Both the position numbers and the translations under genes were made by a program. Shown here piece after piece: positions 1 through 37,954 of a stretch of 37,954 nucleotides of DNA. How positions within the stretch are numbered: position 1 is the first letter of the stretch; each line of letters begins with the position of its first letter. Below the pieces are notes generated by a model. That model was not told the origin of the DNA. It searched no databases and saw nothing but the letters and a program-made list of their open reading frames with translations. Where the stretch lies: UHGV virus genome UHGV-0114795; one strand, written 5' to 3'. The DNA comes from a virus.

Positions 1-933
1 ATGGACAACGACAAAATTGATCAACACAGCGACGAAATTGAAGTTGAGAGCGAAGAAAAAGAGCGCGGCAAAAAAATAGAAATAGATGAAGACCGACTCC
101 CCTCCCGGGCGATGGCAATTCATGAGCATATCCGCCAGGATGGTGAAAAAGAGCTGGAACGCGACGCAATGGCGCTACTGTGGTCAGCCATTGCGGCGGG
201 TCTGTCGATGGGCGCTTCGTTACTGGCAAAAGGGATATTTCATGTCGAACTGGAAGGTGTGCCGGGCAGCTTCTTACTGGAGAATCTCGGTTATACCTTT
301 GGTTTTATTATCGTCATAATGGCCCGCCAGCAATTATTTACCGAAAACACCGTGACTGCGGTACTACCCGTCATGCAAAAACCGACAATGAGCAACGTTG
401 GCTTACTTATGCGGTTATGGGGAGTCGTGCTGCTGGGTAATATTCTCGGGACTGGTATTGCTGCGTGGGCATTTGAATATATGCCTATCTTCAATGAAGA
501 AACTCGCGATGCATTTGTCAAAATCGGCATGGATGTGATGAAGAACACCCCCAGCGAGATGTTTGCCAACGCGATCATTTCCGGCTGGCTGATCGCCACT
601 ATGGTATGGATGTTTCCTGCAGCAGGTGCGGCAAAGATTGTGGTGATTATATTGATGACCTGGCTTATTGCCCTGGGTGACACCACCCATATCGTGGTCG
701 GTTCTGTTGAAATCCTCTATCTGGTGTTTAACGGTACGCTGCACTGGAGCGATTTCATCTGGCCCTTCGCACTACCTACTTTAGCGGGGAACATCTGCGG
801 CGGCACCTTTATCTTCGCGTTAATGAGTCATGCACAGATTCGTAACGACATGAGCAACAAGCGTAAAGCAGAAGCACGCCAAAAAGCAGAACGTGCGGAA
901 AACATTAAGAAAAATGATAAAAACCCGGCATAA
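1..933 (+). CDS. yfdC: Formate/nitrite transporter (FNT) family inner membrane protein, host gene
   Basis: 310-aa ORF starting at ATG at position 1; multi-pass hydrophobic protein; recalled as matching E. coli YfdC, which lies immediately upstream of argW in K-12. Not verified by search. Confidence 0.8.
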   Translation: MDNDKIDQHSDEIEVESEEKERGKKIEIDEDRLPSRAMAIHEHIRQDGEKELERDAMALLWSAIAAGLSMGASLLAKGIFHVELEGVPGSFLLENLGYTFGFIIVIMARQQLFTENTVTAVLPVMQKPTMSNVGLLMRLWGVVLLGNILGTGIAAWAFEYMPIFNEETRDAFVKIGMDVMKNTPSEMFANAIISGWLIATMVWMFPAAGAAKIVVIILMTWLIALGDTTHIVVGSVEILYLVFNGTLHWSDFIWPFALPTLAGNICGGTFIFALMSHAQIRNDMSNKRKAEARQKAERAENIKKNDKNPA

Positions 934-1008
934 ATGGCGAGGGTTTAAGCAATCGAGCGGCAGCGTACTTACCCCGCACTCCATTAGCGGGTATACTCAT
1001 GCCGCATT

Positions 1009-1083
1009 GTCCTCTTAGTTAAATGGATATAACGAGCCCCTCCTAAGGGCTAATTGCAGGTTCGATTCCTGCAGGGGACACCA
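1009..1083 (+). tRNA. argW: tRNA-Arg (anticodon CCU)
   Basis: 75 nt read from sequence: acceptor stem GTCCTCT/AGGGGAC, anticodon loop with CCT flanked by stem AGCCC/GGGCT, T-loop GGTTCGATTCC, 3' CCA encoded. Known prophage integration target. Confidence 0.9.
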
Positions 1084-1244
1084 TTTATCAGTTCGCTACC
1101 ATCCGTACCAGTCCGCAAAATCCCCTTAATATCAAGCCTTCCGTAGATTCACAGTTCGTCATGGTTCGCTTCAGATCGTTGACAGCCGCACTCCATGACG
1201 GGTAAAAAGTGGATAAAATAATTTTACCCACCGGATTTTTACCC

Positions 1245-2402
1245 ATGCTCACCGTTAAGCAGATTGAAGCAGCAAAGCCGAAAGAAAAACCATACCGCCT
1301 TCTCGATGGTAATGGCCTGTACCTTTATGTCCCTGTATCCGGGAAAAAGGTATGGCAGCTTCGCTACAAGATTGACGGTAAGGAAAAAATACTGACCGTA
1401 GGAAAATATCCGCTTATGACTTTGCAGGAGGCAAGGGATAAAGCATGGACTGCGAGGAAAGACATCTCGGTTGGCATCGATCCGGTAAAAGCGAAAAAGG
1501 CTTCGTCTAACAACAACTCCTTTAGCGCCATTTACAAGGAATGGTACGAGCACAAGAAGCAAGTCTGGTCAGTAGGCTATGCAAATGAACTTGCAAAAAT
1601 GTTTGATGACGACATTTTACCCATCATCGGCGGCCTTGAAATTCAGGATATTGAGCCGATGCAACTGTTGGAAGTAATCCGCAGATTTGAAGATCGCGGC
1701 GCAATGGAGCGAGCAAACAAAGCACGCAGAAGATGCGGCGAGGTTTTCCGTTACGCTATTGTCACCGGAAGGGCTAAATATAACCCGGCACCTGACCTTG
1801 CTGACGCCATGAAGGGATACCGCAAGAAGAACTTCCCGTTTCTTCCTGCAGACCAGATCCCGGCATTTAACAAAGCACTTGCAACATTTTCAGGAAGCAT
1901 CGTATCGCTCATTGCGACCAAAGTTTTACGCTACACAGCCCTAAGAACGAAAGAGCTTCGTTCCATGCTATGGAAGAACGTCGATTTTGAAAACAGGATT
2001 ATCACTATCGACGCCAGTGTGATGAAGGGCCGCAAGATTCATGTTGTTCCTATGTCAGACCAGGTGGTTGAACTTCTCACTACGCTAAGCTCAATCACCA
2101 AACCAGTATCAGAGTTTGTTTTTGCCGGTCGCAACGATAAGAAGAAGCCAATCTGCGAGAACGCGGTACTGCTTGTGATCAAACAAATCGGCTATGAAGG
2201 TCTGGAAAGCGGTCACGGATTCAGGCATGAATTCAGCACGATTATGAACGAGCACGAATGGCCTGCTGATGCTATTGAAGTGCAACTGGCACATGCCAAC
2301 GGCGGATCTGTGCGCGGGATTTACAACCATGCTCAGTATCTAGATAAGCGCAGAGAAATGATGCAGTGGTGGGCGGACTGGATTGATGAAAAGGTAGAGT
2401 GA
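1245..2402 (+). CDS. intS: Tyrosine recombinase, P4-like prophage integrase (CPS-53/KpLE1 IntS type)
   Basis: 385 aa from ATG at 1245 (MLTVKQIEAAKPKEK...), recalled as essentially identical to E. coli K-12 IntS next to argW; ORF-track start at 1209 (GTG) is probably an upstream extension. C-terminal catalytic region with R...H..R...Y pattern. Confidence 0.85.
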   Translation: MLTVKQIEAAKPKEKPYRLLDGNGLYLYVPVSGKKVWQLRYKIDGKEKILTVGKYPLMTLQEARDKAWTARKDISVGIDPVKAKKASSNNNSFSAIYKEWYEHKKQVWSVGYANELAKMFDDDILPIIGGLEIQDIEPMQLLEVIRRFEDRGAMERANKARRRCGEVFRYAIVTGRAKYNPAPDLADAMKGYRKKNFPFLPADQIPAFNKALATFSGSIVSLIATKVLRYTALRTKELRSMLWKNVDFENRIITIDASVMKGRKIHVVPMSDQVVELLTTLSSITKPVSEFVFAGRNDKKKPICENAVLLVIKQIGYEGLESGHGFRHEFSTIMNEHEWPADAIEVQLAHANGGSVRGIYNHAQYLDKRREMMQWWADWIDEKVE

Positions 2403-2529
2403 GCGACCTTAACAACTATCGAATAGCACAAAGCCTTGCAGTCAGTACAAAGCTTTGTGTTCATCAGTTTTGTCTCATCAACCACAGTAAGTCATCGATC
2501 GATTAAGAATTTGATGATAGTTTTGTCAA

Positions 2530-4455
2530 CTATAGCAATCTTATTTCTCCACCATGAACATTTATTGGCGTCATAAGAAGCGGACTCTCTACTACGACAA
2601 ACCCATTTTCATTACTTATAACCGGAGTCTTTGATTCATCAGATGTTGAAATAACCATCGCTTTATCTCCTGCCACAACACCTAACCAAAACCATGTCCC
2701 CAAGTTATGATCTATCTTCAATGCTAAAAAAATAAGCTGTGTATCAGAGTATTGTATTTGCGTTGTCCATTTTGCTCTAGTGTCTGAACCTGAAACCTCT
2801 GTAGAGACACTTGCGCCAACTGTATGTGCAGCAGAGCTACCGTTACTCATTTTGCCGTTAACAAGCTGCGGGTGGTATTTACTGGTCTGTTTGGCTTTCC
2901 CTACAACTGAACTAAGTCCTAAATCCGGGTGGTAGAAAACTATAGTCTGGTCTACTGTGCTGGCCTCTTTAGCGGATGCAGCAGGTAGTGTTGTACCGCC
3001 TGGTTTTATATCTGTTTGCCAGTGAATGTCGGAAAGGTTGTACGGAGACCCTTCGTTAAGGTCCCACCAAACTGCCCCTCCTCCAATACGGTTATTAGGC
3101 ATAATTCTTACGTTGGTATTGTCGTCGAATGCACCAAACATTTTCATACTGCTACCGTAAATCCAGCAGTTATCCAGCGTAATGTTATTTGCGCTCGTTG
3201 CTATAACCCCATACACATTGCTTTCGTTTGACTCTATGTAGCATGAATCAAACTTGATGTTATATGCACCTGCAATCCAAACACCGTGAGTACGAAAACT
3301 TTCAATACCACAGTTGAACAGCGTAAGTGCCTCTACCGCACCTTCAAACTTAAAACCTACATCACACTCTCCTGTGTGAACCGATACTAATGGCTGAATG
3401 TTGCATTCATCAGTAAAGTGATAGCGATGCAGACCAGTAGTATATGTACCATTGCACTGAAGATTGCGAAATAAAGAGTAAAAGCAGCGCTGAGTGTAAA
3501 CCAACTGCTGGACATTTACTCCAACAATATCTGTAACCTCGCATCCAAATACATGATTCCGCAAACGTAACCCCTGATAGAAATTAATCAGTGTGGCATT
3601 GCGAATTATTGTTCCTATGGTTAGATACTCTTCACCAGACTTTCCAAATACAGAAGATATAGCACCACTAGAAGCTATATAACCAGTCTCAATGAATACG
3701 TTATTTTCGTCGGAAGTATCGTCGCGGCCTACGATGCGAGCGCCCTGAAAATCGATCACTTGCACCCGACGATTAGGGAAATTAGTTTCTTCAATGTCAG
3801 ATGGAGATTCTGAAGCCAACACATAAACTTTACCGGCGATGTAATAGCTTTTCCACGGAGTGGCTACTACTTTAACACCACCTGCACGCCACGCAGCAAT
3901 CAGAGCGGCCTGAAATGCGTGTGTGTCGTCATGCTTGCTTGGGTTATCTTCTCCGTTCAATAAGTAGGCATCGCCATACGCACCAAAGTCATCTACATTA
4001 ATTTCCTGATTAAAGTAGTCAGATGCTTTTCTGGTTGCAGCATCAGCATAAGGCTTCTTAAATGAAATATAAGAAGCACCATCATCAGATGATAAGCGCG
4101 AAGAAAGTTGATCAGGGTCATACTTCAGCACATTAGGGAAATAGAACTGCTGCGATCCATACGCATCATAAACAGCCATAGAATGGCCTTGCACAGTTAC
4201 GAACTTAGCAATCTGTCCGTTATATACCGGGTAACCAGCAGCGTTAATGATGATTGGTTGCGAAACAGGAACGTGAGAGCCGTCTTCGTTCTCCACATAA
4301 ACCTGAATCTGGTTTTCGGGATTTACCGGGTCCGTGTCAATTTTACCGATATAAATTTTACCATTAGCATTTGCTTTAAACGAGCGAGCTAAAGTAAATA
4401 ACTGACTTGGTTGTGAAACAACAACGTTGTATAATTGTTCTGGCATAATAAACAT
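2530..4455 (-). CDS. Tailspike protein: P22 gp9-like N-terminal head-binding domain fused to a divergent receptor-binding domain of unknown specificity
   Basis: N-terminus ([66 protein letters not shown]) closely resembles the P22 tailspike N-terminal domain from memory; the remainder does not resemble P22 gp9. True start may be the ATG at 4446. Confidence 0.8.
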
Positions 4456-4468
4456 TCCGGAGAAAATA

Positions 4469-4969
4469 ATGAGTAAGAGACGTCACGAGGTAGTAACTCG
4501 GGAGCGCCTTATGGAGGTTCTCGATTACAATAAAGAAACAGGAATTTTCACTTGGAAAAAGAAATTAAGCGCCAGAGGTGCTGTTGGGAAAGTTGCTGGC
4601 ACAATTTCTTATGGATATAACGCGATTAATATTGATGGCGTAAGATATTTTGCACATAGACTTGCCTGGCTGTATGTATATGGCGAATGGCCCAAACAAG
4701 AGATTGACCACATTGATAGAAACAGAAGAAATAACGCAATCTCAAACCTTAGGGATGTTAGCAGAGTCGTAAATGCATTAAATGTCGGACCTCGAAATAG
4801 CAATGCTGGAATCAAGGGGGTAACTTTCTGTCAAGCCAGAAATCAATGGCAAGCTCAGATAAATGTCTCAGGTAAAAACATAACCCTTGGGAGATTCAAC
4901 ACCATTGATGAAGCGGCTATAGCTTATAAGGCAGCAAACATGGTTGCTGACCATCTGTTGAGTAGGTAA
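4469..4969 (+). CDS. HNH homing endonuclease with C-terminal AP2-like DNA-binding domain
   Basis: HNH_3-like motif ([36 protein letters not shown]) followed by AP2-like segment ([40 protein letters not shown]). GGAG 6 nt upstream of ATG at 4469. Opposite strand to both neighbours. Confidence 0.7.
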
Positions 4970-5026
4970 TGTCTGTCATTTAATTTGCTCCAGATACAAG
5001 GAATCACCGAAGCATGGCTACGATGA

Positions 5027-5052
5027 ATTTTGGGCATAAAAAAACCCAGCCG
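5027..5052 (-). terminator. Intrinsic terminator downstream of ant (minus strand)
   Basis: Hairpin CCCAGC-CGAA-GCTGGG with a run of seven A on the plus strand (U-tract on minus strand transcript). Confidence 0.55.
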
Positions 5053-5079
5053 AAGCTGGGTCGTTGCGTTGGTTATCTG

Positions 5080-5961
5080 TCAGTAGTTATGTACTGAAGG
5101 AGGTAATTCTTTATTCTTAAGTCTCATCCATGCGGAAAGATTCGTTGGTCCGTCTGGCTCATTAATATCAACATCTCGTGTGTGGTTTATTAAAACGTCT
5201 CTCGCCATTCCGATAACATACGAGAATTCATGACCGTAGTCGTAGCATCTGCCGGAATAGTTCGATTGAATTTGTTTTAGCGCCGGATACAGTTCGCGGA
5301 ATAATGCCTGTGAGCGGTTGGCATAATCCCATAACCATACAAGGTTGTTTGCTTCTTTTGCAGAAAGCTCGTTGGTTTTCTTCTCTTGTTTGCCAATGAA
5401 CTCACCTTCAAGCACTACCCTGTGGATGTACTCTACGGCCAGCGGGATTTGTTCAATTGAAAGTTCATCAATGCTGTCAATACCAAAACGCTGATGAACC
5501 ATATTGTATGCATCGTCATAGCGAAGTCCTTTCTTTCCTACCAGCATGTTTACTGCATCGCGTAGCGGCGTTCTTTCCTCAACAGTGGTTTTCTTGCCTT
5601 TCACATACTCGCCATGTTTGCGAATTGAAGGTAGAACTTCTGCTGTTACCCACTTGCGGAATTTGTGCGGGACCGAACCTTTATTGACAGCATCGCGGCA
5701 GCGCAGAACCAATGTATACATACCTGATTCGCTAACAATGCTTAGATTCTGCTCACCACCAAGGGTGTAACTTAAAGTTACTCCCTTTTCATCGTCATCA
5801 AGTGCAGTAAGCGCCTTGCGTGAGTTAGTCAGGGTTAAAGCATCACAAACATCTTTTGCTACAAACCACGGCTCACCGCATTTGTTGATGACGCGGATTT
5901 CACTGTCGCCGAATTTGAAGATGGTGAAATCGTTTTGTGCCTTTGCTATACTTTTCATGTC
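5080..5961 (-). CDS. ant: Antirepressor (Bro-N/KilA-N N-terminal domain), P22 Ant-like
   Basis: Position downstream of arc in immI operon; N-terminal [25 protein letters not shown] pattern typical of Bro-N antirepressors. Start chosen at ATG 5961 (AGGAAA upstream) rather than the ORF-track start at 6024. Confidence 0.75.
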
Positions 5962-6026
5962 AATATTTCCTAATCCGATTTGTTGATACCGAAGCCCTGA
6001 CTGTTCCCGCAGTTGGGGCTTCAACT

Positions 6027-6188
6027 TTACGCGCCAATGCGCCCTTCCTTCTTAAAGCTTTCCATTACTCTCTGATAAATCTCAGAGTTAACAGACCGAC
6101 CATTCTCTTCCGCCACCTTGCGTACCAAATCCAATACTTCTTTAGGCCACCGCAAATTGAACTGCGGCATCTTGCTCATTCCTTTCAT
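6027..6188 (-). CDS. arc: Arc repressor (ribbon-helix-helix)
   Basis: [53 protein letters not shown], recalled as P22 Arc (53 aa) with at most one substitution; ORF-track entry 6027..6251 is an upstream extension. Confidence 0.9.
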
Positions 6189-6204
6189 ATTCACCTCACA
6201 ATAT

Positions 6205-6221
6205 AGGTCCACCGTGGACCT
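6205..6221. promoter_or_regulatory. Mnt operator (Omnt), 17-bp palindrome
   Basis: AGGTCCACCGTGGACCT read directly: perfect 8+1+8 inverted repeat in the arc/mnt divergent region, matching the known P22 Mnt operator arrangement. Confidence 0.75.
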
Positions 6222-6230
6222 ATTGAGAAT

Positions 6231-6251
6231 ATAGTAGAGTGCTTCTATCAT
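6231..6251. promoter_or_regulatory. Arc operator (Oarc)
   Basis: ATAGTAGAGTGCTTCTATCAT with TAGA..TCTA symmetry, between the arc start and mnt; matches remembered P22 Arc operator. Confidence 0.75.
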
Positions 6252-6278
6252 GTCAATACACTAACTTGGAGTGATGGC

Positions 6279-6530
6279 ATGGCTAGAGATGATCCGCACT
6301 TTAACTTCCGTATGCCTATGGAAGTAAGGGAGAAATTAAAATTCAGGGCGGAGGCGAATGGGAGATCAATGAACTCCGAGTTGTTACAAATCGTCCAAGA
6401 TGCTCTATCAAAACCATCGCCTGTGACTGGATATCGCGACGATGCAGAACGACTCGCTGATGAGCAGTCAGAGCTTGTTAAGAAGATGGTGTTTGATACG
6501 CTGAAGGATTTGTACAAAAAACCCACCTGA
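6279..6530 (+). CDS. mnt: Mnt repressor (maintenance of lysogeny; represses ant)
   Basis: MARDDPHFNFRMPMEVREKLKFRAEANGRSMNSELLQIVQDALSK... recalled as near-identical to P22 Mnt; GGAG 8 nt upstream of ATG. Confidence 0.9.
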   Translation: MARDDPHFNFRMPMEVREKLKFRAEANGRSMNSELLQIVQDALSKPSPVTGYRDDAERLADEQSELVKKMVFDTLKDLYKKPT

Positions 6531-6548
6531 AGGTGGGTCCTATTTATT
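6519..6548. terminator. Bidirectional intrinsic terminator between convergent mnt and lipoprotein gene
   Basis: Hairpin ACCCACC-TGAA-GGTGGGT flanked by AAAAAA on one side and a T-rich stretch (CCTATTTATT) on the other; the mnt stop codon lies in the loop. Confidence 0.6.
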
Positions 6549-6966
6549 AGTCTTGCTTTGTTGATGGTATAAGAGATGCGTTTGCCTCTTTTGGCTTCAA
6601 GGTATACATTCCACCATTAAATGGATCTACAGCAAGCCAACCAATTAACCCACCAAACACAAGGTTCCCACCAATATACCAACCATTAGCATTGGCTTTG
6701 ATTGGCAGGGTAACTGGTTCATACCCATCCTTCTCCATAGTGATCTGGTAGTTCTTTTTGCCAAAATAGCTACCATCTGACTTGGCGAGCGTTACACCTT
6801 GTGGGGTCCTACCTTGCGCAACAATCACACCTGACTCATCTTTTACCTTAAAGCTCGCGCCAGAAGGATTGCTGTTCACTTGCACAAGTTGCGTTTCATC
6901 ACCAACAATAGTTGCGCACCCAGATAACATCATAGCGCCAGCAACGACGCCAATAATCCTCTTCAT
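6547..6966 (-). CDS. Predicted lipoprotein of unknown function at the P22 sieA position
   Basis: Signal peptide with lipobox (MKRIIGVVAGAMMLSGC); possible PEGA-like segment (VNSNPSGASFKV); glycine-rich C-terminus. No confident homologue recalled. Start could be 6978. Confidence 0.6.
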   Translation of the reverse strand: MKRIIGVVAGAMMLSGCATIVGDETQLVQVNSNPSGASFKVKDESGVIVAQGRTPQGVTLAKSDGSYFGKKNYQITMEKDGYEPVTLPIKANANGWYIGGNLVFGGLIGWLAVDPFNGGMYTLKPKEANASLIPSTKQD

Positions 6967-7083
6967 ATCAATTTCCATATTTAAAAAACCGGAAACATCC
7001 TAATGACAAACCATTCAAATGTGAAGTAGGCAAAAGATGTTTACTTTTTTCATGGTATCCTGCTCAAAACTAAGGAGGTTGGT

Positions 7084-7272
7084 GTGAAGAAAAAATTTGT
7101 AAACGTTGCAAAGTGCGCAATTTTTATATTTTTTATGACCTTTTACGGATTTAGTGCCGGAGAAGGTTTCGATCGTGATGCCAATGCATTCAGTTTCTTT
7201 TGTCTGTCTATAGTGGTCATAATTGTATGGGTGGAATTAAAGCAAACATTGTTTCATGTGCTAAGGAAATAA
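7084..7272 (+). CDS. Small hydrophobic protein (62 aa), hypothetical
   Basis: Strong SD AAGGAGG 5 nt before GTG start; two hydrophobic segments; AT-rich codon usage unlike flanking genes. Confidence 0.45.
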   Translation: MKKKFVNVAKCAIFIFFMTFYGFSAGEGFDRDANAFSFFCLSIVVIIVWVELKQTLFHVLRK

Positions 7273-7289
7273 CCATCCATGGCATTTAG

Positions 7290-9131
7290 TCACTGCTGTG
7301 TTGCCTCAGTGGCAAGCAGCGGTCTGATGGCATTTGCAGCGTTACTTAATGCTCTTTCATAGGCTGGCGTTCCTGCTTTGGTGTTTGCCAGACGTAAGAG
7401 CGCATTCCTTGCTGCTTTGGACTCATACAAGCGCATCATTGCACCGAAACCAGCCTCAATCCCCATTGATACGCCAAGAGTCGCAGTTGCGCCAATCGTC
7501 CTTATCCTGTTGGCTTGTGATTGCCCCGTCTGAGTTACTACATTTGCGGTGTCTGACCTTGCTGTTTGCTGTAGAACTTCATGAAGAGCATCAAGCTCTT
7601 TCATGTGCTTTCCAGAAAAAATAGTGTTGTAAATTTCACCGCCTGACTGAGATTTCAGCTTATTAACTTCAGTGATGAACTTGGCTGGAGAGACACCGGC
7701 CTTTTCCGCTATTTTGCTGACGTAAGCTGCACGCATAGCATCTTTCCCTTTATCATCCAGTGCGCTCCATATTCGTTTCACGTCAGATGGTTTTCTGCTT
7801 AATACAACGGTATTTATAAGTTCAGGGCTGGCTTCACTGCTTGCCTTGTTGAGTTTGTTAGCAATGTTTTTATTAAGCACCTTATTATAAACGTTTGCAT
7901 AATCAGAATTTGCTTTAAGGTATTTTGCTGCGTCTGATGCACCGAGGTTTTTTGCAACTGCGTTACGAAGGTCTTTTGACATTGCATTCTCTACCATATT
8001 GGTAGCTGCTTTTGCCTGGTTGGGGAAGACCATAGCATCTCCCTGAACATTAGATCTAAATGCCGTTCTGTGCTGACGCAAGAGATCAAACGTAACATCC
8101 AAATCAGTTGCAGGGTTTGCTAATTCTTCACGTAGGTTACGCAAGGATGTAAGCAGGCTTTGATTGGCAGACGTCCCAAGTCGTTCCTGTCTTGCGATCG
8201 CTGTATTCAGAGCATTCATGGTATTTGTGGTATCAACTGCGGCATTACCCATTTTATTGGTGACGTCATTGATAACAGCGCCAGCGGCATCCTTCCGCCC
8301 CCTTAACGTGGTGGTCAGAGATTTCACCACATCATCAGGGTTGTACTCACCAAAACGGTCAAAATAATTGCTTACCAGCTTACTACGCGTTGCATATTGC
8401 TCCGCTCTCTTTGAGCCTGTCCCGAGCAAAGCCCCCTCGGCATCCTGAGTAAGGCCGCGAGTGAAAGCATTTTTCGGCGGGATAACATCAGATGTCATTG
8501 GTGTCACGCCCATCGATTCTGATGTGGCAATTTTCTTCGCCACTTCTGGCGCAATATCACCTTTTATAGCCGTTATTCCACGCCCTATTCCCTTTGCTGC
8601 TGCGGAAAGAACACCCTGAGCGGCAAGGTTAACTCCTGCATTTTTAGCTGCATTTTGTGCGAAATCGCCTTTCTGATTTGCGGCCTCTGCCAGTGATCCA
8701 ATAGCCATGCTTCCTGCCGTTCCAACTCCTGGAACTAAATACCCACCAATTGTTTCACCTGCTTGTGCGTAGGGGTCTGTCGGTCTGTCTACTGGACGAT
8801 AAACATCATCCAATACTTTTGGCCCACCAAGCCCCTGACTGATTGCATTAATCAGACTTGCGCCACCCTGCAATACGTCAAATGGTATGTTTACCAGACC
8901 ACGACCAGCCTGCTCTGCAATTTGCCCTGCACTTTGACCACCAGTGAGCCAATCGCCAGCTTGTTGCATCAATGATGGTTCTTCACGTGCTGGTTCATTA
9001 TTGGCCTGATTAACTGTTTGTTGCTGAACAGCCTGACCAGCAAAATACTCATCAATGGCGGTGCCAATATCTTCCGTGCTCGTACCATCAGGGAAGGTAA
9101 ATGTCTTACCGTTTGCAGTTACTTTCATCAT
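7290..9131 (-). CDS. Ejection/internal virion protein, P22 gp16-like
   Basis: N-terminus [32 protein letters not shown] recalled as P22 gp16; size 613 aa vs about 609; last gene of the 7-20-16 series; ATGA overlap with gp20 stop. Confidence 0.85.
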
Positions 9132-10507
9132 TCCACCGTAAATTGAATGCCTGATTTTGACGTGTAGCTACCTCCTGCTGATTGCTGAGTAGGCGGCTGT
9201 TGCATTGATGATTTCTTCCCTCCATTACCGACATTAACGTTATATTGCTGGTTGTAATTGTCGGTATATTGCTGAATGTCGCGCATTGATTGTTGCAGTG
9301 CTTCAGGGCTTGAGAAATCAACCTGTGGCATACCTTGAAAATACATTTTTGCTTCTGCAACGGTGTTGATACCGGATGCCCCCATGTCTCTGGCTGCTGC
9401 AATGCCCTGATTCTGCATCTTTCCTTGGATTCGCTGTGCGGCGTTGTATAGTTTCCTCTGATCACCACCAGATGCACGGCTACGAATATCTGCACCAAGA
9501 GCAGGAGAACCTGAAGAGCCTGTAATGCCAGTCATGAAGCCAAGATCGTCAATTGATGCACCAGAAATTGCATCAAGATCTTTCTTCATTGCGTAATTCT
9601 GCGCGCTTGCTGCCGATGTAGCCGGAGCGGCAATAGAGCCAGCAGGGACGCGAACCATATTCCCCTCGTTGTCGATACCTTCGTAGAACGCATTAGCCCC
9701 AGCGCCGTGAAGCTTCCCGCCTACCGTTACAGTTCTGCCATCTGCTAACTGAACTGTACGCTCATTATTCCCAACCGATCCTTTCATTGATGCTCTCTGC
9801 ATCGATAAATCCTGACCGCGCATCGTGATATTCTGACCACGTGCTGTTAGCGCCTCGCCAGCCTGATTGCTGCGGATTGTCTCTGCCAGCCTGCCTCTGT
9901 CAATTTCACGACCAGCCATCTTGTCCTGAACAGCAAACGCCTTTTCTGGTCCAAGCGCACCGAGAGACATAGTAGTCAGCATGTGTGATAGCTGCTCTGG
10001 ATTCTGAATACCTGTCTGAATCATCCAGTCAGCATTCGCACCCACACGATTTAACCTGTCCTTGTTGTCAGTAATGAATTTACTGTAGGCTTCCGGTCCC
10101 TGAGAAAGAGCGACGTTAGCCCTCATGGCTAAATCGCCCATATCGTTGCGTTGCTGATCATTAAGACCGGAAAACGCCTGTTGTGCCTGTGCAACAAACG
10201 CTGGATTTTCCTGGGCAAACTTAAATAGTCCCGATGGATCACCAGAAGCCCATGCATCAGCGTGAACCTTATTGAACGCACTAATAGCTTTCTGTTGCTG
10301 TTCCTGATTGTAAATATCAGCAACTCCAGCCAGACCACGTAACGCGGTCAGACCAACGTTATTTGCACCTGAGCGAGCCAGTTCATTGTTTTCGCGGATC
10401 AGACCAAGCGTTGCGTTAATGTCGCTTGCCTTTGGCGCATTCTCATTTTGCGTACCGATGCCAGCCAGAAAACCACCAGAATTAATACCCTGCTGCCACG
10501 TAGCCAT
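9128..10507 (-). CDS. Ejection protein, P22 gp20-like
   Basis: Synteny (between gp7 and gp16) and size (459 aa vs about 471); low-complexity Ala/Gly/Gln-rich composition typical of ejection proteins. Confidence 0.8.
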
Positions 10508-10517
10508 TGATTACCCC

Positions 10518-11213
10518 TTAATAAAGTAGTGAACCAAGCAGACCGATACCAGCACCGATACCAGCACCCCACGGAGTTGATGAACCAATTAATTTCGCAA
10601 GTCCAGCCCCAGCAATGGCACCAGACGCACCTCCGCCAATAGCAGATTGCATTGCTGATGGTCTGTTGGCGTTTGCCGCTGCAAGAGCCGCGCTTTGCTG
10701 TGAAATCTGACTCATGTTGTTGGCATATGTTTGCCCGGCATTTGCCTGCCCCTGAAGCGCACCAAGACCAATATTTGCCAGATTCTGGTAGTTGTTCATC
10801 TGACCAGATAGCCATTGCTGACCAAGCGTTGGTGCGATTGTTGCTAACTGATTACTGGTTGCGGTGGAACCCAATCCACCTGTTGCTTCCGCTGCCGCCA
10901 GACTCTGATAGCGAGCCTGACCAGCAAGATCTTTGTACTGCTGAGAGTTGTAATACTGGTTAAGTGCCTGACCTTGCCCTTCCAGAGACGATAAGTTCTC
11001 GAGGCTGCCGACATACTTCTCAGCCAGAGGAGTAAACGGCTTCAGGTTGTTCATGATGGTGTTGAACTGCTGATTTTGCAGGTCTGCTGCATACTTCTGA
11101 GCTTCTGCGGCATACTTTGCGCTTTTATCAGAACTGCCACCTTTCCCACCCTTTTCAGGGCAATAAGGTTCCTCGCCGCGCAGTTTTCTGCCCAGCTTAA
11201 ATGCATATAACAT
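10518..11213 (-). CDS. Ejection protein, P22 gp7-like
   Basis: 231 aa vs 229 in P22; synteny; Gly/Ala-rich hydrophobic C-terminus. Confidence 0.8.
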   Translation of the reverse strand: MLYAFKLGRKLRGEEPYCPEKGGKGGSSDKSAKYAAEAQKYAADLQNQQFNTIMNNLKPFTPLAEKYVGSLENLSSLEGQGQALNQYYNSQQYKDLAGQARYQSLAAAEATGGLGSTATSNQLATIAPTLGQQWLSGQMNNYQNLANIGLGALQGQANAGQTYANNMSQISQQSAALAAANANRPSAMQSAIGGGASGAIAGAGLAKLIGSSTPWGAGIGAGIGLLGSLLY

Positions 11214-11215
11214 GG

Positions 11216-11674
11216 CTATCTCCCGTGATTCAGGAAGTCGATTAGTTCTTCGCGTGTGGCGCTGTAAAAAGTCACGTCATCCACGCCTTTGAAGTATTTC
11301 TTGATGGTTCCTACACGCTTAAGGCCAATCATTGCGCAGTACATCTGCCCGTGGCGGAATTTGCGTGCAGCGAACGATGTGACGCACTGAACGGTGGTGT
11401 TAGTCAGAATGTATCGCCAGAACGCCAGCCCGATTTCCTTGCTGAAGCCGCGAATCTCTGGCAGGTACATGGCGTGGCAATCGAATGTCAGCGGCTGAAT
11501 CTCCTGATAGTAAACAATGCCGCCGAACTGCCCATGCACGTTCACCTCAAAGTAACGGCAATCAGGTTTGTAGTCGTATCCATCACCGTTATTGCTCCCG
11601 GCTATAATGTCAGGGTGATTTCCGACTGCTTCGATCAGGTCGATGTTTCGCGTTGGTTTGAACTGAATCATCAC
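11216..11674 (-). CDS. Head completion/DNA-stabilisation-related protein, P22 gp14 position
   Basis: Assigned by synteny only (between tail needle and gp7); sequence not independently recognised. Confidence 0.5.
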
Positions 11675-12519
11675 TGCTCCGCGATTATCTTGATGGTTGT
11701 GGCAGTAAACGCCGCACCATTTGACTGGATGGTTAACGTACTGCCATTTGTGGCAAGAAATCCGTCTTTATCCACGCTGAAGAACGTAGCTAACAAGATG
11801 TTATCGGTTGTTGTCGCCGAGTTGCGACTGCTTACCAGTGTGTCAGGAACAGAACCGGAAAATGTTAGCTGCATTGACCTGTTGGCGGTTCCGCTGGGCC
11901 ACGTCCCGACGATCGACAGCTTGAAGAACAAGGTTTTGTTCTCGTTGAACACAACCATCTTGTTGTTAACGGTGTCGAAGAATGGTGCCAACGTGCCGGA
12001 TGACGGCGTGAGCGTTTTCAGCAGGCTAACAAGGTTGGTCGGCGCTGTCGGGATGGTTACTGATACGCCAGAGTAAACAACCTCTGACTTTTTGCGAGTA
12101 GTGGCATACTCCAGAGCATCAATGCGCGTTTCATGGTCTGAAAGCGTGTTTTGAATGGCGACAACTTCATCAGTCAGATACTCAATATCGTTTTCTGCTG
12201 TCGTTAATCGTGAATCAAGGCCGACTATCGCCGCTTCTGCGTTAGTGATCCTTGTTTCGTGGTCCTGAATCTTAGCTTCAGCTGATGCCAGTCGAATTTC
12301 GTGATCGACAAGAATCACATCCTGCTCATCGTTCCTGACCTGCGCATGATAAGCGCCCTGTCCGGCCTCGTTGGCCTTGTTAGCCACGTTACCAACATCA
12401 GTGCCCTGTGCGATAACGTAAAGCAGATACGACTGCGAGAAGATATTGCGTGGAAGAACTGATGTATCGAGCCGCGTAGCCTGGATGATTACCGGCACAT
12501 TGAGATTCGAATCCGCCAT
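11671..12519 (-). CDS. Tail needle (P22 gp26 family) with extended C-terminal knob domain, Sf6-like
   Basis: N-terminus [62 protein letters not shown] matches remembered gp26 N-terminus; 282 aa rather than 233, with a non-coiled-coil C-terminus as in the Sf6 needle. Confidence 0.85.
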
Positions 12520-13937
12520 TACTCAATCCTTATCTGAGCGCCAGACAGAGTTACAGGTGACTTCGTGATAACGCGCAATTTGAAGCCAATGTTTTTCCTG
12601 ATGCGCCCTACTTTCTTCCACAAACCGCGTTTGTCGTAAACGAACGGTTCATTCTGCTCAATCATCTGCTCACGCCCGTAATTGATGCCGTCAGTGGTTG
12701 CAGAGAGGAACAGGCGGTCGGCGTACTGAGCTACGCCAGTGGATGATTCCACCTCCAGATCGAAGCATCTGGCGTTATCCGCTTTGAACAGTGGAGTAAA
12801 CAGCAGGTGTTCCTGTTGAAGACCATACTGACTGCTGATATCGAACTGCAATTTCCCGGTCACCGACTCCAGCTTATCGCCGCACGTTATCTGATTTCCT
12901 TCGTAAATGAAGTCAATAGCGCGGTACACATCGTCATACAGTCCTGTTTTCAGTACGCACCATTGCGGACCATTGGCGCTTGAAGATGCGTCGTACACGA
13001 GAACATGGCGAGGAAGGTGGATAATCAGCAACTCATGCGCATCAAATCGCAGAGACTCCATCACACCCTCAGCCAGTTCATCAGCAGTGTAGGAGCGGAG
13101 AATTTTCTCAATGCTCGCGCTGGCGATTGGTGATACCTGACCGGAGCCGATGATGTATACAGACGGCGCACCAGTTGCCGGATTGCTGATGAACGCATAC
13201 GAATCAGCAAACGGCGTTTTGCAGTAAGTTCCGGCAATGCCTTTCTGCACCATCAGTGATGGCTGTGCGACATACAAAGCGGCACCAACGGTGGTTGCCC
13301 CAGTCAGGGAGAAATATTCAATCGTCGATGAACCAAAGCAGACGATGAAGTCTCGCCATGTTCCTATGCCGATGATGCCATCAGGCTGAGACTCGGCACG
13401 ATATTGTGCACTGTAACGGTCAGGATGCGATTCGTCTTCAAGGTCAGTGATGAACCATGAATCAGTGCCGTCTTTTGACCACGCATAACGCCCACGTAAG
13501 CGTGTAATGTCGCGGACTGAGCCTAACTCATACTGAGTGAATCCGCTATCTGTAGGCCAGTTTGAGACGGTTTTAACCGTGCCATCATAGCGGTATTCGA
13601 CCAGTTGACCATTAACGCCTACCGCCTGTGATGTCCGACCATGCGCCATTGATACGCGACCACTTCCGGCAACATCACCGACTTCACTTTCGCCTTTGTA
13701 GAGCTTACCGCCACACACGCGATATACAGCATTCTGCGCCATGTTGTACTCGACGCCGCGAGATACGCCGTTCACATCAGAGCGTTTGGCAATGCCCGGG
13801 AATGAGCGAAGATATCCGCTGCTGTTCAGGATTTCTTTGGGTGTAGCCAGCATATTCACTGGCAGATAGTCGATATAGTCGGCGTTTCGAAAGTCTTTGC
13901 CGACACCTTTCATAAGCGGAAGTTGCTGAATCGGCAT
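12519..13937 (-). CDS. Tail/head completion protein, P22 gp10-like
   Basis: 472 aa (same as P22 gp10), synteny between gp4 and gp26. Confidence 0.8.
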
Positions 13938-14437
13938 TATTCGCTCCCGTTATCGCAAGGTTCCTTTCGGTGGAAGTAATTCCAACCGTTCCACTTCGCC
14001 AACTGGTTACCGCTACCAACAGGCATACGGTTTGGATAACCGGACTTACATTTTGCGGCTTTTGCTCTGTCCATTGCAGACAGTTTGACGAGTCGCTCTT
14101 TCCCGTATCTGGCAGTGGTTATAAGTTTTGCAGACGCTTCCAGCGCATAATCCGGAGCAATGCGGCAGGCAAGGTTGAAAATGACGGCATTTATAGCGTT
14201 ATTTGATAAGCCGTGCTCATCGCCCGGATCCGGAGCGACATCTGCATCAGCAAAAATGTAGCCAACGTTGATACCAGGTGACGCATCACCGCCAAGCCAT
14301 TCAGCCATCATCATTTCAAGGTCGTTGACGCCGTCTTCCATAGACTGCGGTTCGACATCGGTTAACGTGGCATTTGATGCCACACCGAGCTTACGTAATG
14401 CCGCAAGAACTAAATCACCCTTCGTTGTCAGGTTCAT
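13937..14437 (-). CDS. Head completion protein, P22 gp4-like
   Basis: 166 aa from ATG at 14437 ([33 protein letters not shown]...), closely matching remembered P22 gp4; ORF-track start at 14503 is an extension. Confidence 0.85.
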
Positions 14438-15008
14438 CTGCTGCCGCCTTAGGTTTTCGACCAGGCTTTTTACGCTGTTTTTCTTCTGGCTGTGGCTCTG
14501 CAATGGCCGGACGCAAACTCAGGAGTCGTCCAAGAACATCATTTGCTTCATGACCATCCCACTCTTTCCCTAACTCAAGCTCAGTACCTTCAGGAAGGAA
14601 CTCGATTTCTTCAACAGGTAGGTGATAAGTGATTTCGCCTTCTGGAGTGGTGATACCAGCAATAATCCAGCCATCCCACTCTTCACCGTCACTGTGTTTG
14701 CGAGACCACCACGAAAGCTCAGCGTAAGCATGCATCAGCGATGAGAAGAGGCGCACTCGGTGAGCGTAAAGCTCGTTAAAAGTGTGATAACCGTCGGACA
14801 CTTCGCCCATATCAACTGGGGAAGTTTCACCTCCGCCAACACTCCCAATTTGATCACCAACAAGATGATCATCAGGAACATCGTCAGGGTGCTTATACCA
14901 GCCATTTGCTAAGTGCACAGCTACATCATCAGGATCAACGGTTTTCGTTTTCAGCTTGCGCCCCCAGATTTTGGTATCTCCGCCAGCCTGAAAAATCATT
15001 ACGCTCAT
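14415..15008 (-). CDS. Hypothetical protein between coat and gp4
   Basis: 198 aa from ATG at 15008 with GGAG upstream; acidic; the ORF-track version (14415..15188) runs into the coat gene and across the terminator. Confidence 0.55.
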
Positions 15009-15019
15009 TGGTATCTCCA

Positions 15020-15046
15020 ATAGAAAAGGGAGCCTAAGCTCCCTCT
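15020..15046 (-). terminator. Intrinsic terminator-like hairpin downstream of coat gene
   Basis: GGGAGC-CTAA-GCTCCC hairpin with adjacent A-run on plus strand (U-tract on minus transcript); probably attenuates rather than fully terminates late transcription. Confidence 0.5.
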
Positions 15047-15051
15047 GGTTA

Positions 15052-16347
15052 TCACGCGGTCTGGTTAGGCAGGCCAACACCAATTGCCTCTGGTCGTACA
15101 GCACATGCTGAATACCACACAGCAATACGGCACTTACCAGACAGAGTGTTGATATCACCCTGCGTTGCGAAGATGCCGTTAACACCAATACCAGGAATGC
15201 TGAAGGAAGACGTTTTCATGCCAGCAAACAGTTCATGGGTTACCGGGATCGGCTGAGACAGCAGGCGGATTGAGTCATCAGCCCAGAACACGTTAGCGGT
15301 GGTTGTTGCCACGTTCAGAACGTTTACCGGAGTGGTATCAGCAAGAGAGGTGTTTACGTTAGCGTAAGCCTTCTCTTCTTTTGTCAGTGACGCGTCATCC
15401 AGCGCAATCGGCTTCGGCGTGATTTCGATGTGAGTACCATCGATCACACGGGTGATTGAGAAAGTCGCATCATCAGTCAGCACGTTCTTCGCCATCTGAG
15501 ACAGGAATTTCACACCAGTGAAGCTGATTTTGTCGCCGCGCTTAAATCCGGTGGTGGAGGATACGGTCACCGTTGCAACACGGTTATCGACGTTCTCTTT
15601 GTTACCATCGGTATCAAGGGTGTATGCCTGCGGCTTAAACTTCTGCGCACCAGAAACAGTTACACCAGTAGCGGTTGACTTGGTAACTGCCGGAAGTTTC
15701 GGTGAGCGAAGAATTTCATCAAAGCCAGCAATCTGACGCTGAATAGTACCGTTGCGATACGCTTCTTCAGGAACGCGCCCAAAGATGTCACCATCTACCA
15801 GGTTGCGGCCTGCTTTGCGGTAATCGTCAGGATTCAGGAAGTAACTGATGCCCATATCGCGGTTTAGCTCACGGGAGAACATCAAGCGCTCTGCATCAGA
15901 CACAAAATCCCAGCCAGACAGGCCAGTAGATGGACCAATTGCGCGGGTATCGTGAACAACAAGCGAGCCCATTTCAGTTGCCTGTTTGGCAATCGCTGAC
16001 TCAATGTTATTCGCCAGTTTTTTGGCGGATGCCTGGATGCGGCGACGGTAAGAACGCTCATCACGCAGGTCATCTGCACGAAGCTCGAAGAAATCGTTAT
16101 CCGGATCGCCCATGTTGCATTTCACGGAGAGTTCCAGAATCCCGGTTGCGTTGCCAGTTAAATCCCAGCCAGTCTGGGTTGGCGCTTCCTGCTCAACAGG
16201 CATCCACACGGTGTTGCTTGAACGCTGCATGGATTCTGCCGGAGGGGTGTATTTTGTCACTTTAGACGCCATTGGCGTCAGGTTCTGGACGGTTTCGATG
16301 ATTTCATCCAGAGCATACGTGACCAGTTGACCTTCATTTAATGCCAT
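15052..16347 (-). CDS. Major capsid (coat) protein, P22 gp5-like (HK97 fold)
   Basis: 431 aa; [23 protein letters not shown].. and long stretches recalled as about 80 percent or more identical to P22 coat. Confidence 0.9.
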
Positions 16348-17258
16348 TATCGAATTCCTTTATTCAGTTGCGCCTTGAGCTTGCGGTATGTCTCTACATC
16401 CCCTTTGTTTGCTGCCGCTTCCATCTGCTTTTCAATCGCAGAGATATTTGCAGCAACAGCGTGTCCCTGAATGGGTTCATCAGGTAACGGGGCTTCTGAA
16501 ACAGGCTTGGCTCGAGGCTTGAGAGTTAAACGTTCTGACAGTCGAGTGAGTTCAATCAGCGCGGATTGCCCGTCCATCGCCAGCAACTGGCGTGTTTTCT
16601 CAGGATTAGCACCAAGGTGATACATGAGAGCAGCGGATTTCTCCGGGAAGAGTCGCATGATGTCGGCACCGACTGCTGGCGGCACCAGTTGCATGAATGC
16701 ATCCTCTTTCTCCTGATAGTCAGGGATATTGAGCTTTTCCGCTGCGTCGTAGTGCTTACGGGCTGCCTCGACGTATTGCGCTGATTGCTGGGTGAACTCC
16801 TGAGTTTTGCGACCCTGCTCGGCAACAGCCTGGCTTCGTGCGTCCATAGCCTTGATCTGCCATTCACTGTTTGCCTGCTGGAAGGCAGCCAGTGCGCGGC
16901 TCTGGTCATAGTCGTACTTAGCCAGTGCGTCTTCGGAAAGATAATCGTTAGGGTCTGGTTGTTTTGGTAACTCAGGGTTCACCCGCAGGTGCTCCGGCAA
17001 CTCTCCACGCTTAACCGCTTCCATCTGCTGCTCAAGCTCACGCTGGCGTTTGCGTTCGATGCGGCGACGGGCAAATTCAGCATTAGTTGCCGGGTCTTGT
17101 TTTGGTTTCTCATCGTCTTTCAGGACAATCTCGAAGCCTTCTTCCTGACCTGCGTTGTCGTTGGCATTATCGACAACTAAGCCATCAGCAGATGCCGCTG
17201 CATGATTGCCGGGCAGGGTTAATTCTTCAGAAGCCTGAATGTCGGTGGTTTGGTCCAT
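16347..17258 (-). CDS. Scaffolding protein, P22 gp8-like
   Basis: 303 aa (same as P22 gp8); charged, helical, between portal and coat. Confidence 0.85.
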
Positions 17259-17271
17259 GATTAACTCTCTC

Positions 17272-19437
17272 TTATTGAGGTGTCTCGGCTACTCCGCCGG
17301 AGGGGATTTGAACTTGACGCATAAGATTCGCGAAATCCATGCGTTGTGAATGAGTCTGGTCTGCATCTTTAAGAAGCAGCTCAGCGTTAGCACGAGCATC
17401 TTTGCTGCGCTGTTGCTGGAATTGACCTACGAGCTTGAGGTACTCACGCAGTTCTGCCTGCTTGTCGAGGTCCATATTGTTGAAGATTTCTGCAATCTTC
17501 GCGGCGTTGAGTTGGTTTTGAGCTTCAACCTTGGCAGCTTCAACCTGAATCTGCGCCTGTTGGTTCTCTGCCTTGAGCAATTCAGCCTGACCTTGCAGAA
17601 GGATACCCTGCGCCTGAATTTGCTCTGCTGATGGCTGCTGCGGCTGTTGTTGTGCCTTTTGCACCATCTCCATCTCTTCAGGTGTTTCTGGTTTCTTCAG
17701 CCCCATCATTACCAGTTGCTTGTTCGCGTACTCTCGCATCATCTCGACGCCTTTACCGTCAAGCAGCGTGAAGTATTGCAGCATCAGCATCTGGAACTCT
17801 GGAGTACCTTGCGGAACCTTGGTGAGCAACTCCTGAATCTCTGCGCGGTTCTGTTCCTTCATACTCTGGAAGGATGGCCCAACGTCTGTATAGCACTCAT
17901 ATCGACCACGAATGTCGTTGAGTGTGACCACATTGCCGGACTGGTAATCGACAACTTGCGCATAGAGTTGAACGTCTTTCTCGCTTCCATCTTCAAGTGT
18001 CAGCGTTACATGACGAGGAACGTCATAAATATCGTTGACCATTGAGGCATAAATCTCGCCATCACGTCGCATTGCGGTAGCCAGGTTATCCTGAAACACG
18101 TATGTCTCAAGGTCTGCCCGCATGTTCAGTTGATTGACGGTATCGAAAGCGACCTGACCATTTGCCGCCTGCGCATCCACGCCAAGACTAGCCACCTCTT
18201 TCACTGCGTTGGTGGCAGCCTCAAGCATGTAAGCGTTGGCTTGCGGCACTTCAGGGTTTTCCATGTAGGAGATTGGACCAATCGGCAGGTCGTTACCGTT
18301 TTCATCGGTCCTGTTCTGCAGATAGTACGGATAGTCATCATTTCCACCGTACATGTATTCGTAGCCTTCGATTTGCTCAGGGAAGAAGGTCGGTTTCTTC
18401 TTCGGTGAACGAGCAACGATATCGGCGTTGAACGACATGATCATGTTACGAAGGCGCTGACCGTCTTTCGTCAGCCTTACCACTCCTTCGTAGCACTCCT
18501 TGTCACCAGCGAATGACCATTCGCCATACACTGGAACGATTGGAATATGCTCTCCGGCTATCTTCTCGCGGTCTTTCAGTATCTGCGTGCAGGTGATGAT
18601 CGACTTATACACACGCCGACGCTTGACCTTACGCTCTGCTACCTTAATGAATCCACGATTAGCCAGGTCGTCGATGACGTCTTTGATATCCTGCTGGTAA
18701 TAGCTGACCGGCTCACCTGTCAGCGGGTCGCGGTAGATGAAGACTTTCTCTTTCTTCTCTTCGACCTCGTAATACTCAGCGACGTAGACGACATCATTCG
18801 ATACCCACGGAAACAGCCATGTATCGTTAGGATTCTGGAAGGATGGCAAGGTGTCCGGATCAATACCGTAATCCTCTGCGAACTCTTTCCAGCCATTGCG
18901 CGACAAGGCGTTAATCACCGTGCAGTGCTTAGCGTCGCTCTTATCCATCTGCTTGCTGTTGGCGTCCCATATGACGTGTGAGCAGGCTTCATGGATTGGA
19001 AGGCGTCGGATTACCTGATTGTTGCTTGTTGGGTCGTTGTCTTCGTACTGCGTGACCAGACGCCATGCACCAACGCCGGACTCTATCTGCTCACGAACGC
19101 CAACGTTAACGGCAATTTTTGCCGTGTTATGGCGCATATCAGTACGATACATCCCCATCAACACATCGGCTGCATCAGGATTAGCACCGTCTTTTGGTCG
19201 GAAGAGAACGTCGATAGGGTTCCGGCGCATCTCTGCGACCAACTTCCTGACCACCGGGCGAACAACATCGAATTGTCCGCGATATTGCAGGGTAGTGTAG
19301 TTTGATAGCCAGTCATCCCATTGCGACACTCGGCTAAAATACAGGTCATTTGTCGCCTCGGTTCTGGCTTCATCGCTCGCCATCCAGTCCGCGTCAAACT
19401 TACACAGAATGGAATTGAGTCTATTTTCGTCGGCCAT
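17272..19437 (-). CDS. Portal protein, P22 gp1-like
   Basis: 721 aa (P22 about 725) with long Gln-rich C-terminal barrel region; synteny. Confidence 0.9.
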
Positions 19438-20937
19438 TTAAGTTCTCCGTGCGATGGGCCTGATTGGGGCTGGTATCTTTTTCTCTTTTGGTTTTTTGAT
19501 GTCGCGCATCATTTTGGCGAAGCGGCGCATCATGTATGCATAGCGAACGGCTGAGAGAACGTCGTCGTTAAGCTTGACGATTTTCCCGTTTTCATCACGG
19601 TGATAGAGGCGGAACTCCTCAAAGAATGGCTCACAGGTGTTGAATACTTTGAAGCGACCGTCGAGCATCATGTCTCGCAATTCAGTGATGCCAGGCTCAA
19701 CAGCGTTACCGCCATCAGTCCATGTCGCATGCTCCTGCAACATCATAAATCCAGCGTCTGCATACTGCCCTTTGAGCTGCTCACCGCCGCCCTTCTCATG
19801 CTGGTTTCCATCATGAGGCCATGCGGTTGGCACTTTATGCGCCCATGATTTAACAGCTCCCCATGCCTGAACCGCTGTTTTTTCTTTCGCCTTCCACACG
19901 CGTGAAACGTAGATTGTGTCTGCGTCCTTATCCCACCAAAGCTGAACCTGCGCCTGTGGGTGATCCCATCCGAAATCCATCCCGCCAATTACGTAGAAGT
20001 GATCAGGACACTCGAACGGCTGGCACTTAATCGTCTCTTCCGGTATCTGGAAGATTCGACCACTACCCATCGTAGGAATACCGCGAGCGCGCGCCTCTCT
20101 CTCATGCTCAGGATAAGATGCGATGATTTGCTCTTTCTGCTCGTCGGTATAGTGCTCTGCGTCATAGATGGTCATGTTGACCACTTTCTGCGACTTGCTG
20201 GGATTCTTCAGGAACTTGGTAACAACGTCAGACATCCCCATCAGCGGGGTAAACGTCAGAATTGAGAATTGCCCGTATTTGTTGGTACGGGTAAGGCCTT
20301 CGCCATAAATGCTGTATGGTGGCTCTTCGTCAAACCACACGCCGTGGATTGTGTCACCCTGCCAGCGAGCACGGCCTTGCGAGTATGGCTTGAAGTAGCA
20401 GATTGAAATGCCATCTTCAACGCCATCAGCCGTGTGATGCTTAACCAGAAGATGATCAACAAGGTTCGGAAAGAAAGGAGACTTCTCCCAGCTAATGATG
20501 TCTTCTTTCGGTATGGAACCGTAGCCAGGCTCATCATTCTCTTCGATACGACCGCACAGGATGCGTTGAGTCGTTTTGGTTACAGTCTCGTTTGTCTCGC
20601 CACCAATCCAGAAGACAACAGGCTCATAGAAACGCTTACCTTTCCACTCACCGCCATATTTACCATCAGCAGGATAGCCTTTTGTGCCCGGATAACGCCC
20701 TGTAAGGTGAAACGCGACTTCAGCAGCACCAGTAAATGACTTACCAAGCTGGTTACCAGCCATAAAACATCGCTCTGGGTAGTCATGTCCGGCTTCGATG
20801 AACTCACGCTGTTTGCTGTATGGCGTAAATTCATATAGCAGGTGTGTGTTCCGGTAGTTCTCTTCTTCTTCGAGTAGCTCGAGCAACTCGATTTGCTCTT
20901 CGTCGCTCAGGTTATCAAGAATCGCGTCCAGTTCCAC
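19438..20937 (-). CDS. Terminase large subunit, P22 gp2-like
   Basis: 499 aa; synteny; ATPase and nuclease regions expected for terminase. Confidence 0.9.
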
Positions 20938-21409
20938 GGTTGAATAGCTCCTTGATACGAGAGCGTCGCTTATCGCGATCTCCCTTATCAGGTGTCACGT
21001 CTTCAACTTGCGACTGCTCTTTGAGGCCCAAATCACGGGCGATGATGTTAGCGTTGAGAAGGTCAGCGGCTGCGCCAGAGAATTTCTGATCGTAGATGAC
21101 CTGCTCTGCTCGCGTAACGACTTCAGATAAATCTTCTCTCAGGCGATATGTGCGCCATGTTTCAAGCGTCACATCAATGAACAGAGTGAGGCCTGTAATG
21201 GTCATCGCTCGCATCTTGGCGATAGGTTCTTGTATCACTTCACCCTGATACGAGAACGCCTTCATCTCCCATAGCGGGTTAGCTTCCACCCACTCGAAGT
21301 ATTCACAACAAGCAGCCCACAGCGCCTCAGGCGATTCGAATTTAGGGTTTCGCCCATGACTACTGCGGGCCTCCCAAAATCGGTTGCCCTTTGGTGCTGC
21401 CATATTCAT
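20915..21409 (-). CDS. Terminase small subunit, P22 gp3-like
   Basis: 164 aa; ...[45 protein letters not shown]... recalled as P22 gp3; 23-nt overlap with terL start. Confidence 0.85.
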
Positions 21410-21426
21410 CTCACTTAGTTGTTATT

Positions 21427-21606
21427 TCAGGCTGAGGACTCTTTCGCGCTTTCAATCAGTGACTGCTTCAGTAATTCGAGTGTACCAATCGCCTCGCATA
21501 AACTGATTTCACCATCGTAATCATGGATGACGCTTTCCAGCCGCTCGTATAGCTCTTGAGTAATTGGGAATTTCTTCTCCTTACCAAGATCAACGACGCT
21601 TGTCAT
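21427..21606 (-). CDS. Hypothetical small protein (59 aa), not in supplied ORF track
   Basis: Found by manual translation of the gap between terS and the 95-aa ORF: MTSVVDLGKEKKFPITQELYERLESVIHDYDGEISLCEAIGTLELLKQSLIESAKESSA. Confidence 0.35.
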   Translation of the reverse strand: MTSVVDLGKEKKFPITQELYERLESVIHDYDGEISLCEAIGTLELLKQSLIESAKESSA

Positions 21607-21615
21607 AGAGGATTC

Positions 21616-21903
21616 CTATAATTTTGAATATCCAGACTCAAATACCTCAGCAGGAGAATATGATTCATATCCATCCTCATAGACAACGTAATAGCCTCCA
21701 GACATTGGTCGGTGCTTACAGATATATTCCGCGCTAACATCAAATGCTGCGTATTTCTTATCATCCGGATGAATAATTGCCCCATAACTAGAAGAGCCAG
21801 TCTTACCATACTGATCTGGGTTTGGCTTATGTTCTATAGAGCCAATCTTCAGGGCGCGAACTTTTTTGTGGCACTGGTATCTCGGCATTTCTTGTTCAGT
21901 CAT
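21616..21903 (-). CDS. Hypothetical protein (95 aa)
   Basis: ORF MTEQEMPRYQCHKKVRALKIGS... in the moron region upstream of terS; no homologue recalled. Confidence 0.5.
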   Translation of the reverse strand: MTEQEMPRYQCHKKVRALKIGSIEHKPNPDQYGKTGSSSYGAIIHPDDKKYAAFDVSAEYICKHRPMSGGYYVVYEDGYESYSPAEVFESGYSKL

Positions 21904-21906
21904 CTC

Positions 21907-22149
21907 TTACACTCCGGTAGTGAACAGGTCTAACGCTTCCTTCGATTTACGCACCGCTTCGATAGTGCGGGTCGTGATATCTGAATTAGCGCCGCCTGAC
22001 TGGAAGTGAATTTTGAATAGCTCAAGCTTCAGCTCGTCAGTACCAATGAACTGAAATGCTTCCTCTGCGGCTGCGTTCTGGTTCATGACCAGTTTGTAAA
22101 TCTCTAACTGGAATTTCTGTTCTTCAGTCATGGAAATAATCTCTGCCAT
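21907..22149 (-). CDS. Hypothetical protein (80 aa)
   Basis: ORF with ACGGAG-type SD upstream; no homologue recalled. Confidence 0.5.
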   Translation of the reverse strand: MAEIISMTEEQKFQLEIYKLVMNQNAAAEEAFQFIGTDELKLELFKIHFQSGGANSDITTRTIEAVRKSKEALDLFTTGV

Positions 22150-22376
22150 TGTTGGCTCCGTTTATCCGTTAAAAGGGATATCAGTTAAGCTATCCCGTGT
22201 AGGGTATAAGCTATTGTCGAGACCACTCATTGAATGGTCTCTGCAATAACCGATGTCTTTCCATCAGTCCGCCACCACAAAGAATCTTTTTTGCCATAAG
22301 GCAGGAGGTTCATCTTTCAGTGGCTGCCAGTGTTATTTCCCCACTTTCTGGCTTGGGTTGTTTCGCTGTACTGCCG

Positions 22377-22919
22377 TTAATTGGTGAGTCCGGGGATTAA
22401 GGTTTGCCCGTGCTGTTCAAGGCGTTCAATTCTCGCCAGTAGCTGAGGCTTCTTAATTTTTCCCCAGCGATTAAGCAGGCGGCCTGACATGCTGGCAACA
22501 TCCTTCTCTTTCATGTACTCCAGCATTACGGCATTTCTCTCTTCTTCAAATTGACGATGACCAACCTGAAGCATGGCGTACATCCAGTTGAATGCGTTGA
22601 TGTAAGCAATTTTGATACGCATTGCTTCTTTTTTGGTGTAGGACATAACCAAAAGCATCAACCCATCCTTGCGGAGACGGTAGAATTTTTGCGGCTTACC
22701 ATTCTGTAACTCATTGTTTTTATAGCAAAGCTCAAAGTTGAGCTTTGTATCAAACTCAGGAGGGCAAGCTTCTATGGTTCGCTCAATGTCACGAACCACG
22801 TTCTTCGGCAGCTTTCCAAATGCTTTTGCCACCATAAAAGAATCTGTAACCGGATCGTTGTTTGCTACAAAAATTAGGTCTCTGAAATCTATATCGTTAA
22901 CAACGGTTGGGTAGTTCAT
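22377..22919 (-). CDS. Phage regulatory protein, Rha family (putative)
   Basis: 180-aa protein resembling Rha/antirepressor-type regulators; family assignment from memory and uncertain. Confidence 0.55.
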   Translation of the reverse strand: MNYPTVVNDIDFRDLIFVANNDPVTDSFMVAKAFGKLPKNVVRDIERTIEACPPEFDTKLNFELCYKNNELQNGKPQKFYRLRKDGLMLLVMSYTKKEAMRIKIAYINAFNWMYAMLQVGHRQFEEERNAVMLEYMKEKDVASMSGRLLNRWGKIKKPQLLARIERLEQHGQTLIPGLTN

Positions 22920-23065
22920 TGCGTCTTTACCTTTTAGAAAGATGAGCCTGTTCGCACAGAAAAGCCGTCCCCGAGATGGTCGCCACCATATACGGCAATT
23001 CTCAGGCTCAGCTTTCTGAAAGACTCGGGATTGTTACGCGCTGCGATGCGCGGTTTACTGCAGAT

Positions 23066-23092
23066 GTAAAAAAGCCCCGCAAATGCGAGGCT
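23066..23092 (-). terminator. Intrinsic terminator downstream of lysis cassette
   Basis: On minus strand CCUCGC-AUUU-GCGGGG hairpin (one G-U pair) followed by CUUUUUU. Confidence 0.5.
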
Positions 23093-23265
23093 AAATCCTG
23101 GTATTTGTAATGACTGGCTCTTATCTCAACGCAGCCCCTTACCGCGCGCCAGATGCTCAATATCAAGCATCAGCAATGAGATGTTTAATCTGGATTCACT
23201 CCAGAAGTGATCATCACCCTGTCTACAGAGCCAGATGTGAAGGATGATGAGTAAAATTATCGCTA

Positions 23266-23724
23266 TCATCGAAGGCATTGCGTCCTGATGTATTCCTGCA
23301 GGTAGTTAACCTGCGCGGTTATCCTGTCGATTCCACTTCTGAGACGGTAATAATTGAGTTCAGCATCTGCTGTAAGTCCTGGGTTTTCTCCATCGCCCAT
23401 GCCGCTGGCTCCGGTCGTTGACGTTGCACAGGTGGCGGCGACTTGCAGGCGCTTACGACCAGCAGAAACATCAGCACGGAGACTTTCGATAGTCGCGTTA
23501 GCATCAGCAAGCTCCTTTGTATATCTGGCATCGAGTTCTGCTACATCACGTTGACGCTTCTGCATGTCAGCGATGGTGGCGGTCGCCTGCTTCAGCTCAC
23601 TGACTTTTTTATCACGCTGTTCTTTATAGGCGATGGCGTTATCACGGTAATGATTGACCGCCCATGACAGGCAGACGATGATGCAGATAACCAGAGCGGA
23701 GATAATCGCGGTGACTCTGCTCAT
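23266..23724 (-). CDS. Rz-type i-spanin
   Basis: N-terminal TM ([23 protein letters not shown]) then coiled-coil periplasmic domain; follows the endolysin. Confidence 0.8.
23319..23504 (-). CDS. Rz1-type o-spanin lipoprotein, embedded in Rz in +1 frame
   Basis: Signal peptide with lipobox ([20 protein letters not shown]) and proline-rich mature region ([16 protein letters not shown]), entirely inside Rz. Confidence 0.7.
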
Positions 23725-24224
23725 TGTTGCCCCCACAAACAGACTTCACGCTCAATCTCACGGCGAGTCATCAGCCCTTTCCATTGCTTACCTCCAGCGT
23801 ATGTCCAACGACGTAACTGATCACATGCACCTTTGATATCGCCCTGGTTTATTTTGCTAAGAAGCGTCGATGTTCTGAAATTGCCAGCACCCACGTTGTA
23901 GACGAACGAGTAAAGAGCGCCGCGCGTTGTTTCCGGTATATCGACTTTGATGTACGGGTTAATTTGTCTGGCGACCGTGGCAAGGTCTTTATTCAGGAGG
24001 GCTTTGCATTCTGCTTCGGTATACGTTTTACCGAGCATGATGTCTTTTCCGGTGTGTCCGTGACATACAGTCCATACACCAACAATATCTTTGTATGGTA
24101 TGTAGCTGACACCTTCCAAACCATCGTTACCACTTGGTCCAGTGATTAACACAGATGCTATAGCAATAGCCCCGCCACTTATCGCCGCTATTACGCTATT
24201 TCGTAGTGCCGGTGACATTGCCAT
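23721..24224 (-). CDS. SAR endolysin (T4-lysozyme-type, GH24), phage 21 R-like
   Basis: N-terminal Gly/Ala-rich SAR segment ([19 protein letters not shown]) followed by [22 protein letters not shown]..; recalled as near-identical to phage 21 R. Confidence 0.9.
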
Positions 24225-24399
24225 TCAATCTGTCCTCGCGCTCTTTGCGCTTGTAGTACCAGTTGATGCCAAATGTGCCGACAGTACAAAGAATACCAAT
24301 GATGACAGCCCAGTCATTCAGGGAGAGAATGCCACCCATCGCAGTCAGTCCTCCGAAGCTGTAACTGAACCATTCTCTGATTTTGTCCATACGGTACAT
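24196..24399 (-). CDS. Class II holin (pinholin-like), dual-start holin/antiholin
   Basis: MYRMDK dual-start motif (Met1, Arg3, Met4) like phage 21 S; two TMDs, the first Gly-rich; overlaps endolysin start. Confidence 0.8.
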
Positions 24400-24821
24400 G
24401 CTCTACCCCTTCATTGAGGGGATTTGCTCTATTTAATTAGGAATAAGGTCGATTACTGATAGAACAAATCCAGGCTACTGTGTTTAGTAATCAGATTTGT
24501 TCGTGACCGATATGCACGGGCAAAACGGCATGAGGTTGTTAGCGCAGCCTCTTGCCACCCGCTTTCACGAAGGTCATATGTAGAAGGCCGCAGCATAACT
24601 ATCACTGATGAGTTCAGGATAACCAGTGGCTACGGCTCAGTTTGGGTTGTGCTGTTGCTGGGCGGCGATGACGCCTGTACGCATTTGGTGATCCGGTTCT
24701 GCTTCCGGCATTCGCTTAATTCAGCACAAAAGGAAGAGCGCTAGTCTACCTCTATCGATTAACGGGCTTGTGGGGCAGTATCGCCGATTCACCTAACGCT
24801 CTTCCCTTTGTGATTGTAACG

Positions 24822-24853
24822 CAAAAAGCCCCGAGCTATTAACTCAGGGCTTT
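24822..24853 (-). terminator. PR'-proximal intrinsic terminator (tR'-equivalent)
   Basis: On minus strand AGCCCUGAG-UUAAUA-GCUCGGGGCU hairpin followed by UUUUUG, about 27 to 58 nt downstream of predicted PR' start. Confidence 0.55.
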
Positions 24854-24886
24854 ATTTAACGAGTGCATTTATCCATCGTTGAGTCA

Positions 24887-24915
24887 AATTTACCCAATTT
24901 TATTCAATAAGTCAA
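24887..24915 (-). promoter_or_regulatory. Late promoter PR' with qut region (lambda type)
   Basis: On minus strand TTGACT - 17 nt - TAAATT, in sequence recalled as identical to lambda PR' (TTGACTTATTGAATAAAATTGGGTAAATTTGACTCAACGATGG). Confidence 0.7.
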
Positions 24916-24957
24916 TATCATGCCGTTAATATGTTGCCATCCGTGGCAATCATGCTG

Positions 24958-25581
24958 CTAACGTGTGACCGCATTCAAAATATTATCTGCGATTGACTCT
25001 TCTTTGTGGCATTGCACCACCAGAGAGTCATACAGCGGCTTAACAGTGCGTGACCAGGTGGGTTGGGTAAGGTTTGGGATTAGCATCGTCACAGCGCGAT
25101 ATGCTGCGCTTGCTGGCATCCTTGAATAGCCGACGCCTTTGCATCTTCCGCACTCTTTCTCGACAACTCTCCCCCACTGCTCTGTTTTGGCTATATCAAC
25201 CGCACGACCTGTACCGTGGCAATCTCTGCATCTTGCCCCCGGCGTCGCGGCACTACGGCAATAATCCGCATAAGCGAATGTTGCGAGCACTTGCAGTACC
25301 TTTGCCTTAGTATTTCCTTCAAGCTTTGCAACGCCACGGTATTTCCCCGATACCTTGTGTGCAAATTGCATCAGATAGTTGATAGCCTTTTGTTTGTCGT
25401 TCTGGCTGAGTTCATGCTTACCGCAGAATGCAGCCATTCCGAATCCGGCTTGTGATTGCGCCATCCCCATAGCAGCCATCACATCAGTACCGGAAAGAGA
25501 GTCAGAAGCCGTGGCCCGTGGTGAGTCGCTCATCATCGGGCTTTTTGGCGAATGAAATTTAGCTACGCTTTCGAGTCTCAT
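24958..25581 (-). CDS. Q: Late gene antiterminator Q (lambda type)
   Basis: 207 aa, [76 protein letters not shown]..., recalled as essentially identical to lambda Q. Confidence 0.9.
25281..25313 (+). promoter_or_regulatory. paQ-like CII-dependent antisense promoter inside Q
   Basis: TTGCGAGCACTTGC (TTGC-N6-TTGC) followed 13 nt later by TAGTAT on the strand antisense to Q; same architecture as PRE in this window. Confidence 0.55.
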
Positions 25582-26243
25582 GCGCCTTCTCCCTGTACCT
25601 GAATCAATGTGAGGTTTCCGCAGAACACTGCGCCGGTATCTATATACATCTGGTTGGCAAACTTGAGTGGTTTCACTGCTGGCGTATGACCAAAGATGAA
25701 CGTGTCCGCTCCTTTGATTTCTTTCACGATCCCGTCTTGTGAGTTGCTGATTCGTTCGCGGTTCCAGATTACCTGCTGATGATCAACTGGCTTTCCAAAC
25801 TCGTATTCGTCACAAGGATAATCGGCGTGGCAGATGACATATTTTTTACCTTTACTCACCAGTTCGATGATTAACGGAAGTTCATCTGCTTTATGGGCAA
25901 GAGCTTTAGCCAGAATTTCTTTGTCGTAATCGAGATTAAAGAACCAACTACCGCCATTAAGCAGCCAGTGATTGACGTTTCCGCGCTCTGATAAGCCATC
26001 AATCATCATTTGCTCATGGTTTCCACGTACAGCTCTGAACCAGGGGAATGTGATTAATTCCAGGCATTCGACGTTCTCTGTACCGCGATCAACCAAATCG
26101 CCCACCGAGATAAGCAGGTCTTTTTTGGTGTCGAATCCTATCGTCTCCAGTTTTTTCATCAGGTTCGTGTAGCATCCGTGCAGATCGCCAACTACCCAAA
26201 CATTTCGGTATTTGCTGCCATCAATTCTTTCGTAATAGCGCAT
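25578..26243 (-). CDS. ninI: Ser/Thr protein phosphatase, lambda NinI (orf221) type
   Basis: 221 aa from ATG at 26243 ([29 protein letters not shown]... GDLVDRG...GNHE); metallophosphatase motifs; ORF-track start 26318 is TTG-extended. Confidence 0.85.
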
Positions 26244-26427
26244 CTCTTTCACTCCATCCGCGATGAACCATGAGAACGTCGTTGACGATGGCGTGCATTT
26301 TCCCGTCTTTATCATCAACGTATTTTCTTACCGTGCCGCGACTACATTTCAGTCTGCGTGCTACTTCTGTCTGGTTTCCGTATGCTTCAACGAGCATGTC
26401 TGGAATGGTTTTTACTGAGAACGTCAT
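26221..26427 (-). CDS. ninH: NinH
   Basis: 68 aa [68 protein letters not shown], recalled as lambda NinH. Confidence 0.85.
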
Positions 26428-27035
26428 GCGGCCTCACTTCTGCTATTTCGCAGGTCTTTGAGTTTCTGTTGGTACTCTGCCTTGATCGCCTTGCACTCTT
26501 CGATAGTCCAGCGATGGCGGCTATGGTTTGATTCGATTTCGTCTACTGCTTCCTGCCCGATGCGGTTAATCAGTTCGACGCGATACGGAACGAGATTTCC
26601 GCTTTTGTGCTGGTTGCACACCACGCATTGCTTGTGAATATTGCGTTCATCAAATCGGAGTTGAGGTGCCGCAGCAGTTGTCCGGTAATGTCCGGCATCC
26701 CACTGAGCAGACGTGAGCGTTCCGCACGAGATACATGGTAAGTCGCGGTCTCTTTCTCTGATGAAGGCGTTTACGGCTTGTTGGGCTTGTTTAATCCAGT
26801 AACTGCGGGGCTTTAAGGCGAGTTTTCGAATCTTCAGTTTATCTTTCTGTTTCTGCTCCTCTCGTCGTAGTTTCTTCTCTGCTGCTTTTTCCGCTTTTTC
26901 GCGTTCTTTACTTCGTCGTTCGAGTGCTATCTTTGTTCCACACTCTGGAGAGCACCACCACTGATTAGCGAATGCAGGGTGAAACCATTCCCGACATTCT
27001 TCGTTTTTACATCGTCTTCGCGCTGGTTTAGCCAT
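26424..27035 (-). CDS. ninG: NinG (Rap recombination-associated endonuclease family)
   Basis: 203 aa, Cys-rich N-terminus ([33 protein letters not shown]); recalled as lambda NinG. Confidence 0.85.
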
Positions 27036-27222
27036 CGTCTTCTTCCTCGTACATTGAGCTATTCGGATCGCTCATCAGTTCTGCGCAGCAATCTGAGCAC
27101 ACGTGAACTTCCAGCACATGAAGCTTCTGACCGCAGTTAGCGCACGTTAAAGCTCGCTCGACACTTTCTTGTTCGTAACTTCGATTTGGGTCAATCACCT
27201 TGTTTTCCTCATGCGGTTCCAT
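27028..27222 (-). CDS. ninF: NinF
   Basis: C-terminal 56 aa ([52 protein letters not shown]) matches remembered lambda NinF; probable true start is the GTG at 27198 preceded by GAGGAAAA; ORF-track version is a long upstream extension. Confidence 0.7.
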
Positions 27223-27337
27223 TTGGCCTGTAACAGCCCGTAGACATAATCGAATGTCTTTACCTGGCTTTCTGTGGGGATTGGTTTCTTGCGGGATTTG
27301 GTGCGTTTGGTAGGAGTAAAAATCAGGTTGTCTAACG

Positions 27338-27511
27338 CTATTTGAGTAATGCTTCGTCGCTGTCTCGCCACACGTCCTCCTTTTCCTGCGGTAGTGGTAA
27401 CACCCCTGTTGGTGTTCTTTCACACCGGAGACACCATCGATTCCAGTAAGGTTGCCCGGGTCGAAAGCGATCGCCTTCCTTTCGCTCTCCACATCGATAA
27501 CAGTGCTTCAT
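27338..27511 (-). CDS. Small Cys-rich (zinc-ribbon-like) protein, NinD/NinE position
   Basis: [16 protein letters not shown]...WCLRCE; ATGA overlap with the methyltransferase stop suggests coupling. An alternative reading frame over the same DNA is also open, so frame is uncertain. Confidence 0.4.
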
Positions 27512-28098
27512 GCGATCACCATTTTGCATGGTTTAATCGCCATGCCGGTAGCCAGTTCAAAATCGGAGTCGCACTGATTGCCCCACATATCCCACCCGGT
27601 CACTTTGTCGCGGCTAAATAACTCACAGCGCGGCACGTCGCCAAGCAACTTAGCTAACATGTCTCTTACGATCGGTGGTTTTGCACTGTGCTCCATTCTC
27701 GGTGCGGTAAAGTGCTGGCATATGGAAGCGTCCATTCTCTCAGGCAACCGCCCTCGAACAGCAAACAAGCAATCCTCGCTATTTGCCCTGGTCATATGCC
27801 CCATTCCGATCGCACTGTTTCCTTTGTGCTTATTGGTTTTATGCCAGGTAAAGCCTTTCATAGTCATCAACCTGAATCCCCACGCCTCAACTACCTTTAG
27901 CGCTTCGGCTGGCTGTGTCGGCACCCACCACATCGCTAACAAGCAAGATTCTGGATCCGCTAAATCCCATACTGGCAGTCGGCAAATGTCCTGAACATTC
28001 ATAACATCGTATTTATGTCCAGCACCGCGATTGCCATCGTTGGCTTTGTCGCGATATTGCCAAGGTGGATCTGCGTAAATAAGTCGGTATTTGTTCAT
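27508..28098 (-). CDS. DNA N6-adenine methyltransferase, MT-A70 family
   Basis: DPPW motif ([10 protein letters not shown]) near N-terminus; 196 aa; ATGA overlap with ninB stop. Confidence 0.8.
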
Positions 28099-28535
28099 GC
28101 AGCTTTATCTCCCCATCTCGCTTTCCACTCCAGAGCCAGTCGCGCTTCGTCTGACCATTTAACGCCACGTTCTGTACCGAATGCCTGTATAAGCTCTAAT
28201 AGCTCCGCAAATTCGCCTACACGCATCCTGCTGGTTGACTGGCCTATTACCACAAAGCCATTCCCGGCAAGGTTAGGAACAACATCCTGCTGCTTTAATG
28301 CTGCGGTAAACACACACTTCCAGCTTTCTGCATCCAGCCAGCGACCATGCCATTCAACCTGACGAGAGACGTCACCAAGGCAAGCCCAAAGCTTTCGATT
28401 CTGGTCTAAGCTGCGGTTGCGTTCCTGAATGGTTACTACGATTGGTTTGGTTGGGTCTGGAAGGATTTGCTGTACTGCGTGAATAGCGTTTTGCTGATGT
28501 GCTGGAGATCGAATTTCAAAGGTTAGTTTTTTCAT
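28095..28535 (-). CDS. ninB: NinB (Orf family recombination mediator)
   Basis: 146 aa from ATG at 28535 (MKKLTFEIRSPAHQQNAIHAV...), strong GGAGG upstream; recalled as lambda NinB. Confidence 0.8.
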   Translation of the reverse strand: MKKLTFEIRSPAHQQNAIHAVQQILPDPTKPIVVTIQERNRSLDQNRKLWACLGDVSRQVEWHGRWLDAESWKCVFTAALKQQDVVPNLAGNGFVVIGQSTSRMRVGEFAELLELIQAFGTERGVKWSDEARLALEWKARWGDKAA

Positions 28536-28551
28536 GACTTCCCCCTCCCCC

Positions 28552-28583
28552 AAATAAAAAGGCCTGCGATTACCAGCAGGCCT
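28552..28583 (-). terminator. Intrinsic terminator between helicase gene and ninB (lambda tR2 position)
   Basis: AGGCCTGC-GATTACCA-GCAGGCCT perfect 8-bp stem; on minus transcript followed by UUUUUAUUU. Confidence 0.65.
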
Positions 28584-28608
28584 GTTACAAGCTCAGTGAT
28601 GTAGATGG

Positions 28609-29985
28609 TCATACGTCAGCCCCTTGTGCATATCGTCTGCCACGCGCAGCAGGTGCATTTGATGTTGTGCAAATCTGTCTGGCTTCATCCTGGTCACATG
28701 CAACAAAGTGTCCGTTGCAGAACCGCTGGTAAACCGTACCAAGCGAGCCAAAACGGTTTTTCGTCACAATGATTTCAGCAAATGGCGCGGCGCTACTGTT
28801 CTCGTCATATACAGCTTCCCGATAGAGCATGATGATTGAGTCTGCGTCCTGCTCAATGCTTCCTGAATCACGCAAATCTGCGTTTGTCGGGCGTTTGTTT
28901 GGTCGCTTCTCAACATCGCGCGAAAGCTGACTCAGGGAGATAACCGGTGTTTTCAGGTCTTTCGCCATCGCCTTCAGGCTTCCGGAGATGTGAGCAATTG
29001 CGAGGTCGTTGCGGTCTGCTTTCGGCTTCTCAATCAGGCCAAGATAATCCGCCATGATGAGTGAGAGGTTTGGATTTTCCTGTTTGTGCCGTTCTGCGAT
29101 TGAGCGTATTTCTTCGACCGATAACCGCGAGGCATCGACTACCCATACATCCAAATCTGCAAGCTGACTCATGCCGTTAGCAACGCGCGCCCAGCCTTCG
29201 TCATCCATCGCTGCAGGATTTCGCAGTACGCTAACCGACATCCTCCCGGCGTTGGCAATGCTTCGCTCTGCAATCTGCAATGCGCTCATTTCCATTGAGA
29301 AAATCAATACCCCGCGCCGGACGTCAGAACCAGGAATAGTGCGGCTTGCAACGCCTTCGGCAATCTTCAGCGCCAGCTCGGTTTTCCCCATACCAGGACG
29401 AGCAGCGATTATCACCAGGTCTTCCGCGTTCATCCCTCCGGTGATGGCATCAAGTTCTTCGATTCCGGTCTTCAGGGTATCTGACTCTTCTCCGTTCCTC
29501 AGACGCCTGTCAAGCGTGTCAGTGTAGTCAGTAATGATTTCCCCTAACCGTACAGGTTTTACCTCGTCACGGGGCTTTCTGATGGCTGAGAGACGCTTTA
29601 CAAGCTCATCCATCGCCTGACTCGATGCGTCGATGGTTCCGCTCTGAATTGGTTCACGCATTTCATCCATGATTTCCAGCACCAGACGGCGGTGATAGTT
29701 ATCCGCGACCATTCCGGCATATCCCTTCAGGTTTGCGGCGCTCGGGCAGTTTTTGCTGGTCATCAGGATTGACGTGAAATGCTCATCTCCGCACGCCTCG
29801 GCAACCATCAGTGCGTCGATTAGGTTTCTGTTTCTCGCCTGCTTGCGGATAACCTCGAAGGCTTTCCGGTAGAGCGGAATTGAAAACGCTTCCGGCTCCA
29901 GCGTTGCCAGAACGTCGCTGGCGGTTGGTGTTAATCCACCAATCAGCAGGCCACCGATAACGCTCGCTTCGATATCCTGTCTCAT
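28609..29985 (-). CDS. Replicative DNA helicase, DnaB-like (P22 gene 12 type)
   Basis: 458 aa with Walker A (GMGKT) and DnaB C-terminal domain features; overlaps initiator gene end. Confidence 0.85.
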
Positions 29986-30929
29986 GCAATCCCCCTGTCT
30001 GCAAACTTCCCTTCCCGAACTCCCGTTAACGAATCTTCTCTCAGCAAGTAATCAAAATCAGCCGTCCAGCCCGTGTCGTTGTCTCCGAAGTAAAACGGCT
30101 TGGCCTGATGCACAAACGCCCTGACATACGCTCTGAAACCGTCCACGTTTGGCGTTTTCAGTTGCGGGATGATTTTCTTCAGGCGGCGTTTGCGTTTCTC
30201 GTTGACCGCAACAGCGTGTGGAAGTCTGTCACCGACTTCGGTGTTGTAGGCGTTCAGGAAGGATTCGTAGTCGATTCGTTCTGCCTTGCGACGTTCAGGT
30301 TTAACCTGCCCATCGCCTCCCCCATTGGGGGGTAGGGGGGTATTATTTATATTCTTGTTAATACCTTCTTGTTCATGATGTGCGGTTGTTTGTGCGGCTT
30401 CATGTGCGCTTTCATGTGCGGCATGTGCGCTGAAAGCCGCGCCATTACTGGCTTCGTCATGTGCGGCATCATGTGCGGTTGTTTGTGCGGCTTCATGTGC
30501 GGGTGAATTGTCCATTTTTTGAGCGTATTCATGGTAATTTGTGATGGTGATCACACGACCTTTTTGCTTCTCTCCATCAATGGAGATCATCCCCTCTTTC
30601 ACAAAAACCTGAAGCATCCGCTCAACCTGATCACGGCTTGCCGGCTTGCCATGCCTGTCGCATAACTGAAGACCTAAATCAGCTGCTGTCACAACCAGTT
30701 GACCGGGTTGCAGATGCCATTCATGACCTTTGAAATTCGCTTTGTATGGCTTTCTGGCGGCATTCAGGAGAAGGTTTTCCCACAGGGTGCGAAGATAAAC
30801 ATCTTTCGCCCATGACTGTTTCAGAATGCTCCGGTACAACGGAATGTAACCAGTTTTCTGGTTCTCCATCCTGTTGCTCCTGCGCTCGTGTGCGGCGCTG
30901 AAATCGTAGATTTTTGCTGTATTGCTCAT
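29982..30929 (-). CDS. Replication initiator, O-like N-terminal domain (P22 gene 18 type), containing the origin iterons
   Basis: 315 aa; N-terminus [10 protein letters not shown]... typical of phage replication protein O; central His/Ala-rich segment encoded by the iteron DNA. Confidence 0.8.
30373..30505. repeat. Origin-type iterons (about 9 copies of ATGTGCGG/C at roughly 10-12 bp spacing) with flanking AT-rich and G-rich blocks
   Basis: Read directly: 31-bp direct repeat ATGTGCGGTTGTTTGTGCGGCTTCATGTGCG at about 30378 and 30471; additional TGTGCG units between; AT-rich 30341..30365; CCCCCATTGGGGGGTAGGGGGG at 30319..30340. Confidence 0.75.
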
Positions 30930-30931
30930 AA

Positions 30932-31204
30932 CTACCTGCCTTGACGAAAGACCTTAAGAACATCGTTAAACTGACTTACGGATATGTCTTCTTTGAGCAG
31001 CTTTTCCAGAAATGCGTTTGGAATGAACGTATATCCCTCCTCTTTTGGTAGAGACGGGAGCAACGCCCTCGCCTCAGCCTTCAGAAGCTCAGTTCTGGCA
31101 ACTTTCACAAAAGAGATTTGAGTTCTTTCATCAATGGAACGAAGGAAGCGCAAGCGCTTGGCTTCTTTGTGTGTATCAGGTGGATTAAAGTCTTTGTTTC
31201 GCAT
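30932..31204 (-). CDS. Hypothetical protein (90 aa) between cII and replication initiator
   Basis: ATG at 31204 with GAGGT upstream (MRNKDFNPPDTHKEAKRLRF...); ORF-track version 30932..31513 is an extension through cII in another frame. Confidence 0.5.
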   Translation of the reverse strand: MRNKDFNPPDTHKEAKRLRFLRSIDERTQISFVKVARTELLKAEARALLPSLPKEEGYTFIPNAFLEKLLKEDISVSQFNDVLKVFRQGR

Positions 31205-31215
31205 ATAATTACCTC

Positions 31216-31281
31216 GTTGGATGTTGTTAAAATTCCATTTGTATTTGATCAGAACGCTCGGTTGCCGCCGGGCGTTTTTTA
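31216..31281 (+). ncRNA. oop-like antisense RNA (antisense to 3' end of cII)
   Basis: 3' portion (CCATTTGTATTTGATCAGAACGCTCGGTTGCCGCCGGGCGTTTTTTATT) nearly identical to remembered lambda oop RNA 3' end, with terminator hairpin GCUCGG-UUGCCG-CCGGGC plus U6; candidate -10 TATAAT at 31204..31209. The 5' end is inferred. Confidence 0.55.

Positions 31282-37954: not shown

What the first reader, a model, noticed from the sequence alone, without database searches (positions are those of the whole stretch)
1009..2529. Prophage inserted at argW with a K-12 IntS-type integrase but no gtr/oac serotype-conversion genes
In E. coli K-12 the CPS-53 remnant at argW carries intS followed by gtr-like genes (yfdG/H/I). 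Here intS is followed after about 130 bp by the convergent tailspike gene, so the usual O-antigen modification module next to the integrase is absent. The region 1084..1244 contains repeated GTTCGCT/GTTCGTC motifs (1092, 1155, 1165) and an inverted repeat GGGTAAAA/TTTTACCC (1200..1244) that may be integrase arm sites or int regulatory sites.
Basis: partly seen in the sequence, partly recalled or inferred. Interest (0 to 1): 0.4.

Follow-up and report, generated by a model that had tools for sequence, protein, structure and literature searches.

The report
Known argW prophage integration module
This is the left end of an ordinary P22-like prophage sitting in the argW tRNA gene of E. coli, with an integrase and DNA-binding sites almost identical to a module already dissected by experiment, and it lacks the optional O-antigen-modifying genes, as many related prophages do.

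Summary
tRNA-Arg(CCT) is at 1009..1083. A 385-aa integrase at 1245..2402 is 99.5% identical to K-12 IntS. After a 127-bp gap comes the stop codon of a convergent P22-type tailspike gene (2530..4455, minus strand). No Gtr, Oac or Wzy-like homologue, and no polytopic membrane protein, is encoded in the 36.9 kb of prophage visible.

The repeats are real but already explained. The attL region is nearly identical to KplE1/CPS-53, HK620 and Sf6. By identity with KplE1 experiments, the GTTCG/GTCCG/GATCG pentamers are the five binding sites of the excisionase TorI. The GGGTAAAA/TTTTACCC repeats are the four IntS arm-type sites. Both sets overlap the intS promoter and repress it.

The 118 bp after int match the K-12 intS-gtrA spacer (91%) and break 34 bp before where gtrA would start. 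This is a recombination junction at an empty cassette site. Seven other E. coli prophages show int directly facing a tailspike, and one keeps 19 codons of gtrA. Only 538 of 1856 intS-carrying complete genomes have the K-12 arrangement, so the absence is common.

The right end (xis, attR) lies outside the window. Interest is low.

The parts
1..933 (+). Host gene yfdC (formate/nitrite transporter family). This is chromosomal flank, not prophage.
   Evidence: Pfam Form_Nir_trans, E=1e-48. Window 1..1083 is 98.8% identical to K-12. Annotated yfdC in all matching genomes.
1009..1083 (+). argW, tRNA-Arg(CCT). Its last 15 bases are supplied by the prophage.
   Evidence: ARAGORN. Rfam tRNA, 63.4 bits.
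1069..1084 (.). att core CTGCAGGGGACACCAT (16 bp). This is the left boundary of the prophage.
   Evidence: Identity with HK620 and Sf6 attP starts here. It is the longest stretch shared between the window's attL and K-12 attR. It equals the annotated HK620/Sf6 'attP core'. It occurs only once in the window, so attR is outside it.
1091..1115 (+). TorI (excisionase/RDF) binding sites I1 (GTTCG, 1091-1095) and I2 (GTCCG, 1111-1115), spaced 20 bp start to start.
   Evidence: The pentamers are identical to K-12 attL. In KplE1 these sequences were mutated and defined as TorI sites I1 and I2 (PMC2951348).
1154..1178 (+). TorI binding sites I3 (GTTCG, 1154), I4 (GTTCG, 1164) and I5 (GATCG, 1174), spaced 10 bp start to start and abutting the -35 box.
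   Evidence: Identical to K-12. In KplE1, mutation of I4 or I5 abolishes TorI repression of intS (PMC2951348).
1179..1208 (+). intS promoter PintS: -35 TTGACA (1179-1184), 18-bp spacer, -10 TAAAAA (1203-1208). The transcription start is inferred at about 1214-1217.
   Evidence: The sequence is invariant in all five aligned att regions. The boxes and the start site were determined by primer extension in KplE1 (PMC2951348). HK620 annotates the same stretch as the 'prophage excision' promoter.
1200..1244 (.). Four IntS arm-type (P') sites containing TAAA: GGGTAAAAA 1200-1208 (+; overlaps the -10 box, so P'1), GGATAAAAT 1211-1219 (+), TTTTACCC 1222-1229 (-), TTTTTACCC 1236-1244 (-).
   Evidence: Clustering of exact GGGTAAAA. 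Inverted repeats I13 and I17. HK620 annotates the equivalents of 1199-1220 and 1220-1245 as attP repeats. KplE1 has P'1-P'4 with a conserved TAAA, and P'1 overlaps the -10 box. Which motif is P'2, P'3 or P'4 is my inference.
1245..2402 (+). intS, a heterobivalent tyrosine integrase of 385 aa.
   Evidence: 99.5% aa identity to K-12 IntS, differing at T114N and L380I; 96.1% nt identity. Pfam Arm-DNA-bind_3 2-86, Phage_int_M 93-188, Phage_integrase 199-365.
1615..1622 (-). Fifth GGGTAAAA copy, inside intS.
   Evidence: Exact match. The equivalent HK620 position is annotated as an attP repeat. Function has not been tested anywhere that I could find.
2403..2520 (+). Conserved int-distal spacer. It contains a hairpin at 2427-2459, the putative int terminator.
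   Evidence: 91% identical to the K-12 intS-yfdG(gtrA) spacer. 77% identical to the int-gtrA spacers of SfII, SfI, SfIV and SfV. Also present in HK620. The hairpin is seen. It is annotated as a terminator in SfII and HK620.
2520..2521 (.). Recombination junction (empty cassette site), GATGATAG|TTTTGTCAA. Homology with cassette-bearing prophages ends here, 34 bp before the position of the gtrA ATG in K-12 and 9 bp before the tailspike stop codon.
   Evidence: Alignments. The same junction occurs in E. coli EC6 and in IMG/VR contig L014.
2530..4455 (-). P22-type tailspike gene (641 aa), convergent with intS.
   Evidence: Pfam Head_binding 4-116, E=4e-64, and Beta_helix. The N-terminus is 60% identical to Sf6 gp14. 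Only the N-terminal domain matches solved tailspike structures.

Best explanation
Region 1009..2529 is the attL end of a P22-like (Lederbergvirus-type) prophage integrated in the 3' end of argW. It uses the KplE1/HK620/Sf6-type recombination module.

How it works:
- The integrase IntS recombines the 16-bp core (1069..1084) through its catalytic domain.
- Its N-terminal arm-binding domain holds four TAAA-containing P' sites at 1200..1244.
- The excisionase TorI/Xis is encoded at the other, unseen end of the prophage. It binds five GTTCG/GTCCG/GATCG pentamers at 1091..1178 to bend attL for excision.
- The intS promoter (-35 at 1179, -10 at 1203) lies inside this array. IntS at P'1 and TorI at I4/I5 therefore repress intS, which keeps integrase low in the lysogen.

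Downstream of intS there is a terminator hairpin and a conserved spacer. In other prophages that spacer precedes an O-antigen-modifying cassette: gtrABC in K-12 and the Sf phages, a Wzy-like gene in HK620. Here the spacer is truncated at 2520 and fused to the 3' end of the tailspike gene, so the cassette site is empty.

Shown: the sequence identities, the absence of cassette genes, and the junction.
Inferred from KplE1 experiments on near-identical DNA: protein binding and repression.
Inferred only: that a cassette was once present and was lost. I put this at about 55%. The alternative is exchange of the tailspike module at this boundary without any prior cassette.
For: - tRNA and core.
- Integrase identity and domains.
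- attL 1084..1244 differs from K-12 at only four positions (1098, 1127, 1138, 1150). None lies in a pentamer, a P' motif or a promoter box.
- The motifs are invariant in K-12, EC6, HK620 and Sf6.
- Experimental definition of I1-I5, P'1-P'4, PintS and the double repression in KplE1: PMC2951348.
- The module is described as conserved among argW phages: PMC3509656.
- HK620 annotates the same repeats and promoter.
- Spacer homology and breakpoint.
- Empty sites with different breakpoints occur in EC6, MSHS 472, B4103-1, H6, E50, CH468 and Combat2C1.
- CH468 retains gtrA codons 1-19.
- No cassette genes.
- P22-like gene set and nucleotide similarity: plus sar RNA.
Against: - xis/torI and attR are not in the window. 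Completeness of the module and competence for excision are therefore not shown.
- Binding and repression were not measured on this DNA.
- The spacer also precedes a non-gtr gene in HK620. It is not specific to gtr, so it cannot prove that gtr in particular was lost.
- The paper's chromosome coordinates map onto the window with a 2-bp ambiguity. Site positions given here therefore rest on the mutated pentamer sequences, not on those coordinates.
Confidence: 0.9

Rival explanations
1. The prophage does carry a canonical serotype-conversion module, located in the unseen right end beyond base 37954.
For: The window ends inside the early-left operon. xis and attR are missing, so some prophage DNA is unseen.
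Against: - In every characterised relative examined, the cassette lies between int and the tailspike (K-12, Sf6, HK620, SfII). That site is empty here.
- Five IMG/VR relatives share the window's last 36 bases and have TorI. In them xis starts 700-1170 bp after that point, and in L019 the core follows at 975 bp.
- None of the 34 fetched stretches encodes a Gtr, Oac or Wzy-like homologue.
Confidence: 0.03
2. The site never held a cassette. The 118-bp spacer is simply the 3' flank of int (terminator plus a mosaic boundary sequence), at which different tailspike modules or cassettes are joined by recombination.
For: - The spacer precedes unrelated genes in different phages: gtrA in K-12 and SfII, a Wzy-like gene in HK620.
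- Breakpoints differ among empty-site prophages.
- The same junction travels with this tailspike next to an integrase only 61% identical.
Against: - The window's spacer stops 8-20 bp short of sequence that K-12, SfII, HK620, MSHS 472, B4103-1 and CH468 all share (GATGATAGACTTCA...). It is therefore truncated, not complete.
- CH468 proves that deletion of gtr does occur at this site.
Confidence: 0.4
3. The prophage still modifies the host O-antigen through a gene that is not recognisable by homology, as reported for phage Kapi1.
For: - Kapi1 is an argW-integrated P22-like phage without recognisable gtr/oac. It alters LPS, and the responsible gene was not found (PMC8787464).
- Kapi1 is the best phage match to window 1000..4600, at about 96% identity over 50% of that stretch; the aligned pieces lie towards its two ends.
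- Several small ORFs here have no Pfam match.
Against: - No polytopic membrane protein and no transferase family is present anywhere in the window.
- There is no experimental evidence for this strain.
- The tailspike receptor-binding part differs from that of Kapi1-type prophages.
Confidence: 0.1
4. The short repeats upstream of int are chance occurrences in AT-rich DNA.
For: The CAGTTCG-type motif is not enriched over the whole window: 107 seen, 106 expected.
Against: - All four exact GGGTAAAA copies cluster within 423 bp, against 0.85 expected in 38 kb.
- The five pentamers sit on one strand at spacings of 10 and 20 bp.
- All are invariant in five independent att regions.
- They were shown to be functional by mutagenesis in KplE1.
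Confidence: 0.01

Closest known systems
KplE1 / CPS-53 cryptic prophage of E. coli K-12 (IntS-TorI recombination module; Panis et al. 2007, 2010)
   Same: - Same integration site and 16-bp core.
- attL 1084..1244 differs at 4 of 161 bases.
- IntS differs at 2 of 385 residues.
- Same five TorI pentamers, four P' motifs and PintS boxes.
- Same 118-bp spacer after int, 91% identical.

   Different: - K-12 continues into yfdGHI (gtrABS) and is a 10-kb defective remnant.
- The window continues directly into a tailspike gene and an apparently complete P22-like genome.
Coliphage HK620 (Lederbergvirus HK620)
   Same: - P22-like phage with the same attP core, arm repeats and excision promoter, all annotated in its record.
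- int is about 95% identical at nucleotide level.
- The spacer after int is present.

   Different: - HK620 carries a 408-aa O-antigen modification (Wzy-like) gene between int and the tailspike. The window has none.
- The tailspike receptor-binding domain is different.
Shigella phage Sf6
   Same: - Same attP core and arm region.
- Int is 98.4% identical.
- The tailspike head-binding domain is about 60% identical.

   Different: - Sf6 has the oac O-acetylase gene, with its own promoter and terminator, between int and the tailspike.
- Its int-distal spacer is not homologous to the window's.
Escherichia phage Kapi1 (mBio 2022)
   Same: - argW-integrated P22-like phage with the same att core.
- No recognisable gtr/oac genes.
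- HNH endonuclease ORF next to the tailspike gene.
- Best phage match to window 1000..4600.

   Different: - Different tailspike receptor-binding domain.
- Different spacer breakpoint (the Kapi1-type junction of Combat2C1).
- Kapi1 is experimentally shown to alter LPS. Nothing is known for this prophage.
Salmonella phage P22
   Same: Overall genome architecture and virion genes, about 85% nt identity over 59% of window 4400..29000. An immI region with ant, arc and sar RNA.
   Different: From established knowledge, not tested here: P22 integrates at thrW with a different integrase and carries gtrABC between int and gene 9.

Membership tests
KplE1/HK620/Sf6-type argW recombination module | Insertion in the 3' end of argW, with the 16-bp core CTGCAGGGGACACCAT reconstituting the tRNA | tested here: met
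KplE1/HK620/Sf6-type argW recombination module | IntS-type heterobivalent tyrosine integrase next to attL, transcribed away from it | tested here: met
   99.5% aa identity to IntS. Arm-binding plus catalytic domains present.
KplE1/HK620/Sf6-type argW recombination module | intS promoter embedded in attL and overlapped by TorI sites I1-I5 and IntS P' sites | tested here: met
   Sequence identity of all motifs and boxes with K-12. Their function was defined in PMC2951348. Protein binding was not measured on this DNA.
KplE1/HK620/Sf6-type argW recombination module | TorI/Xis RDF gene and attR (with P-arm GGGTAAAA repeats) at the opposite end of the prophage | not testable with these tools
   No TorI homologue and no second core copy in the window. 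The right end lies beyond base 37954. Relatives have xis 0.7-1.2 kb past the window end.
P22-like temperate podophage (Lederbergvirus-type) | P22-type portal, coat, scaffold, gp4/gp10 tail factors, needle, ejection proteins, and a tailspike with a head-binding domain | tested here: met
   Pfam P22_portal, P22_CoatProtein, Phage-scaffold, P22_Tail-4, Phage_stabilise, Phage_tail_NK, P22_gp7, Inj_translocase and Head_binding. 85% nt identity to P22 and 96% to APC_JM3.2.
P22-like temperate podophage (Lederbergvirus-type) | immI region (ant, arc, sar antisense RNA) upstream of the tailspike gene | tested here: met
   Ant 5080..6024 and Arc 6027..6251. sar RNA 5960..6026, 71.6 bits.
Serotype-converting phage with gtrABC cassette | GtrA flippase, GtrB bactoprenol glucosyltransferase and a GtrC-type transferase next to int | tested here: not met
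   tblastn with K-12 YfdG/H/I gives a best E of 0.18. No GtrA or GT2 Pfam hit in 49 ORFs. The int-tailspike gap is 127 bp with no ORF.
Serotype-converting phage with O-acetylase (oac) or Wzy-like gene | A polytopic membrane acyltransferase-3 or O-antigen polymerase-like protein between int and the tailspike | tested here: not met
   tblastn with Sf6 Oac and the HK620 protein gives a best E of 0.49. No prophage ORF has three or more predicted membrane spans.

The most novel reading that the evidence does not exclude
The prophage lacks every recognisable conversion gene but still alters its host's O-antigen by an unidentified mechanism, as phage Kapi1 does. A second, equally untested reading is that the truncated cassette-promoter region left in the spacer now drives antisense transcription into the 3' end of the tailspike gene in the lysogen. 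Neither is excluded, and neither has positive evidence here.
Probability: 0.1. Interest if true: 0.4.

Novelty: already known. Interest (0 to 1): 0.08.

Why it matters
It matters little beyond annotation. The region can be labelled with confidence using the KplE1 experiments: core, five RDF sites, four arm sites, and a self-repressed int promoter. The lack of a gtr/oac cassette is a common state of this mosaic boundary, not an anomaly. One modest point is that the int-distal spacer and its variable breakpoints mark a recurrent recombination site. At that site, O-antigen-modifying cassettes and tailspike modules are gained and lost together, which is relevant to how phage receptor specificity and host serotype co-evolve.

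Tried and rejected
1. I first assumed that HK620 was a precedent for direct int/tailspike juxtaposition. Its record shows a Wzy-like O-antigen modification gene there, so I dropped that and sampled E. coli genomes instead.
2. The generic promoter/terminator scan did not detect PintS, because its -10 box (TAAAAA) fails the scan's T-at-position-6 rule. It also missed the int terminator hairpin, which has no T-run. It found no promoter in the window spacer or in the K-12 int-gtrA spacer. Whether the spacer holds the cassette promoter therefore remains untested.
3. Mapping the paper's chromosome coordinates onto the window gave a 2-bp inconsistency. An ATG at '2464.565 kb' places the TorI blocks exactly on the pentamers. 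The reported T/A start sites fit only with an offset 2 bp larger. I therefore anchored the sites on the mutated sequences.
4. I tried to recover the source contig's right end from IMG/VR. The junction pattern hit one contig (L014), but its stored locus ends inside int (the alignment reaches back only to about window 1341), and it lacks the window's right-end 36-mer. The true right end was not obtained.
5. Window-wide enrichment of the TorI-type heptamer is nil. Only local clustering and conservation support those sites.
6. I did not run large protein-database or structure searches, because the answer did not depend on them.

Full report
**What is there**

The window starts in host DNA. yfdC occupies 1..933 (Pfam Form_Nir_trans), and window 1..1083 is 98.8% identical to K-12. 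argW, tRNA-Arg(CCT), follows at 1009..1083. The ORF 1209..2402 contains the 385-aa integrase, which starts at ATG 1245. It is 99.5% identical to K-12 IntS (two substitutions) and 98.4% identical to Sf6 Int. It has arm-binding, central and catalytic domains. After a 127-bp gap with no credible ORF comes the stop codon of a convergent tailspike gene (2530..4455, minus strand), which has a P22 head-binding domain and a beta-helix.

The rest of the window is an apparently complete P22-like genome:
- an immI region with ant, arc and sar RNA;
- ejection proteins, needle, gp10, gp4, coat, scaffold, portal and terminase;
- lysis genes, Q, the nin region, DnaB/O replication genes, a cI-type repressor, N, RecT and others.

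It is about 96% identical at nucleotide level to phages APC_JM3.2 and IME10, and about 85% to P22, over 56-59% of a 24.6-kb query. The source genome is not among 5426 complete E. coli genomes. The closest prophage end is in strain EC6, at 92%.

**The att region**

Aligning 1009..1260 with K-12 CPS-53 attL, EC6 attL, and HK620 and Sf6 attP shows that phage-type sequence begins at 1069. The 16 bases CTGCAGGGGACACCAT (1069..1084) are the only stretch shared between this attL and K-12 attR. They equal the annotated attP core of HK620 and Sf6. The core occurs once in the window, and no TorI/Xis homologue is present. attR and xis therefore lie beyond the right end.

From 1084 to 1244 the window differs from K-12 at four positions: 1098, 1127, 1138 and 1150. 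None of them falls in a motif.

The published dissection of the near-identical KplE1 attL (Panis et al. 2010, PMC2951348) explains them:
- **TorI sites.** GTTCG, GTCCG and GATCG pentamers are the five binding sites of the excisionase TorI. I1 and I2 are here at 1091 and 1111. I3, I4 and I5 are at 1154, 1164 and 1174.
- **IntS arm-type sites.** Four TAAA-containing P' sites bind the N-terminal domain of IntS. They are here at 1200-1208, 1211-1219, 1222-1229 and 1236-1244.
- **Promoter.** The intS promoter has TTGACA at 1179 and TAAAAA at 1203, with a primer-extension-mapped start a few bases downstream.
- **Regulation.** P'1 overlaps the -10 box. I4 and I5, next to the -35 box, are required for TorI repression. 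Both proteins repress intS.

HK620's record independently annotates the same repeats and promoter, including a fifth copy inside int that corresponds to window 1615-1622.

On statistics, all four exact GGGTAAAA copies in 38 kb lie within 1200..1622, against 0.85 expected. The pentamer-type motif is only locally clustered. The refinement is that the GTTCG repeats belong to the excisionase.

**The missing cassette**

No homologue of GtrA, GtrB or GtrS (K-12 YfdG/H/I), of Sf6 Oac, or of the HK620 Wzy-like protein exists anywhere in the window. No relevant Pfam family appears among 49 ORFs. A family-independent hydropathy screen finds no prophage ORF with three or more membrane spans.

The 127-bp gap is informative:
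- Positions 2403..2520 are 91% identical to the K-12 intS-gtrA spacer and about 77% to the int-gtrA spacers of SfII, SfI, SfIV and SfV. The same sequence is also present in HK620.
- It contains a hairpin at 2427-2459, annotated as the int/excision-transcript terminator in SfII and HK620.
- Homology ends at GATGATAG|TTTTGTCAA (2520/2521). This is 34 bp before the K-12 gtrA start and inside sequence that the other spacers still share. Nine bases later the tailspike ORF ends.
- The identical junction is present in EC6. It is also in one IMG/VR contig whose integrase is only 61% identical in protein.

**How unusual is this?**

It is not unusual. EC6 and six further sampled E. coli genomes have intS directly convergent with tailspikes of 611-824 aa. 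The gaps are 127-286 bp and the spacer breakpoints differ. CH468 retains the first 19 codons of gtrA, which is a clear deletion scar.

Of 5426 complete genomes, 1856 have a full-length intS. Only 538 have K-12-like int-spacer-gtrA contiguity, and 373 records are at least 99% identical to the K-12 query. One caveat is that megablast would miss divergent gtrA alleles.

Kapi1 is a published argW-integrated P22-like phage without recognisable conversion genes (PMC8787464). The literature describes gtrABC clusters as highly mobile among prophages (PMC2629481). My initial assumption that HK620 had an empty site was wrong: it carries a Wzy-like gene there.

**The unseen right end**

Thirty-four IMG/VR stretches share the window's final 36 bases. 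In the five that also have TorI, xis begins 700-1170 bp further on. In L019 the core follows at 975 bp. No stretch encodes a Gtr, Oac or Wzy-like protein. By analogy, about 1-1.5 kb of prophage is missing from the window, which leaves no room for a cassette. This is inference, not observation.

**Verdict**

The feature is an already characterised recombination module attached to a common empty state of a mosaic cassette site. Whether a cassette was lost here (about 55%) or the tailspike module was exchanged at this boundary (about 40%) cannot be settled from one sequence. Interest is low.

Noticed in passing
window 5960..6026 (+), with 5080..6024 (-) and 6027..6251 (-): There is a complete P22-type immI region. 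sar antisense RNA (Rfam RF00262, 71.6 bits) overlaps the start of an antirepressor gene (Bro-N + P22_AR_C), next to an Arc-family repressor gene.
   Followed up: partly
window 4427..4969 (+): An ORF with HNH_3 and AP2 domains (homing-endonuclease-like) lies immediately upstream of the tailspike gene, is divergent from it and overlaps its start. An HNH endonuclease is annotated at the same place in Kapi1-type prophages such as Combat2C1.
   Followed up: partly
window 2530..~4100 (-), tailspike residues ~120-641: The receptor-binding part of the tailspike has no sequence relative among solved structures; only the head-binding domain matches. Only one of 5426 complete E. coli genomes (EC6, about 92% nt) and one IMG/VR contig carry it. 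In EC6 the C-terminal ~100 codons are notably more diverged, at 71-81% nt. This is probably a rare O-antigen specificity.
   Followed up: partly
L012 (E. coli CH468) 1804..2041: The int-tailspike gap in this genome keeps the full spacer plus the first 19 codons of gtrA (MLKLFAKYTSIGVLNTLIH, then a stop). This is a clear scar of gtr cluster deletion at this site.
   Followed up: yes
L014 (IMGVR_UViG_2880350357_000005), reverse complement 1..3100: The same spacer/tailspike junction and tailspike type sit next to an integrase only about 61% identical in protein to IntS. The junction therefore seems to travel with the tailspike module rather than with int.
   Followed up: partly
L006 (phage E212) 1703..5565: A homologue of the int-distal spacer (84% over 115 bp) lies 108 bp from the tailspike stop codon. 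The annotated integrase there is on the opposite strand, 620 bp away. This suggests that the integrase was replaced while the spacer was kept.
   Followed up: no
window 27508..28098 (-) and 33524..33724 (+): Two accessory genes likely to counter host restriction: an MT-A70 family DNA methyltransferase in the nin region, and a Ral antirestriction protein in the early-left operon.
   Followed up: no
window 7030..7272 (+): A short ORF in a low-GC patch (35% GC at 7001-7200), between the ant moron and the gene-16 homologue, has two predicted membrane spans and no Pfam match. It could be a small membrane moron such as an exclusion protein.
   Followed up: no
window 11671..12519 (-): The tail needle carries an Sf6-type C-terminal knob domain (Phage_tail_NK, E=2e-109), unlike the P22 needle.
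   Followed up: no

Follow-up and report, generated by a model that had tools for sequence, protein, structure and literature searches.

A P22-like prophage tailspike joining a Kapi1/Sf6-type head-binding domain to a beta-helix receptor-binding domain of an uncharacterised family

The window, which here means the whole 37,954-nucleotide stretch of DNA analysed (UHGV virus genome UHGV-0114795), is a P22-like prophage. Megablast matches to IME10, Louie, APC_JM3.2 and P22 include the portal, terminase, coat, gp10 and gp16/gp20 genes. One long open reading frame (ORF) occupies positions 2530-4455 of the minus strand and, counted from its first ATG, specifies 641 amino acids (ORF list). This frame contains the tailspike gene. 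The locus is laid out as follows.

1-933, plus strand: yfdC
1009-1083, plus strand: tRNA-Arg(CCT) gene argW, the prophage attachment site (ARAGORN; same context in E. coli EC6)
1209-2402, plus strand: IntS-type tyrosine integrase, convergent with the tailspike gene (Pfam, blastn, EC6 annotation)
2530-4446, minus strand: tailspike gene (gp9 homologue), 638 amino acids, stop codon at 2530-2532
4105-4446, minus strand: head/tail-binding (anchor) domain, residues 4-117 (PF09008, PDB N-domain matches, Kapi1 identity)
4006-4104, minus strand: linker or neck, residues 118-150 (low pLDDT, one short helix)
3031-4005, minus strand: predicted right-handed parallel beta-helix, residues about 151-475, the presumed glycan-binding and glycan-cleaving module
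3232-3303, minus strand: candidate catalytic centre on two adjacent helix rungs (Glu385, Tyr406, Glu408)
2533-3030, minus strand: predicted C-terminal beta-sandwich, residues about 476-641, ending in GGEIRLL, a separately exchangeable module
4469-4969, plus strand: HNH_3/AP2 endonuclease, divergent from the tailspike gene (Pfam, Kapi1 annotation)
5080-6024, minus strand: antirepressor, Bro-N/P22_AR_C (Pfam)
6027-6251, minus strand: arc (Pfam)
6279-6530, plus strand: mnt (Pfam)

Residues are numbered in the 641-residue frame unless stated; the 638-residue frame is obtained by subtracting 3. The true start of the tailspike is probably the ATG at 4446, which is Met4 of the longer frame, because the close database homologues are all 638 residues long and begin MPEQLYN, and because GGA stands 9 nt upstream of this codon. 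The Kapi1 annotation has the same start. The ATG at 4455, which no GGA precedes, was rejected as the start on the evidence of the 638-residue homologues, the Kapi1 annotation and the upstream sequence. Full-length but uncharacterised proteins 94-99% identical to the tailspike are frequent in E. coli and Salmonella assemblies, where NCBI names them 'phage tailspike protein', so the chimera also exists outside this window. In the near-identical cluster (P0003), one protein is labelled 'phage tailspike protein [Bifidobacterium longum]', which almost certainly reflects a contaminated or mis-binned metagenome assembly.

The tailspike gene stands at the end of the late region, after immI (mnt-arc-ant) and beside int and the attachment site, as in P22-like genomes. 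The 127-bp gap between integrase and spike (window 2403-2529) contains no gtr (gtrABC) or oac O-antigen-modification genes, whereas Sf6, P22 and the K-12 CPS-53 remnant carry a gtrABC/oac module. On the far side of the spike, just past the end of the antirepressor gene (window 5043-5062, minus strand), stands a strong hairpin resembling a terminator, GACCCAGC-TTCG-GCTGGGTT and then T7, so that expression of the tailspike would need late-operon read-through across the antisense HNH gene. The HNH_3/AP2 gene is free-standing, with about 22 bp between it and the start of the tailspike gene, and in Kapi1 it is inherited together with the head-binding module. It is found in Salmonella spike loci L005-L007 and is absent from L008-L013. 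One possible role for this gene is that of a homing-type element favouring exchange at the spike gene's anchor end. Between mnt and a gene-16-type DNA-transfer gene, the slot taken by sieA in P22, window 6547-6978 (minus strand) encodes a 143-residue predicted lipoprotein with a signal peptide, an LSGC lipobox-like motif and no Pfam match. It may represent a moron or a factor for superinfection exclusion.

The N-terminal part of the protein is readily identified. Residues 4-116 cover the whole Pfam PF09008 Head_binding profile (E = 4.1e-64). A sequence search of the PDB returns matches at the N-terminus only, to P22 gp9 (query residues 9-121, P22 gp9 residues 5-118) and to Sf6 gp14 (query residues 7-165, with near-identity confined to the head-binding part). 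The original prediction that the first roughly 110 residues track the N-terminal domain of P22 gp9 is thus upheld, the match being well above chance, but Kapi1 and Sf6 are closer: over the anchor, identity is 113/114 (99%) to Kapi1, 100/114 (88%) to Sf6 and about 70-74% to P22. Judged by these comparisons, the N-terminal module is of the Kapi1/Sf6 type rather than the P22 type. Homology of the anchor also points to a homotrimeric tailspike, which is modelled here as a monomer.

The similarity to Kapi1 ends abruptly. In blastn, 97.3% nucleotide identity extends from the antirepressor gene up to window 4106, which corresponds to ORF nucleotide 350 in codon 117 (KYDPDQL|SS), and returns only at 2388, within the 3' end of int. 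The whole receptor-binding part and the short downstream spacer therefore constitute a replaced cassette. In blocks of 30 residues, identity to Kapi1, Sf6 and APC_JM3.2 drops from 80-100% to the noise level of 10-30% past residue 120. Tailspike domain swapping, as originally proposed, is accordingly seen both in protein block identity and in DNA. A boundary had been placed near residue 110; the junction is indeed sharp, but it falls at residue 117, and a second boundary lies near residue 475. The two sides of the first junction also differ greatly in their distribution. The gene is matched in 1,111 of 5,426 complete E. coli genomes, nearly always over nucleotides 1 to about 350 alone.

The receptor-binding part was modelled with AlphaFold2 from a 20-sequence alignment. 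Residues 150-638 have a pLDDT of about 85-95 and form many short beta-strands in a beta-helix-like arrangement, followed by a beta-sandwich. The C-terminal domain is itself modelled as beta-strands with a pLDDT of about 85-90. The anchor region is poorly modelled because few sequences in the alignment contain it. The linker (residues 118-150) is shared in part by relatives with other anchors, and homology to a siphovirus spike begins at window 4011, within it. The helix then opens with a cap motif ending in DDT. The model thus confidently predicts that the residues beyond the linker adopt a right-handed parallel beta-helix, the pectin-lyase/depolymerase fold, together with a beta-sandwich. Structure searches agree with structure prediction on this fold, in line with the expectation that the remainder of the protein resembles beta-helix depolymerases. 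That expectation had leaned on an Asn/Gly/Ser-rich character. The C-terminal part is in fact mildly rich in Gly, Ser and Thr (8.8%, 9.0% and 7.1%) and not markedly rich in Asn (6.5%).

Remote matches of the receptor-binding part are Geobacillus virus E2 ORF18, PfbA, AlgE4, Klebsiella Depo32, phi29 gp12 and the HK620 and CBA120 spikes. Foldseek searches of the PDB and of BFVD are concordant. Identity to all of these is 9-19%, and to every PDB hit 10-19%, so low that specificity cannot be transferred even from the closest solved structures. The same is true of the best-known relatives. Sf6 gp14 and P22 gp9 (7sg7, 2vbk, 2xc1, 1lkt) have the same layout of head-binding domain, right-handed beta-helix and C-terminal domain. 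In the beta-helix, however, identity is about 12% to Sf6 and 18% to P22 (the latter in a full-length alignment), with a TM-score of about 0.5 at best, and neither specificity nor active-site residues are therefore transferable. No characterised tailspike in the PDB or the phage collection matches over the full length. Searches of the PDB, the phage collection and the literature found no characterised member of the receptor-binding family.

The second exchange boundary separates the beta-helix from the C-terminal domain. Three related spikes (P0107, P0109 and P0111) are 87-100% identical to the window spike up to about residue 470 and then only 23-47% identical (about 480-630); their C-terminal variant matches PF23504. 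The likely role of the C-terminal beta-sandwich is trimer stabilization, accessory glycan binding or both.

A candidate catalytic centre is found in the second half of the beta-helix. Its three residues are encoded as follows.

3301-3303, minus strand: codon of Glu385, motif CGIE
3238-3240, minus strand: codon of Tyr406, motif CYIE
3232-3234, minus strand: codon of Glu408, same motif

In a family-HMM alignment of about 140 homologues (to E = 1e-3), Glu385 is conserved in 140/142 sequences, Tyr406 and Glu408 each in 138/138, and Asn352 in 135/141. In the 638-residue numbering these are Glu382, Tyr403, Glu405 and Asn349. Glu385 and Glu408 are 23 residues, or one helix turn, apart. Their motifs, NCGIES and SCYIES, are stacked and flanked by a Cys ladder. 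The endoglycosidases of P22, Sf6 and HK620 use carboxylate pairs. By analogy, we infer that Glu385, Tyr406 and Glu408 form the hydrolytic centre. The invariance of these residues suggests that the tailspike is an active glycosidase.

The receptor-binding domain belongs to a small family. An exhaustive HMMER scan of residues 120-641 against 1.84 billion cluster representatives yields 166 clusters (at 50% identity) with E <= 1e-3. Twelve of them score below 1e-30 and are 37-59% identical to the query. The N-termini of family members are of the Head_binding, Tail_spike_N (TSP1/gp66-type) or Phage_tail_fib class, and by these sequence assignments the domain is also carried on myovirus-type fibre N-termini. 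No relative turned up among the species representatives of GTDB, and IMG/VR contributes three near-identical loci only.

The locus of the Kapi1 tailspike (Kapi1_067) has the same ant-HNH-tailspike-int-argW order and is 97% identical in nucleotide sequence from ant to spike codon 117. Kapi1 is also integrated at argW (PMC8787464). Its spike, in contrast, has 791 residues and an unrelated receptor-binding part. Among cultured phages, the closest receptor-binding domain is that of the second spike of vB_EcoP_P64441 (Slopekvirinae; XXQ42883), with 68.7% amino acid identity over residues 145-641. This spike of 520 residues has a 24-residue adaptor-type N-terminus in place of a head-binding domain. 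P64441, a lytic podovirus of the SP6-like kind, has two tailspikes and encodes an endosialidase. Closer still is the 650-residue spike P0108 (locus L021), which is 93.7% identical in nucleotides over window 4011-2590 and 100% identical in amino acids in the blocks covering residues 241-540, yet begins with a different anchor (MSSGCGDVLSL...). Its genome is a 43-kb contig of an uncultured, Kagunavirus-like lytic siphovirus with tape-measure, tail tube, PolA, SNF2 helicase and methylase genes. The same receptor-binding domain is thus borne by different anchors. Pas et al. (PMC10408124), and likewise Humolli et al. (PMC11990801), describe this kind of horizontal exchange, in which receptor-binding domains pass between phage genera.

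The distribution of the domain among hosts bears on its receptor. In Salmonella, three spike alleles are abundant (198, 184 and 64 contigs) and adjoin hutI-hutG-hutC. Nine sampled Salmonella loci, representing two alleles that differ by 38 nt, show 0-2 SNPs across 2,817 nt of the chromosomal hut flank. Their immI regions vary, with SieA, Clp protease or HicAB, and with or without the HNH gene. A single Salmonella background thus carries several different prophages with this spike, which favours a serovar-specific glycan. One of the alleles is recorded from Salmonella serovar Rubislaw str. A4-653 (O:11), the serovar being taken from a single database label. In Salmonella loci L005-L013, the prophage ends with the spike gene, which directly borders hutI-hutG-hutC, and no integrase lies next to it. 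This spike cassette is therefore carried by prophages whose integration module differs and whose immI regions are of several kinds.

In E. coli the domain is rare. Sensitive blastn detects it in 3 of the 5,426 complete genomes, against 1,111 for the anchor, a contrast at the sequence level that argues for narrow receptor specificity. The O-antigen clusters of the three carriers were read from their galF-gnd regions.

E. coli EC6: spike intact, 90% amino acid identity; 'O60 family' wzm/wzt cluster with gmd/rmd
E. coli HKUOPY1: spike a decayed remnant; O75 cluster
E. coli 2017.06.05CC: spike a decayed remnant; O91 cluster

Three different clusters give no clean O-type call. EC6 (NZ_CP182398.1 1811252-1813563; locus L014) is the only one of the 5,426 genomes in which this type of spike is intact. 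Its colanic-acid manC is split by IS5, and an IS1 lies within its O-antigen cluster. A rare O-antigen is the most probable receptor. The sole named candidate is Salmonella O:11 (serovar Rubislaw), together with an E. coli O type. Literature searches found neither a structure of Salmonella O:11 nor a stated E. coli counterpart.

Other receptors have to be weighed against a rare O-antigen. The spike might instead recognize a capsule (K antigen) or another exopolysaccharide, as do those of CUS-3 or K1-5. This is unlikely, as the Salmonella carriers all share one serovar-level background. Non-typhoidal Salmonella generally lack K-type capsules, and O-antigen is therefore the likelier serovar-specific glycan there. 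Most characterized Lederbergvirus spikes are, moreover, directed at O-antigen (PMC11990801, PMC10408124). A glycan common to E. coli and Salmonella irrespective of serotype (colanic acid, for example, or enterobacterial common antigen) would account for spikes 94-96% identical in both genera and for the different O clusters among the E. coli carriers. It would also agree with the best-matching PHROG, PHROG 8280 (match residues 10-434), which is labelled 'tail spike protein with colonic acid degradation activity' (sic). Such a receptor predicts a wide distribution, however, and both the rarity of the domain in complete E. coli genomes and the one background of all sampled Salmonella carriers make it highly improbable.

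Colanic acid specificity was rejected as a reading of the PHROG label, since the score is largely anchor-driven and the presumed members include a phage that depends on O16. These presumed members (APC_JM3.2, Huey, Dewey, Louie and CurroJimenez/Bas106) have O16-specific spikes that share the anchor of the window spike and are distantly related to it in the first half of the beta-helix. Identity to them is 45% over residues 3-328, mostly owing to the anchor; past the anchor it falls to about 25%, and the C-terminal half shows none. With so little similarity past the anchor, their O16 specificity cannot be extended to the window spike. For CurroJimenez, the need for O16 O-antigen was shown experimentally (PMC11990801). 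As to activity rather than receptor, the beta-helix might be a non-enzymatic adhesin, or a deacetylase or lyase instead of a hydrolase. We regard this as very unlikely: two Glu and one Tyr on adjacent rungs, invariant among about 140 homologues, fit the carboxylate centre of a glycosidase, and an adhesin would have no reason to keep them.

The preferred reading, which we hold to be highly probable, is that the gene encodes the tailspike of a Kapi1/Sf6-like Lederbergvirus prophage at argW, composed of three recombined modules, with an enzymatic beta-helix and a rare O-antigen as receptor. Recombination would have brought together the anchor, beta-helix and beta-sandwich modules. The anchor (residues 4-117) would plug the trimer onto the tail hub. 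The beta-helix (about 151-475) would most likely bind the host surface polysaccharide and cleave it as an endoglycosidase by means of Glu385 and Glu408, with Tyr406. Cleavage of the polysaccharide would let the virion descend to the outer membrane. The beta-sandwich (about 476-641) would most likely stabilize the trimer.

A broader proposal is tentative, and we consider it somewhat less probable than not. The 166 clusters (12 of them close) may constitute a small, entirely uncharacterized depolymerase family with a conserved G-I-E ... C-Y-x-E signature, specific for a rare O-antigen that a few E. coli lineages have in common with Salmonella Rubislaw (O:11). The cassette may now be moving almost unchanged (93.7% of nucleotides) among temperate podoviruses, lytic siphoviruses and dual-spike SP6-like phages in two genera.

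The swapping of anchor and receptor-binding domains in P22-like tailspikes is long established (PMC10408124, PMC11990801), and for this reason no concept is changed by the present case. Chimerism is the norm for P22-like phages, and the one new element here is a receptor-binding family that is uncharacterized. If its glycan were identified, the spike would join the serotype-specific depolymerases or typing reagents, with Salmonella O:11 (Rubislaw) as a possible target, a gain of modest practical value. It would also offer a clean example of a receptor-binding cassette common to temperate and lytic phages of E. coli and Salmonella.

What the first reader, a model, noticed from the sequence alone, without database searches (positions are those of the whole stretch)
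6547..7289. Uncharacterised lipoprotein plus AT-rich small membrane protein at the superinfection-exclusion (sieA) locus
P22 carries sieA between gene 16 and mnt. Here that slot holds a 139-aa lipoprotein (lipobox LSGC, possible PEGA-like fold, Gly-rich C-terminus) and, on the opposite strand, a 62-aa hydrophobic protein with a strong SD and clearly lower GC than its surroundings. The lipoprotein is flanked by a bidirectional terminator, suggesting expression in the lysogen. This is the most plausible site in the window for an unstudied exclusion or defence function, but the evidence is positional only.
Basis: inference. Interest (0 to 1): 0.6.

Follow-up and report, generated by a model that had tools for sequence, protein, structure and literature searches.

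The report
Two prophage accessory envelope genes
Between the DNA-ejection gene and the mnt repressor gene of this E. coli P22-like prophage sit two real but functionally untested add-on genes: a small two-helix membrane protein in the place, and behind the leader, of the P22 exclusion gene sieA, and an outer-membrane lipoprotein borrowed from bacteria that many unrelated prophages carry.

Summary
Window 6547-6966(-) encodes a 139-aa lipoprotein (lipobox LSGC, PEGA-type beta-sandwich, conserved Gly-rich hydrophobic motif). Window 7084-7272(+) encodes a 62-aa two-helix membrane protein (SD AAGGAGG, 34% GC against 48% for the window). A hairpin at 6521-6538 can terminate both strands.

The two genes are independent of each other. 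The 62-aa gene sits exactly in the sieA slot. Its 50 nt of leader, RBS and GTG are 96% identical to P22 sieA. In related prophages the same leader precedes at least six other unrelated envelope proteins, so this is a swappable cassette site whose only characterised occupant is SieA.

The lipoprotein is epsilon34 gene 15 (PHROG 6823, function unknown). Close relatives are self-contained add-on genes (morons) in siphovirus prophages, including the slot that holds the HK97 gp15 exclusion gene. More distant relatives (53-61% identity) are syntenic chromosomal genes across Erwiniaceae, and the whole family has thousands of clusters. No Sie, Cor, Bor, TraT or defence family matches either protein.

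Function remains inferred. The 62-aa protein is a reasonable candidate for an injection blocker. The lipoprotein is more likely a general envelope factor. Both sequences are already in databases as hypothetical proteins or unannotated ORFs. Interest is moderate.

The parts
6279..6530 (+). mnt repressor gene (context; left border of the variable segment)
   Evidence: Pfam Arc plus Repressor_Mnt, E=4e-30 and 7e-19. 98% nt identity to P22 mnt.
6521..6538 (.). Hairpin that can terminate both strands, shared by the convergent mnt and lipoprotein genes
   Evidence: Terminator scan. RNA folds on both strands give -15.8 and -15.0 kcal/mol, z -2.2 and -2.5. The - strand stem is followed by UUUUUU. The identical site is annotated as a rho-independent terminator in epsilon34.
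6547..6966 (-). 139-aa lipoprotein gene (an alternative upstream ATG at 6978 gives 143 aa). Signal peptide plus lipobox LSGC, Ala at +2, PEGA-type beta-sandwich, conserved Gly-rich hydrophobic motif, C-terminal hairpin
   Evidence: About 99% nt and 96% aa identity to epsilon34 gene 15.
6997..7025 (-). Promoter-like site for the lipoprotein gene (TTCACA-17-TAGGAT)
   Evidence: 9 of 12 match to consensus. A TAnnnT element followed by GTTTCYG at the same distance from the start codon is conserved in siphovirus-borne and chromosomal copies. Activity was not tested.
7037..7083 (+). sieA-type leader, with an extended -10-like TGGTATCCT (7053-7061) and SD AAGGAGG (7072-7078)
   Evidence: Window 7037-7086 is 96% identical to P22 3473-3522 in locus L025, the annotated PsieA 3' part, 5'UTR and GTG of sieA. 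The same leader precedes unrelated cassette genes in 50 of 80 IMG/VR loci.
7084..7272 (+). 62-aa two-helix membrane protein gene occupying the sieA slot, ending 17 nt from the gp16 stop codon
   Evidence: Unannotated in phages JEP4, phiv205-1 and UPF_BP1 and in the RefSeq E. coli records shown.
7290..9131 (-). gene 16-type ejection protein gene (context; right border of the variable segment)
   Evidence: Annotated as DNA transfer protein in the identical E. coli locus. PF26808 Phage_P22_gp16 is assigned to the homologues in L018-L021.

Best explanation
The segment holds two independent, horizontally exchanged accessory genes (morons) in the variable 'ant moron'/immI region of a P22-like prophage of E. 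coli integrated at argW.

(a) The 62-aa gene. It encodes a small inner-membrane helical hairpin with N- and C-termini in the cytoplasm and a short acidic periplasmic loop. It is one allele of a swappable cassette site. A conserved leader, the same one that precedes P22 sieA, is joined in different prophages to at least seven unrelated membrane, periplasmic or lipoprotein genes, always next to the 3' end of gene 16. By analogy with SieA, HK97 gp15 and T4 Imm, its most likely role is to be made in the lysogen and to hinder the ejection-protein conduit of incoming P22-like phages at the inner membrane. This role is inferred, not shown.

(b) The lipoprotein gene. It is a bacterial envelope lipoprotein gene that phages captured together with its own -10 region and a terminator. 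It has since spread among podovirus and siphovirus prophages of several genera. The protein is probably tethered to the inner leaflet of the outer membrane, because it has no Asp at +2. It presents a PEGA beta-sandwich to the periplasm, plus a conserved Gly-rich hydrophobic hairpin that may dip into the membrane or drive oligomerisation. Its whole length is conserved with chromosomal orthologues, and it occurs in phages with quite different injection machines. I therefore think it most likely supplies the lysogen with the family's ancestral envelope function, such as a barrier, stress or outer-membrane-protein-associated role. A phage-specific block is the second possibility.
For: Shown:
- Gene reality and conservation.
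- Identity of the leader to P22 sieA.
- Leavitt et al. 2024 (PMC10883804) report that sieA with 85 bp of upstream DNA, inserted in single copy, excludes P22. The window shares the proximal 47 bp of that stretch.
- Cassette diversity behind the same leader: a 129-aa secreted protein, 107-aa and 109-aa TM-plus-coiled-coil proteins, a 75-aa multi-TM protein, a 161-aa lipoprotein, the 62-aa protein and SieA. Each belongs to a different PHROG.
- The 62-aa gene always lies 17 nt from the gp16 stop, with varying upstream partners: a lipoprotein, a Rap1a-fold protein, or a c2-type repressor.
- Lipoprotein homologues sit between the tail chaperone and tape-measure genes (E. coli, Proteus), between tail genes I and J (Pseudescherichia), and next to Q and an antirepressor (Actinobacillus). 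Two of these copies have their own terminators.
- The chaperone/tape-measure position is the slot of the HK97 gp15 exclusion moron (PMC3594210).
- A chromosomal clade in Erwiniaceae is syntenic, nrdE-DUF2002-mmuPM-lipoprotein-GNAT, in about 45 of 80 species loci.
- The family comprises 5205 clusters at E<=1e-3.
- A -10-like element is conserved between phage and chromosomal copies.
- The AlphaFold models and hydropathy profiles fit the proposed architectures.
Against: - No experiment or transcript data exist for either gene.
- The -35 part of the annotated PsieA is not conserved in the window, so promoter activity is assumed.
- The lipoprotein promoter match is weak, 9 of 12.
- The 62-aa protein has no detectable similarity to SieA (E=0.25) or to any Pfam, NCBIfam or PADLOC family.
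- A small two-helix membrane peptide could equally be a toxin-like or holin-like protein.
- The lipoprotein's position beside ejection, tape-measure or tip genes in three different phage types could instead point to a phage-directed role.
- Outer-membrane sorting and the behaviour of the Gly-rich segment are predictions. pLDDT there is 53-66.
Confidence: 0.5

Rival explanations
1. Both proteins are superinfection-exclusion factors. The outer-membrane lipoprotein masks or inactivates an outer-membrane component that incoming phages need, as Cor and Llp do with FhuA. The 62-aa protein blocks the inner-membrane step. Together they form a two-layer barrier.
For: - Both lie in the segment where P22 has sieA.
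- Lipoprotein homologues occupy the HK97 gp15 exclusion slot and lie next to tape-measure or J genes.
- The mobile clade has been kept in many prophages.
- In two Pasteurellaceae genera the chromosomal copy lies 10-17 nt downstream of an OmpA-like barrel gene. This hints at a partnership with outer-membrane proteins.
Against: - There is no similarity to Cor, Llp, Bor or TraT. The only Cor hits cover the signal peptide, PHROG 1119 at residues 5-24 and NF047972 at E=0.11.
- The genes occur independently of each other.
- Full-length conservation with core chromosomal orthologues argues against a new phage-specific function.
- The carrier phages use different receptors and different injection machines.
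Confidence: 0.25
2. The lipoprotein is a host-fitness (lysogenic conversion) factor unrelated to phages, for example raising resistance to serum, bile, detergent or antimicrobial peptides, as lambda Bor does. The 62-aa peptide is a small membrane regulator or a type-I-toxin-like or holin-like peptide rather than an exclusion protein.
For: - A core, syntenic chromosomal clade and a very large family imply a cellular function.
- The gene is co-oriented with the late operon, as is usual for morons.
- The 62-aa protein has the size, two helices and basic ends seen in pinholins and small membrane toxins.
- Late transcripts would be antisense to the 62-aa gene, from the gene orientation.
Against: - The 62-aa gene carries a strong SD and the sieA leader, and is stably kept in at least 89 complete E. 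coli genomes. That is unlikely for an unregulated toxin.
- It is far from the lysis cassette.
- Every characterised occupant of this slot (only SieA) is an exclusion protein.
Confidence: 0.2
3. The 62-aa ORF is not a gene but a chance ORF in AT-rich spacer DNA left behind by cassette exchange.
For: It is unannotated in three phage records and in the RefSeq E. coli records shown. It is short and AT-rich.
Against: - Its 62-codon length is the same in E. coli, Salmonella and Serratia at 75-81% aa identity, with no frameshifts.
- dN/dS is 0.30-0.42 against the Salmonella and Serratia copies, and 0.17 between those two.
- 33 columns are invariant.
- It has a strong SD and matches a PHROG family at E=5e-45.
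Confidence: 0.03

Closest known systems
P22 SieA (inner-membrane superinfection-exclusion protein; PHROG 7745)
   Same: The 62-aa gene has the same genomic slot, convergent with gene 16. It has the same leader, RBS and GTG (96% over 50 nt). It is a predicted inner-membrane protein of a P22-like prophage.
   Different: There is no sequence similarity (E=0.25). It is 62 aa with two helices, against 164 aa with several TM segments. SieA's FxRYPxEAxxFNK motif is absent. No exclusion phenotype is known.
HK97 gp15 moron (small inner-membrane exclusion protein related to YebO)
   Same: It is an accessory gene inserted in a late operon, with bacterial chromosomal homologues. Siphovirus-borne homologues of the lipoprotein sit in exactly the gp15 slot, between the tail chaperone and tape-measure genes. 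The 62-aa protein resembles gp15 in being a very small membrane protein.
   Different: The sequences are unrelated. The lipoprotein is predicted to be in the outer membrane. gp15 diverged from YebO at its C-terminus, whereas this lipoprotein is conserved over its whole length with chromosomal relatives.
Salmonella phage epsilon34 gene 15 (PHROG 6823)
   Same: It is the same gene: about 99% nt and 96% aa identity, same neighbours (mnt, terminator, leader).
   Different: In epsilon34 the cassette behind the leader is gene 14 (hkcB-like, a 107-aa TM-plus-coiled-coil protein) instead of the 62-aa gene. [quoted passage not shown]
Phage exclusion or conversion lipoproteins Cor (phi80/N15), Llp (T5), Bor (lambda), TraT
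   Same: All are small prophage-encoded lipoproteins predicted to be in the outer membrane and encoded as add-on genes.
   Different: No homology was found. Hits to Cor models cover only the signal peptide. The fold is a PEGA sandwich with a Gly-rich motif that none of these proteins has.
PEGA domain (PF08308) / transthyretin-like beta-sandwich proteins
   Different: The score is below Pfam's gathering threshold. The family adds a lipid anchor and the conserved GWYxGGNxxFGGLIGWxxVDPxxGxMY segment, which matches only the uncharacterised NCBIfam LEPBI_I2678 family weakly (E=6e-5).

Membership tests
SieA superinfection-exclusion family | Sequence homology to SieA types A, B or C (conserved FxRYPxEAxxFNK motif; PHROG 7745) | tested here: not met
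   BLASTP of the 62-aa protein against P22 SieA gave E=0.25. The PHROG scans assign 21338 (62-aa protein) and 6823 (lipoprotein), not 7745.
SieA superinfection-exclusion family | Gene lies between the gene 16 and gene 9 homologues of a P22-like prophage, convergent with gene 16, behind the sieA leader | tested here: met
   For the 62-aa gene: 17 nt from the gp16 stop, and a leader 96% identical to P22. This does not apply to the lipoprotein gene, which is on the opposite strand.
SieA superinfection-exclusion family | Blocks DNA injection by P22-like phages | not testable with these tools
   Needs plating, K+ efflux and DNA-entry assays.
Moron (Juhala/Hendrix sense) | Present in some and absent from other closely related phage genomes | tested here: met
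   The lipoprotein is in epsilon34, Gally and 720R6 but not in P22 or JEP4. The 62-aa gene is in JEP4, phiv205-1 and UPF_BP1 but not in epsilon34 or P22.
Moron (Juhala/Hendrix sense) | Own promoter and terminator allowing expression from the repressed prophage | tested here: inconclusive
   Terminators are clear: window 6521-6538, L017 8523-8540 and L010 8432-8451. Promoters are only consensus-like sites plus conservation. No transcript data are available.
Moron (Juhala/Hendrix sense) | Base composition differs from the surrounding genes | tested here: met
   The 62-aa gene is 34.4% GC and the intergenic region 33.3%, against 47.7% for the window. The lipoprotein gene is only slightly lower, at 44.8%.
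Bacterial lipoprotein (signal peptidase II substrate), outer-membrane sorted | Lipobox [LVI][ASTVI][GAS]C after a hydrophobic signal peptide; no Asp at +2 | tested here: met
   L-S-G-C, with Cys invariant across the family and Ala at +2. The sorting rule comes from established E. coli Lol knowledge. Localisation itself is untested.
PEGA domain (Pfam PF08308) | Score at or above the Pfam gathering threshold | tested here: not met
   18.1 bits against a cut-off of 20.8, E=0.0026.
PEGA domain (Pfam PF08308) | Transthyretin-like or carboxypeptidase-regulatory-like beta-sandwich fold with P-x-G-A and G-x-TP motifs | tested here: met
Cor / Llp / Bor / TraT phage lipoproteins | Sequence or profile homology over the mature protein | tested here: not met
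   Only the signal peptide aligned. No Pfam hit to the Lambda_Bor or TraT families at E<=0.1.
Known anti-phage defence systems (PADLOC-DB) | Match to any defence-protein model | tested here: not met
   No hits for either protein at E<=1.
Glycine-zipper outer-membrane lipoproteins (SlyB/Pcp type) | Gly-zipper Pfam domains or profile similarity | tested here: not met
   No Pfam Gly-zipper hit.
Holin/pinholin | Small two-TM protein encoded in the lysis cassette next to the endolysin gene | tested here: not met
   The two-helix topology fits. But the gene lies about 15 kb from the lysis genes, on the opposite strand to the late operon.

The most novel reading that the evidence does not exclude
The conserved sieA leader marks a dedicated exchange site. 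There, P22-like prophages swap a repertoire of at least seven unrelated envelope-targeted proteins, each a distinct exclusion or immunity determinant. SieA is only the first one characterised. The 62-aa hairpin would be a minimal new type of inner-membrane injection blocker. In addition, the widespread PEGA-plus-Gly-rich lipoprotein family (thousands of bacterial clusters) would have an outer-membrane function that phages exploit for exclusion.
Probability: 0.2. Interest if true: 0.65.

Novelty: new member of a known kind. Interest (0 to 1): 0.4.

Why it matters
SieA is the only studied system that blocks DNA delivery by short-tailed phages, and only about a third of P22-like phages carry it (Leavitt et al. 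2024, PMC10883804).

If the other cassettes that share its leader, including this unannotated 62-aa gene found in 89 of 5426 complete E. coli genomes, also exclude phages, they would be a ready-made set of small envelope proteins. They could be used to probe how the gp7/gp20/gp16 conduit crosses the envelope.

The lipoprotein gives a phage-borne handle on a very large bacterial lipoprotein family that nobody has characterised. If neither gene has a phage phenotype, they are ordinary lysogenic-conversion cargo.

Tried and rejected
- Homology to known families. Pfam, NCBIfam, PHROGs and PADLOC gave only unknown-function PHROGs, a sub-threshold PEGA hit and signal-peptide-only hits to Cor.
- Bor-like or SlyB-like C-terminal motif, a lead from memory. 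hhalign aligned only the signal peptides. Rejected.
- The Gly-rich segment as a transmembrane helix, which would keep the protein in the inner membrane. Mean hydropathy is 1.3 over 19 residues, and the invariant C-terminal hairpin packs on the sandwich in the model. Judged unlikely but not excluded.
- The 62-aa protein as a SieA remnant or fragment. No significant similarity.
- Co-variation of the 62-aa gene with the gp16 C-terminus. Similarity extends into gp16 in Salmonella, JEP4 and UPF_BP1 but stops at the gp16 stop codon in Serratia. No consistent linkage.
- The 161-aa gene upstream of the 62-aa gene in Salmonella as SieA. It is a different lipoprotein, PHROG 6067.
- Literature. Searches for PEGA lipoproteins, hkcB/hkcC/orf59a and epsilon34 lipoprotein found no functional study. 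The Cumby 2012 paper was not held, so its companion review was used instead.
- o-spanin. The size, composition and location do not fit.
Full report
**What the window is.**
- The window carries a P22-like (Lederbergvirus-type) prophage of E. coli.
- It begins with a yfdC-like formate/nitrite transporter gene (1-933), followed by tRNA-Arg(CCT) at 1009-1083, an integrase (1209-2402) and a tailspike gene (2530-4455).
- The stretch 6200-7700 is 100% identical to chromosomal loci in several complete E. coli genomes, for example YY76-1.
- Around the finding the order is: ant 5080-6024(-), arc (-), mnt 6279-6530(+), lipoprotein gene 6547-6966(-), 62-aa gene 7084-7272(+), gene 16 homologue 7290-9131(-), gene 20 homologue 9128-10507(-).
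- In P22 the corresponding order is mnt, orf59a, t_mnt, PsieA, sieA, gene 16.

**Checking the observation.** Every described feature is there.
- The lipoprotein ORF is 143 aa from the first ATG. Homologues start at the second ATG, giving 139 aa with lipobox LSGC.
- Pfam PEGA scores 18.1 bits, just under the 20.8-bit cut-off.
- The AlphaFold model built from 40 homologues has mean pLDDT 77. It shows a confident beta-sandwich (residues 25-93), a low-confidence Gly-rich hydrophobic stretch (95-115) and a confident C-terminal hairpin (121-131).
- The 62-aa ORF has AAGGAGG 5 nt before its GTG and is 34.4% GC, against 47.7% for the window.
- It is predicted to form a helical hairpin, H2-25 and H31-61, with basic ends and an acidic loop.
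- It is under purifying selection. It is 62 codons long in E. coli, Salmonella and Serratia, and dN/dS is 0.30-0.42 against the Salmonella and Serratia copies and 0.17 between those two.
- The hairpin at 6521-6538 overlaps the mnt stop codon. On the - strand it is a canonical intrinsic terminator with a U6 tail.

**The 62-aa gene sits in the sieA slot behind the sieA leader.**
- Window 7037-7086 is 96% identical to the P22 segment comprising the 3' part of the annotated PsieA, the 5'UTR, the SD and the GTG of sieA.
- Leavitt et al. 2024 (PMC10883804) found that sieA with 85 bp of upstream DNA excludes P22 from a single chromosomal copy. The window shares the proximal 47 bp but not the annotated -35 hexamer. 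A TGGTATCCT extended -10-like element at 7053-7061 lies in the shared part. Its role as a promoter element is my inference.
- The same leader is joined to other genes elsewhere: epsilon34 gene 14 (hkcB-like) and a 161-aa lipoprotein gene in Salmonella prophages.
- In 50 of 80 IMG/VR loci that carry the lipoprotein, the leader is followed by one of six unrelated proteins:
  - a 129-aa secreted protein (20 loci);
  - a 107-aa TM-plus-coiled-coil protein (12 loci);
  - a 109-aa TM-plus-coiled-coil protein (11 loci);
  - the 62-aa hairpin (4 loci);
  - a 75-aa multi-TM protein (2 loci);
  - the 161-aa lipoprotein (1 locus).
- Each of these belongs to a different PHROG of unknown function. SieA (PHROG 7745) is the only characterised occupant.
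- All are membrane or periplasm-targeted. This is the best circumstantial argument that the slot encodes functions acting on the envelope.
- In Salmonella and Serratia prophages the 62-aa gene is always the last gene before the gp16 stop, 17 nt away. Its upstream partner varies: the 161-aa lipoprotein, a Rap1a-fold protein, or in phage JEP4 a c2-type repressor gene.
- It is unannotated in JEP4, phiv205-1 and UPF_BP1 and in the RefSeq E. coli records shown, although it is present in 89 of 5426 complete E. coli genomes.
- It has no significant similarity to SieA (E=0.25) or to any Pfam, NCBIfam or PADLOC model.

**The lipoprotein is epsilon34 gene 15 and a widely travelled moron.**
- The block 6500-7086 is 98.8% identical to epsilon34. 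The epsilon34 paper (PMC2629481) lists gene 15 as having unknown function and 'matching numerous bacterial genes'.
- Homologues at 67-77% identity lie in unrelated siphovirus prophages:
  - between the tail chaperone (G/T) and tape-measure genes in E. coli and Proteus;
  - between tail genes I and J in Pseudescherichia;
  - beside Q and an antirepressor in Actinobacillus.
- The first of these positions is the slot of the HK97 gp15 exclusion moron (PMC3594210).
- In Proteus and Pseudescherichia the gene has its own strong terminator. In Proteus it also has an upstream terminator and a promoter-like site.
- A TAnnnT element followed by GTTTCYG, about 25-30 nt before the start codon, is conserved between P22-like, siphovirus and chromosomal copies. 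This suggests the gene moved together with its native promoter.
- In every phage context examined here it is co-oriented with the late operon, so it should also be made late in lytic growth.

**The lipoprotein family is bacterial and very large.**
- A profile search of 1.84 billion representatives found 5205 clusters at E<=1e-3 and 1950 at E<=1e-10.
- Across the family the invariant features are the lipobox Cys, the TP and GY motifs of the PEGA domain, and G109, D114, P115, G118 and M120 of the motif GWYxxGNxxFGGLIGWxxVDPxTGxMY.
- In a scan of one genome per species, about 45 of the 80 best loci were Pantoea, Erwinia, Izhakiella or Winslowiella chromosomes. These share the synteny nrdE-DUF2002-(mmuP-mmuM)-lipoprotein-GNAT at 53-61% identity. 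Only six loci were clearly phage-borne by my panel.
- Other copies are chromosomal in Photorhabdus, Lonsdalea and Pasteurellaceae. In two Pasteurellaceae genera the gene lies just downstream of an OmpA-like eight-stranded barrel gene.
- A neighbour-joining tree (no bootstrap support) separates the syntenic Erwiniaceae clade from a mixed 'mobile' clade that holds all the phage copies.
The HK97 gp15/YebO precedent shows that such ancestry does not exclude an exclusion role.

**How the two proteins most likely work.**
- Shown: gene structure, conservation, mobility, the shared leader, the terminators and the predicted architectures.
- Inferred for the 62-aa protein: it is made in the lysogen, inserts in the inner membrane with both ends in the cytoplasm, and interferes with the incoming gp7/gp20/gp16 conduit as SieA does.
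- Inferred for the lipoprotein: it is sorted to the outer membrane (Ala at +2) and faces the periplasm with a PEGA sandwich and a hydrophobic Gly-rich hairpin.
- The Gly-rich segment has mean hydropathy 1.3 over 19 residues, too low for a clear TM helix. The invariant C-terminal hairpin packs back on the sandwich in the model.
- The whole lipoprotein is conserved with chromosomal orthologues, and its carriers use different injection machines. I therefore favour a general envelope function passed to the lysogen over a phage-specific block, without strong confidence.
- The two genes are not a system. Each occurs without the other, and they co-occur in only 4 of 80 IMG/VR loci and in at least 48 complete E. 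coli genomes.

**Comparison with known families and verdict.**
- Neither protein is a member of the SieA, Cor, Llp, Bor, TraT, Imm, holin or PADLOC families.
- Structure searches gave only generic transthyretin-like, CnaB or SlaB-type sandwiches.
- Both sequences are already in public databases. The variability of this 'ant moron' was described in 2008.
- What is new here: the 62-aa gene is a real gene that annotation often misses; it uses the sieA leader; that leader is a junction for at least seven envelope-protein cassettes; and the lipoprotein is a captured bacterial gene shared by podovirus and siphovirus prophages.
- The finding is a sound candidate for experiments rather than a surprise. 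Interest 0.4; novelty: new member of a known kind.

Noticed in passing
window 4427-4969 (+): A 180-aa ORF with HNH_3 (E=2.5e-16) and AP2 (E=5e-6) domains lies between ant and the tailspike gene and overlaps the tailspike 5' end by 29 nt. It looks like a homing-endonuclease-type insertion in the late operon.
   Followed up: no
window 7290-7325: A stable hairpin (-26.8 kcal/mol for 7262-7335, z -3.05, 0 of 200 shuffles as stable) lies inside the last codons of gene 16, immediately downstream of the 62-aa stop. It has no U-run. It could stop or stabilise the convergent transcripts.
   Followed up: partly
window 1-4455: The prophage sits at tRNA-Arg(CCT) (1009-1083) next to a yfdC-like gene. The integrase (1209-2402) lies directly beside the tailspike gene, with no gtrABC O-antigen modification genes between them. 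The otherwise identical mnt-to-gene-16 locus in E. coli YY76-1 lies near dacD/sbmC and has a gtrB-like gene nearby.
   Followed up: no
L022-L024 5643-5999 (Serratia prophages): A Rap1a-fold protein (PF18602, a type VI secretion immunity family, E=7e-16) occupies the position just upstream of the 62-aa gene. The slot therefore also carries a putative anti-bacterial-toxin immunity gene.
   Followed up: partly
L056 9401-9991 and L103 9397-9984 (Pasteurellaceae chromosomes): The chromosomal lipoprotein homologue lies 10-17 nt downstream of a roughly 196-aa OmpA-like eight-stranded beta-barrel gene (PF13505). They may form an operon, which hints at a functional link to outer-membrane proteins.
   Followed up: partly
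L028 8900-10414 (Erwiniaceae bacterium CAU 1747): A lipoprotein copy nearly identical to an IMG/VR phage copy sits with one other small ORF between genes that look like sapC and sapB, next to pspF/pspA. I identified those genes from their N-terminal sequences only. It appears to be a tiny insertion without recognisable phage genes.
   Followed up: no
L005-L008 12261-13424 and 14376-16388 (E. coli siphovirus prophages): The same prophages that carry the lipoprotein between the T and tape-measure genes also carry a porin gene (Porin_1) between tail genes M and L, and a ClpP/Arc/antirepressor block after L. Their tail operon therefore holds three separate add-on insertions.
   Followed up: no
L018-L021 5483-5968 (Salmonella prophages); 17 of 80 IMG/VR loci: A second, unrelated 161-aa lipoprotein (PHROG 6067, unknown function) is the commonest upstream partner of the 62-aa gene in Salmonella. 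It often co-occurs with the PEGA-type lipoprotein.
   Followed up: partly

What the first reader, a model, noticed from the sequence alone, without database searches (positions are those of the whole stretch)
21427..23265. Moron cluster between lysis cassette and terminase: Rha-family regulator plus three small unknown ORFs
Between Rz/Rz1 and terS lie four genes not part of the conserved lysis or packaging modules, bracketed by a terminator downstream of Rz (23066..23092) and a hairpin (22228..22250, GAGACCA...TGGTCTC). Such positions frequently carry lysogenic-conversion or anti-phage cargo. None of the three small proteins (59, 95, 80 aa) is recognisable to me.
Basis: inference. Interest (0 to 1): 0.5.

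Follow-up and report, generated by a model that had tools for sequence, protein, structure and literature searches.

The report
P22 accessory genes plus Dec-like insert
The genes between lysis and packaging are mostly the ordinary, dispensable accessory stretch that phage P22 itself carries, but one rare 95-residue insert belongs to a very large unnamed protein family that shares its fold with a capsid decoration protein and is repeatedly found fused to known phage anti-immunity "sponge" proteins.

Summary
The ORFs are real and sit at the stated coordinates on the minus strand, inside the late operon of a P22-like prophage. They are not a self-contained moron island. Rha, the 80-aa ORF (Pfam DUF2560 = P22 orf80) and the 59-aa ORF (= P22 orf59c) are backbone accessory genes shared with P22, Sf6, HK620 and Sf101. 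P22 orf80 is reported to be dispensable. No promoter-like site precedes any of them. The 22228-22250 hairpin is not a terminator. It lies at the 3' end of the homologue of P22 small RNA P22G and marks a cassette slot that holds Acb4, DUF551 or pid in relatives.

The only true insert is a 326-bp cassette encoding the 95-aa protein, found in 50 of 5,426 E. coli genomes. Its predicted fold matches only the OB domain of the phage L decoration protein Dec, whose gene occupies the same slot. It lacks Dec's spike and capsid-contact residues. Its family (about 5,000 clusters, no Pfam entry) is fused to Tad2, Acb4, Sequestin or Acb2/Tad1 domains in 16 of 61 multidomain members. My best guess is a counter-defence factor, and this is untested.

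The parts
23126..23278 (-). 50-aa ORF with one N-terminal hydrophobic helix (= Sf6 gene 65, Sf101 gp62). It overlaps the last 13 nt of Rz.
   Evidence: phrog_11822, 5.5e-38; 44 phage records, always at the Rz 3' end
23063..23092 (-). Intrinsic-terminator-like hairpin plus U-run, downstream of the 50-aa ORF. A Q/gp23-modified late transcription complex would be expected to read through it.
   Evidence: read-through is inference from established P22/lambda late antitermination
22377..22919 (-). Rha-family protein (N-terminal Phage_pRha domain, C-terminal ORF11CD3 domain). It is 55% identical to P22 Rha, and the last ~60 residues are nearly identical.
22234..22435 (-). Homologue (94.6% over 204 nt) of the P22 small non-coding RNA P22G. 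It covers the end of rha and most of a strongly structured intergenic region (22150-22376: MFE -74.1 kcal/mol, z = -4.84).
   Evidence: PMC13397905
22228..22250 (-). Conserved stem-loop with no U-run. It marks the 3' end of the P22G homologue and the junction where Acb4 and DUF551 cassettes sit in relatives. Two alleles differ by three compensatory pairs.
21907..22149 (-). 80-aa DUF2560 protein = P22 orf80 / HK620 hkbM. It is a backbone accessory gene of P22-like phages, and P22 orf80 is reported dispensable.
   Evidence: 2.6e-43; 178 phage records
21586..21911 (.). 326-bp cassette that replaces 27 bp in Sf101 and is likewise absent from P22. It is the only true insertion in the interval.
   Evidence: breakpoints; 50 of 5,426 complete E. 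coli genomes; 5 of 66 loci
21616..21903 (-). 95-aa OB-fold protein ('OB95'). It is homologous to the OB domain of the phage L decoration protein Dec and belongs to a large family that has no Pfam entry.
21427..21606 (-). 59-aa predicted helical protein = P22 orf59c / HK620 hkbN. It lies in the same frame as OB95, separated by TAG plus three codons.
   Evidence: (phrog_3546, 1.9e-41)
23266..23736 (-). Rz spanin (Rz1 embedded at 23319-23531). This is the upstream boundary of the accessory segment.
20915..21409 (-). P22-type small terminase (GP3_package). This is the downstream boundary of the accessory segment.

Best explanation
The interval is the standard dispensable accessory segment of the late operon of P22-like phages. 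Its order is Rz/Rz1, small membrane ORF (Sf6 gp65 type), terminator, Rha, structured RNA (P22G homologue ending in a conserved hairpin), orf80/DUF2560, orf59c, terS. All of it would be transcribed from the late promoter under Q/gp23 antitermination, not from promoters of its own.

The segment is built around at least two cassette slots, where gene-sized pieces are swapped between relatives.
- Slot A lies at the hairpin and just downstream of it, upstream of orf80. It is empty here; relatives hold Acb4, DUF551 or pid.
- Slot B lies between orf80 and terS. Here it holds a rare 326-bp cassette encoding a 95-aa OB-fold protein, followed by orf59c. In phage L the same slot holds dec.

The 95-aa protein shares ancestry with the capsid-binding OB domain of Dec but lacks Dec's trimerising spike and its capsid-contact residues. 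It belongs to a very large, unnamed, highly conserved family of small phage proteins.

I propose that this protein is a counter-defence factor. The most likely mechanism is a small oligomeric binder that sequesters a nucleotide immune signal, made together with the structural proteins.

Shown here: the anatomy, the homologies, the mosaic breakpoints, the fold match and the domain fusions. Inferred: late-operon expression, and any function of the 95-aa protein, orf80, orf59c and the hairpin.
For: Backbone status.
- P22 itself has rha, orf25, orf80 and orf59c in this order. Sf101 is 99% identical to the window apart from the cassette.
- orf80 is found in 178 phage records and orf59c in 45.
- The genes are packed 3 to 17 nt apart, and there is no minus-strand promoter-like site between Rz and terS.

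Slots.
- Breakpoints against relatives are 21585/21912, 22163/22191, 22228/22247 and 22250/22252.
- Census of IMG/VR loci. Slot A, 84 loci: empty 58, Acb4 16, other 7, DUF551 2, pid 1. Slot B, 66 loci: nothing 37, orf59 alone 16, OB95+orf59 5, Dec with or without orf129 7, orf129 alone 1.
- The slot-A gene in locus L005 is PF13876 at 8.6e-35. PF13876 is the Acb4 sponge family (10.1101/2024.12.30.630793; 10.1101/2025.07.12.664507).

Fold of the 95-aa protein.
- AlphaFold2 model, mean pLDDT 81.9.
- In the Foldseek search of the full PDB, Dec is the only hit at E <= 1e-3 (2.7e-4).
- hhalign of the family against Dec gives E 1.7e-5, with residues 6-95 aligned to Dec 10-92.
- dec sits immediately upstream of terS in phage L.

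Family size: 4,963 representatives at E <= 1e-3 and 3,067 at E <= 1e-10. No Pfam, NCBIfam or PADLOC model matches.

Counter-defence inference.
- Among 61 members of 148 aa or more, the fused domains are Sequestin/PF21825 (7), Acb4/PF13876 (4), Tad2-like (3) and Acb2/Tad1 hairpin (2).
- The same fusion logic led to the discovery of Sequestin (10.1101/2025.07.12.664507).
- A known sponge family, Acb4, occupies the neighbouring slot of the same late-operon segment in relatives.
- The family occurs in unrelated phages and in different genome modules.
Against: - No experiment bears on the 95-aa protein. Fusion is guilt by association: 45 of the 61 multidomain members carry no known sponge domain, and other partners include DUF551, SpoIIE and PP-binding domains.
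- Known sponges bind ligand in pockets between protomers of a homo-oligomer. I could only model a monomer.
- Dec, the only similar solved structure, is a capsid protein, and its gene occupies the same slot.
- In Ralstonia phage GP4 the homologue lies inside the head gene cluster.
- The gene sits late in the late operon. SPO1 Acb4 and T4 Acb1 activity appears early in infection, so a late position may be too late to intercept an immune signal.
- Neighbouring genes in diverse phages are heterogeneous, mostly small terminases.
- Promoter scans based on a consensus can miss real promoters, so expression from the prophage is not excluded.
Confidence: 0.55

Rival explanations
1. The 95-aa protein is a Dec-like capsid decoration or other virion-associated accessory protein. 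It would bind the mature capsid through its OB domain, and the small ORFs around it would be head-related helpers.
For: - Dec is the top and only significant structural match, and the profile comparison gives E 1.7e-5.
- dec occupies the same slot just before terS in phage L and in 7 of 66 census loci.
- The GP4 homologue gp05 lies between the portal/gp06 genes and the major capsid gene.
- Depositors annotated the Pseudomonas phage Dolphis homologue as 'capsid decoration protein'.
Against: - The protein ends where Dec's three-stranded spike begins, and the spike provides the trimer contacts (PMC6449081).
- The Dec residues tested for capsid binding (K30, Y31, Y49, Y71, E73) align with E24, H25, D55, D77 and Y79, so the contact surface is not conserved.
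- The 3.7 A GP4 capsid structure contains only gp2 and gp1 (PMC9698820).
- The family is far more conserved (about 20 invariant residues) across phages with unrelated capsids than a lattice-specific binder should be.
- It also sits in replication or early modules and is fused to cytosolic sponge domains.
Confidence: 0.15
2. One reading: the cluster is a set of morons expressed from the prophage that give the lysogen a new property, either lysogenic conversion or defence against other phages.
For: - The interval is a documented moron site in P22 (pid; PMC3573128).
- There is a good terminator after the 50-aa membrane ORF.
- The 95-aa cassette is present in some relatives and absent from others.
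- P22 small RNAs map to the intergenic regions here (PMC13397905).
Against: - No promoter-like site lies on the coding strand.
- All genes are co-oriented and tightly packed with the late operon, whereas pid is divergently transcribed with its own terminator.
- PADLOC gave no meaningful hit.
- Three of the four genes are backbone genes of lytic-competent P22.
- The fusion partners of the 95-aa family are phage anti-defence domains, not defence domains.
Confidence: 0.1
3. The 95-aa OB-fold protein binds nucleic acid (or terminase) and modulates DNA packaging or late gene expression. orf80 and orf59c would be partners in the same process.
For: - Conserved aromatic and basic residues are present.
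- In diverse phages the gene most often sits just upstream of small terminase genes of four different families.
- In P22-like phages whose OB95 is nearly identical to the window's it was always followed by orf59c (5 of 5 census loci), and natural in-frame fusions of the two exist.
Against: - P22 and most relatives package DNA without this gene, and orf80 is dispensable.
- Position before terS is where many phages park accessory genes.
- The AlphaFold2 model of the natural OB95-orf59 fusion shows no confident docking: pTM 0.53 with a disordered linker.
- The fusion partners are not packaging proteins.
Confidence: 0.15

Closest known systems
Phage P22 late-region accessory segment (rha, orf25, pid, orf80, orf59c) and its counterparts in Sf6 (genes 65, 66), HK620 (hkbK-N) and Sf101 (gp62-66)
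   Same: Same position between Rz/Rz1 and terS, same orientation and same backbone genes. orf80 is 97% identical to P22 orf80, orf59c is 90% identical, and the Rha C-terminus is nearly identical. The same structured intergenic RNA is present (P22G, 94.6% identity).
   Different: There is no pid insert and no Acb4 (Sf6 gp66-type) gene. The Rha N-terminal domain is a different allele (55% identity overall). There is an extra 95-aa gene between orf80 and orf59c that P22, Sf6, HK620 and Sf101 lack.
[quoted passage not shown]
   Same: Same OB-fold variant, and it is the only significant structural match. The core motifs are shared (KPxxGGY, AFExxY). The gene occupies the same slot just upstream of terS in a P22-like genome.
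   Different: There is no C-terminal beta-helix spike (Dec residues ~78-134). Dec's capsid-contact residues are not conserved. The family is far larger, more conserved and taxonomically much wider than Dec, and it is often fused to anti-defence domains.
Phage immune-signal sponges (Tad1, Tad2, Acb2, Acb4/PF13876, Sequestin/PF21825, Lockin)
   Same: A small phage protein of unknown function that occurs in many unrelated phages, is found fused to four of these families, and lies in a locus where a relative carries Acb4.
   Different: It has no sequence membership in any of them. It is a beta-barrel OB fold, unlike the alpha-helical Sequestin. Oligomeric state, pocket and ligand are unknown, and no phenotype has been measured.
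Morons in the sense used for P22 pid
   Same: The 95-aa gene is a discrete, gene-sized insertion with sharp boundaries at gene ends, present in some relatives and absent in others.
   Different: It has no detectable promoter or terminator of its own and the same orientation as the operon around it. pid is divergently transcribed and has its own Rho-independent terminator.

Membership tests
Moron (autonomous insert expressed from the prophage) | Present or absent between otherwise near-identical relatives, with sharp boundaries | tested here: met
   This holds for the 95-aa cassette only: breakpoints 21585/21912 against Sf101 and P22, and 50 of 5,426 E. coli genomes. Rha, orf80 and orf59c are backbone genes.
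Moron (autonomous insert expressed from the prophage) | Own promoter upstream and own terminator downstream | tested here: not met
   No minus-strand promoter-like site lies between 21409 and 23736. The only terminator follows the 50-aa ORF. A consensus scan can miss weak promoters.
Moron (autonomous insert expressed from the prophage) | Transcribed in the lysogen | not testable with these tools
   This needs RNA-seq of the lysogen.
Dec-type decoration protein | N-terminal Dec-type OB fold | tested here: met
Dec-type decoration protein | C-terminal three-stranded spike that makes the trimer | tested here: not met
   The protein ends at the position aligned with Dec residue ~92. The Dec spike is residues 78-134 (PMC6449081).
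Dec-type decoration protein | Capsid-contact residues K30, Y31, Y49, Y71, E73 | tested here: not met
   They align with E24, H25, D55, D77 and Y79.
Dec-type decoration protein | Binds mature capsids | not testable with these tools
   This needs virion proteomics or a capsid-binding assay.
Immune-signal sponge (functional class) | Sequence membership in Tad1, Tad2, Acb2, Acb4 or Sequestin | tested here: not met
   There was no Pfam hit for the 95-aa protein at E <= 1. Lockin is reported absent from INPHARED phage genomes, whereas this family is present in that collection.
Immune-signal sponge (functional class) | Found fused to known sponge domains (the criterion that led to Sequestin) | tested here: met
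   16 sponge-domain hits in 61 multidomain members. Individual E-values range from 8e-11 to 5e-29.
Immune-signal sponge (functional class) | Short protein forming a homo-oligomer with positively charged pockets between protomers | not tested
   The short length is met (95 aa). Multimer prediction and pocket analysis were not available.
Immune-signal sponge (functional class) | Binds an immune signal and rescues phage from a signalling defence system | not testable with these tools
   This needs biochemistry and plaque assays.
Rha family (Phage_pRha) | Phage_pRha domain, here with a C-terminal ORF11CD3 domain | tested here: met
   PF09669 at 1.7e-21, PF10549 at 1.9e-25, TIGR02681 at 3.8e-24; 55% identical to P22 Rha.
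DUF2560 | Full-length match above the Pfam gathering score | tested here: met
   146.5 bits against a cut-off of 25, residues 5-76 matching model positions 1-72 of 72.
Intrinsic terminator | G+C-rich stem followed by a U-run | tested here: met
   Met for 23092..23063.
Intrinsic terminator | The same test applied to the hairpin at 22250..22228 | tested here: not met
   The stem is followed by GACAAUAGCUUAUACCC, and the scan did not call it.

The most novel reading that the evidence does not exclude
The 95-aa protein would be the first recognised member of a new, very large family of phage counter-defence proteins (about 5,000 clusters at 50% identity, no Pfam model). Earlier fusion-based searches queried Pfam, so a family without a Pfam entry was invisible to them. 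In this reading the family sequesters or otherwise neutralises a nucleotide immune signal. The phage L decoration protein Dec would then have arisen by joining this OB domain to a tail-fibre-like trimeric spike.
Probability: 0.3. Interest if true: 0.75.

Novelty: new variant of a known kind. Interest (0 to 1): 0.5.

Why it matters
As a gene cluster this is ordinary. It is the P22 accessory late segment, and the value of the check is to stop it being counted as a new moron island.

The part worth following is the 95-aa insert.
- It links the 'novel' OB fold of Dec to a huge uncharacterised family for the first time, as far as I could find.
- The same fusion argument that uncovered the Sequestin sponge family applies to it.
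- If it is a sponge or another immune inhibitor, it adds a widespread family to the phage anti-immunity repertoire.
- It is directly testable with existing Thoeris, CBASS and Pycsar assays and with a culturable phage that carries the gene (Escherichia phage Bas106).
- It would also show that the Rz-to-terS segment of P22-like phages is a counter-defence locus (Acb4 in one slot, this gene in the other).

Tried and rejected
- Sequence searches of the three small proteins against PDB chains found nothing significant.
- NCBIfam and PADLOC gave nothing for the small ORFs.
- Rfam found nothing in the interval at gathering score, and only a chance-level RcsR1 match at E 0.74.
- I tested whether orf59c or orf80 are hidden Sequestin (PF21825) relatives, since both are short and orf59c is predicted helical. 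hhalign probability was below 1% for both, and the two are also unrelated to each other. Rejected.
- I tested whether orf59c is a partner domain of the 95-aa protein. Natural in-frame fusions exist (TAG changed to GAG, P0001-P0004 and P0006). However, the AlphaFold2 model of the fusion has pTM 0.53 with a disordered linker, and the extensions in other family members are heterogeneous. Not supported.
- I considered whether the family is Lockin. It is not, because Lockin is reported absent from INPHARED genomes.
- Literature searches for DUF2560, the PHROG identifiers and hkbM/hkbN gave nothing useful.
- The Rha literature search gave nothing beyond the old phi80/P22 observation, which I cite from my own knowledge.
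- The afdb50 fold library was not available.
- The neighbourhood census in diverse phages was heterogeneous and did not discriminate between the hypotheses.
Full report
**Setting.** The window is a P22-like (Lederbergvirus-type) prophage. It lies next to a tRNA-Arg(CCT) gene at 1009-1083 and contains a sar RNA at 5960-6026. The late genes are on the minus strand:
- Q/gp23-like antiterminator, 24958-25581
- holin, 24196-24399
- lysozyme, 23721-24224
- Rz, 23266-23736, with Rz1 embedded at 23319-23531
- small terminase of the P22 gp3 type, 20915-21409
- large terminase, 19438-20937

The finding covers what lies between Rz and terS.

**Observation.**
- The 180-aa ORF is a Rha-family protein: Phage_pRha 1.7e-21, ORF11CD3 1.9e-25, TIGR02681 3.8e-24. 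It is 55% identical to P22 Rha, with a nearly identical C-terminus.
- The 80-aa ORF is a full-length DUF2560 protein (2.6e-43), which is P22 orf80 and HK620 hkbM.
- The 59-aa ORF is P22 orf59c and HK620 hkbN (90% and 88% identity).
- The 95-aa ORF matches phrog_11049 (1.1e-53) but no Pfam, NCBIfam or PADLOC model.
It is 50 aa with one hydrophobic helix, equals Sf6 gene 65, and overlaps the end of Rz in 44 phage records.
- The terminator at 23092-23063 is a good intrinsic-terminator match, but it follows that 50-aa ORF.
- The hairpin at 22228-22250 is real but has no U-run and was not called as a terminator.

**It is the P22 backbone, not a new island.**
- P22 has rha, orf25, orf80, orf59c and gene 3 in the same order and orientation.
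- Sf101 is 99% identical to the window across the interval apart from one indel.
- The genes are separated by 3, 9 and 17 nt.
- No promoter-like site lies on the coding strand between Rz and terS.
- The Casjens laboratory reports that P22 orf25 and orf80 are not needed for lysogeny or lytic growth and have not been studied further (bioRxiv 10.1101/2023.08.15.553423).

I therefore read these genes as dispensable passengers of the late operon, transcribed under Q-type antitermination. That expression pattern is an inference from what is established for P22 and lambda.

**The segment is built around cassette slots.** Pairwise breakpoints and inspection of the junctions show two slots.

Slot A lies at the hairpin and just downstream of it, upstream of orf80.
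- P22 has 630 bp, including the pid moron, in place of window 22164-22190. pid is divergently transcribed, has its own terminator and derepresses the host dgo operon (PMC3573128, PMC8835761).
- One E. coli prophage has a 123-aa gene inserted at 22251. It is PF13876 at 8.6e-35.
- Another E. coli prophage has a DUF551 gene with its own terminator at 22228-22247.
- PF13876, named after N4 gp49 and Sf6 gene 66, is the Acb4 anti-CBASS sponge family (10.1101/2024.12.30.630793; 10.1101/2025.07.12.664507).

Slot B lies between orf80 and terS.

I took a census of IMG/VR loci that share a 25-nt anchor.

| Slot | Loci scored | Contents |
|---|---|---|
| A | 84 | empty 58, Acb4 16, other 7, DUF551 2, pid 1 |
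| B | 66 | nothing 37, orf59 alone 16, the 95-aa gene plus orf59 5, Dec with or without orf129 7, orf129 alone 1 |

The census is biased by the exact-match anchor. It shows the pattern, not true frequencies.

**The hairpin.**
- On the sense strand the 227-nt Rha-to-orf80 spacer folds far better than shuffled controls: -74.1 against -52.7 +/- 4.4 kcal/mol, z = -4.84.
- Window 22435-22234 is 94.6% identical to P22G, a 204-nt small RNA detected in P22-infected cells (PMC13397905).
- P22G ends inside the hairpin.
- Across the census loci the hairpin has two alleles: GAG(A/G)CCAUUC-AAU-GAGUGGUCUC when the slot is empty, and AAAGCCAUUC-CCUACA-GAGUGGCUUU after a cassette.
- The alleles differ by three compensatory pairs. 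The commonest variant keeps pairing through a G-U pair only on the sense strand.
- One locus (L124) carries the left arm of one allele and the right arm of the other, as expected of a recombination junction.
- The annotated P22 'orf25' starts in the hairpin loop. Here it would encode only 15 residues, so it is probably not a gene.
- I infer an RNA-level role (a 3'-end or processing element) together with a role as a recombination boundary. Neither is shown.

**The 95-aa protein.**

*The gene and its family*
- Its gene is a 326-bp cassette (21586-21911) that replaces 27 bp in Sf101 and is likewise absent from P22.
- It occurs in 50 of 5,426 complete E. coli genomes, always between DUF2560 and orf59. 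It is also in Escherichia phages Bas106 and Dewey.
- The family is large. There were 444 hits in the word-indexed search. The exhaustive profile search gave 4,963 cluster representatives at E <= 1e-3 and 3,067 at E <= 1e-10.
- About 20 residues are invariant in alignments reaching down to about 50% identity.

*Fold and relation to Dec*
- The AlphaFold2 model (mean pLDDT 81.9) is a small beta-barrel with two short helices.
- In the Foldseek search of the whole PDB, Dec is the only hit at E <= 1e-3.
- The family profile picks Dec as its best PDB sequence at a marginal E of 0.062.
- hhalign aligns residues 6-95 with Dec 10-92 at E 1.7e-5 and 78% probability.
- dec lies immediately before terS in phage L, so it is in the same slot.
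- I conclude that the two share ancestry.

**Is it a decoration protein?** Probably not in the manner of Dec.
- It stops where Dec's trimeric spike begins.
- The Dec residues tested for capsid binding (K30, Y31, Y49, Y71, E73; PMC6449081) align with non-conserved or different residues.
- In Ralstonia phage GP4 the homologue sits in the head gene cluster. However, the 3.7 A capsid structure contains only the major capsid and cement proteins (PMC9698820).
- In Salmonella phage PCSE1 and Pseudomonas phage Dolphis the homologue lies among replication or early genes.

**What else could it be?**
- Of the 150 best family representatives, 61 are 148 aa or longer. Their extra domains are Sequestin/PF21825 (7), Acb4/PF13876 (4), Tad2-like (3), Acb2/Tad1 hairpin (2) and DUF551 (2), plus single cases of other domains.
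- Four unrelated families of immune-signal sponges are therefore the commonest partners.
- Tal et al. found Sequestin by asking which Pfam families are fused to Tad2 and Acb4. A family without a Pfam entry could not appear in that query.
- A 2026 paper lists the known sponge families as Tad1, Tad2, Acb2, Acb4, Sequestin and Lockin, to which it adds TadIV-1 (PMC13243611). None is this family, and Lockin is reported absent from sequenced isolate phage genomes.
- Acb4 occupies the neighbouring slot in relatives. Taken together, this makes a counter-defence role the best-supported guess.
- It is only a guess: 45 of the 61 fused members have no known sponge domain, I could not model oligomers or pockets, and neighbouring genes in diverse phages are heterogeneous, most often small terminases.

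**orf80, orf59c and Rha.**
- orf80 and orf59c belong to narrow enterobacterial families. No structural or profile link to anything known was found.
- In the census, the near-identical OB95 gene of P22-like phages is always followed by orf59c. Some genomes fuse the two in frame by loss of the TAG stop. The modelled fusion shows no confident docking (pTM 0.53).
- Rha is a member of a known family whose role is poorly defined. From my own knowledge, rha genes of phi80 and P22 were named because their products inhibit phage growth in IHF-deficient hosts. I found no newer functional work.

**Verdict.**
- The 'moron cluster' reading is only partly right, and most of the cluster is already known and ordinary.
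- One component, the 95-aa Dec-related OB protein, is an uncharacterised family with a concrete and testable counter-defence hypothesis.

Noticed in passing
window 23126-23278 (-): A conserved 50-aa ORF with one hydrophobic helix (= Sf6 gene 65) overlaps the last 13 nt of Rz and is followed by a strong terminator. Its constant attachment to the spanin gene in 44 phage records hints at a lysis-related or membrane role.
   Followed up: partly
window 22150-22435 (-): The strongly structured intergenic RNA (z = -4.84) is homologous to the P22 small RNA P22G. The hairpin at its 3' end has two alleles with three compensatory pairs, and one recombinant (L124) carries one arm of each.
   Followed up: partly
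window 21607-21618; proteins P0001-P0004 and P0006: The 95-aa ORF and orf59c are in the same frame, separated by TAG plus three codons. Several public genomes have GAG in place of TAG and encode a 158-aa fusion.
   Followed up: partly
protein P0288: A 4,188-aa protein matches positions 66-90 of the family profile (the GGYYVVYxDGYxSxSP hairpin) 28 times. The motif therefore also exists as a repeat unit in a giant protein.
   Followed up: no
protein P0283: A 308-aa protein carries two copies of the 95-aa domain in tandem. This could be a natural pseudo-dimer, useful for modelling how the domain self-associates.
   Followed up: no
HK97, HK75, HK446, mEp234 and others: HK97-like siphophages carry only the first 27-28 codons of orf80 at about 93% identity. 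This looks like a leftover mosaic boundary shared between P22-like and HK97-like lambdoid phages.
   Followed up: no
L006 (Escherichia phage Bas106), one search hit H88: In Bas106 the last 32 codons of orf80 (100% identical) lie under the annotated Rha gene. There a deletion has joined Rha to the tail of orf80, and the phage lacks a complete orf80.
   Followed up: no
L010 (phage L), 2008-2364: Phage L orf118 is an orf25-like leader joined to a DUF2560 domain only 43% identical to the window's orf80. P22-like phages therefore carry two deeply diverged DUF2560 alleles.
   Followed up: no
window 1009-1083 and 5960-6026: A tRNA-Arg(CCT) gene lies next to an ORF at 1209-2402 that I take to be the integrase (not scanned against any family), so this is the likely attachment site. 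A sar antisense RNA (Rfam, 71.6 bits) shows that a P22-type immI region is present.
   Followed up: no

What the first reader, a model, noticed from the sequence alone, without database searches (positions are those of the whole stretch)
24418..24957. Lambda Q and PR' retained but the 6S-RNA/tR' segment replaced by a promoter-proximal terminator
The PR' promoter and the sequence immediately upstream of the holin match lambda, but the DNA roughly 25 to 200 nt downstream of PR' differs, and a strong hairpin plus U-tract sits only about 27-58 nt from the predicted start. If this is the Q-controlled terminator, the terminated late leader RNA would be far shorter than lambda 6S RNA (194 nt). This raises the question of how lambda Q engagement at the pause site works with a terminator this close.
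Basis: partly seen in the sequence, partly recalled or inferred. Interest (0 to 1): 0.5.

Follow-up and report, generated by a model that had tools for sequence, protein, structure and literature searches.

The report
P22-type short late-operon leader terminator
This prophage has phage lambda's late-gene switch protein Q and its promoter, followed by the short, promoter-proximal terminator that phage P22, HK97 and HK022 also carry, so it is a common and already annotated arrangement, not a puzzle.

Summary
The genes lie on the minus strand. Q (25581-24958) is 205/207 identical to lambda Q. PR', the Q-binding element and the first 8 transcribed bases are identical to lambda. From +9/+24 to about +150 the leader differs from lambda. 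A hairpin of about -19 kcal/mol followed by U5 occupies +28..+58 (24853-24823).

The arrangement is not unusual. The +9..+63 stretch is the late leader of P22, HK97, HK022, HK620, mEp213, mEp235 and Emek (92-97% identity). In the P22 record the same hairpin at +31..+59 is annotated "t late or tR'; antiterminated by gene 23 protein". It accompanies this promoter in 84 of 121 phage records. It occurs in 333 of 5426 complete E. coli genomes, against 416 for lambda's 6S body.

The proximity to the promoter is not a mechanistic problem. Q-lambda loads at the +16/17 sigma-dependent pause, and the RNA 5' end has threaded its nozzle by 15-16 nt, before any terminator base is made.

Verdict: already known, low interest.

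One by-product deserves follow-up. Directly after the terminator (24810-24727) lies a covarying structured RNA. It is the positional counterpart of lambda sRNA LPR2, is shared with tRNA arrays of phage-plasmids, and is absent from Rfam.

The parts
24958..25581 (-). Q antiterminator gene, lambda type (207 aa)
   Evidence: 205/207 identical to lambda Q and 201/207 to P22 gp23. Pfam PF03589 Antiterm, E = 2.6e-57.
24887..24915 (-). Late promoter PR': -35 TTGACT at 24915-24910, Q-binding-element spacer TATTGAATAAAATTGGG at 24909-24893, -10 TAAATT at 24892-24887
   Evidence: Identical to lambda base for base. Flagged by the promoter scan. The same stretch is annotated as PR'/qut in mEp213, HK620 and P22.
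24864..24880 (-). Transcription start (+1 = 24880), sigma-dependent pause element (-10-like AACGAT, 24880-24875) and expected pause at +16/+17 (24865/24864)
   Evidence: +1..+8 is identical to lambda. Lambda's +1 maps to base 44587 by the same sequence. Positions +9, +11, +15 and +17 follow the P22/HK97 type. Pausing itself is inferred from lambda biochemistry (PMC9388147).
24823..24853 (-). Promoter-proximal intrinsic terminator (P22/HK97-type tR' / t late): stem +28/+31..+53/+56, loop UUAAUAG, U5 at +54..+58
   Evidence: Hairpin energy -19.1 kcal/mol. z = -4.65 for the 61-nt RNA. Second strongest hairpin+T5 in the window. 92-97% identical to P22, HK97, HK022, mEp213, mEp235, HK620 and Emek. 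Annotated as a terminator in P22 at +31..+59 and in Emek.
24727..24810 (-). LPR2-like structured hairpin: outer stem 24810-24793 with 24744-24727, 14-nt junction 24792-24779, inner helix 24778-24774 with 24750-24746, conserved 23-nt loop 24773-24751
   Evidence: MFE and centroid folds predict the outer stem. Covariation: 98.6% of cells paired and 7 of 12 pairs with changes on both sides, against 21-41% paired in slid controls. The covariance model scores 87.4 bits here. It occupies the position of the lambda hairpin hit by the LPR2 northern probe.
24416..24726 (-). Distal late leader of lambda type
   Evidence: Near-identical to lambda over this stretch.
24517..24556 (-). Distal hairpin followed by GUUUUG (+325..+364), a candidate weak second terminator
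   Evidence: Energy -14.1 kcal/mol here, with one stem mismatch, against -20.8 for the lambda homologue.
24196..24399 (-). First late gene: holin (67 aa, HP1 holin family, not lambda S). A lysozyme (24224-23721) and Rz (23736-23266) follow.
   Evidence: Pfam PF16080 E = 4.4e-21, PF00959 E = 3e-45, PF03245 E = 8.7e-39. Same gene set as Emek.

Best explanation
This is the late-gene control region of a P22-like prophage, in the form found in P22, HK97 and HK022. PR' is probably constitutive, as it is in lambda. In the absence of Q, RNA polymerase starts at 24880, pauses at about +16/17 because sigma-70 rebinds the -10-like AACGAT, and then terminates at the intrinsic terminator at +28..+58. This yields an RNA of about 56-61 nt instead of lambda's 194-nt 6S RNA. 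When Q is made from the early-right operon, it binds the Q-binding element between the -35 and -10 hexamers and loads onto the paused complex with NusA. It forms a nozzle on the RNA exit channel through which the nascent 5' end threads. The terminator hairpin, transcribed only afterwards, then cannot form in the channel, so polymerase reads through into the lysis and morphogenesis genes. What is shown here: sequence identity of Q, PR', the Q-binding element and the pause element with lambda; the hairpin plus U-tract; its homology and common offset with the annotated P22 terminator; and its prevalence. What is inferred: actual termination, pausing and Q-dependent read-through in this element.
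For: Q is 99% identical to lambda Q. PR', the Q-binding element and +1..+8 are identical to lambda. The hairpin is at -19.1 kcal/mol followed by U5. It is one of only two such sites at -17 kcal/mol or lower in 38 kb, against 0.05 expected. The same sequence at the same offset is annotated 't late or tR'; antiterminated by gene 23 protein' in P22 and 'rho-independent terminator' in Emek. It is shared by HK97, HK022, HK620, mEp213, mEp235, HK106 and epsilon34. Function looks conserved where sequence is not: Sf101 carries the stem-loop inverted, and Louie carries an unrelated hairpin plus U-tract at the same place. Prevalence is 84/121 phage records and 333/5426 E. coli genomes. In the literature, lambda Q and P22 gp23 are interchangeable, a short antiterminated RNA is known for P22, and the Q torus is threaded by 15-16 nt of RNA.
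Against: There is no transcript data for this element. The P22 annotation is itself largely inferential (a TPA_inf record). The U-tract is only five U. The consensus terminator scan did not list the site. The initial transcribed region differs from lambda at +9, +11, +15 and +17. From my own knowledge of the elemental pause consensus, the G-to-A change at +17 alters a consensus base, so pause position or lifetime may differ. Other hairpins further down the leader could contribute to termination: the U-rich 3' side of the structured hairpin around 24740-24727, and 24556-24517.
Confidence: 0.86

Rival explanations
1. The proximal hairpin is only a weak or accessory stop. On this view the Q-responsive barrier that keeps late genes silent lies further downstream, either at the U-rich 3' side of the structured hairpin (around 24740-24727) or at the distal hairpin+U4 at 24556-24517.
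For: The distal hairpin is conserved with lambda. The leader is rich in structure (z = -5.2). From memory only, lambda's late leader was reported to contain tandem terminators (Luk and Szybalski 1983); that paper is not held in the library.
Against: The distal hairpin is weakened here (-14.1 vs -20.8 kcal/mol, with one stem mismatch) and has only four U. P22/HK97-type leaders lack these lambda-type distal sequences directly after the terminator, yet still carry the proximal hairpin. The proximal hairpin is the strongest intergenic terminator-like site on the transcribed strand.
Confidence: 0.08
2. Besides serving as a terminator, the roughly 57-nt RNA made constitutively in lysogens is a trans-acting regulatory small RNA. 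This would parallel StxS of Shiga-toxin phages and what has been suggested for lambda 6S RNA.
For: The RNA has a 5' hairpin, an A-rich linker and a terminator hairpin with a U tail. +1..+63 is 92-97% conserved across E. coli and Salmonella phages while the downstream leader varies. StxS arises in exactly this way (PMC7547250). Lambda 6S RNA binds Hfq and has targets (bioRxiv 10.1101/2024.10.31.621285).
Against: The conservation is already explained by qut, pause and terminator function. No Rfam family matches. No target or Hfq data exist for it. The single-stranded stretch is short.
Confidence: 0.15
3. The hairpin acts mainly as a two-way insulator. It has an A-tract upstream and a U-tract downstream, and would stop antisense transcription from the lysis region from entering Q.
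For: On the plus strand it reads AAAAAGCCCCGAG...CUCAGGGCUUUAUUU, which is also terminator-like. The Sf101 stem-loop is inverted, so there the other arm order precedes the U5 tract on the late strand.
Against: No promoter or gene on the plus strand points at it from the lysis side. Its fixed offset from PR' +1 in all relatives points to function on the late strand.
Confidence: 0.04

Closest known systems
Phage P22 P late / qut / t late (tR') region, also present in HK97, HK022, HK620, mEp213, mEp235 and Emek
   Same: The Q-type protein is the same (97-99% identity). The promoter and qut are the same apart from 2 spacer bases. The initial transcribed sequence is the same. The terminator hairpin is the same, at +31..+59 from the start.
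   Different: Downstream of GCGTT (+63) the window leaves the P22/HK97 leader. It carries instead an LPR2-like hairpin and then lambda's distal leader. The Q-binding-element spacer is the exact lambda version (TTATT...AAATT) and not the P22 version (TTTTT...AAGTT).
Phage lambda PR'-qut-6S RNA-tR'
   Same: Q is shared (205/207). PR', the Q-binding element and the pause element are identical. The last roughly 310 nt of leader before the first lysis gene are near-identical.
   Different: The 6S body (+24..+194), orf-64 and the lambda tR' hairpin are absent. The terminated RNA is about 57 nt instead of 194 nt.
StxS (74-nt sRNA made by early termination at PR' of Stx phages)
   Same: It is a short RNA made constitutively from an antitermination-controlled late promoter (PMC7547250).
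   Different: Stx phages use a different Q family and promoter. No sequence relation has been established, and no regulatory function is shown here.
Lambda LPR2 (about 63-nt Hfq-bound sRNA, lytic cycle)
   Same: The window hairpin at 24810-24727 sits at the same place, directly after the PR' terminator. It shares the outer stem with compensatory changes and identical 3' flanking sequence. The LPR2 probe maps to the lambda hairpin.
   Different: The interior is unrelated to lambda's. Here it is a conserved 48-nt core that is also found in tRNA arrays of phage-plasmids.

Membership tests
Lambda-type Q-dependent late regulatory cassette | Q protein of the lambda family (PF03589) | tested here: met
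   205/207 identity to lambda Q. PF03589, E = 2.6e-57.
Lambda-type Q-dependent late regulatory cassette | PR' promoter with the Q-binding element between the -35 and -10 hexamers | tested here: met
   24915-24887 is identical to lambda.
Lambda-type Q-dependent late regulatory cassette | Sigma-dependent pause element (-10-like sequence at +1..+6) | tested here: met
   AACGAT at 24880-24875 is identical to lambda. Pausing itself was not tested.
Lambda-type Q-dependent late regulatory cassette | Intrinsic terminator between the pause site and the late genes | tested here: met
   Hairpin at -19.1 kcal/mol plus U5 at +28..+58.
Lambda-type Q-dependent late regulatory cassette | Q- and NusA-dependent read-through of the terminator | not testable with these tools
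   This needs in vitro transcription or reporter assays.
P22/HK97-type t late (tR') | Sequence homology to the annotated P22 terminator | tested here: met
   92-97% identity over promoter plus terminator. Alignment shown.
P22/HK97-type t late (tR') | Same offset from the late RNA start | tested here: met
   P22 has +1 at 37887 and the terminator at 37917-37945, which is +31..+59. The window has +31..+58.
Lambda 6S RNA / tR' | Homologous 6S body (+24..+194) ending at the lambda tR' hairpin | tested here: not met
   There is no alignable sequence. The lambda U-run ends at +192.
Lambda 6S RNA / tR' | orf-64 overlapping the terminator | tested here: not met
   No ORF of at least 30 aa lies on the minus strand between 24606 and 24957.
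StxS-like trans-acting sRNA | Hfq binding and mRNA targets | not testable with these tools
   No RNA-protein or RNA-RNA interaction data are available for this element.
Lambda LPR2 | Hairpin directly after the PR' terminator with a homologous outer stem | tested here: met
   Alignment. L030 and L044 carry lambda's exact outer stem around the window's core.
Lambda LPR2 | Homologous interior sequence | tested here: not met
   The interiors are unalignable. The covariance model of the core finds no match in the lambda locus L001.
Any Rfam family | Match at the family's gathering score | tested here: not met
   No match with E up to 1 in 3.5 kb. A narrow scan gave only sub-threshold generic terminator hits.

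The most novel reading that the evidence does not exclude
The stretch that stands in for lambda's 6S region holds more than a terminator. At 24810-24727 it carries a modular structured RNA, with a variable long outer stem, a 5-bp inner helix and a highly conserved 23-nt loop (CCACAAGNCCGUNAAUCGAYAGA). Its copies occur downstream of late-promoter terminators in lambdoid prophages and, on the tRNA strand, inside tRNA arrays of E. coli and Klebsiella phage-plasmids. Some loci hold tandem hairpins with similar outer stems and different interiors. It may be an undescribed family of hairpin RNAs excised from a longer transcript (RNase III is a guess), with lambda's LPR2 as a positional and outer-stem relative. 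The conserved loop would then be a binding or base-pairing surface.
Probability: 0.45. Interest if true: 0.5.

Novelty: already known. Interest (0 to 1): 0.12.

Why it matters
For the finding as given, very little. It documents one more mosaic joint in a lambdoid late leader and shows that lambda's 194-nt 6S leader is only one of two common forms. It is a useful reminder for annotation: prophages with lambda-type Q mostly make a late leader RNA of about 57 nt, whose possible sRNA role, by analogy with StxS and lambda 6S, is untested. The by-product, a covarying LPR2-like hairpin shared with phage-plasmid tRNA arrays, could give the recently reported lambda sRNA LPR2 a family context and a testable processing model.

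Tried and rejected
- Rfam scans of 23000-26500 and 24700-24900 found no family at threshold.
- The consensus terminator scan did not list the hairpin. The likely cause is its stem-extension rule, so this was not taken as evidence against the site.
- ARAGORN found no tRNA in the leader.
- The hairpin core was read as a small ORF and rejected. The GTG-started frame is not preserved; the Klebsiella variant has a TGA at codon 11 (read).
- Among the local folds inside the core, the GGCG/UGCC hairpin predicted by MFE was rejected. It is not kept in the L044 variant, whereas CUGCC/GGUAG covaries.
- The genome contigs pattern scan gave one chance hit inside a coding region of a Limnobacter MAG.
- The loose 14-base pattern scan returned mostly unrelated contigs, which then served as background for the covariance model.
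- The MAFFT alignment that included the divergent L059 copy misplaced its 3' half, so pair counts are quoted only for the 12-sequence ungapped alignment.
- The older primary papers were not in the library: Luk and Szybalski 1983; Daniels et al. 1988; Roberts et al. 1976. They are cited only through reference lists or from memory.
- No pseudoknot between the 14-nt junction and the 23-nt loop was consistent across variants.

Full report
**What is there.**
The region lies between two minus-strand genes, so all features were read on the minus strand. Q runs from 25581 to 24958 and encodes 207 aa. It is 205/207 identical to lambda Q and 201/207 identical to P22 gp23, and it belongs to Pfam PF03589.

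Downstream of the Q stop codon lie a -35 TTGACT (24915-24910), a 17-bp spacer and a -10 TAAATT (24892-24887). The pairwise alignment with lambda 44460-45210 is identical from the end of Q through the promoter, the Q-binding element and the first eight transcribed bases. By that homology +1 is the A at 24880, which corresponds to lambda base 44587. The sigma-dependent pause element AACGAT is at 24880-24875.

The window then differs from lambda at +9, +11, +15 and +17. It matches again at +18..+23 and is unalignable from +24. Near-identity to lambda resumes at about 24731 and holds to the ribosome-binding region of the first late gene at about 24415.

That first late gene is not lambda S. It is a 67-aa holin of the HP1 family (PF16080), followed by a lysozyme and an Rz homologue.

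The window as a whole looks like a P22-like podovirus prophage. Its ORF sizes fit that type, and a tRNA-Arg(CCT) gene lies near one end, at 1009-1083.

**The hairpin.**
- Position: AAAGCCCUGAG-UUAAUAG-CUCGGGGCUUU at 24853-24825, with U5 at 24827-24823. This is +28..+58 from the start.
- Stability: the hairpin folds at -19.1 kcal/mol. The 61-nt RNA from +1 folds at -23.3 kcal/mol, z = -4.65, with no shuffle of 200 doing as well.
- Chance expectation: every T5 run in the window was scanned on both strands. This site is the second strongest hairpin+T5. Only two sites reach -17 kcal/mol, against 0.05 expected from block shuffles.
- The other strong site: it lies on the plus strand at about 25514-25546, inside Q. 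It corresponds to the terminator of the antisense a23/PaQ RNA annotated in P22.
- A miss by the simple scan: the consensus terminator scan did not list the hairpin. The likely reason is that three U are absorbed into A-U pairs with the upstream A-tract.

**What it is.**
BLAST of the promoter-plus-hairpin stretch against phage genomes shows that +9..+63 is the late leader of many phages. These include P22, HK97, HK022, HK620, HK106, HK140, HK542, HK544, mEp043, mEp213, mEp235, mEpX1, Emek, epsilon34 and Sf101, at 92-97% identity.

The P22 record BK000583 annotates four features:
- the promoter 'P late or PR'';
- the qut site;
- the late RNA 5' nucleotide at 37887;
- a terminator at 37917-37945, labelled 't late or tR'; antiterminated by gene 23 protein action to allow full late transcription'.

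That places the P22 terminator at +31..+59, the same offset as here. Emek annotates the same hairpin as a rho-independent terminator.

Natural variants argue for function over mere sequence inheritance:
- P22 has a different loop.
- HK022, HK106 and epsilon34 carry single stem changes.
- Sf101 carries the whole stem-loop inverted between the same A- and U-tracts.
- Phage Louie has an unrelated hairpin of -22 kcal/mol plus U4 at the same place.

Prevalence:
- Among 121 phage records with this promoter region, 84 include the proximal terminator. The lambda, DE3 and IME10 group does not.
- In 5426 complete E. coli genomes, the short-leader segment occurs in 333 and the lambda 6S body in 416.
- The exact whole leader of the window occurs in 37 of those genomes.

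The best explanation is the textbook Q cassette. PR' fires constitutively. Without Q, polymerase pauses at +16/17 and terminates at the hairpin, giving an RNA of about 56-61 nt. With Q, polymerase reads through.

The short distance is not a difficulty. Q-lambda is recruited to the Q-binding element and the paused complex, and with NusA it forms a torus in the RNA exit channel. As the RNA grows from 11 nt to 15-16 nt, its 5' end threads into, through and out of the torus (PMC9388147). The first base of the terminator stem is +28, so the whole hairpin is made after loading.

Three literature points support this:
- Lambda Q and P22 gp23 are reported to substitute for each other (PMC8022706).
- They are reported to have the same specificity (PMC2629481).
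- Short antitermination-controlled RNAs from the late promoters of 21, phi80, 82 and P22 are cited from early work (PMC7547250).

What remains inferred for this particular element is termination efficiency, pause behaviour and Q-dependence. The four substitutions at +9..+17 are shared with P22 and HK97.

**Rivals.**
- Downstream barrier: a terminator further down could be the real stop. This is unlikely as the main one, because the lambda-type distal hairpin at 24556-24517 is weakened here (-14.1 vs -20.8 kcal/mol) and has only four U.
- Trans-acting sRNA: the 57-nt RNA may have a regulatory role like StxS. This is possible but unsupported.
- Insulator: a role against antisense transcription has no promoter to act on.

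**The rest of the replaced segment.**
After GCGTT (+63) the window leaves the P22/HK97 leader. Positions 24810-24727 form a long hairpin.

In lambda, the homologous position directly after tR' holds the hairpin GGTAAGAGCA...TGCTCTTTCC. This is exactly what the northern probe for LPR2 hybridises to. LPR2 is a recently reported Hfq-bound sRNA of about 63 nt seen mainly in the lytic cycle (bioRxiv 10.1101/2024.10.31.621285). The outer stems of the two hairpins are homologous with compensatory changes, but the interiors are unrelated.

The window's 48-nt interior recurs in two settings:
- with other outer stems in lambdoid contigs;
- in the tRNA arrays of E. coli and Klebsiella phage-plasmids of about 110 kb.

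Covariation on an ungapped alignment of 12 distinct copies supports a 7-bp outer helix and a 5-bp inner helix:
- 98.6% of cells are paired.
- 7 of 12 pairs show changes on both sides.
- Slid controls give 21-41% paired.
- RNAalifold recovers both helices.

More divergent copies (L059, L127, L131) add further compensatory changes.

A covariance model scores true copies at 73-92 bits and L059 at 31 bits. Nothing exceeds 24 bits in about 0.75 Mb of unrelated viral contigs.

All 29 copies that lie within 350 nt of a tRNA gene are on the tRNA's strand. Rfam has no match.

I read this as a real structured RNA, probably excised from the late transcript. RNase III processing sites in the lambda late leader are the subject of Daniels et al. 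1988, which I know only by title. Its function is unknown.

**Verdict.**
The arrangement is the common P22/HK97 form and is already annotated in public records, so novelty is 'already known' and interest is low. The LPR2-like hairpin is the only part that merits follow-up.

Noticed in passing
window 24727-24810 (-): Structured hairpin directly after the PR' terminator. It has an 18-bp outer stem, a 14-nt junction, a 5-bp inner helix and a conserved 23-nt loop. It is the positional counterpart of the lambda sRNA LPR2 hairpin. Covariation supports it (98.6% of cells paired, 7 pairs with double changes), and it is not in Rfam.
   Followed up: partly
L044 2500-2590 and 2640-2725; L059 2478-2541 and about 2690-2745 (-); L013 2494-2556: The same conserved core sits inside tRNA arrays of E. 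coli and Klebsiella phage-plasmids, always on the tRNA strand (29/29). Some loci carry tandem hairpins that share outer-stem and flank sequence but have different interiors, as if the hairpins were cassettes.
   Followed up: partly
L019 7180-7331 (-): In this contig the terminator plus hairpin is followed by an A/U-rich stretch and its own strong terminator (GGUCGCUAAGGCGGCCUUUUUU). The P22/HK97-type leader then resumes. This looks like an inserted sRNA-gene-like module.
   Followed up: no
L009 (Sf101) and L011 (Louie), about 60-100 nt after the -35: Sf101 carries the terminator stem-loop inverted between the same A- and U-tracts. Louie has an unrelated hairpin plus U-tract at the same offset.
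   Followed up: partly
window 25514-25546 (+): This is the strongest hairpin+T5 of the window (-19.1 kcal/mol) and lies antisense inside Q. It corresponds to the terminator of the a23/PaQ antisense RNA annotated in P22.
   Followed up: partly
window 24517-24556 (-): Lambda-type distal leader hairpin followed by GUUUUG. It carries one stem mismatch here (-14.1 vs -20.8 kcal/mol in lambda) and could be a weak back-up terminator.
   Followed up: partly
window 24399-24425 (-): Lambda's leader is retained up to the small hairpin that overlaps the ribosome-binding region (here CCCCUCAAUGAAGGGG, in lambda CCCCUUAUUGGGGG). The gene behind it is a 67-aa HP1-family holin, not lambda S. The lysozyme that follows has a hydrophobic N-terminus suggestive of a signal-anchor-release endolysin.
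   Followed up: no
window 1009-1083 (+): A tRNA-Arg(CCT) gene lies near one end of the window and is probably the prophage integration site. ORF sizes further along fit a P22-like podovirus.
   Followed up: no

Follow-up and report, generated by a model that had tools for sequence, protein, structure and literature searches.

The stretch of DNA analysed here (the window, 37,954 nucleotides) is a P22-like lambdoid prophage. It encodes a tailspike with a P22 head-binding domain, an integrase, a lambda-N-type antiterminator (gene at 33119-33445) and a cI-type repressor, and a host formate/nitrite-transporter gene adjoins the prophage. The gene at the centre of this analysis encodes an MT-A70 methyltransferase, and the genes around it all lie on the minus strand. 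They form an early-right (PR) operon in the order O-like replication gene, DnaB-type helicase, terminator, ninB, MT-A70, ninD, ninE, ninF, ninG, ninH, phosphatase and Q, with the following coordinates:

29982-30929, minus strand: O-type replication gene
28609-29985, minus strand: DnaB-type helicase, an open reading frame
28560-28583, minus strand: intrinsic terminator between the helicase gene and ninB, from a terminator scan (stem of 8 pairs, 6 of them G-C, followed by a T-run)
28095-28535, minus strand: ninB, Orf-family recombination mediator (146 aa; Pfam NinB, E=2.3e-54)
27508-28098, minus strand: MT-A70 methyltransferase (196 aa; Pfam PF05063, E=6.7e-25)
27338-27511, minus strand: ninD (57 aa; Pfam PF17466, E=8.5e-36)
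27195-27371, minus strand: ninE (58 aa, GTG start; Pfam NinE, E=2.1e-19)
27028-27198, minus strand: ninF (56 aa, GTG start; Pfam NinF and PHROG 672)
26424-27035, minus strand: ninG (family profile match)
26221-26427, minus strand: ninH-like open reading frame (assigned by position and length)
25578-26318, minus strand: Ser/Thr phosphatase-type gene (metallophosphoesterase)
24958-25581, minus strand: Q-type antiterminator

The start of ninB is placed at the ATG at 28535, which follows a GGAGG-type ribosome-binding site; the mechanical open reading frame begins upstream, at a TTG (28553), and the RefSeq homologue is likewise 146 aa long. The 58-aa form of NinE is also called in E. coli loci. The start of ninF overlaps the ninE stop (GTGA), and a 56-aa NinF is annotated in RefSeq and called in several E. 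coli loci that carry an identical methyltransferase.

The methyltransferase matches PF05063 over the whole profile (positions 1-172 of 172), with 88.4 bits against a cut-off of 23.9. It also matches PHROG 359, 'DNA methyltransferase' (2e-106), and PADLOC MTase_II (4e-70). Among NCBIfam models none matched the methylase or NinD, while PADLOC returned nothing for NinD or NinE and, for the methylase, generic Type II methylase models only. The DPPW tetrapeptide, catalytic motif IV, is intact at residues 10-13, near the N-terminus of the domain. In 49-53 homologues D10, P11 and W13 are invariant and P12 is nearly so. An earlier sequence-only reading of this locus had recognised an MT-A70 adenine methyltransferase with a DPPW motif in the nin region, which the profile match bears out, and had named mutated catalytic residues as a sign against its view. 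In an alignment of 49 homologues (68-98% identical to the query), the window's enzyme keeps the family residue at 54 of 54 invariant columns, DPPW included. Compared with an E. coli copy, the gene differs by five synonymous and two nonsynonymous codon changes. By these sequence measures the gene bears no sign of decay.

Structural comparison points the same way. The sequence itself matches MTA1 and METTL3 chains, and an AF2 model (pLDDT 77.8, pTM 0.78), searched with Foldseek against the PDB, aligns with METTL3 (5il1_A) at E=2.6e-13 and TM 0.70 over 180 columns, for a protein of 196 residues. Tetrahymena MTA1 also superposes on the model, with a TM of about 0.70. Low confidence in the model is limited to two loops (15-29 and 100-103) and the three C-terminal residues, and the modelled protein consists of the catalytic core alone, with no extra domain. 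Judged from sequence and model, the enzyme amounts to an MT-A70 (class beta) N6-adenine methyltransferase core that is complete and has a single domain. Class beta enzymes are generally dimers, so this one is probably homodimeric.

On both sides the methyltransferase gene shares four nucleotides with its neighbour, as had been described from the letters. The ninB stop overlaps the methyltransferase start, and the methyltransferase stop overlaps the ninD start, each as ATGA (plus-strand 'tcat' at 28095-28098 and 27508-27511). Nin regions show such junctions generally (PMC8022706), and for this reason the overlaps are not telling for the methyltransferase gene in particular. Its placement between ninB and the ninF side was correct as far as the nin region is concerned, but the gene does not lie directly beside ninF; ninD adjoins it.

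The identity of this adjoining small gene had been a point of doubt. Two mechanical open reading frames are indeed open across 27338-27492, one of 63 aa (27338-27529) and one of 154 aa (27028-27492), and the sequence-only reading had left the choice between them unresolved while describing the rival frame as NinE-like. The rival is in fact the frame of NinF; NinE (27195-27371) occupies a third frame and overlaps ninD only in its final 34 nt, an overlap also seen in lambda and P22. The Cys-rich open reading frame matches Pfam NinD, PF17466, with 122.3 bits (cut-off 35; E=8.5e-36), and PHROG 8091 at 5.9e-34. Its product is a 57-aa, zinc-ribbon-like protein with a CxxC...CxxC pattern. The ATG at 27511, which overlaps the methyltransferase stop, is preceded by a Shine-Dalgarno sequence (GGTGA); the upstream ATG at 27529, from which the 63-aa form of NinD would begin, has no Shine-Dalgarno sequence before it, and the RefSeq form of NinD is 57 aa.

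Comparison with relatives settles the frame. The NinD family is present in 208 phage records (tblastn), including lambda (87% identity) and P22 (70%). The lambda and P22 proteins are likewise 57 aa long, with four conserved Cys and the same 34-nt ninE overlap; the last four residues differ (ALLK against VSPT), which is due to a variant in the ninD/ninE overlap. The ninD copies of lambda, P22, ST64T and E. coli measure 174 nt each, with no indels and with four of four Cys kept. A comparative codon analysis, which had been suggested as one way to decide the matter, was run on the 138 nt of ninD that lie outside the ninE overlap. Substitutions, summed over all pairs, fall 76:44:182 on NinD codon positions 1, 2 and 3. 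Against P22, they divide into 19 synonymous and 14 nonsynonymous changes in the NinD frame and into 5 and 30 in the rival frame. The 154-aa frame is open in the window, in lambda and in one E. coli copy, as a gene in that frame would require, but it is interrupted by in-frame stops in P22 and ST64T. Its matches to Pfam NinF and PHROG 672 are confined to residues 98-153, and the part upstream of NinF has no family match. It is therefore extremely improbable that the 154-aa open reading frame, or another frame, is the real gene over 27338-27492 and that NinD goes untranslated. The segment 27199-27492 was rejected as a gene for the same reasons; it is a non-coding run-on, in which the NinF frame stays open upstream of its gene through ninE and ninD. 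On comparative sequence grounds, the Cys-rich open reading frame is ninD, a conserved gene whose reading frame begins with the ATG at 27511. The left limit once given to the feature, 27223, falls inside ninE, beside an ATG of the NinF-frame run-on, and has no biological meaning.

The arrangement of methyltransferase and ninD is ordinary, and public genomes already carry annotation for it. An index of public assemblies contains the identical 196-aa protein in 292 blocks, and the eight places listed all show the order NinB, MT-A70, NinD, NinE, NinF. The 90% cluster of the enzyme holds 228 member sequences under the name 'MT-A70 family methyltransferase [Escherichia coli]', and the wider family counts 12,496 representatives at 50% identity (E up to 0.001). 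RefSeq carries the same annotated order on chromosomes of E. coli, and at least 80% of a 1.6-kb query is matched in 39 complete genomes. For example, the enzyme of an E. coli lambdoid prophage in RefSeq (WP_073514669.1, NZ_CP039403; identical copies in CP021689 and CP022393) is 99-100% identical to that of the window. These E. coli prophages share with the window both the gene order from NinB to NinF and the 4-nt overlaps, while the neighbouring modules vary among them (replication genes, ninG versus rusA, and Q type). All near-identical copies occur in bacterial genome assemblies; among the isolated phages of the phage collection, no copy exceeds 82% identity.

The position just after ninB is known to vary between phages. 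In P22 the slot is empty, and ninB and ninD share the ATGA directly. In lambda it holds ninC, which encodes a PAPS-reductase-like protein, and in phage 434 a Dam methylase of an unrelated family (PF05869). Both of these genes occupy the same slot as the methyltransferase, with the same ATGA junctions, although the proteins are unrelated to it. The ninB-side boundary, 'gctgcATGA', is common to the window, lambda and phage 434. The methyltransferase is one of several alternative cassettes for this variable slot.

The surroundings of the gene also bear on its expression. No promoter-like site was found on the minus strand between 26900 and 28800, and the terminator scan found no terminator flanking the methyltransferase gene, the only strong one being that upstream of ninB. 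P22 is annotated with a terminator ('L2') at the same place as the element at 28560-28583, and lambda tR2 occupies this position too. The sequence-only reading had called the methyltransferase a moron. As a classical moron the gene was rejected, because it has neither promoter nor terminator of its own and lies inside the PR operon behind the tR2-like terminator, in a packed nin cluster where it overlaps both neighbours by four nucleotides. On this anatomy the gene belongs to the delayed-early PR transcript, and the enzyme would be made only in lytic growth, once N-type antitermination has passed the terminator before ninB. In a lysogen the gene is probably silent, since it sits in the PR operon behind that terminator, a position that predicts repression. 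A comparison of the methylomes of a lysogen and a cured strain, put forward as a way of identifying the target, would probably be uninformative, both because the gene is likely silent and because host Dam already methylates GATC.

The same anatomy weighs on a role in defence or lysogenic conversion. The enzyme could be one component of a restriction-modification system or of another kind of defence, or else a moron that the prophage expresses for lysogenic conversion; PADLOC Type II methyltransferase models match it, and Stx phages carry restriction-modification systems (M.EcoGIII, PMC6602927). However, its neighbours are nin genes, with no adjacent nuclease or other defence gene, and a search for a cognate restriction endonuclease found none either adjacent to it (NinB, NinD/E/F/G) or among the window's other early genes. 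Nor does the gene come with its own promoter or terminator: a terminator precedes it, and the prophage repressor would silence the operon to which it belongs. All of this makes such a role very unlikely.

Several named relatives help to place the enzyme. The closest homologues in isolated phages are those of Salmonella phage epsilon15 (78% identity) and Erwinia phage vB_EhrS_59 (82%), which have the same loop sequences as the query. In Erwinia phage 59, the homologue directly follows the NinB analogue and a Dcm-like methylase lies nearby; the epsilon15 gene is found close to the integrase, with a PerC-like gene two genes upstream of it. The copy of phage PA28 (AKI86725, 208 aa) is 64% identical over residues 3-187, and the TL-2011b variant is 71% identical. 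The PA28 protein carries a 13-residue motif matching that specified by the mutagenesis primer published for M.EcoPA8orf6770P of the Stx2a phage phiPA8, and on this motif match we take the PA28 copy to be M.EcoPA8orf6770P. The enzyme M.EcoGV is described as highly similar to M.EcoPA8orf6770P (PMC10810198, PMC6602927). This M.EcoGV/M.EcoPA8orf6770P type shares with the query the MT-A70 core, the DPPW motif, the character of an orphan enzyme and an origin in temperate enterobacterial phages. It differs in a loop at about 88-103, in a longer C-terminal tail and in context: its gene lies near the integrase of Stx phages and is co-transcribed with PNB-2, whereas that of the window lies in the nin region without PNB-2.

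More distant members of the same prokaryotic MT-A70 group include BZS1 p32 and HK639 gp35, as well as M.EfaBMDam. HK639 gp35 is 45% identical to the query, relative to which it has an insertion of roughly 25 residues, and 75% identical to BZS1 p32. An MT-A70 enzyme on Enterococcus plasmids, whose gene lies among conjugation genes, is 39.5% identical, and we take it to be the Tn1549-type M.EfaBMDam. The contexts of these enzymes (integrase-proximal for BZS1 p32 and HK639, a conjugative transposon for M.EfaBMDam) differ from that of the query. A crude neighbour-joining tree places the query with epsilon15, Erwinia phage 59, PA28 and TL-2011b, while the other GATC-related sequences fall on distant branches.

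The sequence-only reading had declared the target of the enzyme unknown. For the protein itself this holds, but its relatives are informative: GATC-methylating enzymes are represented among them at 64%, about 45% and 39.5% identity, and one of these methylates 16S rRNA with a partner. M.EcoGV, from the Stx2a phage of an O104:H4 strain, is reported to methylate GATC when overexpressed (Fang et al. 2012, as described in PMC10810198 and PMC6602927). Serratia phage BZS1 p32 is GATC-specific as judged by MboI/DpnI digestion (PMC7556043), and the same paper cites M.EfaBMDam of Tn1549 as GATC-specific. GATC is predicted because of these relatives with measured specificity and the tree grouping, and it is the best prediction for the enzyme, held with moderate confidence. 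Taken with the position of the gene, the explanation that we judge probable is a lytic-phase, Dam-like GATC DNA methylase in the nin slot, its specificity being read from its relatives.

The virion DNA of P22 and lambda is undermethylated at Dam sites, since replication outruns host Dam (PMC8022706). The enzyme of the window would methylate the adenine of GATC on replicating phage DNA and so top up host Dam. The added methylation would guard the DNA from systems that restrict unmethylated GATC and from nicks at hemimethylated sites. The unrelated Dam-family enzyme that phage 434 carries in the same slot fits this rationale.

Some evidence counts against GATC. Two putative substrate loops, 15-29 and about 88-103, differ from those of the M.EcoGV type, with the model itself weak at 15-29 and 100-103. 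The reported GATC activity of M.EcoGV comes from overexpression, and purified M.EcoPA8orf6770P is described by Gong et al. as weak and non-specific on DNA (PMC10810198). The enzyme could instead be a DNA adenine methyltransferase with another target, either a different short motif or a relaxed or non-specific one, like M.EcoGII, Hia5 or the enzyme of Serratia prophage OS31. Phage methylases of relaxed specificity exist (PMC7556043), and the window's enzyme is a catalytic core alone, without a separate target-recognition domain, whose loop at about 88-103 is unlike that of M.EcoGV-type enzymes. Against this, relatives that span the full range of the prokaryotic MT-A70 group and are 39.5-64% identical to the query are reported, in part through secondary citation, to be GATC-specific, even though their loops differ greatly, as in the insertion of HK639. 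The phage 434 enzyme in the same slot, although unrelated, is also of the GATC type. A target in DNA other than GATC is accordingly a possible but rather unlikely alternative.

The other reading with a precedent is that of an RNA enzyme. Like M.EcoPA8orf6770P of phiPA8, the methyltransferase would act on host 16S rRNA and adjust translation or prophage induction. In its favour are the 64% identity to the PA28 copy, the presence of RNA m6A enzymes (METTL3) among the closest solved folds, next to the DNA enzyme MTA1, and the preference for 16S rRNA that Gong et al. found for M.EcoPA8orf6770P when bound to PNB-2 (PMC10810198). However, activity on 16S rRNA needs PNB-2, the gene for which lies just upstream in phiPA8; in the window, the gene immediately upstream of the methyltransferase is ninB. 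A tblastn search of the whole window with PA28 PNB-2 as the query (word size 2) found no homologue, with a best E of 0.25 that is read as chance. Similarly, queries from TL-2011b and epsilon15 found no PerC-like homologue in the window (tblastn; best E=0.03, inside the phosphatase gene). The C-terminal tail, which has been suggested to bind PNB-2, is shorter and unrelated in the query (196 aa against 208 aa in PA28, with the alignment stopping at residue 187). Position and regulation also differ, since the phiPA8 gene is integrase-proximal and induced in stationary phase, while that of the window lies in the nin region of the PR operon. Finally, according to Gong et al. themselves, non-STEC strains have shorter variants, which occur without PNB-2 (PMC10810198). 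Action on 16S rRNA thus appears improbable. A further proposal, that the methyltransferase, alone or with the coupled NinD, could act on RNA or on single-stranded or replicating DNA in lytic growth, is highly doubtful; if it were true, NinD would serve as a subunit for specificity, comparable to PNB-2 or METTL14.

The importance of the locus lies mostly in its correct annotation, as a standard mosaic nin region with a catalogued methyltransferase and a small open reading frame that is the known gene ninD. Beyond this, the Dam-like reading touches on a dispute over the nearest characterised relative, for which GATC in DNA and 16S rRNA have both been put forward as targets. Because PNB-2 is absent, the nin-region copy, an enzyme naturally without the RNA-directing partner, offers a clean test of the activity of the bare enzyme.

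The base composition of the window touches on the same question. GATC is depleted, with 83 sites observed against 147-184 expected (observed/expected 0.45). A phage that fully protected its own GATC sites would have no obvious need for such depletion, which counts against the GATC reading. As a clue to specificity, GATC frequency was set aside as non-diagnostic: GATC depletion is general in enterobacterial phages, and CTAG is lower still in the window, at an observed/expected ratio of 0.27.

The window, lambda and phage 434 all carry the sequence 'gctgcATGA' at the junction between ninB and the gene that follows it; in lambda it recurs at the boundary between ninC and ninD. The cassette boundaries compared are as follows, in coordinates specific to each locus:

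window 28095-28107 and 27508-27520, cassette boundaries
lambda locus 623-635 and 1492-1504, boundary sequence
phage 434 locus 1698-1710, boundary sequence

This shared sequence may serve as micro-homology for swapping alternative cassettes. Among isolated phages, the closest homologue of the MT-A70 methylase (82%) is that of Erwinia phage vB_EhrS_59, where the gene likewise follows a NinB analogue (region 2042-4932 of its locus). A Dcm-like cytosine methylase lies approximately 0.8 kb downstream of it in the same nin-like cluster, giving the early operon of this phage two DNA methylases. In several Stx2a-converting phages (including LC616031 and LC616052), matches are limited to methylase residues 91-187, which is consistent with the IS629-disrupted allele described for phiPA2 (PMC10810198). 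Homologues with 67-70% identity also occur on a group of plasmids from E. coli, Salmonella and Klebsiella, such as NZ_CP009073 from E. coli ATCC 25922; the uniform size of these plasmids, about 46-49 kb, suggests that they are phage-plasmids.

Avoidance of Dam sites is a known trait of enterobacterial phages, and the low GATC count fits this pattern: across the window (1-37954), 83 sites were observed vs 147-184 expected, a strong depletion (observed/expected 0.45). CTAG (0.27) and GGCC (0.51) are likewise low over the same interval. The scarcity of GATC is noteworthy in a phage that itself encodes a probable GATC methylase.

Upstream of the cluster, between the helicase gene and ninB, lies the terminator that corresponds to tR2 in lambda and L2 in P22:

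window 28560-28583, minus strand, strong intrinsic terminator, AGGCCTGC...GCAGGCCT and then a T-run

This terminator implies that N-type antitermination is required for the entire nin cluster. A lambda N-type antiterminator (Pfam N36, E=1.5e-26) is encoded at 33119-33445, although the virion genes are P22-like. Three early-region ORFs of 98-193 aa (30932-31513, 33764-34060 and 34686-34997) gave no Pfam match with an E-value of 0.001 or below.

Further along the cluster, the four C-terminal residues of NinD are ALLK, whereas lambda, P22 and one E. coli copy have VSPT. This change falls within the 34-nt overlap of ninD and ninE (27338-27371); NinE itself has a GTG start and 58 aa rather than 60.

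One prophage end lies inside the window, since a host gene adjoins the integrase:

window 1-933, host formate/nitrite-transporter gene, adjoining the prophage integrase
window 1209-2402, prophage integrase

What the first reader, a model, noticed from the sequence alone, without database searches (positions are those of the whole stretch)
30317..30510. Replication origin embedded in the initiator gene: about nine ATGTGCGG iterons, a 31-bp direct repeat, and flanking G-rich/AT-rich blocks
The repeats are read directly from the sequence and sit at helical-repeat spacing inside the O-like initiator gene, where they encode a His/Ala-rich linker, as in lambda ori. The unusual CCCCCATTGGGGGGTAGGGGGG block directly abutting the AT-rich stretch is not something I recognise from lambda and may be a structural element of this origin.
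Basis: seen in the sequence. Interest (0 to 1): 0.45.

Follow-up and report, generated by a model that had tools for sequence, protein, structure and literature searches.

The report
Phage replication origin inside initiator gene
This is almost certainly the replication origin of a P22-like E. coli prophage, lying inside its own initiator gene as in phage lambda; it is an ordinary kind of feature, though this version has not been described or tested in anything I could find.

Summary
The + strand carries nine copies of [A/T]TGTGCG[G/C] at 30378-30502, an exact 31-bp direct repeat, a 22%-GC stretch, and a C5/G6/G6 block. All lie in the middle of a minus-strand O-like initiator gene (29982-30929), followed by a DnaB-family helicase gene.

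Forty-four homologous genes from Enterobacterales show a fixed layout: two arrays of 3 or 4 units with a strict 12-nt period, a fixed 33-nt spacer, then the AT-rich stretch. The core CGCACA is about 99% invariant, including two synonymous codon positions. The amino-acid-determining first position of each unit is nearly random. Selection therefore acts on the DNA, not only on the His/Ala linker.

The core changes with the initiator's N-terminal domain (CGCAC with Asp80, CG[C/A]GC with His80, CGAT in 46%-identical relatives). It stays the same when the right half and C-terminal domain are swapped, including for lambda-type ones.

The ninth copy sits in the spacer and is not conserved, so the core layout is 4+4. 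The spacing is 12 bp, not 10.5.

The "unusual" G-rich block lies at the right end of P22's annotated origin and is also in HK97. It travels with the AT-rich stretch.

Verdict: a new member of a known kind, of modest interest. Nothing was tested experimentally.

The parts
29982..30929 (-). O-like replication initiator gene (315 aa). The true start may instead be the MENQK ATG at 30869.
   Evidence: ORF. Pfam Phage_rep_O match at aa 20-132, 56.8 bits. 98.5-98.8% DNA identity to the 'replication protein O' genes of phages HF4s, CUS-3 and JEP4 and many Stx2a phages.
30507..30869 (-). Coding region of the N-terminal domain (MENQK...QKMDN), a predicted winged helix and the presumed iteron-binding module.
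   Evidence: Pfam match. Found with the same repeats but different C-terminal domains in 44 loci. A low-confidence AF2 model gives H-beta-H-H-beta-hairpin topology. Residues 62 and 80 split perfectly with iteron subtype.
30456..30503 (-). Iteron array A: four 12-nt units. Sense strand: CCCGCACATGAA GCCGCACAAACA ACCGCACATGAT GCCGCACATGAC.
   Evidence: Coordinates. Unit conservation across 21 loci and 134 units.
30423..30455 (-). 33-nt inter-array spacer (sense GAAGCCAGTAATGGCGCGGCTTTCAGCGCACAT). It contains the conserved dyad GCCAgtaaTGGC. Its last 9 nt hold the non-conserved ninth repeat copy (+ strand 30423-30430).
   Evidence: Fixed length of 33 nt in all 44 loci, with partly conserved sequence. 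The ninth copy is disrupted (GCGTACAT, 'SVH') in most close relatives.
30375..30422 (-). Iteron array B, next to the AT-rich stretch: four 12-nt units. Sense strand: GCCGCACATGAA AGCGCACATGAA GCCGCACAAACA ACCGCACATCAT.
   Evidence: Units B2-B4 and A1-A3 make up the exact 31-bp direct repeat (30378-30408 and 30471-30501).
30341..30374 (.). AT-rich stretch, the presumed DNA unwinding element (sense GAACAAGAAGGTATTAACAAGAATATAAATAATA).
   Evidence: GC 22.5%. Least stable duplex segment of the replication module and second in the window. Invariant in 64 distinct close alleles while the flanks vary. CATGAACAA is invariant in all 44 diverse loci, including third codon positions.
30316..30340 (.). 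C/G block (sense CCCCCCTACCCCCCAATGGGGGAGG; + strand CCTCCCCCATTGGGGGGTAGGGGGG). It encodes the T-P-L-P-P-N-G-G-G hinge and contains the inverted repeat CCCCC-N3-4-GGGGG.
   Evidence: The same block lies at the right end of the P22 record's rep_origin and is present in HK97, Omnitron, S.Inf 5-2 and L213. It belongs to the most conserved DNA segment between P22 gene 18 and HK97 gene 54. It uses the rarest Pro and Gly codons of the window.
29982..30315 (-). Coding region of the C-terminal domain, of the P22 gp18 / HK97 gp54 type. Presumed to recruit the phage helicase.
   Evidence: 100% amino-acid identity to the HK97 gp54 C-terminus and about 60% to P22 gp18. No similarity to the lambda O C-terminal domain.
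28609..29985 (-). DnaB-family replicative helicase gene (458 aa). Its start overlaps the initiator stop by 4 nt.
   Evidence: Pfam DnaB_C 261.6 bits and DnaB 49.5 bits. NCBIfam TIGR03600 phage_DnaB 312.9 bits, below its 498.65-bit cut-off.

Best explanation
The segment 30316-30503 is the replication origin of a P22-like lambdoid prophage. It lies inside the gene for its own initiator, which is read on the minus strand.

Proposed mechanism:
1. The N-terminal winged-helix domain of the O-like protein binds the 8-bp core (C/G)CGCACAT. The core is repeated head-to-tail every 12 bp, in two arrays of four separated by a 33-bp spacer.
2. The resulting nucleoprotein complex destabilises the adjacent 34-bp AT-rich stretch.
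3. The gp18-type C-terminal domain brings the phage's own DnaB-family helicase, encoded by the next gene, to the opened DNA. A lambda-type P protein is not involved.
4. The C5..C5..G5 block directly after the AT-rich stretch is the conserved right edge of this origin type, shared with P22 and HK97. It encodes the Pro/Gly hinge between the two protein domains. It probably also acts as a G+C-rich, hairpin-capable boundary of the unwinding element.

Shown here: the anatomy, selection on the iteron core at the DNA level, its co-variation with the N-domain, its independence from the C-terminal module, and conservation of the AT-rich stretch and block.

Inferred only: binding, unwinding, helicase recruitment, and any DNA-level role of the block.
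For: Anatomy.

Module swaps:
- Klebsiella phage 2b and Yersinia phage 210.17 have the same N-domain (86% and 75% identity) and the same CCGCACA repeats. These are followed by lambda's AT-rich stretch, its palindrome GAGAATTCTGGCGAATCCTCTGAC, a lambda-type C-domain and a different partner gene: 'DNA replication protein P' in the Yersinia phage, an unspecified 'DNA replication protein' in the Klebsiella phage.
- HK97 gp54 has the same C-domain, AT-rich stretch and block, but a different N-domain and different repeats.

Forty-four loci from different species: all have 3+3 or 4+4 units with a 12-nt period, a 33-nt spacer, and CATGAACAA followed by AT-rich sequence.

Selection on the DNA:
- In 134 units, the third-codon positions idx2 (C, 134/134) and idx5 (A, 133/134) are essentially invariant. 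The first-codon position idx0 carries only 0.28 bits.
- Four-fold degenerate sites at conserved residues of the N-domain carry a mean of 0.58 bits.
- Among 64 close alleles the repeat region is the most polymorphic part of the gene, yet core positions have one third the diversity of non-core positions: 0.017 against 0.049.

Co-variation with the N-domain:
- 21 loci have CGCAC. In the 19 of them scored, residue 80 is Asp in all 19.
- 23 loci have CG[C/A]GC, with His80 in 23/23. Residue 62 also splits perfectly.
- Both residues sit at the starts of predicted HTH helices (low confidence).
- Relatives with a 46%-identical N-domain keep the layout but use a CGAT(G/A)A core.

Support from records and papers:
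- The P22 record annotates rep_origin inside gene 18, with the same block at its right end.
- Papers place lambdoid origins in the O gene and note different iterons in P22 and L gene 18 (PMC7466680, PMC8022706).
Against: - No experiment on this origin type was found in the searched literature. The P22 annotation itself is 'by similarity to lambda'.
- The units are short direct repeats with a 12-bp period, unlike lambda's 19-bp dyad-symmetric iterons. The binding mode cannot simply be transferred from lambda.
- The Asp/His split could be phylogenetic hitch-hiking. Amino-acid identity is 0.76-0.82 within subtypes against 0.72 between them.
- The structure model is low confidence (pLDDT 57.7), and no solved homologue exists.
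- For the block, predicted hairpins of -5 to -8 kcal/mol are not better than dinucleotide-preserving shuffles for the window's own sequence (z -0.6 to -0.95).
- One relative with a P22-like C-domain lacks the block (L207).
- The T-P-L-P-P peptide is itself conserved, so protein-level selection explains part of the block's conservation.
Confidence: 0.8

Rival explanations
1. The repeats are only a by-product of a low-complexity His/Ala-rich protein linker made by replication slippage. They have no role as DNA sites, and the origin is not here.
For: The units are in frame, have a 4-codon period and encode a repetitive A-H-x-x peptide. Unit number varies between relatives, 3+3 or 4+4. The region is the most polymorphic part of the gene among close alleles.
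Against: Conservation ignores codon structure. Synonymous third positions of the core are 99-100% invariant, while the amino-acid-determining first position is nearly random and the peptide varies (P/A/T/S/G - A - H/Q/L). The control is 0.58 bits at four-fold sites elsewhere in the gene. A synonymous GCA/GCG switch is fixed across all units of a locus and tracks residue 80 of the N-domain. The repeats directly abut the AT-rich stretch, as lambda's iterons do.
Confidence: 0.04
2. The repeats are real initiator-binding sites, but they serve mainly for control (autoregulation, handcuffing or copy control, or exclusion of related phages). Replication starts elsewhere in the early-right region.
For: Iteron arrays in plasmids also act in copy control. 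Extra lambda origin copies inhibit phage growth (titles and abstracts of PMC3349717 and PMC4488673). Two separate arrays with a conserved spacer could pair or loop.
Against: The arrays are always followed directly by the least stable duplex segment of the module. In some relatives the adjoining AT-rich stretch and palindrome are lambda's own. No second repeat cluster was seen near the gene in 30200-30620.
Confidence: 0.08
3. This rival concerns the G-rich block only. The block has no DNA-level function. It is kept because it encodes a Pro/Gly hinge (T-P-L-P-P-x-G), and because a shared stretch at a module junction is spread by recombination between lambdoid phages.
For: The peptide TPLPP / TPLTP / NPLNPP is conserved across contexts. 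Crossovers lie inside the block: L163 and L117 carry the HK97 version downstream of CUS-3-type iterons. L207 has a P22-like C-domain without the block. Hairpin energies are not better than shuffles for the window's own sequence.
Against: - The G5 run is kept through different codons and different amino acids: AAT GGG GGA, AAA GGG GGA, GAG GGG GAA, ATG GGG GAC.
- The synonymous sites inside the C5/G5 runs (4 sites) do not vary across window, HK97, P22, S.Inf 5-2 and Omnitron; MS2 LVA, whose C runs are shorter, is the exception. The five synonymous sites just outside the runs all vary. This is my own count: small, and not corrected for shared ancestry.
- The block uses CCC (9% of Pro codons) and GGG (13% of Gly codons).
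- Every other right-half class also carries an inverted repeat at this position, some with compensatory changes.
Confidence: 0.45

Closest known systems
ori-lambda within gene O of phage lambda (and the six-iteron origins of Stx phages 933W and P27)
   Same: The origin lies in the middle of the initiator gene. Repeats sit directly upstream of an AT-rich unwinding stretch and encode the interdomain linker. The N-terminal domain belongs to Pfam Phage_rep_O. The N-terminal specificity module and the C-terminal recruitment module are exchangeable.
   Different: Lambda has four 18-19-bp dyad-symmetric iterons; here there are 4+4 direct 8-bp cores with a 12-bp period and a 33-bp spacer. Only a weak N-terminal match to lambda O was found by BLASTP (23.9 bits, E 0.004, over the first ~65 residues), and the C-domains are unrelated. 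The partner is a DnaB-family helicase, not lambda P. Lambda has a 28-bp palindrome where this origin has the C5..C5..G5 block.
P22 ori within gene 18 (rep_origin 32840-32984 in NC_002371), with the gene 12 helicase
   Same: The C-terminal domain type matches (about 60% identity). The downstream gene is a 458-aa DnaB-family helicase. The order is AT-rich stretch followed by ACCCCC-TTA-CCCCC-N-GGGGG.
   Different: P22 has a lambda-like N-domain and four repeats of about 20 bp (..TCGGTAAAAC..). The window has an unrelated-looking N-domain subtype and CGCACA units. The P22 origin annotation is itself by similarity.
HK97 gp54/gp55 (also called Eru2A/Eru2B in Stx phages, PMC8044961)
   Same: The C-terminal 110 residues of the initiator are 100% identical, and the AT-rich/C-G block is the same type. 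Both have a 458-aa DnaB-family helicase as the downstream partner; I did not align the two helicases.
   Different: The N-domain and repeats differ (TTAGCTAA-like). The Eru paper describes no origin ('iteron' has 0 occurrences).
Phage L gene 18, with six imprecise 11-bp repeats (TGTCCAACGGA) proposed as its origin (PMC8022706)
   Same: Short direct repeats inside an O-like gene of a P22-like phage with a DnaB-type helicase. The origin is inferred from sequence only.
   Different: The repeat sequence, number and initiator differ. I did not compare the L gene itself.
O genes of Klebsiella phages 2b LV-2017 and Mulock and Yersinia phage vB_YenM_210.17
   Same: They share the N-domain (75-86% identity), the CCGCACA units, the 12-nt period and the two-array layout.
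   Different: Their right half is lambda-type (AT-rich stretch, palindrome, C-domain) and the downstream partner gene differs: 'DNA replication protein P' in the Yersinia phage, an unspecified 'DNA replication protein' in Klebsiella phage 2b. There is no C5/G5 block.

Membership tests
Lambdoid intragenic origin (ori-lambda kind) | The origin lies inside the initiator gene, between the N- and C-terminal domain coding parts. | tested here: met
   The repeats and AT-rich stretch occupy gene positions 427-589 of 948, after the Phage_rep_O match at aa 20-132.
Lambdoid intragenic origin (ori-lambda kind) | The initiator has a Phage_rep_O-type N-terminal DNA-binding domain. | tested here: met
   PF04492, 56.8 bits against a cut-off of 28.7.
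Lambdoid intragenic origin (ori-lambda kind) | A cluster of repeated initiator sites is followed directly by an AT-rich unwinding stretch. | tested here: met
   The same order is seen in all 44 homologous loci.
Lambdoid intragenic origin (ori-lambda kind) | The iterons are units of about 19 bp with internal dyad symmetry (lambda proper). | tested here: not met
   The units are 8-bp direct-repeat cores with a 12-bp period. No inverted repeat was found within the arrays.
Lambdoid intragenic origin (ori-lambda kind) | The initiator binds the repeats, and the segment supports initiator-dependent replication. | not testable with these tools
   Only indirect evidence: synonymous-site conservation and co-variation with the N-domain.
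Lambdoid intragenic origin (ori-lambda kind) | A lambda-type C-terminal domain works with a P-type helicase loader. | tested here: not met
   The C-domain is unrelated to that of lambda O. The next gene is a DnaB-family helicase.
P22 gene 18 / gene 12 replication module | A gp18-type C-terminal domain. | tested here: met
   61% identity to the P22 gp18 C-terminus in the alignment. tblastn gives 60.2% to P22 and 100% to HK97 gp54.
P22 gene 18 / gene 12 replication module | A DnaB-family helicase gene lies immediately downstream. | tested here: met
   28609-29985, 458 aa, overlapping the initiator stop. DnaB_C 261.6 bits.
P22 gene 18 / gene 12 replication module | The AT-rich stretch is followed by a C5-N3-C5-N3-4-G5 block, as at the right end of P22's annotated rep_origin. 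| tested here: met
P22 gene 18 / gene 12 replication module | The P22-type N-domain and its four repeats of about 20 bp. | tested here: not met
   The N-domain and the repeats are different.
Iteron-type plasmid origins (RK2, pPS10, F; a comparison of how it works, not of membership) | Direct repeats of 17-22 bp spaced about two helical turns apart, bound by a winged-helix Rep protein. | tested here: not met
   The period is 12 bp and the core 8 bp. No family relation to plasmid Rep proteins was found. The plasmid features listed come from my own knowledge and were not checked here.

The most novel reading that the evidence does not exclude
This origin may work through a different nucleoprotein geometry from lambda's O-some. 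Single winged-helix domains would bind head-to-tail every 12 bp in two four-site arrays, bridged across a conserved dyad-containing 33-bp spacer. A simple natural specificity code would apply: Asp80 reads CGC-A-C and His80 reads CG(C/A)-G-C. The C5-N3-4-G5 inverted repeat after the AT-rich stretch would be a DNA signal that bounds unwinding or marks the helicase-loading site. It would be one member of a general rule that every lambdoid origin right half carries an inverted repeat at that position.
Probability: 0.3. Interest if true: 0.5.

Novelty: new member of a known kind. Interest (0 to 1): 0.3.

Why it matters
Lambdoid origins have been studied biochemically almost only for lambda-type O proteins. 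This origin type is carried by CUS-3-, HF4s- and Kapi1-like phages and by about fifty sequenced Stx2a-converting phages. It is also present in 272 of 5,426 complete E. coli genomes.

Stx phage replication drives toxin output, yet the papers that classify Stx replication modules describe no origin for the DnaB-helicase types. A defined origin would therefore be useful, with cores, arrays, an unwinding stretch and a candidate specificity residue.

The two-subtype Asp/His and A/G pattern is a ready-made test case for how initiator and origin co-evolve, and for which co-resident prophages can cross-activate or exclude one another. None of this changes the basic picture. It is a variation on the textbook lambda arrangement.

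Tried and rejected
- Searching IMG/VR with the N-domain and C-domain alignments returned only near-identical E. coli alleles. These were useful for polymorphism analysis but not for deep comparison. The one-genome-per-species collection gave the needed diversity.
- My first automatic unit caller was too strict and miscounted units with G at the second position. I replaced it with a frame-anchored count.
- One script had a gene-length bug, fixed.
- AF2 on the single sequence of the N-domain gave only pLDDT 57.7. I used it for secondary-structure order only, ran no fold search on it, and did not spend a large database search to build an alignment.
- No solved-structure homologue was found, and no NCBIfam family matched the initiator.
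- The hairpin of the C/G block folds at -5 to -8 kcal/mol but is not better than dinucleotide-preserving shuffles for the window's own sequence. I do not claim thermodynamic support.
- A scan for perfect-stem inverted repeats is insensitive to the imperfect lambda-type palindrome.
- No Rfam family lies in the region, and no sigma-70-like promoter was found in 29900-31700. The 'terminator' reported at 30392-30409 is just the repeats.
- DnaA boxes were rejected by eye. The core shares only CACA with TTATNCACA, and the G-subtype lacks even that.
- The CUS-3 genome paper (PMC1951898) is not held.
- I found no paper describing this origin. The library lacks most subscription journals, including Backhaus and Petri 1984 on P22 genes 18 and 12.
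Full report
**What the window is.** The window is a mosaic P22-like (Lederbergvirus-type) E. coli phage or prophage.
- It carries a sar antisense RNA at 5960-6026 and a tRNA-Arg(CCU) at 1009-1083.
- Its best overall matches are phages Louie, HZ41 and IME10, at about 96% identity over about half of the query.
- The early-right operon runs on the minus strand. The order is cI (31925-32626, + strand), a CII-family gene (31227-31580, Pfam Phage_CII), an O-like gene (29982-30929), and a DnaB-family helicase gene (28609-29985) whose start overlaps the O stop.
- The O-like gene is 98.5-98.8% identical to the 'replication protein O' genes of phages HF4s, CUS-3, JEP4 and about fifty Stx2a-converting phages.

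**The observation.**
- ATGTGCGG occurs exactly five times in the window, all on the + strand within 30378-30502. Four one-mismatch copies lie interleaved with them. Spacings are 12, 12, 12, 9, 36, 12, 12, 12 bp. About 0.1 such matches would be expected in 125 bp.
- The 31-bp direct repeat (30378-30408 and 30471-30501) is exact.
- GC falls to 22.5% at 30340-30379. This is the least stable duplex segment of the replication module and the second least stable of the whole window.
- The block CCCCC-ATT-GGGGGG-TA-GGGGGG (30319-30340) holds the only two runs of six or more G or C in 38 kb.
- On the sense (minus) strand the repeats read xCC-GCA-CAT-xxx and encode the His/Ala-rich stretch [37 protein letters not shown].

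**Module swaps show the repeats belong to the N-terminal domain.**
- Klebsiella phage 2b LV-2017 and Yersinia phage vB_YenM_210.17 have the same N-domain (86% and 75% identity) and the same CCGCACA repeats. After the repeats come lambda's own AT-rich stretch, lambda's palindrome (GAGAATTCTGGCGAATCCTCTGAC), a lambda-type C-terminal domain and a different partner gene ('DNA replication protein P' in the Yersinia phage, an unspecified 'DNA replication protein' in the Klebsiella phage).
- Conversely, HK97 gp54 has a C-terminal domain identical to the window's, and the same kind of AT-rich stretch and C/G block. Its N-domain and repeats are different.
- The repeats therefore sit exactly where lambda's iterons sit, and they are inherited with the DNA-binding half of the initiator.

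**A fixed architecture across 44 loci.** A scan of one genome per bacterial species gave 47 loci across Enterobacterales with 67-87% N-domain identity. Of these, 41 were usable; with the window and the two phages that makes 44.
- Every locus has in-frame 12-nt units arranged 3+3 (25 loci) or 4+4 (19 loci).
- Every locus has a spacer of exactly 33 nt, then an invariant CATGAACAA, then AT-rich sequence.
- By this layout the window has 4+4 units: array A at 30456-30503 and array B at 30375-30422.
- The ninth copy (30423-30430, the one with the 9-bp offset) lies at the end of the spacer. It reads GCGTACAT in most close relatives and is not part of the conserved design.
- The 31-bp repeat is simply units A1-A3 against B2-B4. 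In many loci the two arrays resemble each other more than they resemble their counterparts in other species, which suggests concerted evolution.

**Selection acts on the DNA, not only on the peptide.**
- In the 21 loci of the CGCAC subtype (134 units), positions 2-7 of the unit (C-G-C-A-C-A) are 97-100% invariant.
- This includes two third-codon positions: C in 134/134 and A in 133/134. The first codon position, which sets the amino acid (P, A, T, S or G), carries only 0.28 bits.
- As a control, four-fold degenerate third positions at conserved residues in the N-domain of the same loci carry a mean of 0.58 bits (21 codons).
- Among 64 distinct near-identical alleles from IMG/VR, the repeat region is the most polymorphic part of the gene. 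Core positions still have one third the nucleotide diversity of non-core positions (0.017 against 0.049). The AT-rich stretch is invariant.

**The core co-varies with the initiator.**
- Twenty-three loci use N[C/G]CG[C/A]GCA[T/A] instead, with G at unit position 5 in 166/168 units.
- Two N-domain columns split perfectly with this. Residue 80 (numbered from MENQK) is Asp in 19/19 A-type loci and His in 23/23 G-type loci. Residue 62 is A/P against S/T.
- A low-confidence AF2 model (pLDDT 57.7) gives the order helix, strands, helix 62-68, helix 79-91, beta-hairpin. That would put both residues at the starts of the helix-turn-helix helices. This is weak support, and shared ancestry is not excluded.
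- More distant relatives (46-47% N-domain identity: Salmonella phage S.Inf 5-2, Enterobacter phage ENT1, a Sodalis MAG) were also examined. S.Inf 5-2 keeps the 12-nt period, the two arrays and even the spacer sequence, but uses a CGAT(G/A)A core. The Sodalis MAG uses a CSGRTACA-like core. For ENT1 I looked only at the protein, whose linker is repetitive.

**The G-rich block.** It is not in lambda, but it is not unusual.
- The P22 record annotates rep_origin 32840-32984 inside gene 18. That feature spans four repeats and an AT-rich stretch, and it ends in ACCCCC-TTA-CCCCC-TAAA-GGGGG.
- HK97, Citrobacter phage Omnitron, S.Inf 5-2 and locus L213 carry the same design.
- Between P22 gene 18 and HK97 gene 54, the AT-rich stretch plus block is 90-93% identical, against 40-60% for most of the rest of the gene (a short stretch near the 5' end also reaches 83-87%).

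Evidence that the runs themselves matter:
- The G5 run is kept through different codons and amino acids: AAT GGG GGA, AAA GGG GGA, GAG GGG GAA, ATG GGG GAC.
- By my own count, synonymous sites inside the C5/G5 runs do not vary across window, HK97, P22, S.Inf 5-2 and Omnitron, while those just outside all vary. MS2 LVA, which has shorter C runs, is the exception. The count is small and uncorrected for shared ancestry.
- The block uses CCC and GGG, the rarest Pro (9%) and Gly (13%) codons in the window.

Evidence against a DNA role:
- The peptide T-P-L-P-P is itself conserved.
- Hairpin energies are no better than shuffles for the window's own sequence.
- L207 has a P22-like C-domain without the block.
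- Crossovers fall inside the block (L163, L117). Its spread may therefore owe something to recombination at a module junction.

A broader pattern supports a DNA element at this position. Each class of origin right half has an inverted repeat just after, or within, the AT-rich stretch:
- the lambda-type palindrome, with apparently compensatory variants (L187 GACATTC/GAATGTC, L208 TGATTC/GAATCA);
- ATCTAATAAT-aa-ATTATTAGAT in Xenorhabdus;
- ATTAAATAC-taac-GTATTTAAT in Citrobacter;
- C5-N3-4-G5 here.

**Mechanism.** I consider an origin of the lambda kind most likely (about 0.8). N-domains bind the eight cores, the complex opens the AT-rich stretch, and the gp18-type C-domain recruits the phage's DnaB-family helicase. 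The 12-bp period is not the helical repeat. Successive sites are rotated by about 50 degrees, so the complex is more likely a spiral head-to-tail array than lambda's set of dimers on dyad sites. Binding, unwinding and recruitment are all inferred.

**Comparison and novelty.**
- Papers establish that lambdoid origins lie in the O gene and consist of iterons plus an AT-rich tract (PMC7466680).
- P22 gene 18 has four repeats of about 20 bp, and phage L gene 18 has six 11-bp repeats proposed as its origin (PMC8022706).
- O-type specificity modules are exchanged among P22-like phages (PMC2629481, PMC10307801).
- The paper that classifies Stx phage replication modules describes the HK97-like Eru2A with a DnaB helicase, but no origin (PMC8044961).
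- I found no description of this particular origin. The searched library omits most subscription journals.
- It is a new member of a known kind, present in 272 of 5,426 complete E. coli genomes. Interest is modest.

Noticed in passing
window 30423-30455 (minus-strand sense GAAGCCAGTAATGGCGCGGCTTTCAGCGCACAT): The spacer between the two iteron arrays is exactly 33 nt in all 44 loci. It carries a partly conserved dyad, GCCAgtaaTGGC, followed by CGCGG. It is kept even in Salmonella phage S.Inf 5-2, whose iteron core is different. No known site was recognised, and its role is unexplained.
   Followed up: partly
L008 and L035 (IMG/VR loci), at the position equivalent to window 30335-30340: Two of 80 near-identical alleles have a 1-nt deletion in the first C6 run of the C/G block. 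This shifts the frame and gives a 205-aa initiator without the C-terminal domain. It could be a homopolymer sequencing error, a decayed prophage, or a slippage switch.
   Followed up: no
L163 and L117 (IMG/VR loci), block region: The HK97 version of the block (ACCCCCTTACCCCCTAACGGGGGC, or a hybrid of the two versions) is joined to CUS-3-type iterons. Recombination junctions between origin types therefore fall inside the block.
   Followed up: partly
L187, L208, L180, L207 and the Xenorhabdus and Citrobacter loci (L177, L188 and others), 15-60 nt after the last iteron: Every class of origin right half has an inverted repeat after or within the AT-rich stretch. The lambda-type palindrome shows apparently compensatory variants (GACATTC/GAATGTC, TGATTC/GAATCA). 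This suggests a general DNA element at that position.
   Followed up: partly
window 30630-30632 (codon for Asp80 counted from MENQK; residue 100 of the 315-aa ORF) and 30684-30686 (codon for residue 62): N-domain residue 80 is Asp in all 19 scored loci with CGCAC iterons and His in all 23 loci with CG[C/A]GC iterons. Residue 62 splits the same way (A/P against S/T). These are candidate specificity-determining residues.
   Followed up: partly
window 30870-30929: The first 20 codons ([20 protein letters not shown]) resemble the N-terminus of lambda O (MTNTAKILNFGRGNFAGQERN). The Klebsiella phage homologue is annotated as starting at MENQK. The true start codon (30929 or 30869) is uncertain.
   Followed up: no
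window 31251-31278 (+) and about 30932-31204 (-): A strong terminator-like hairpin on the + strand overlaps the 3' end of the cII-like gene. I recognise it from memory as lambda's oop terminator (GCTCGGTTGCCGCCGGGCGTTTTTTATT). Between cII and O lies an ORF of about 90 aa, in a stretch left unannotated in the CUS-3 record.
   Followed up: no
window 5960-6026 (+) and 1009-1083 (+): A sar antisense RNA (Rfam RF00262, 71.6 bits) marks a P22-type immI/ant region. A tRNA-Arg(CCU) gene near the left end of the window suggests a prophage integrated next to a tRNA gene.
   Followed up: no
window 28541-28551: Two CCCCC runs separated by one base lie between the helicase gene and the ninB-like ORF. This is the only other place in the window with paired C5 runs.
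   Followed up: no
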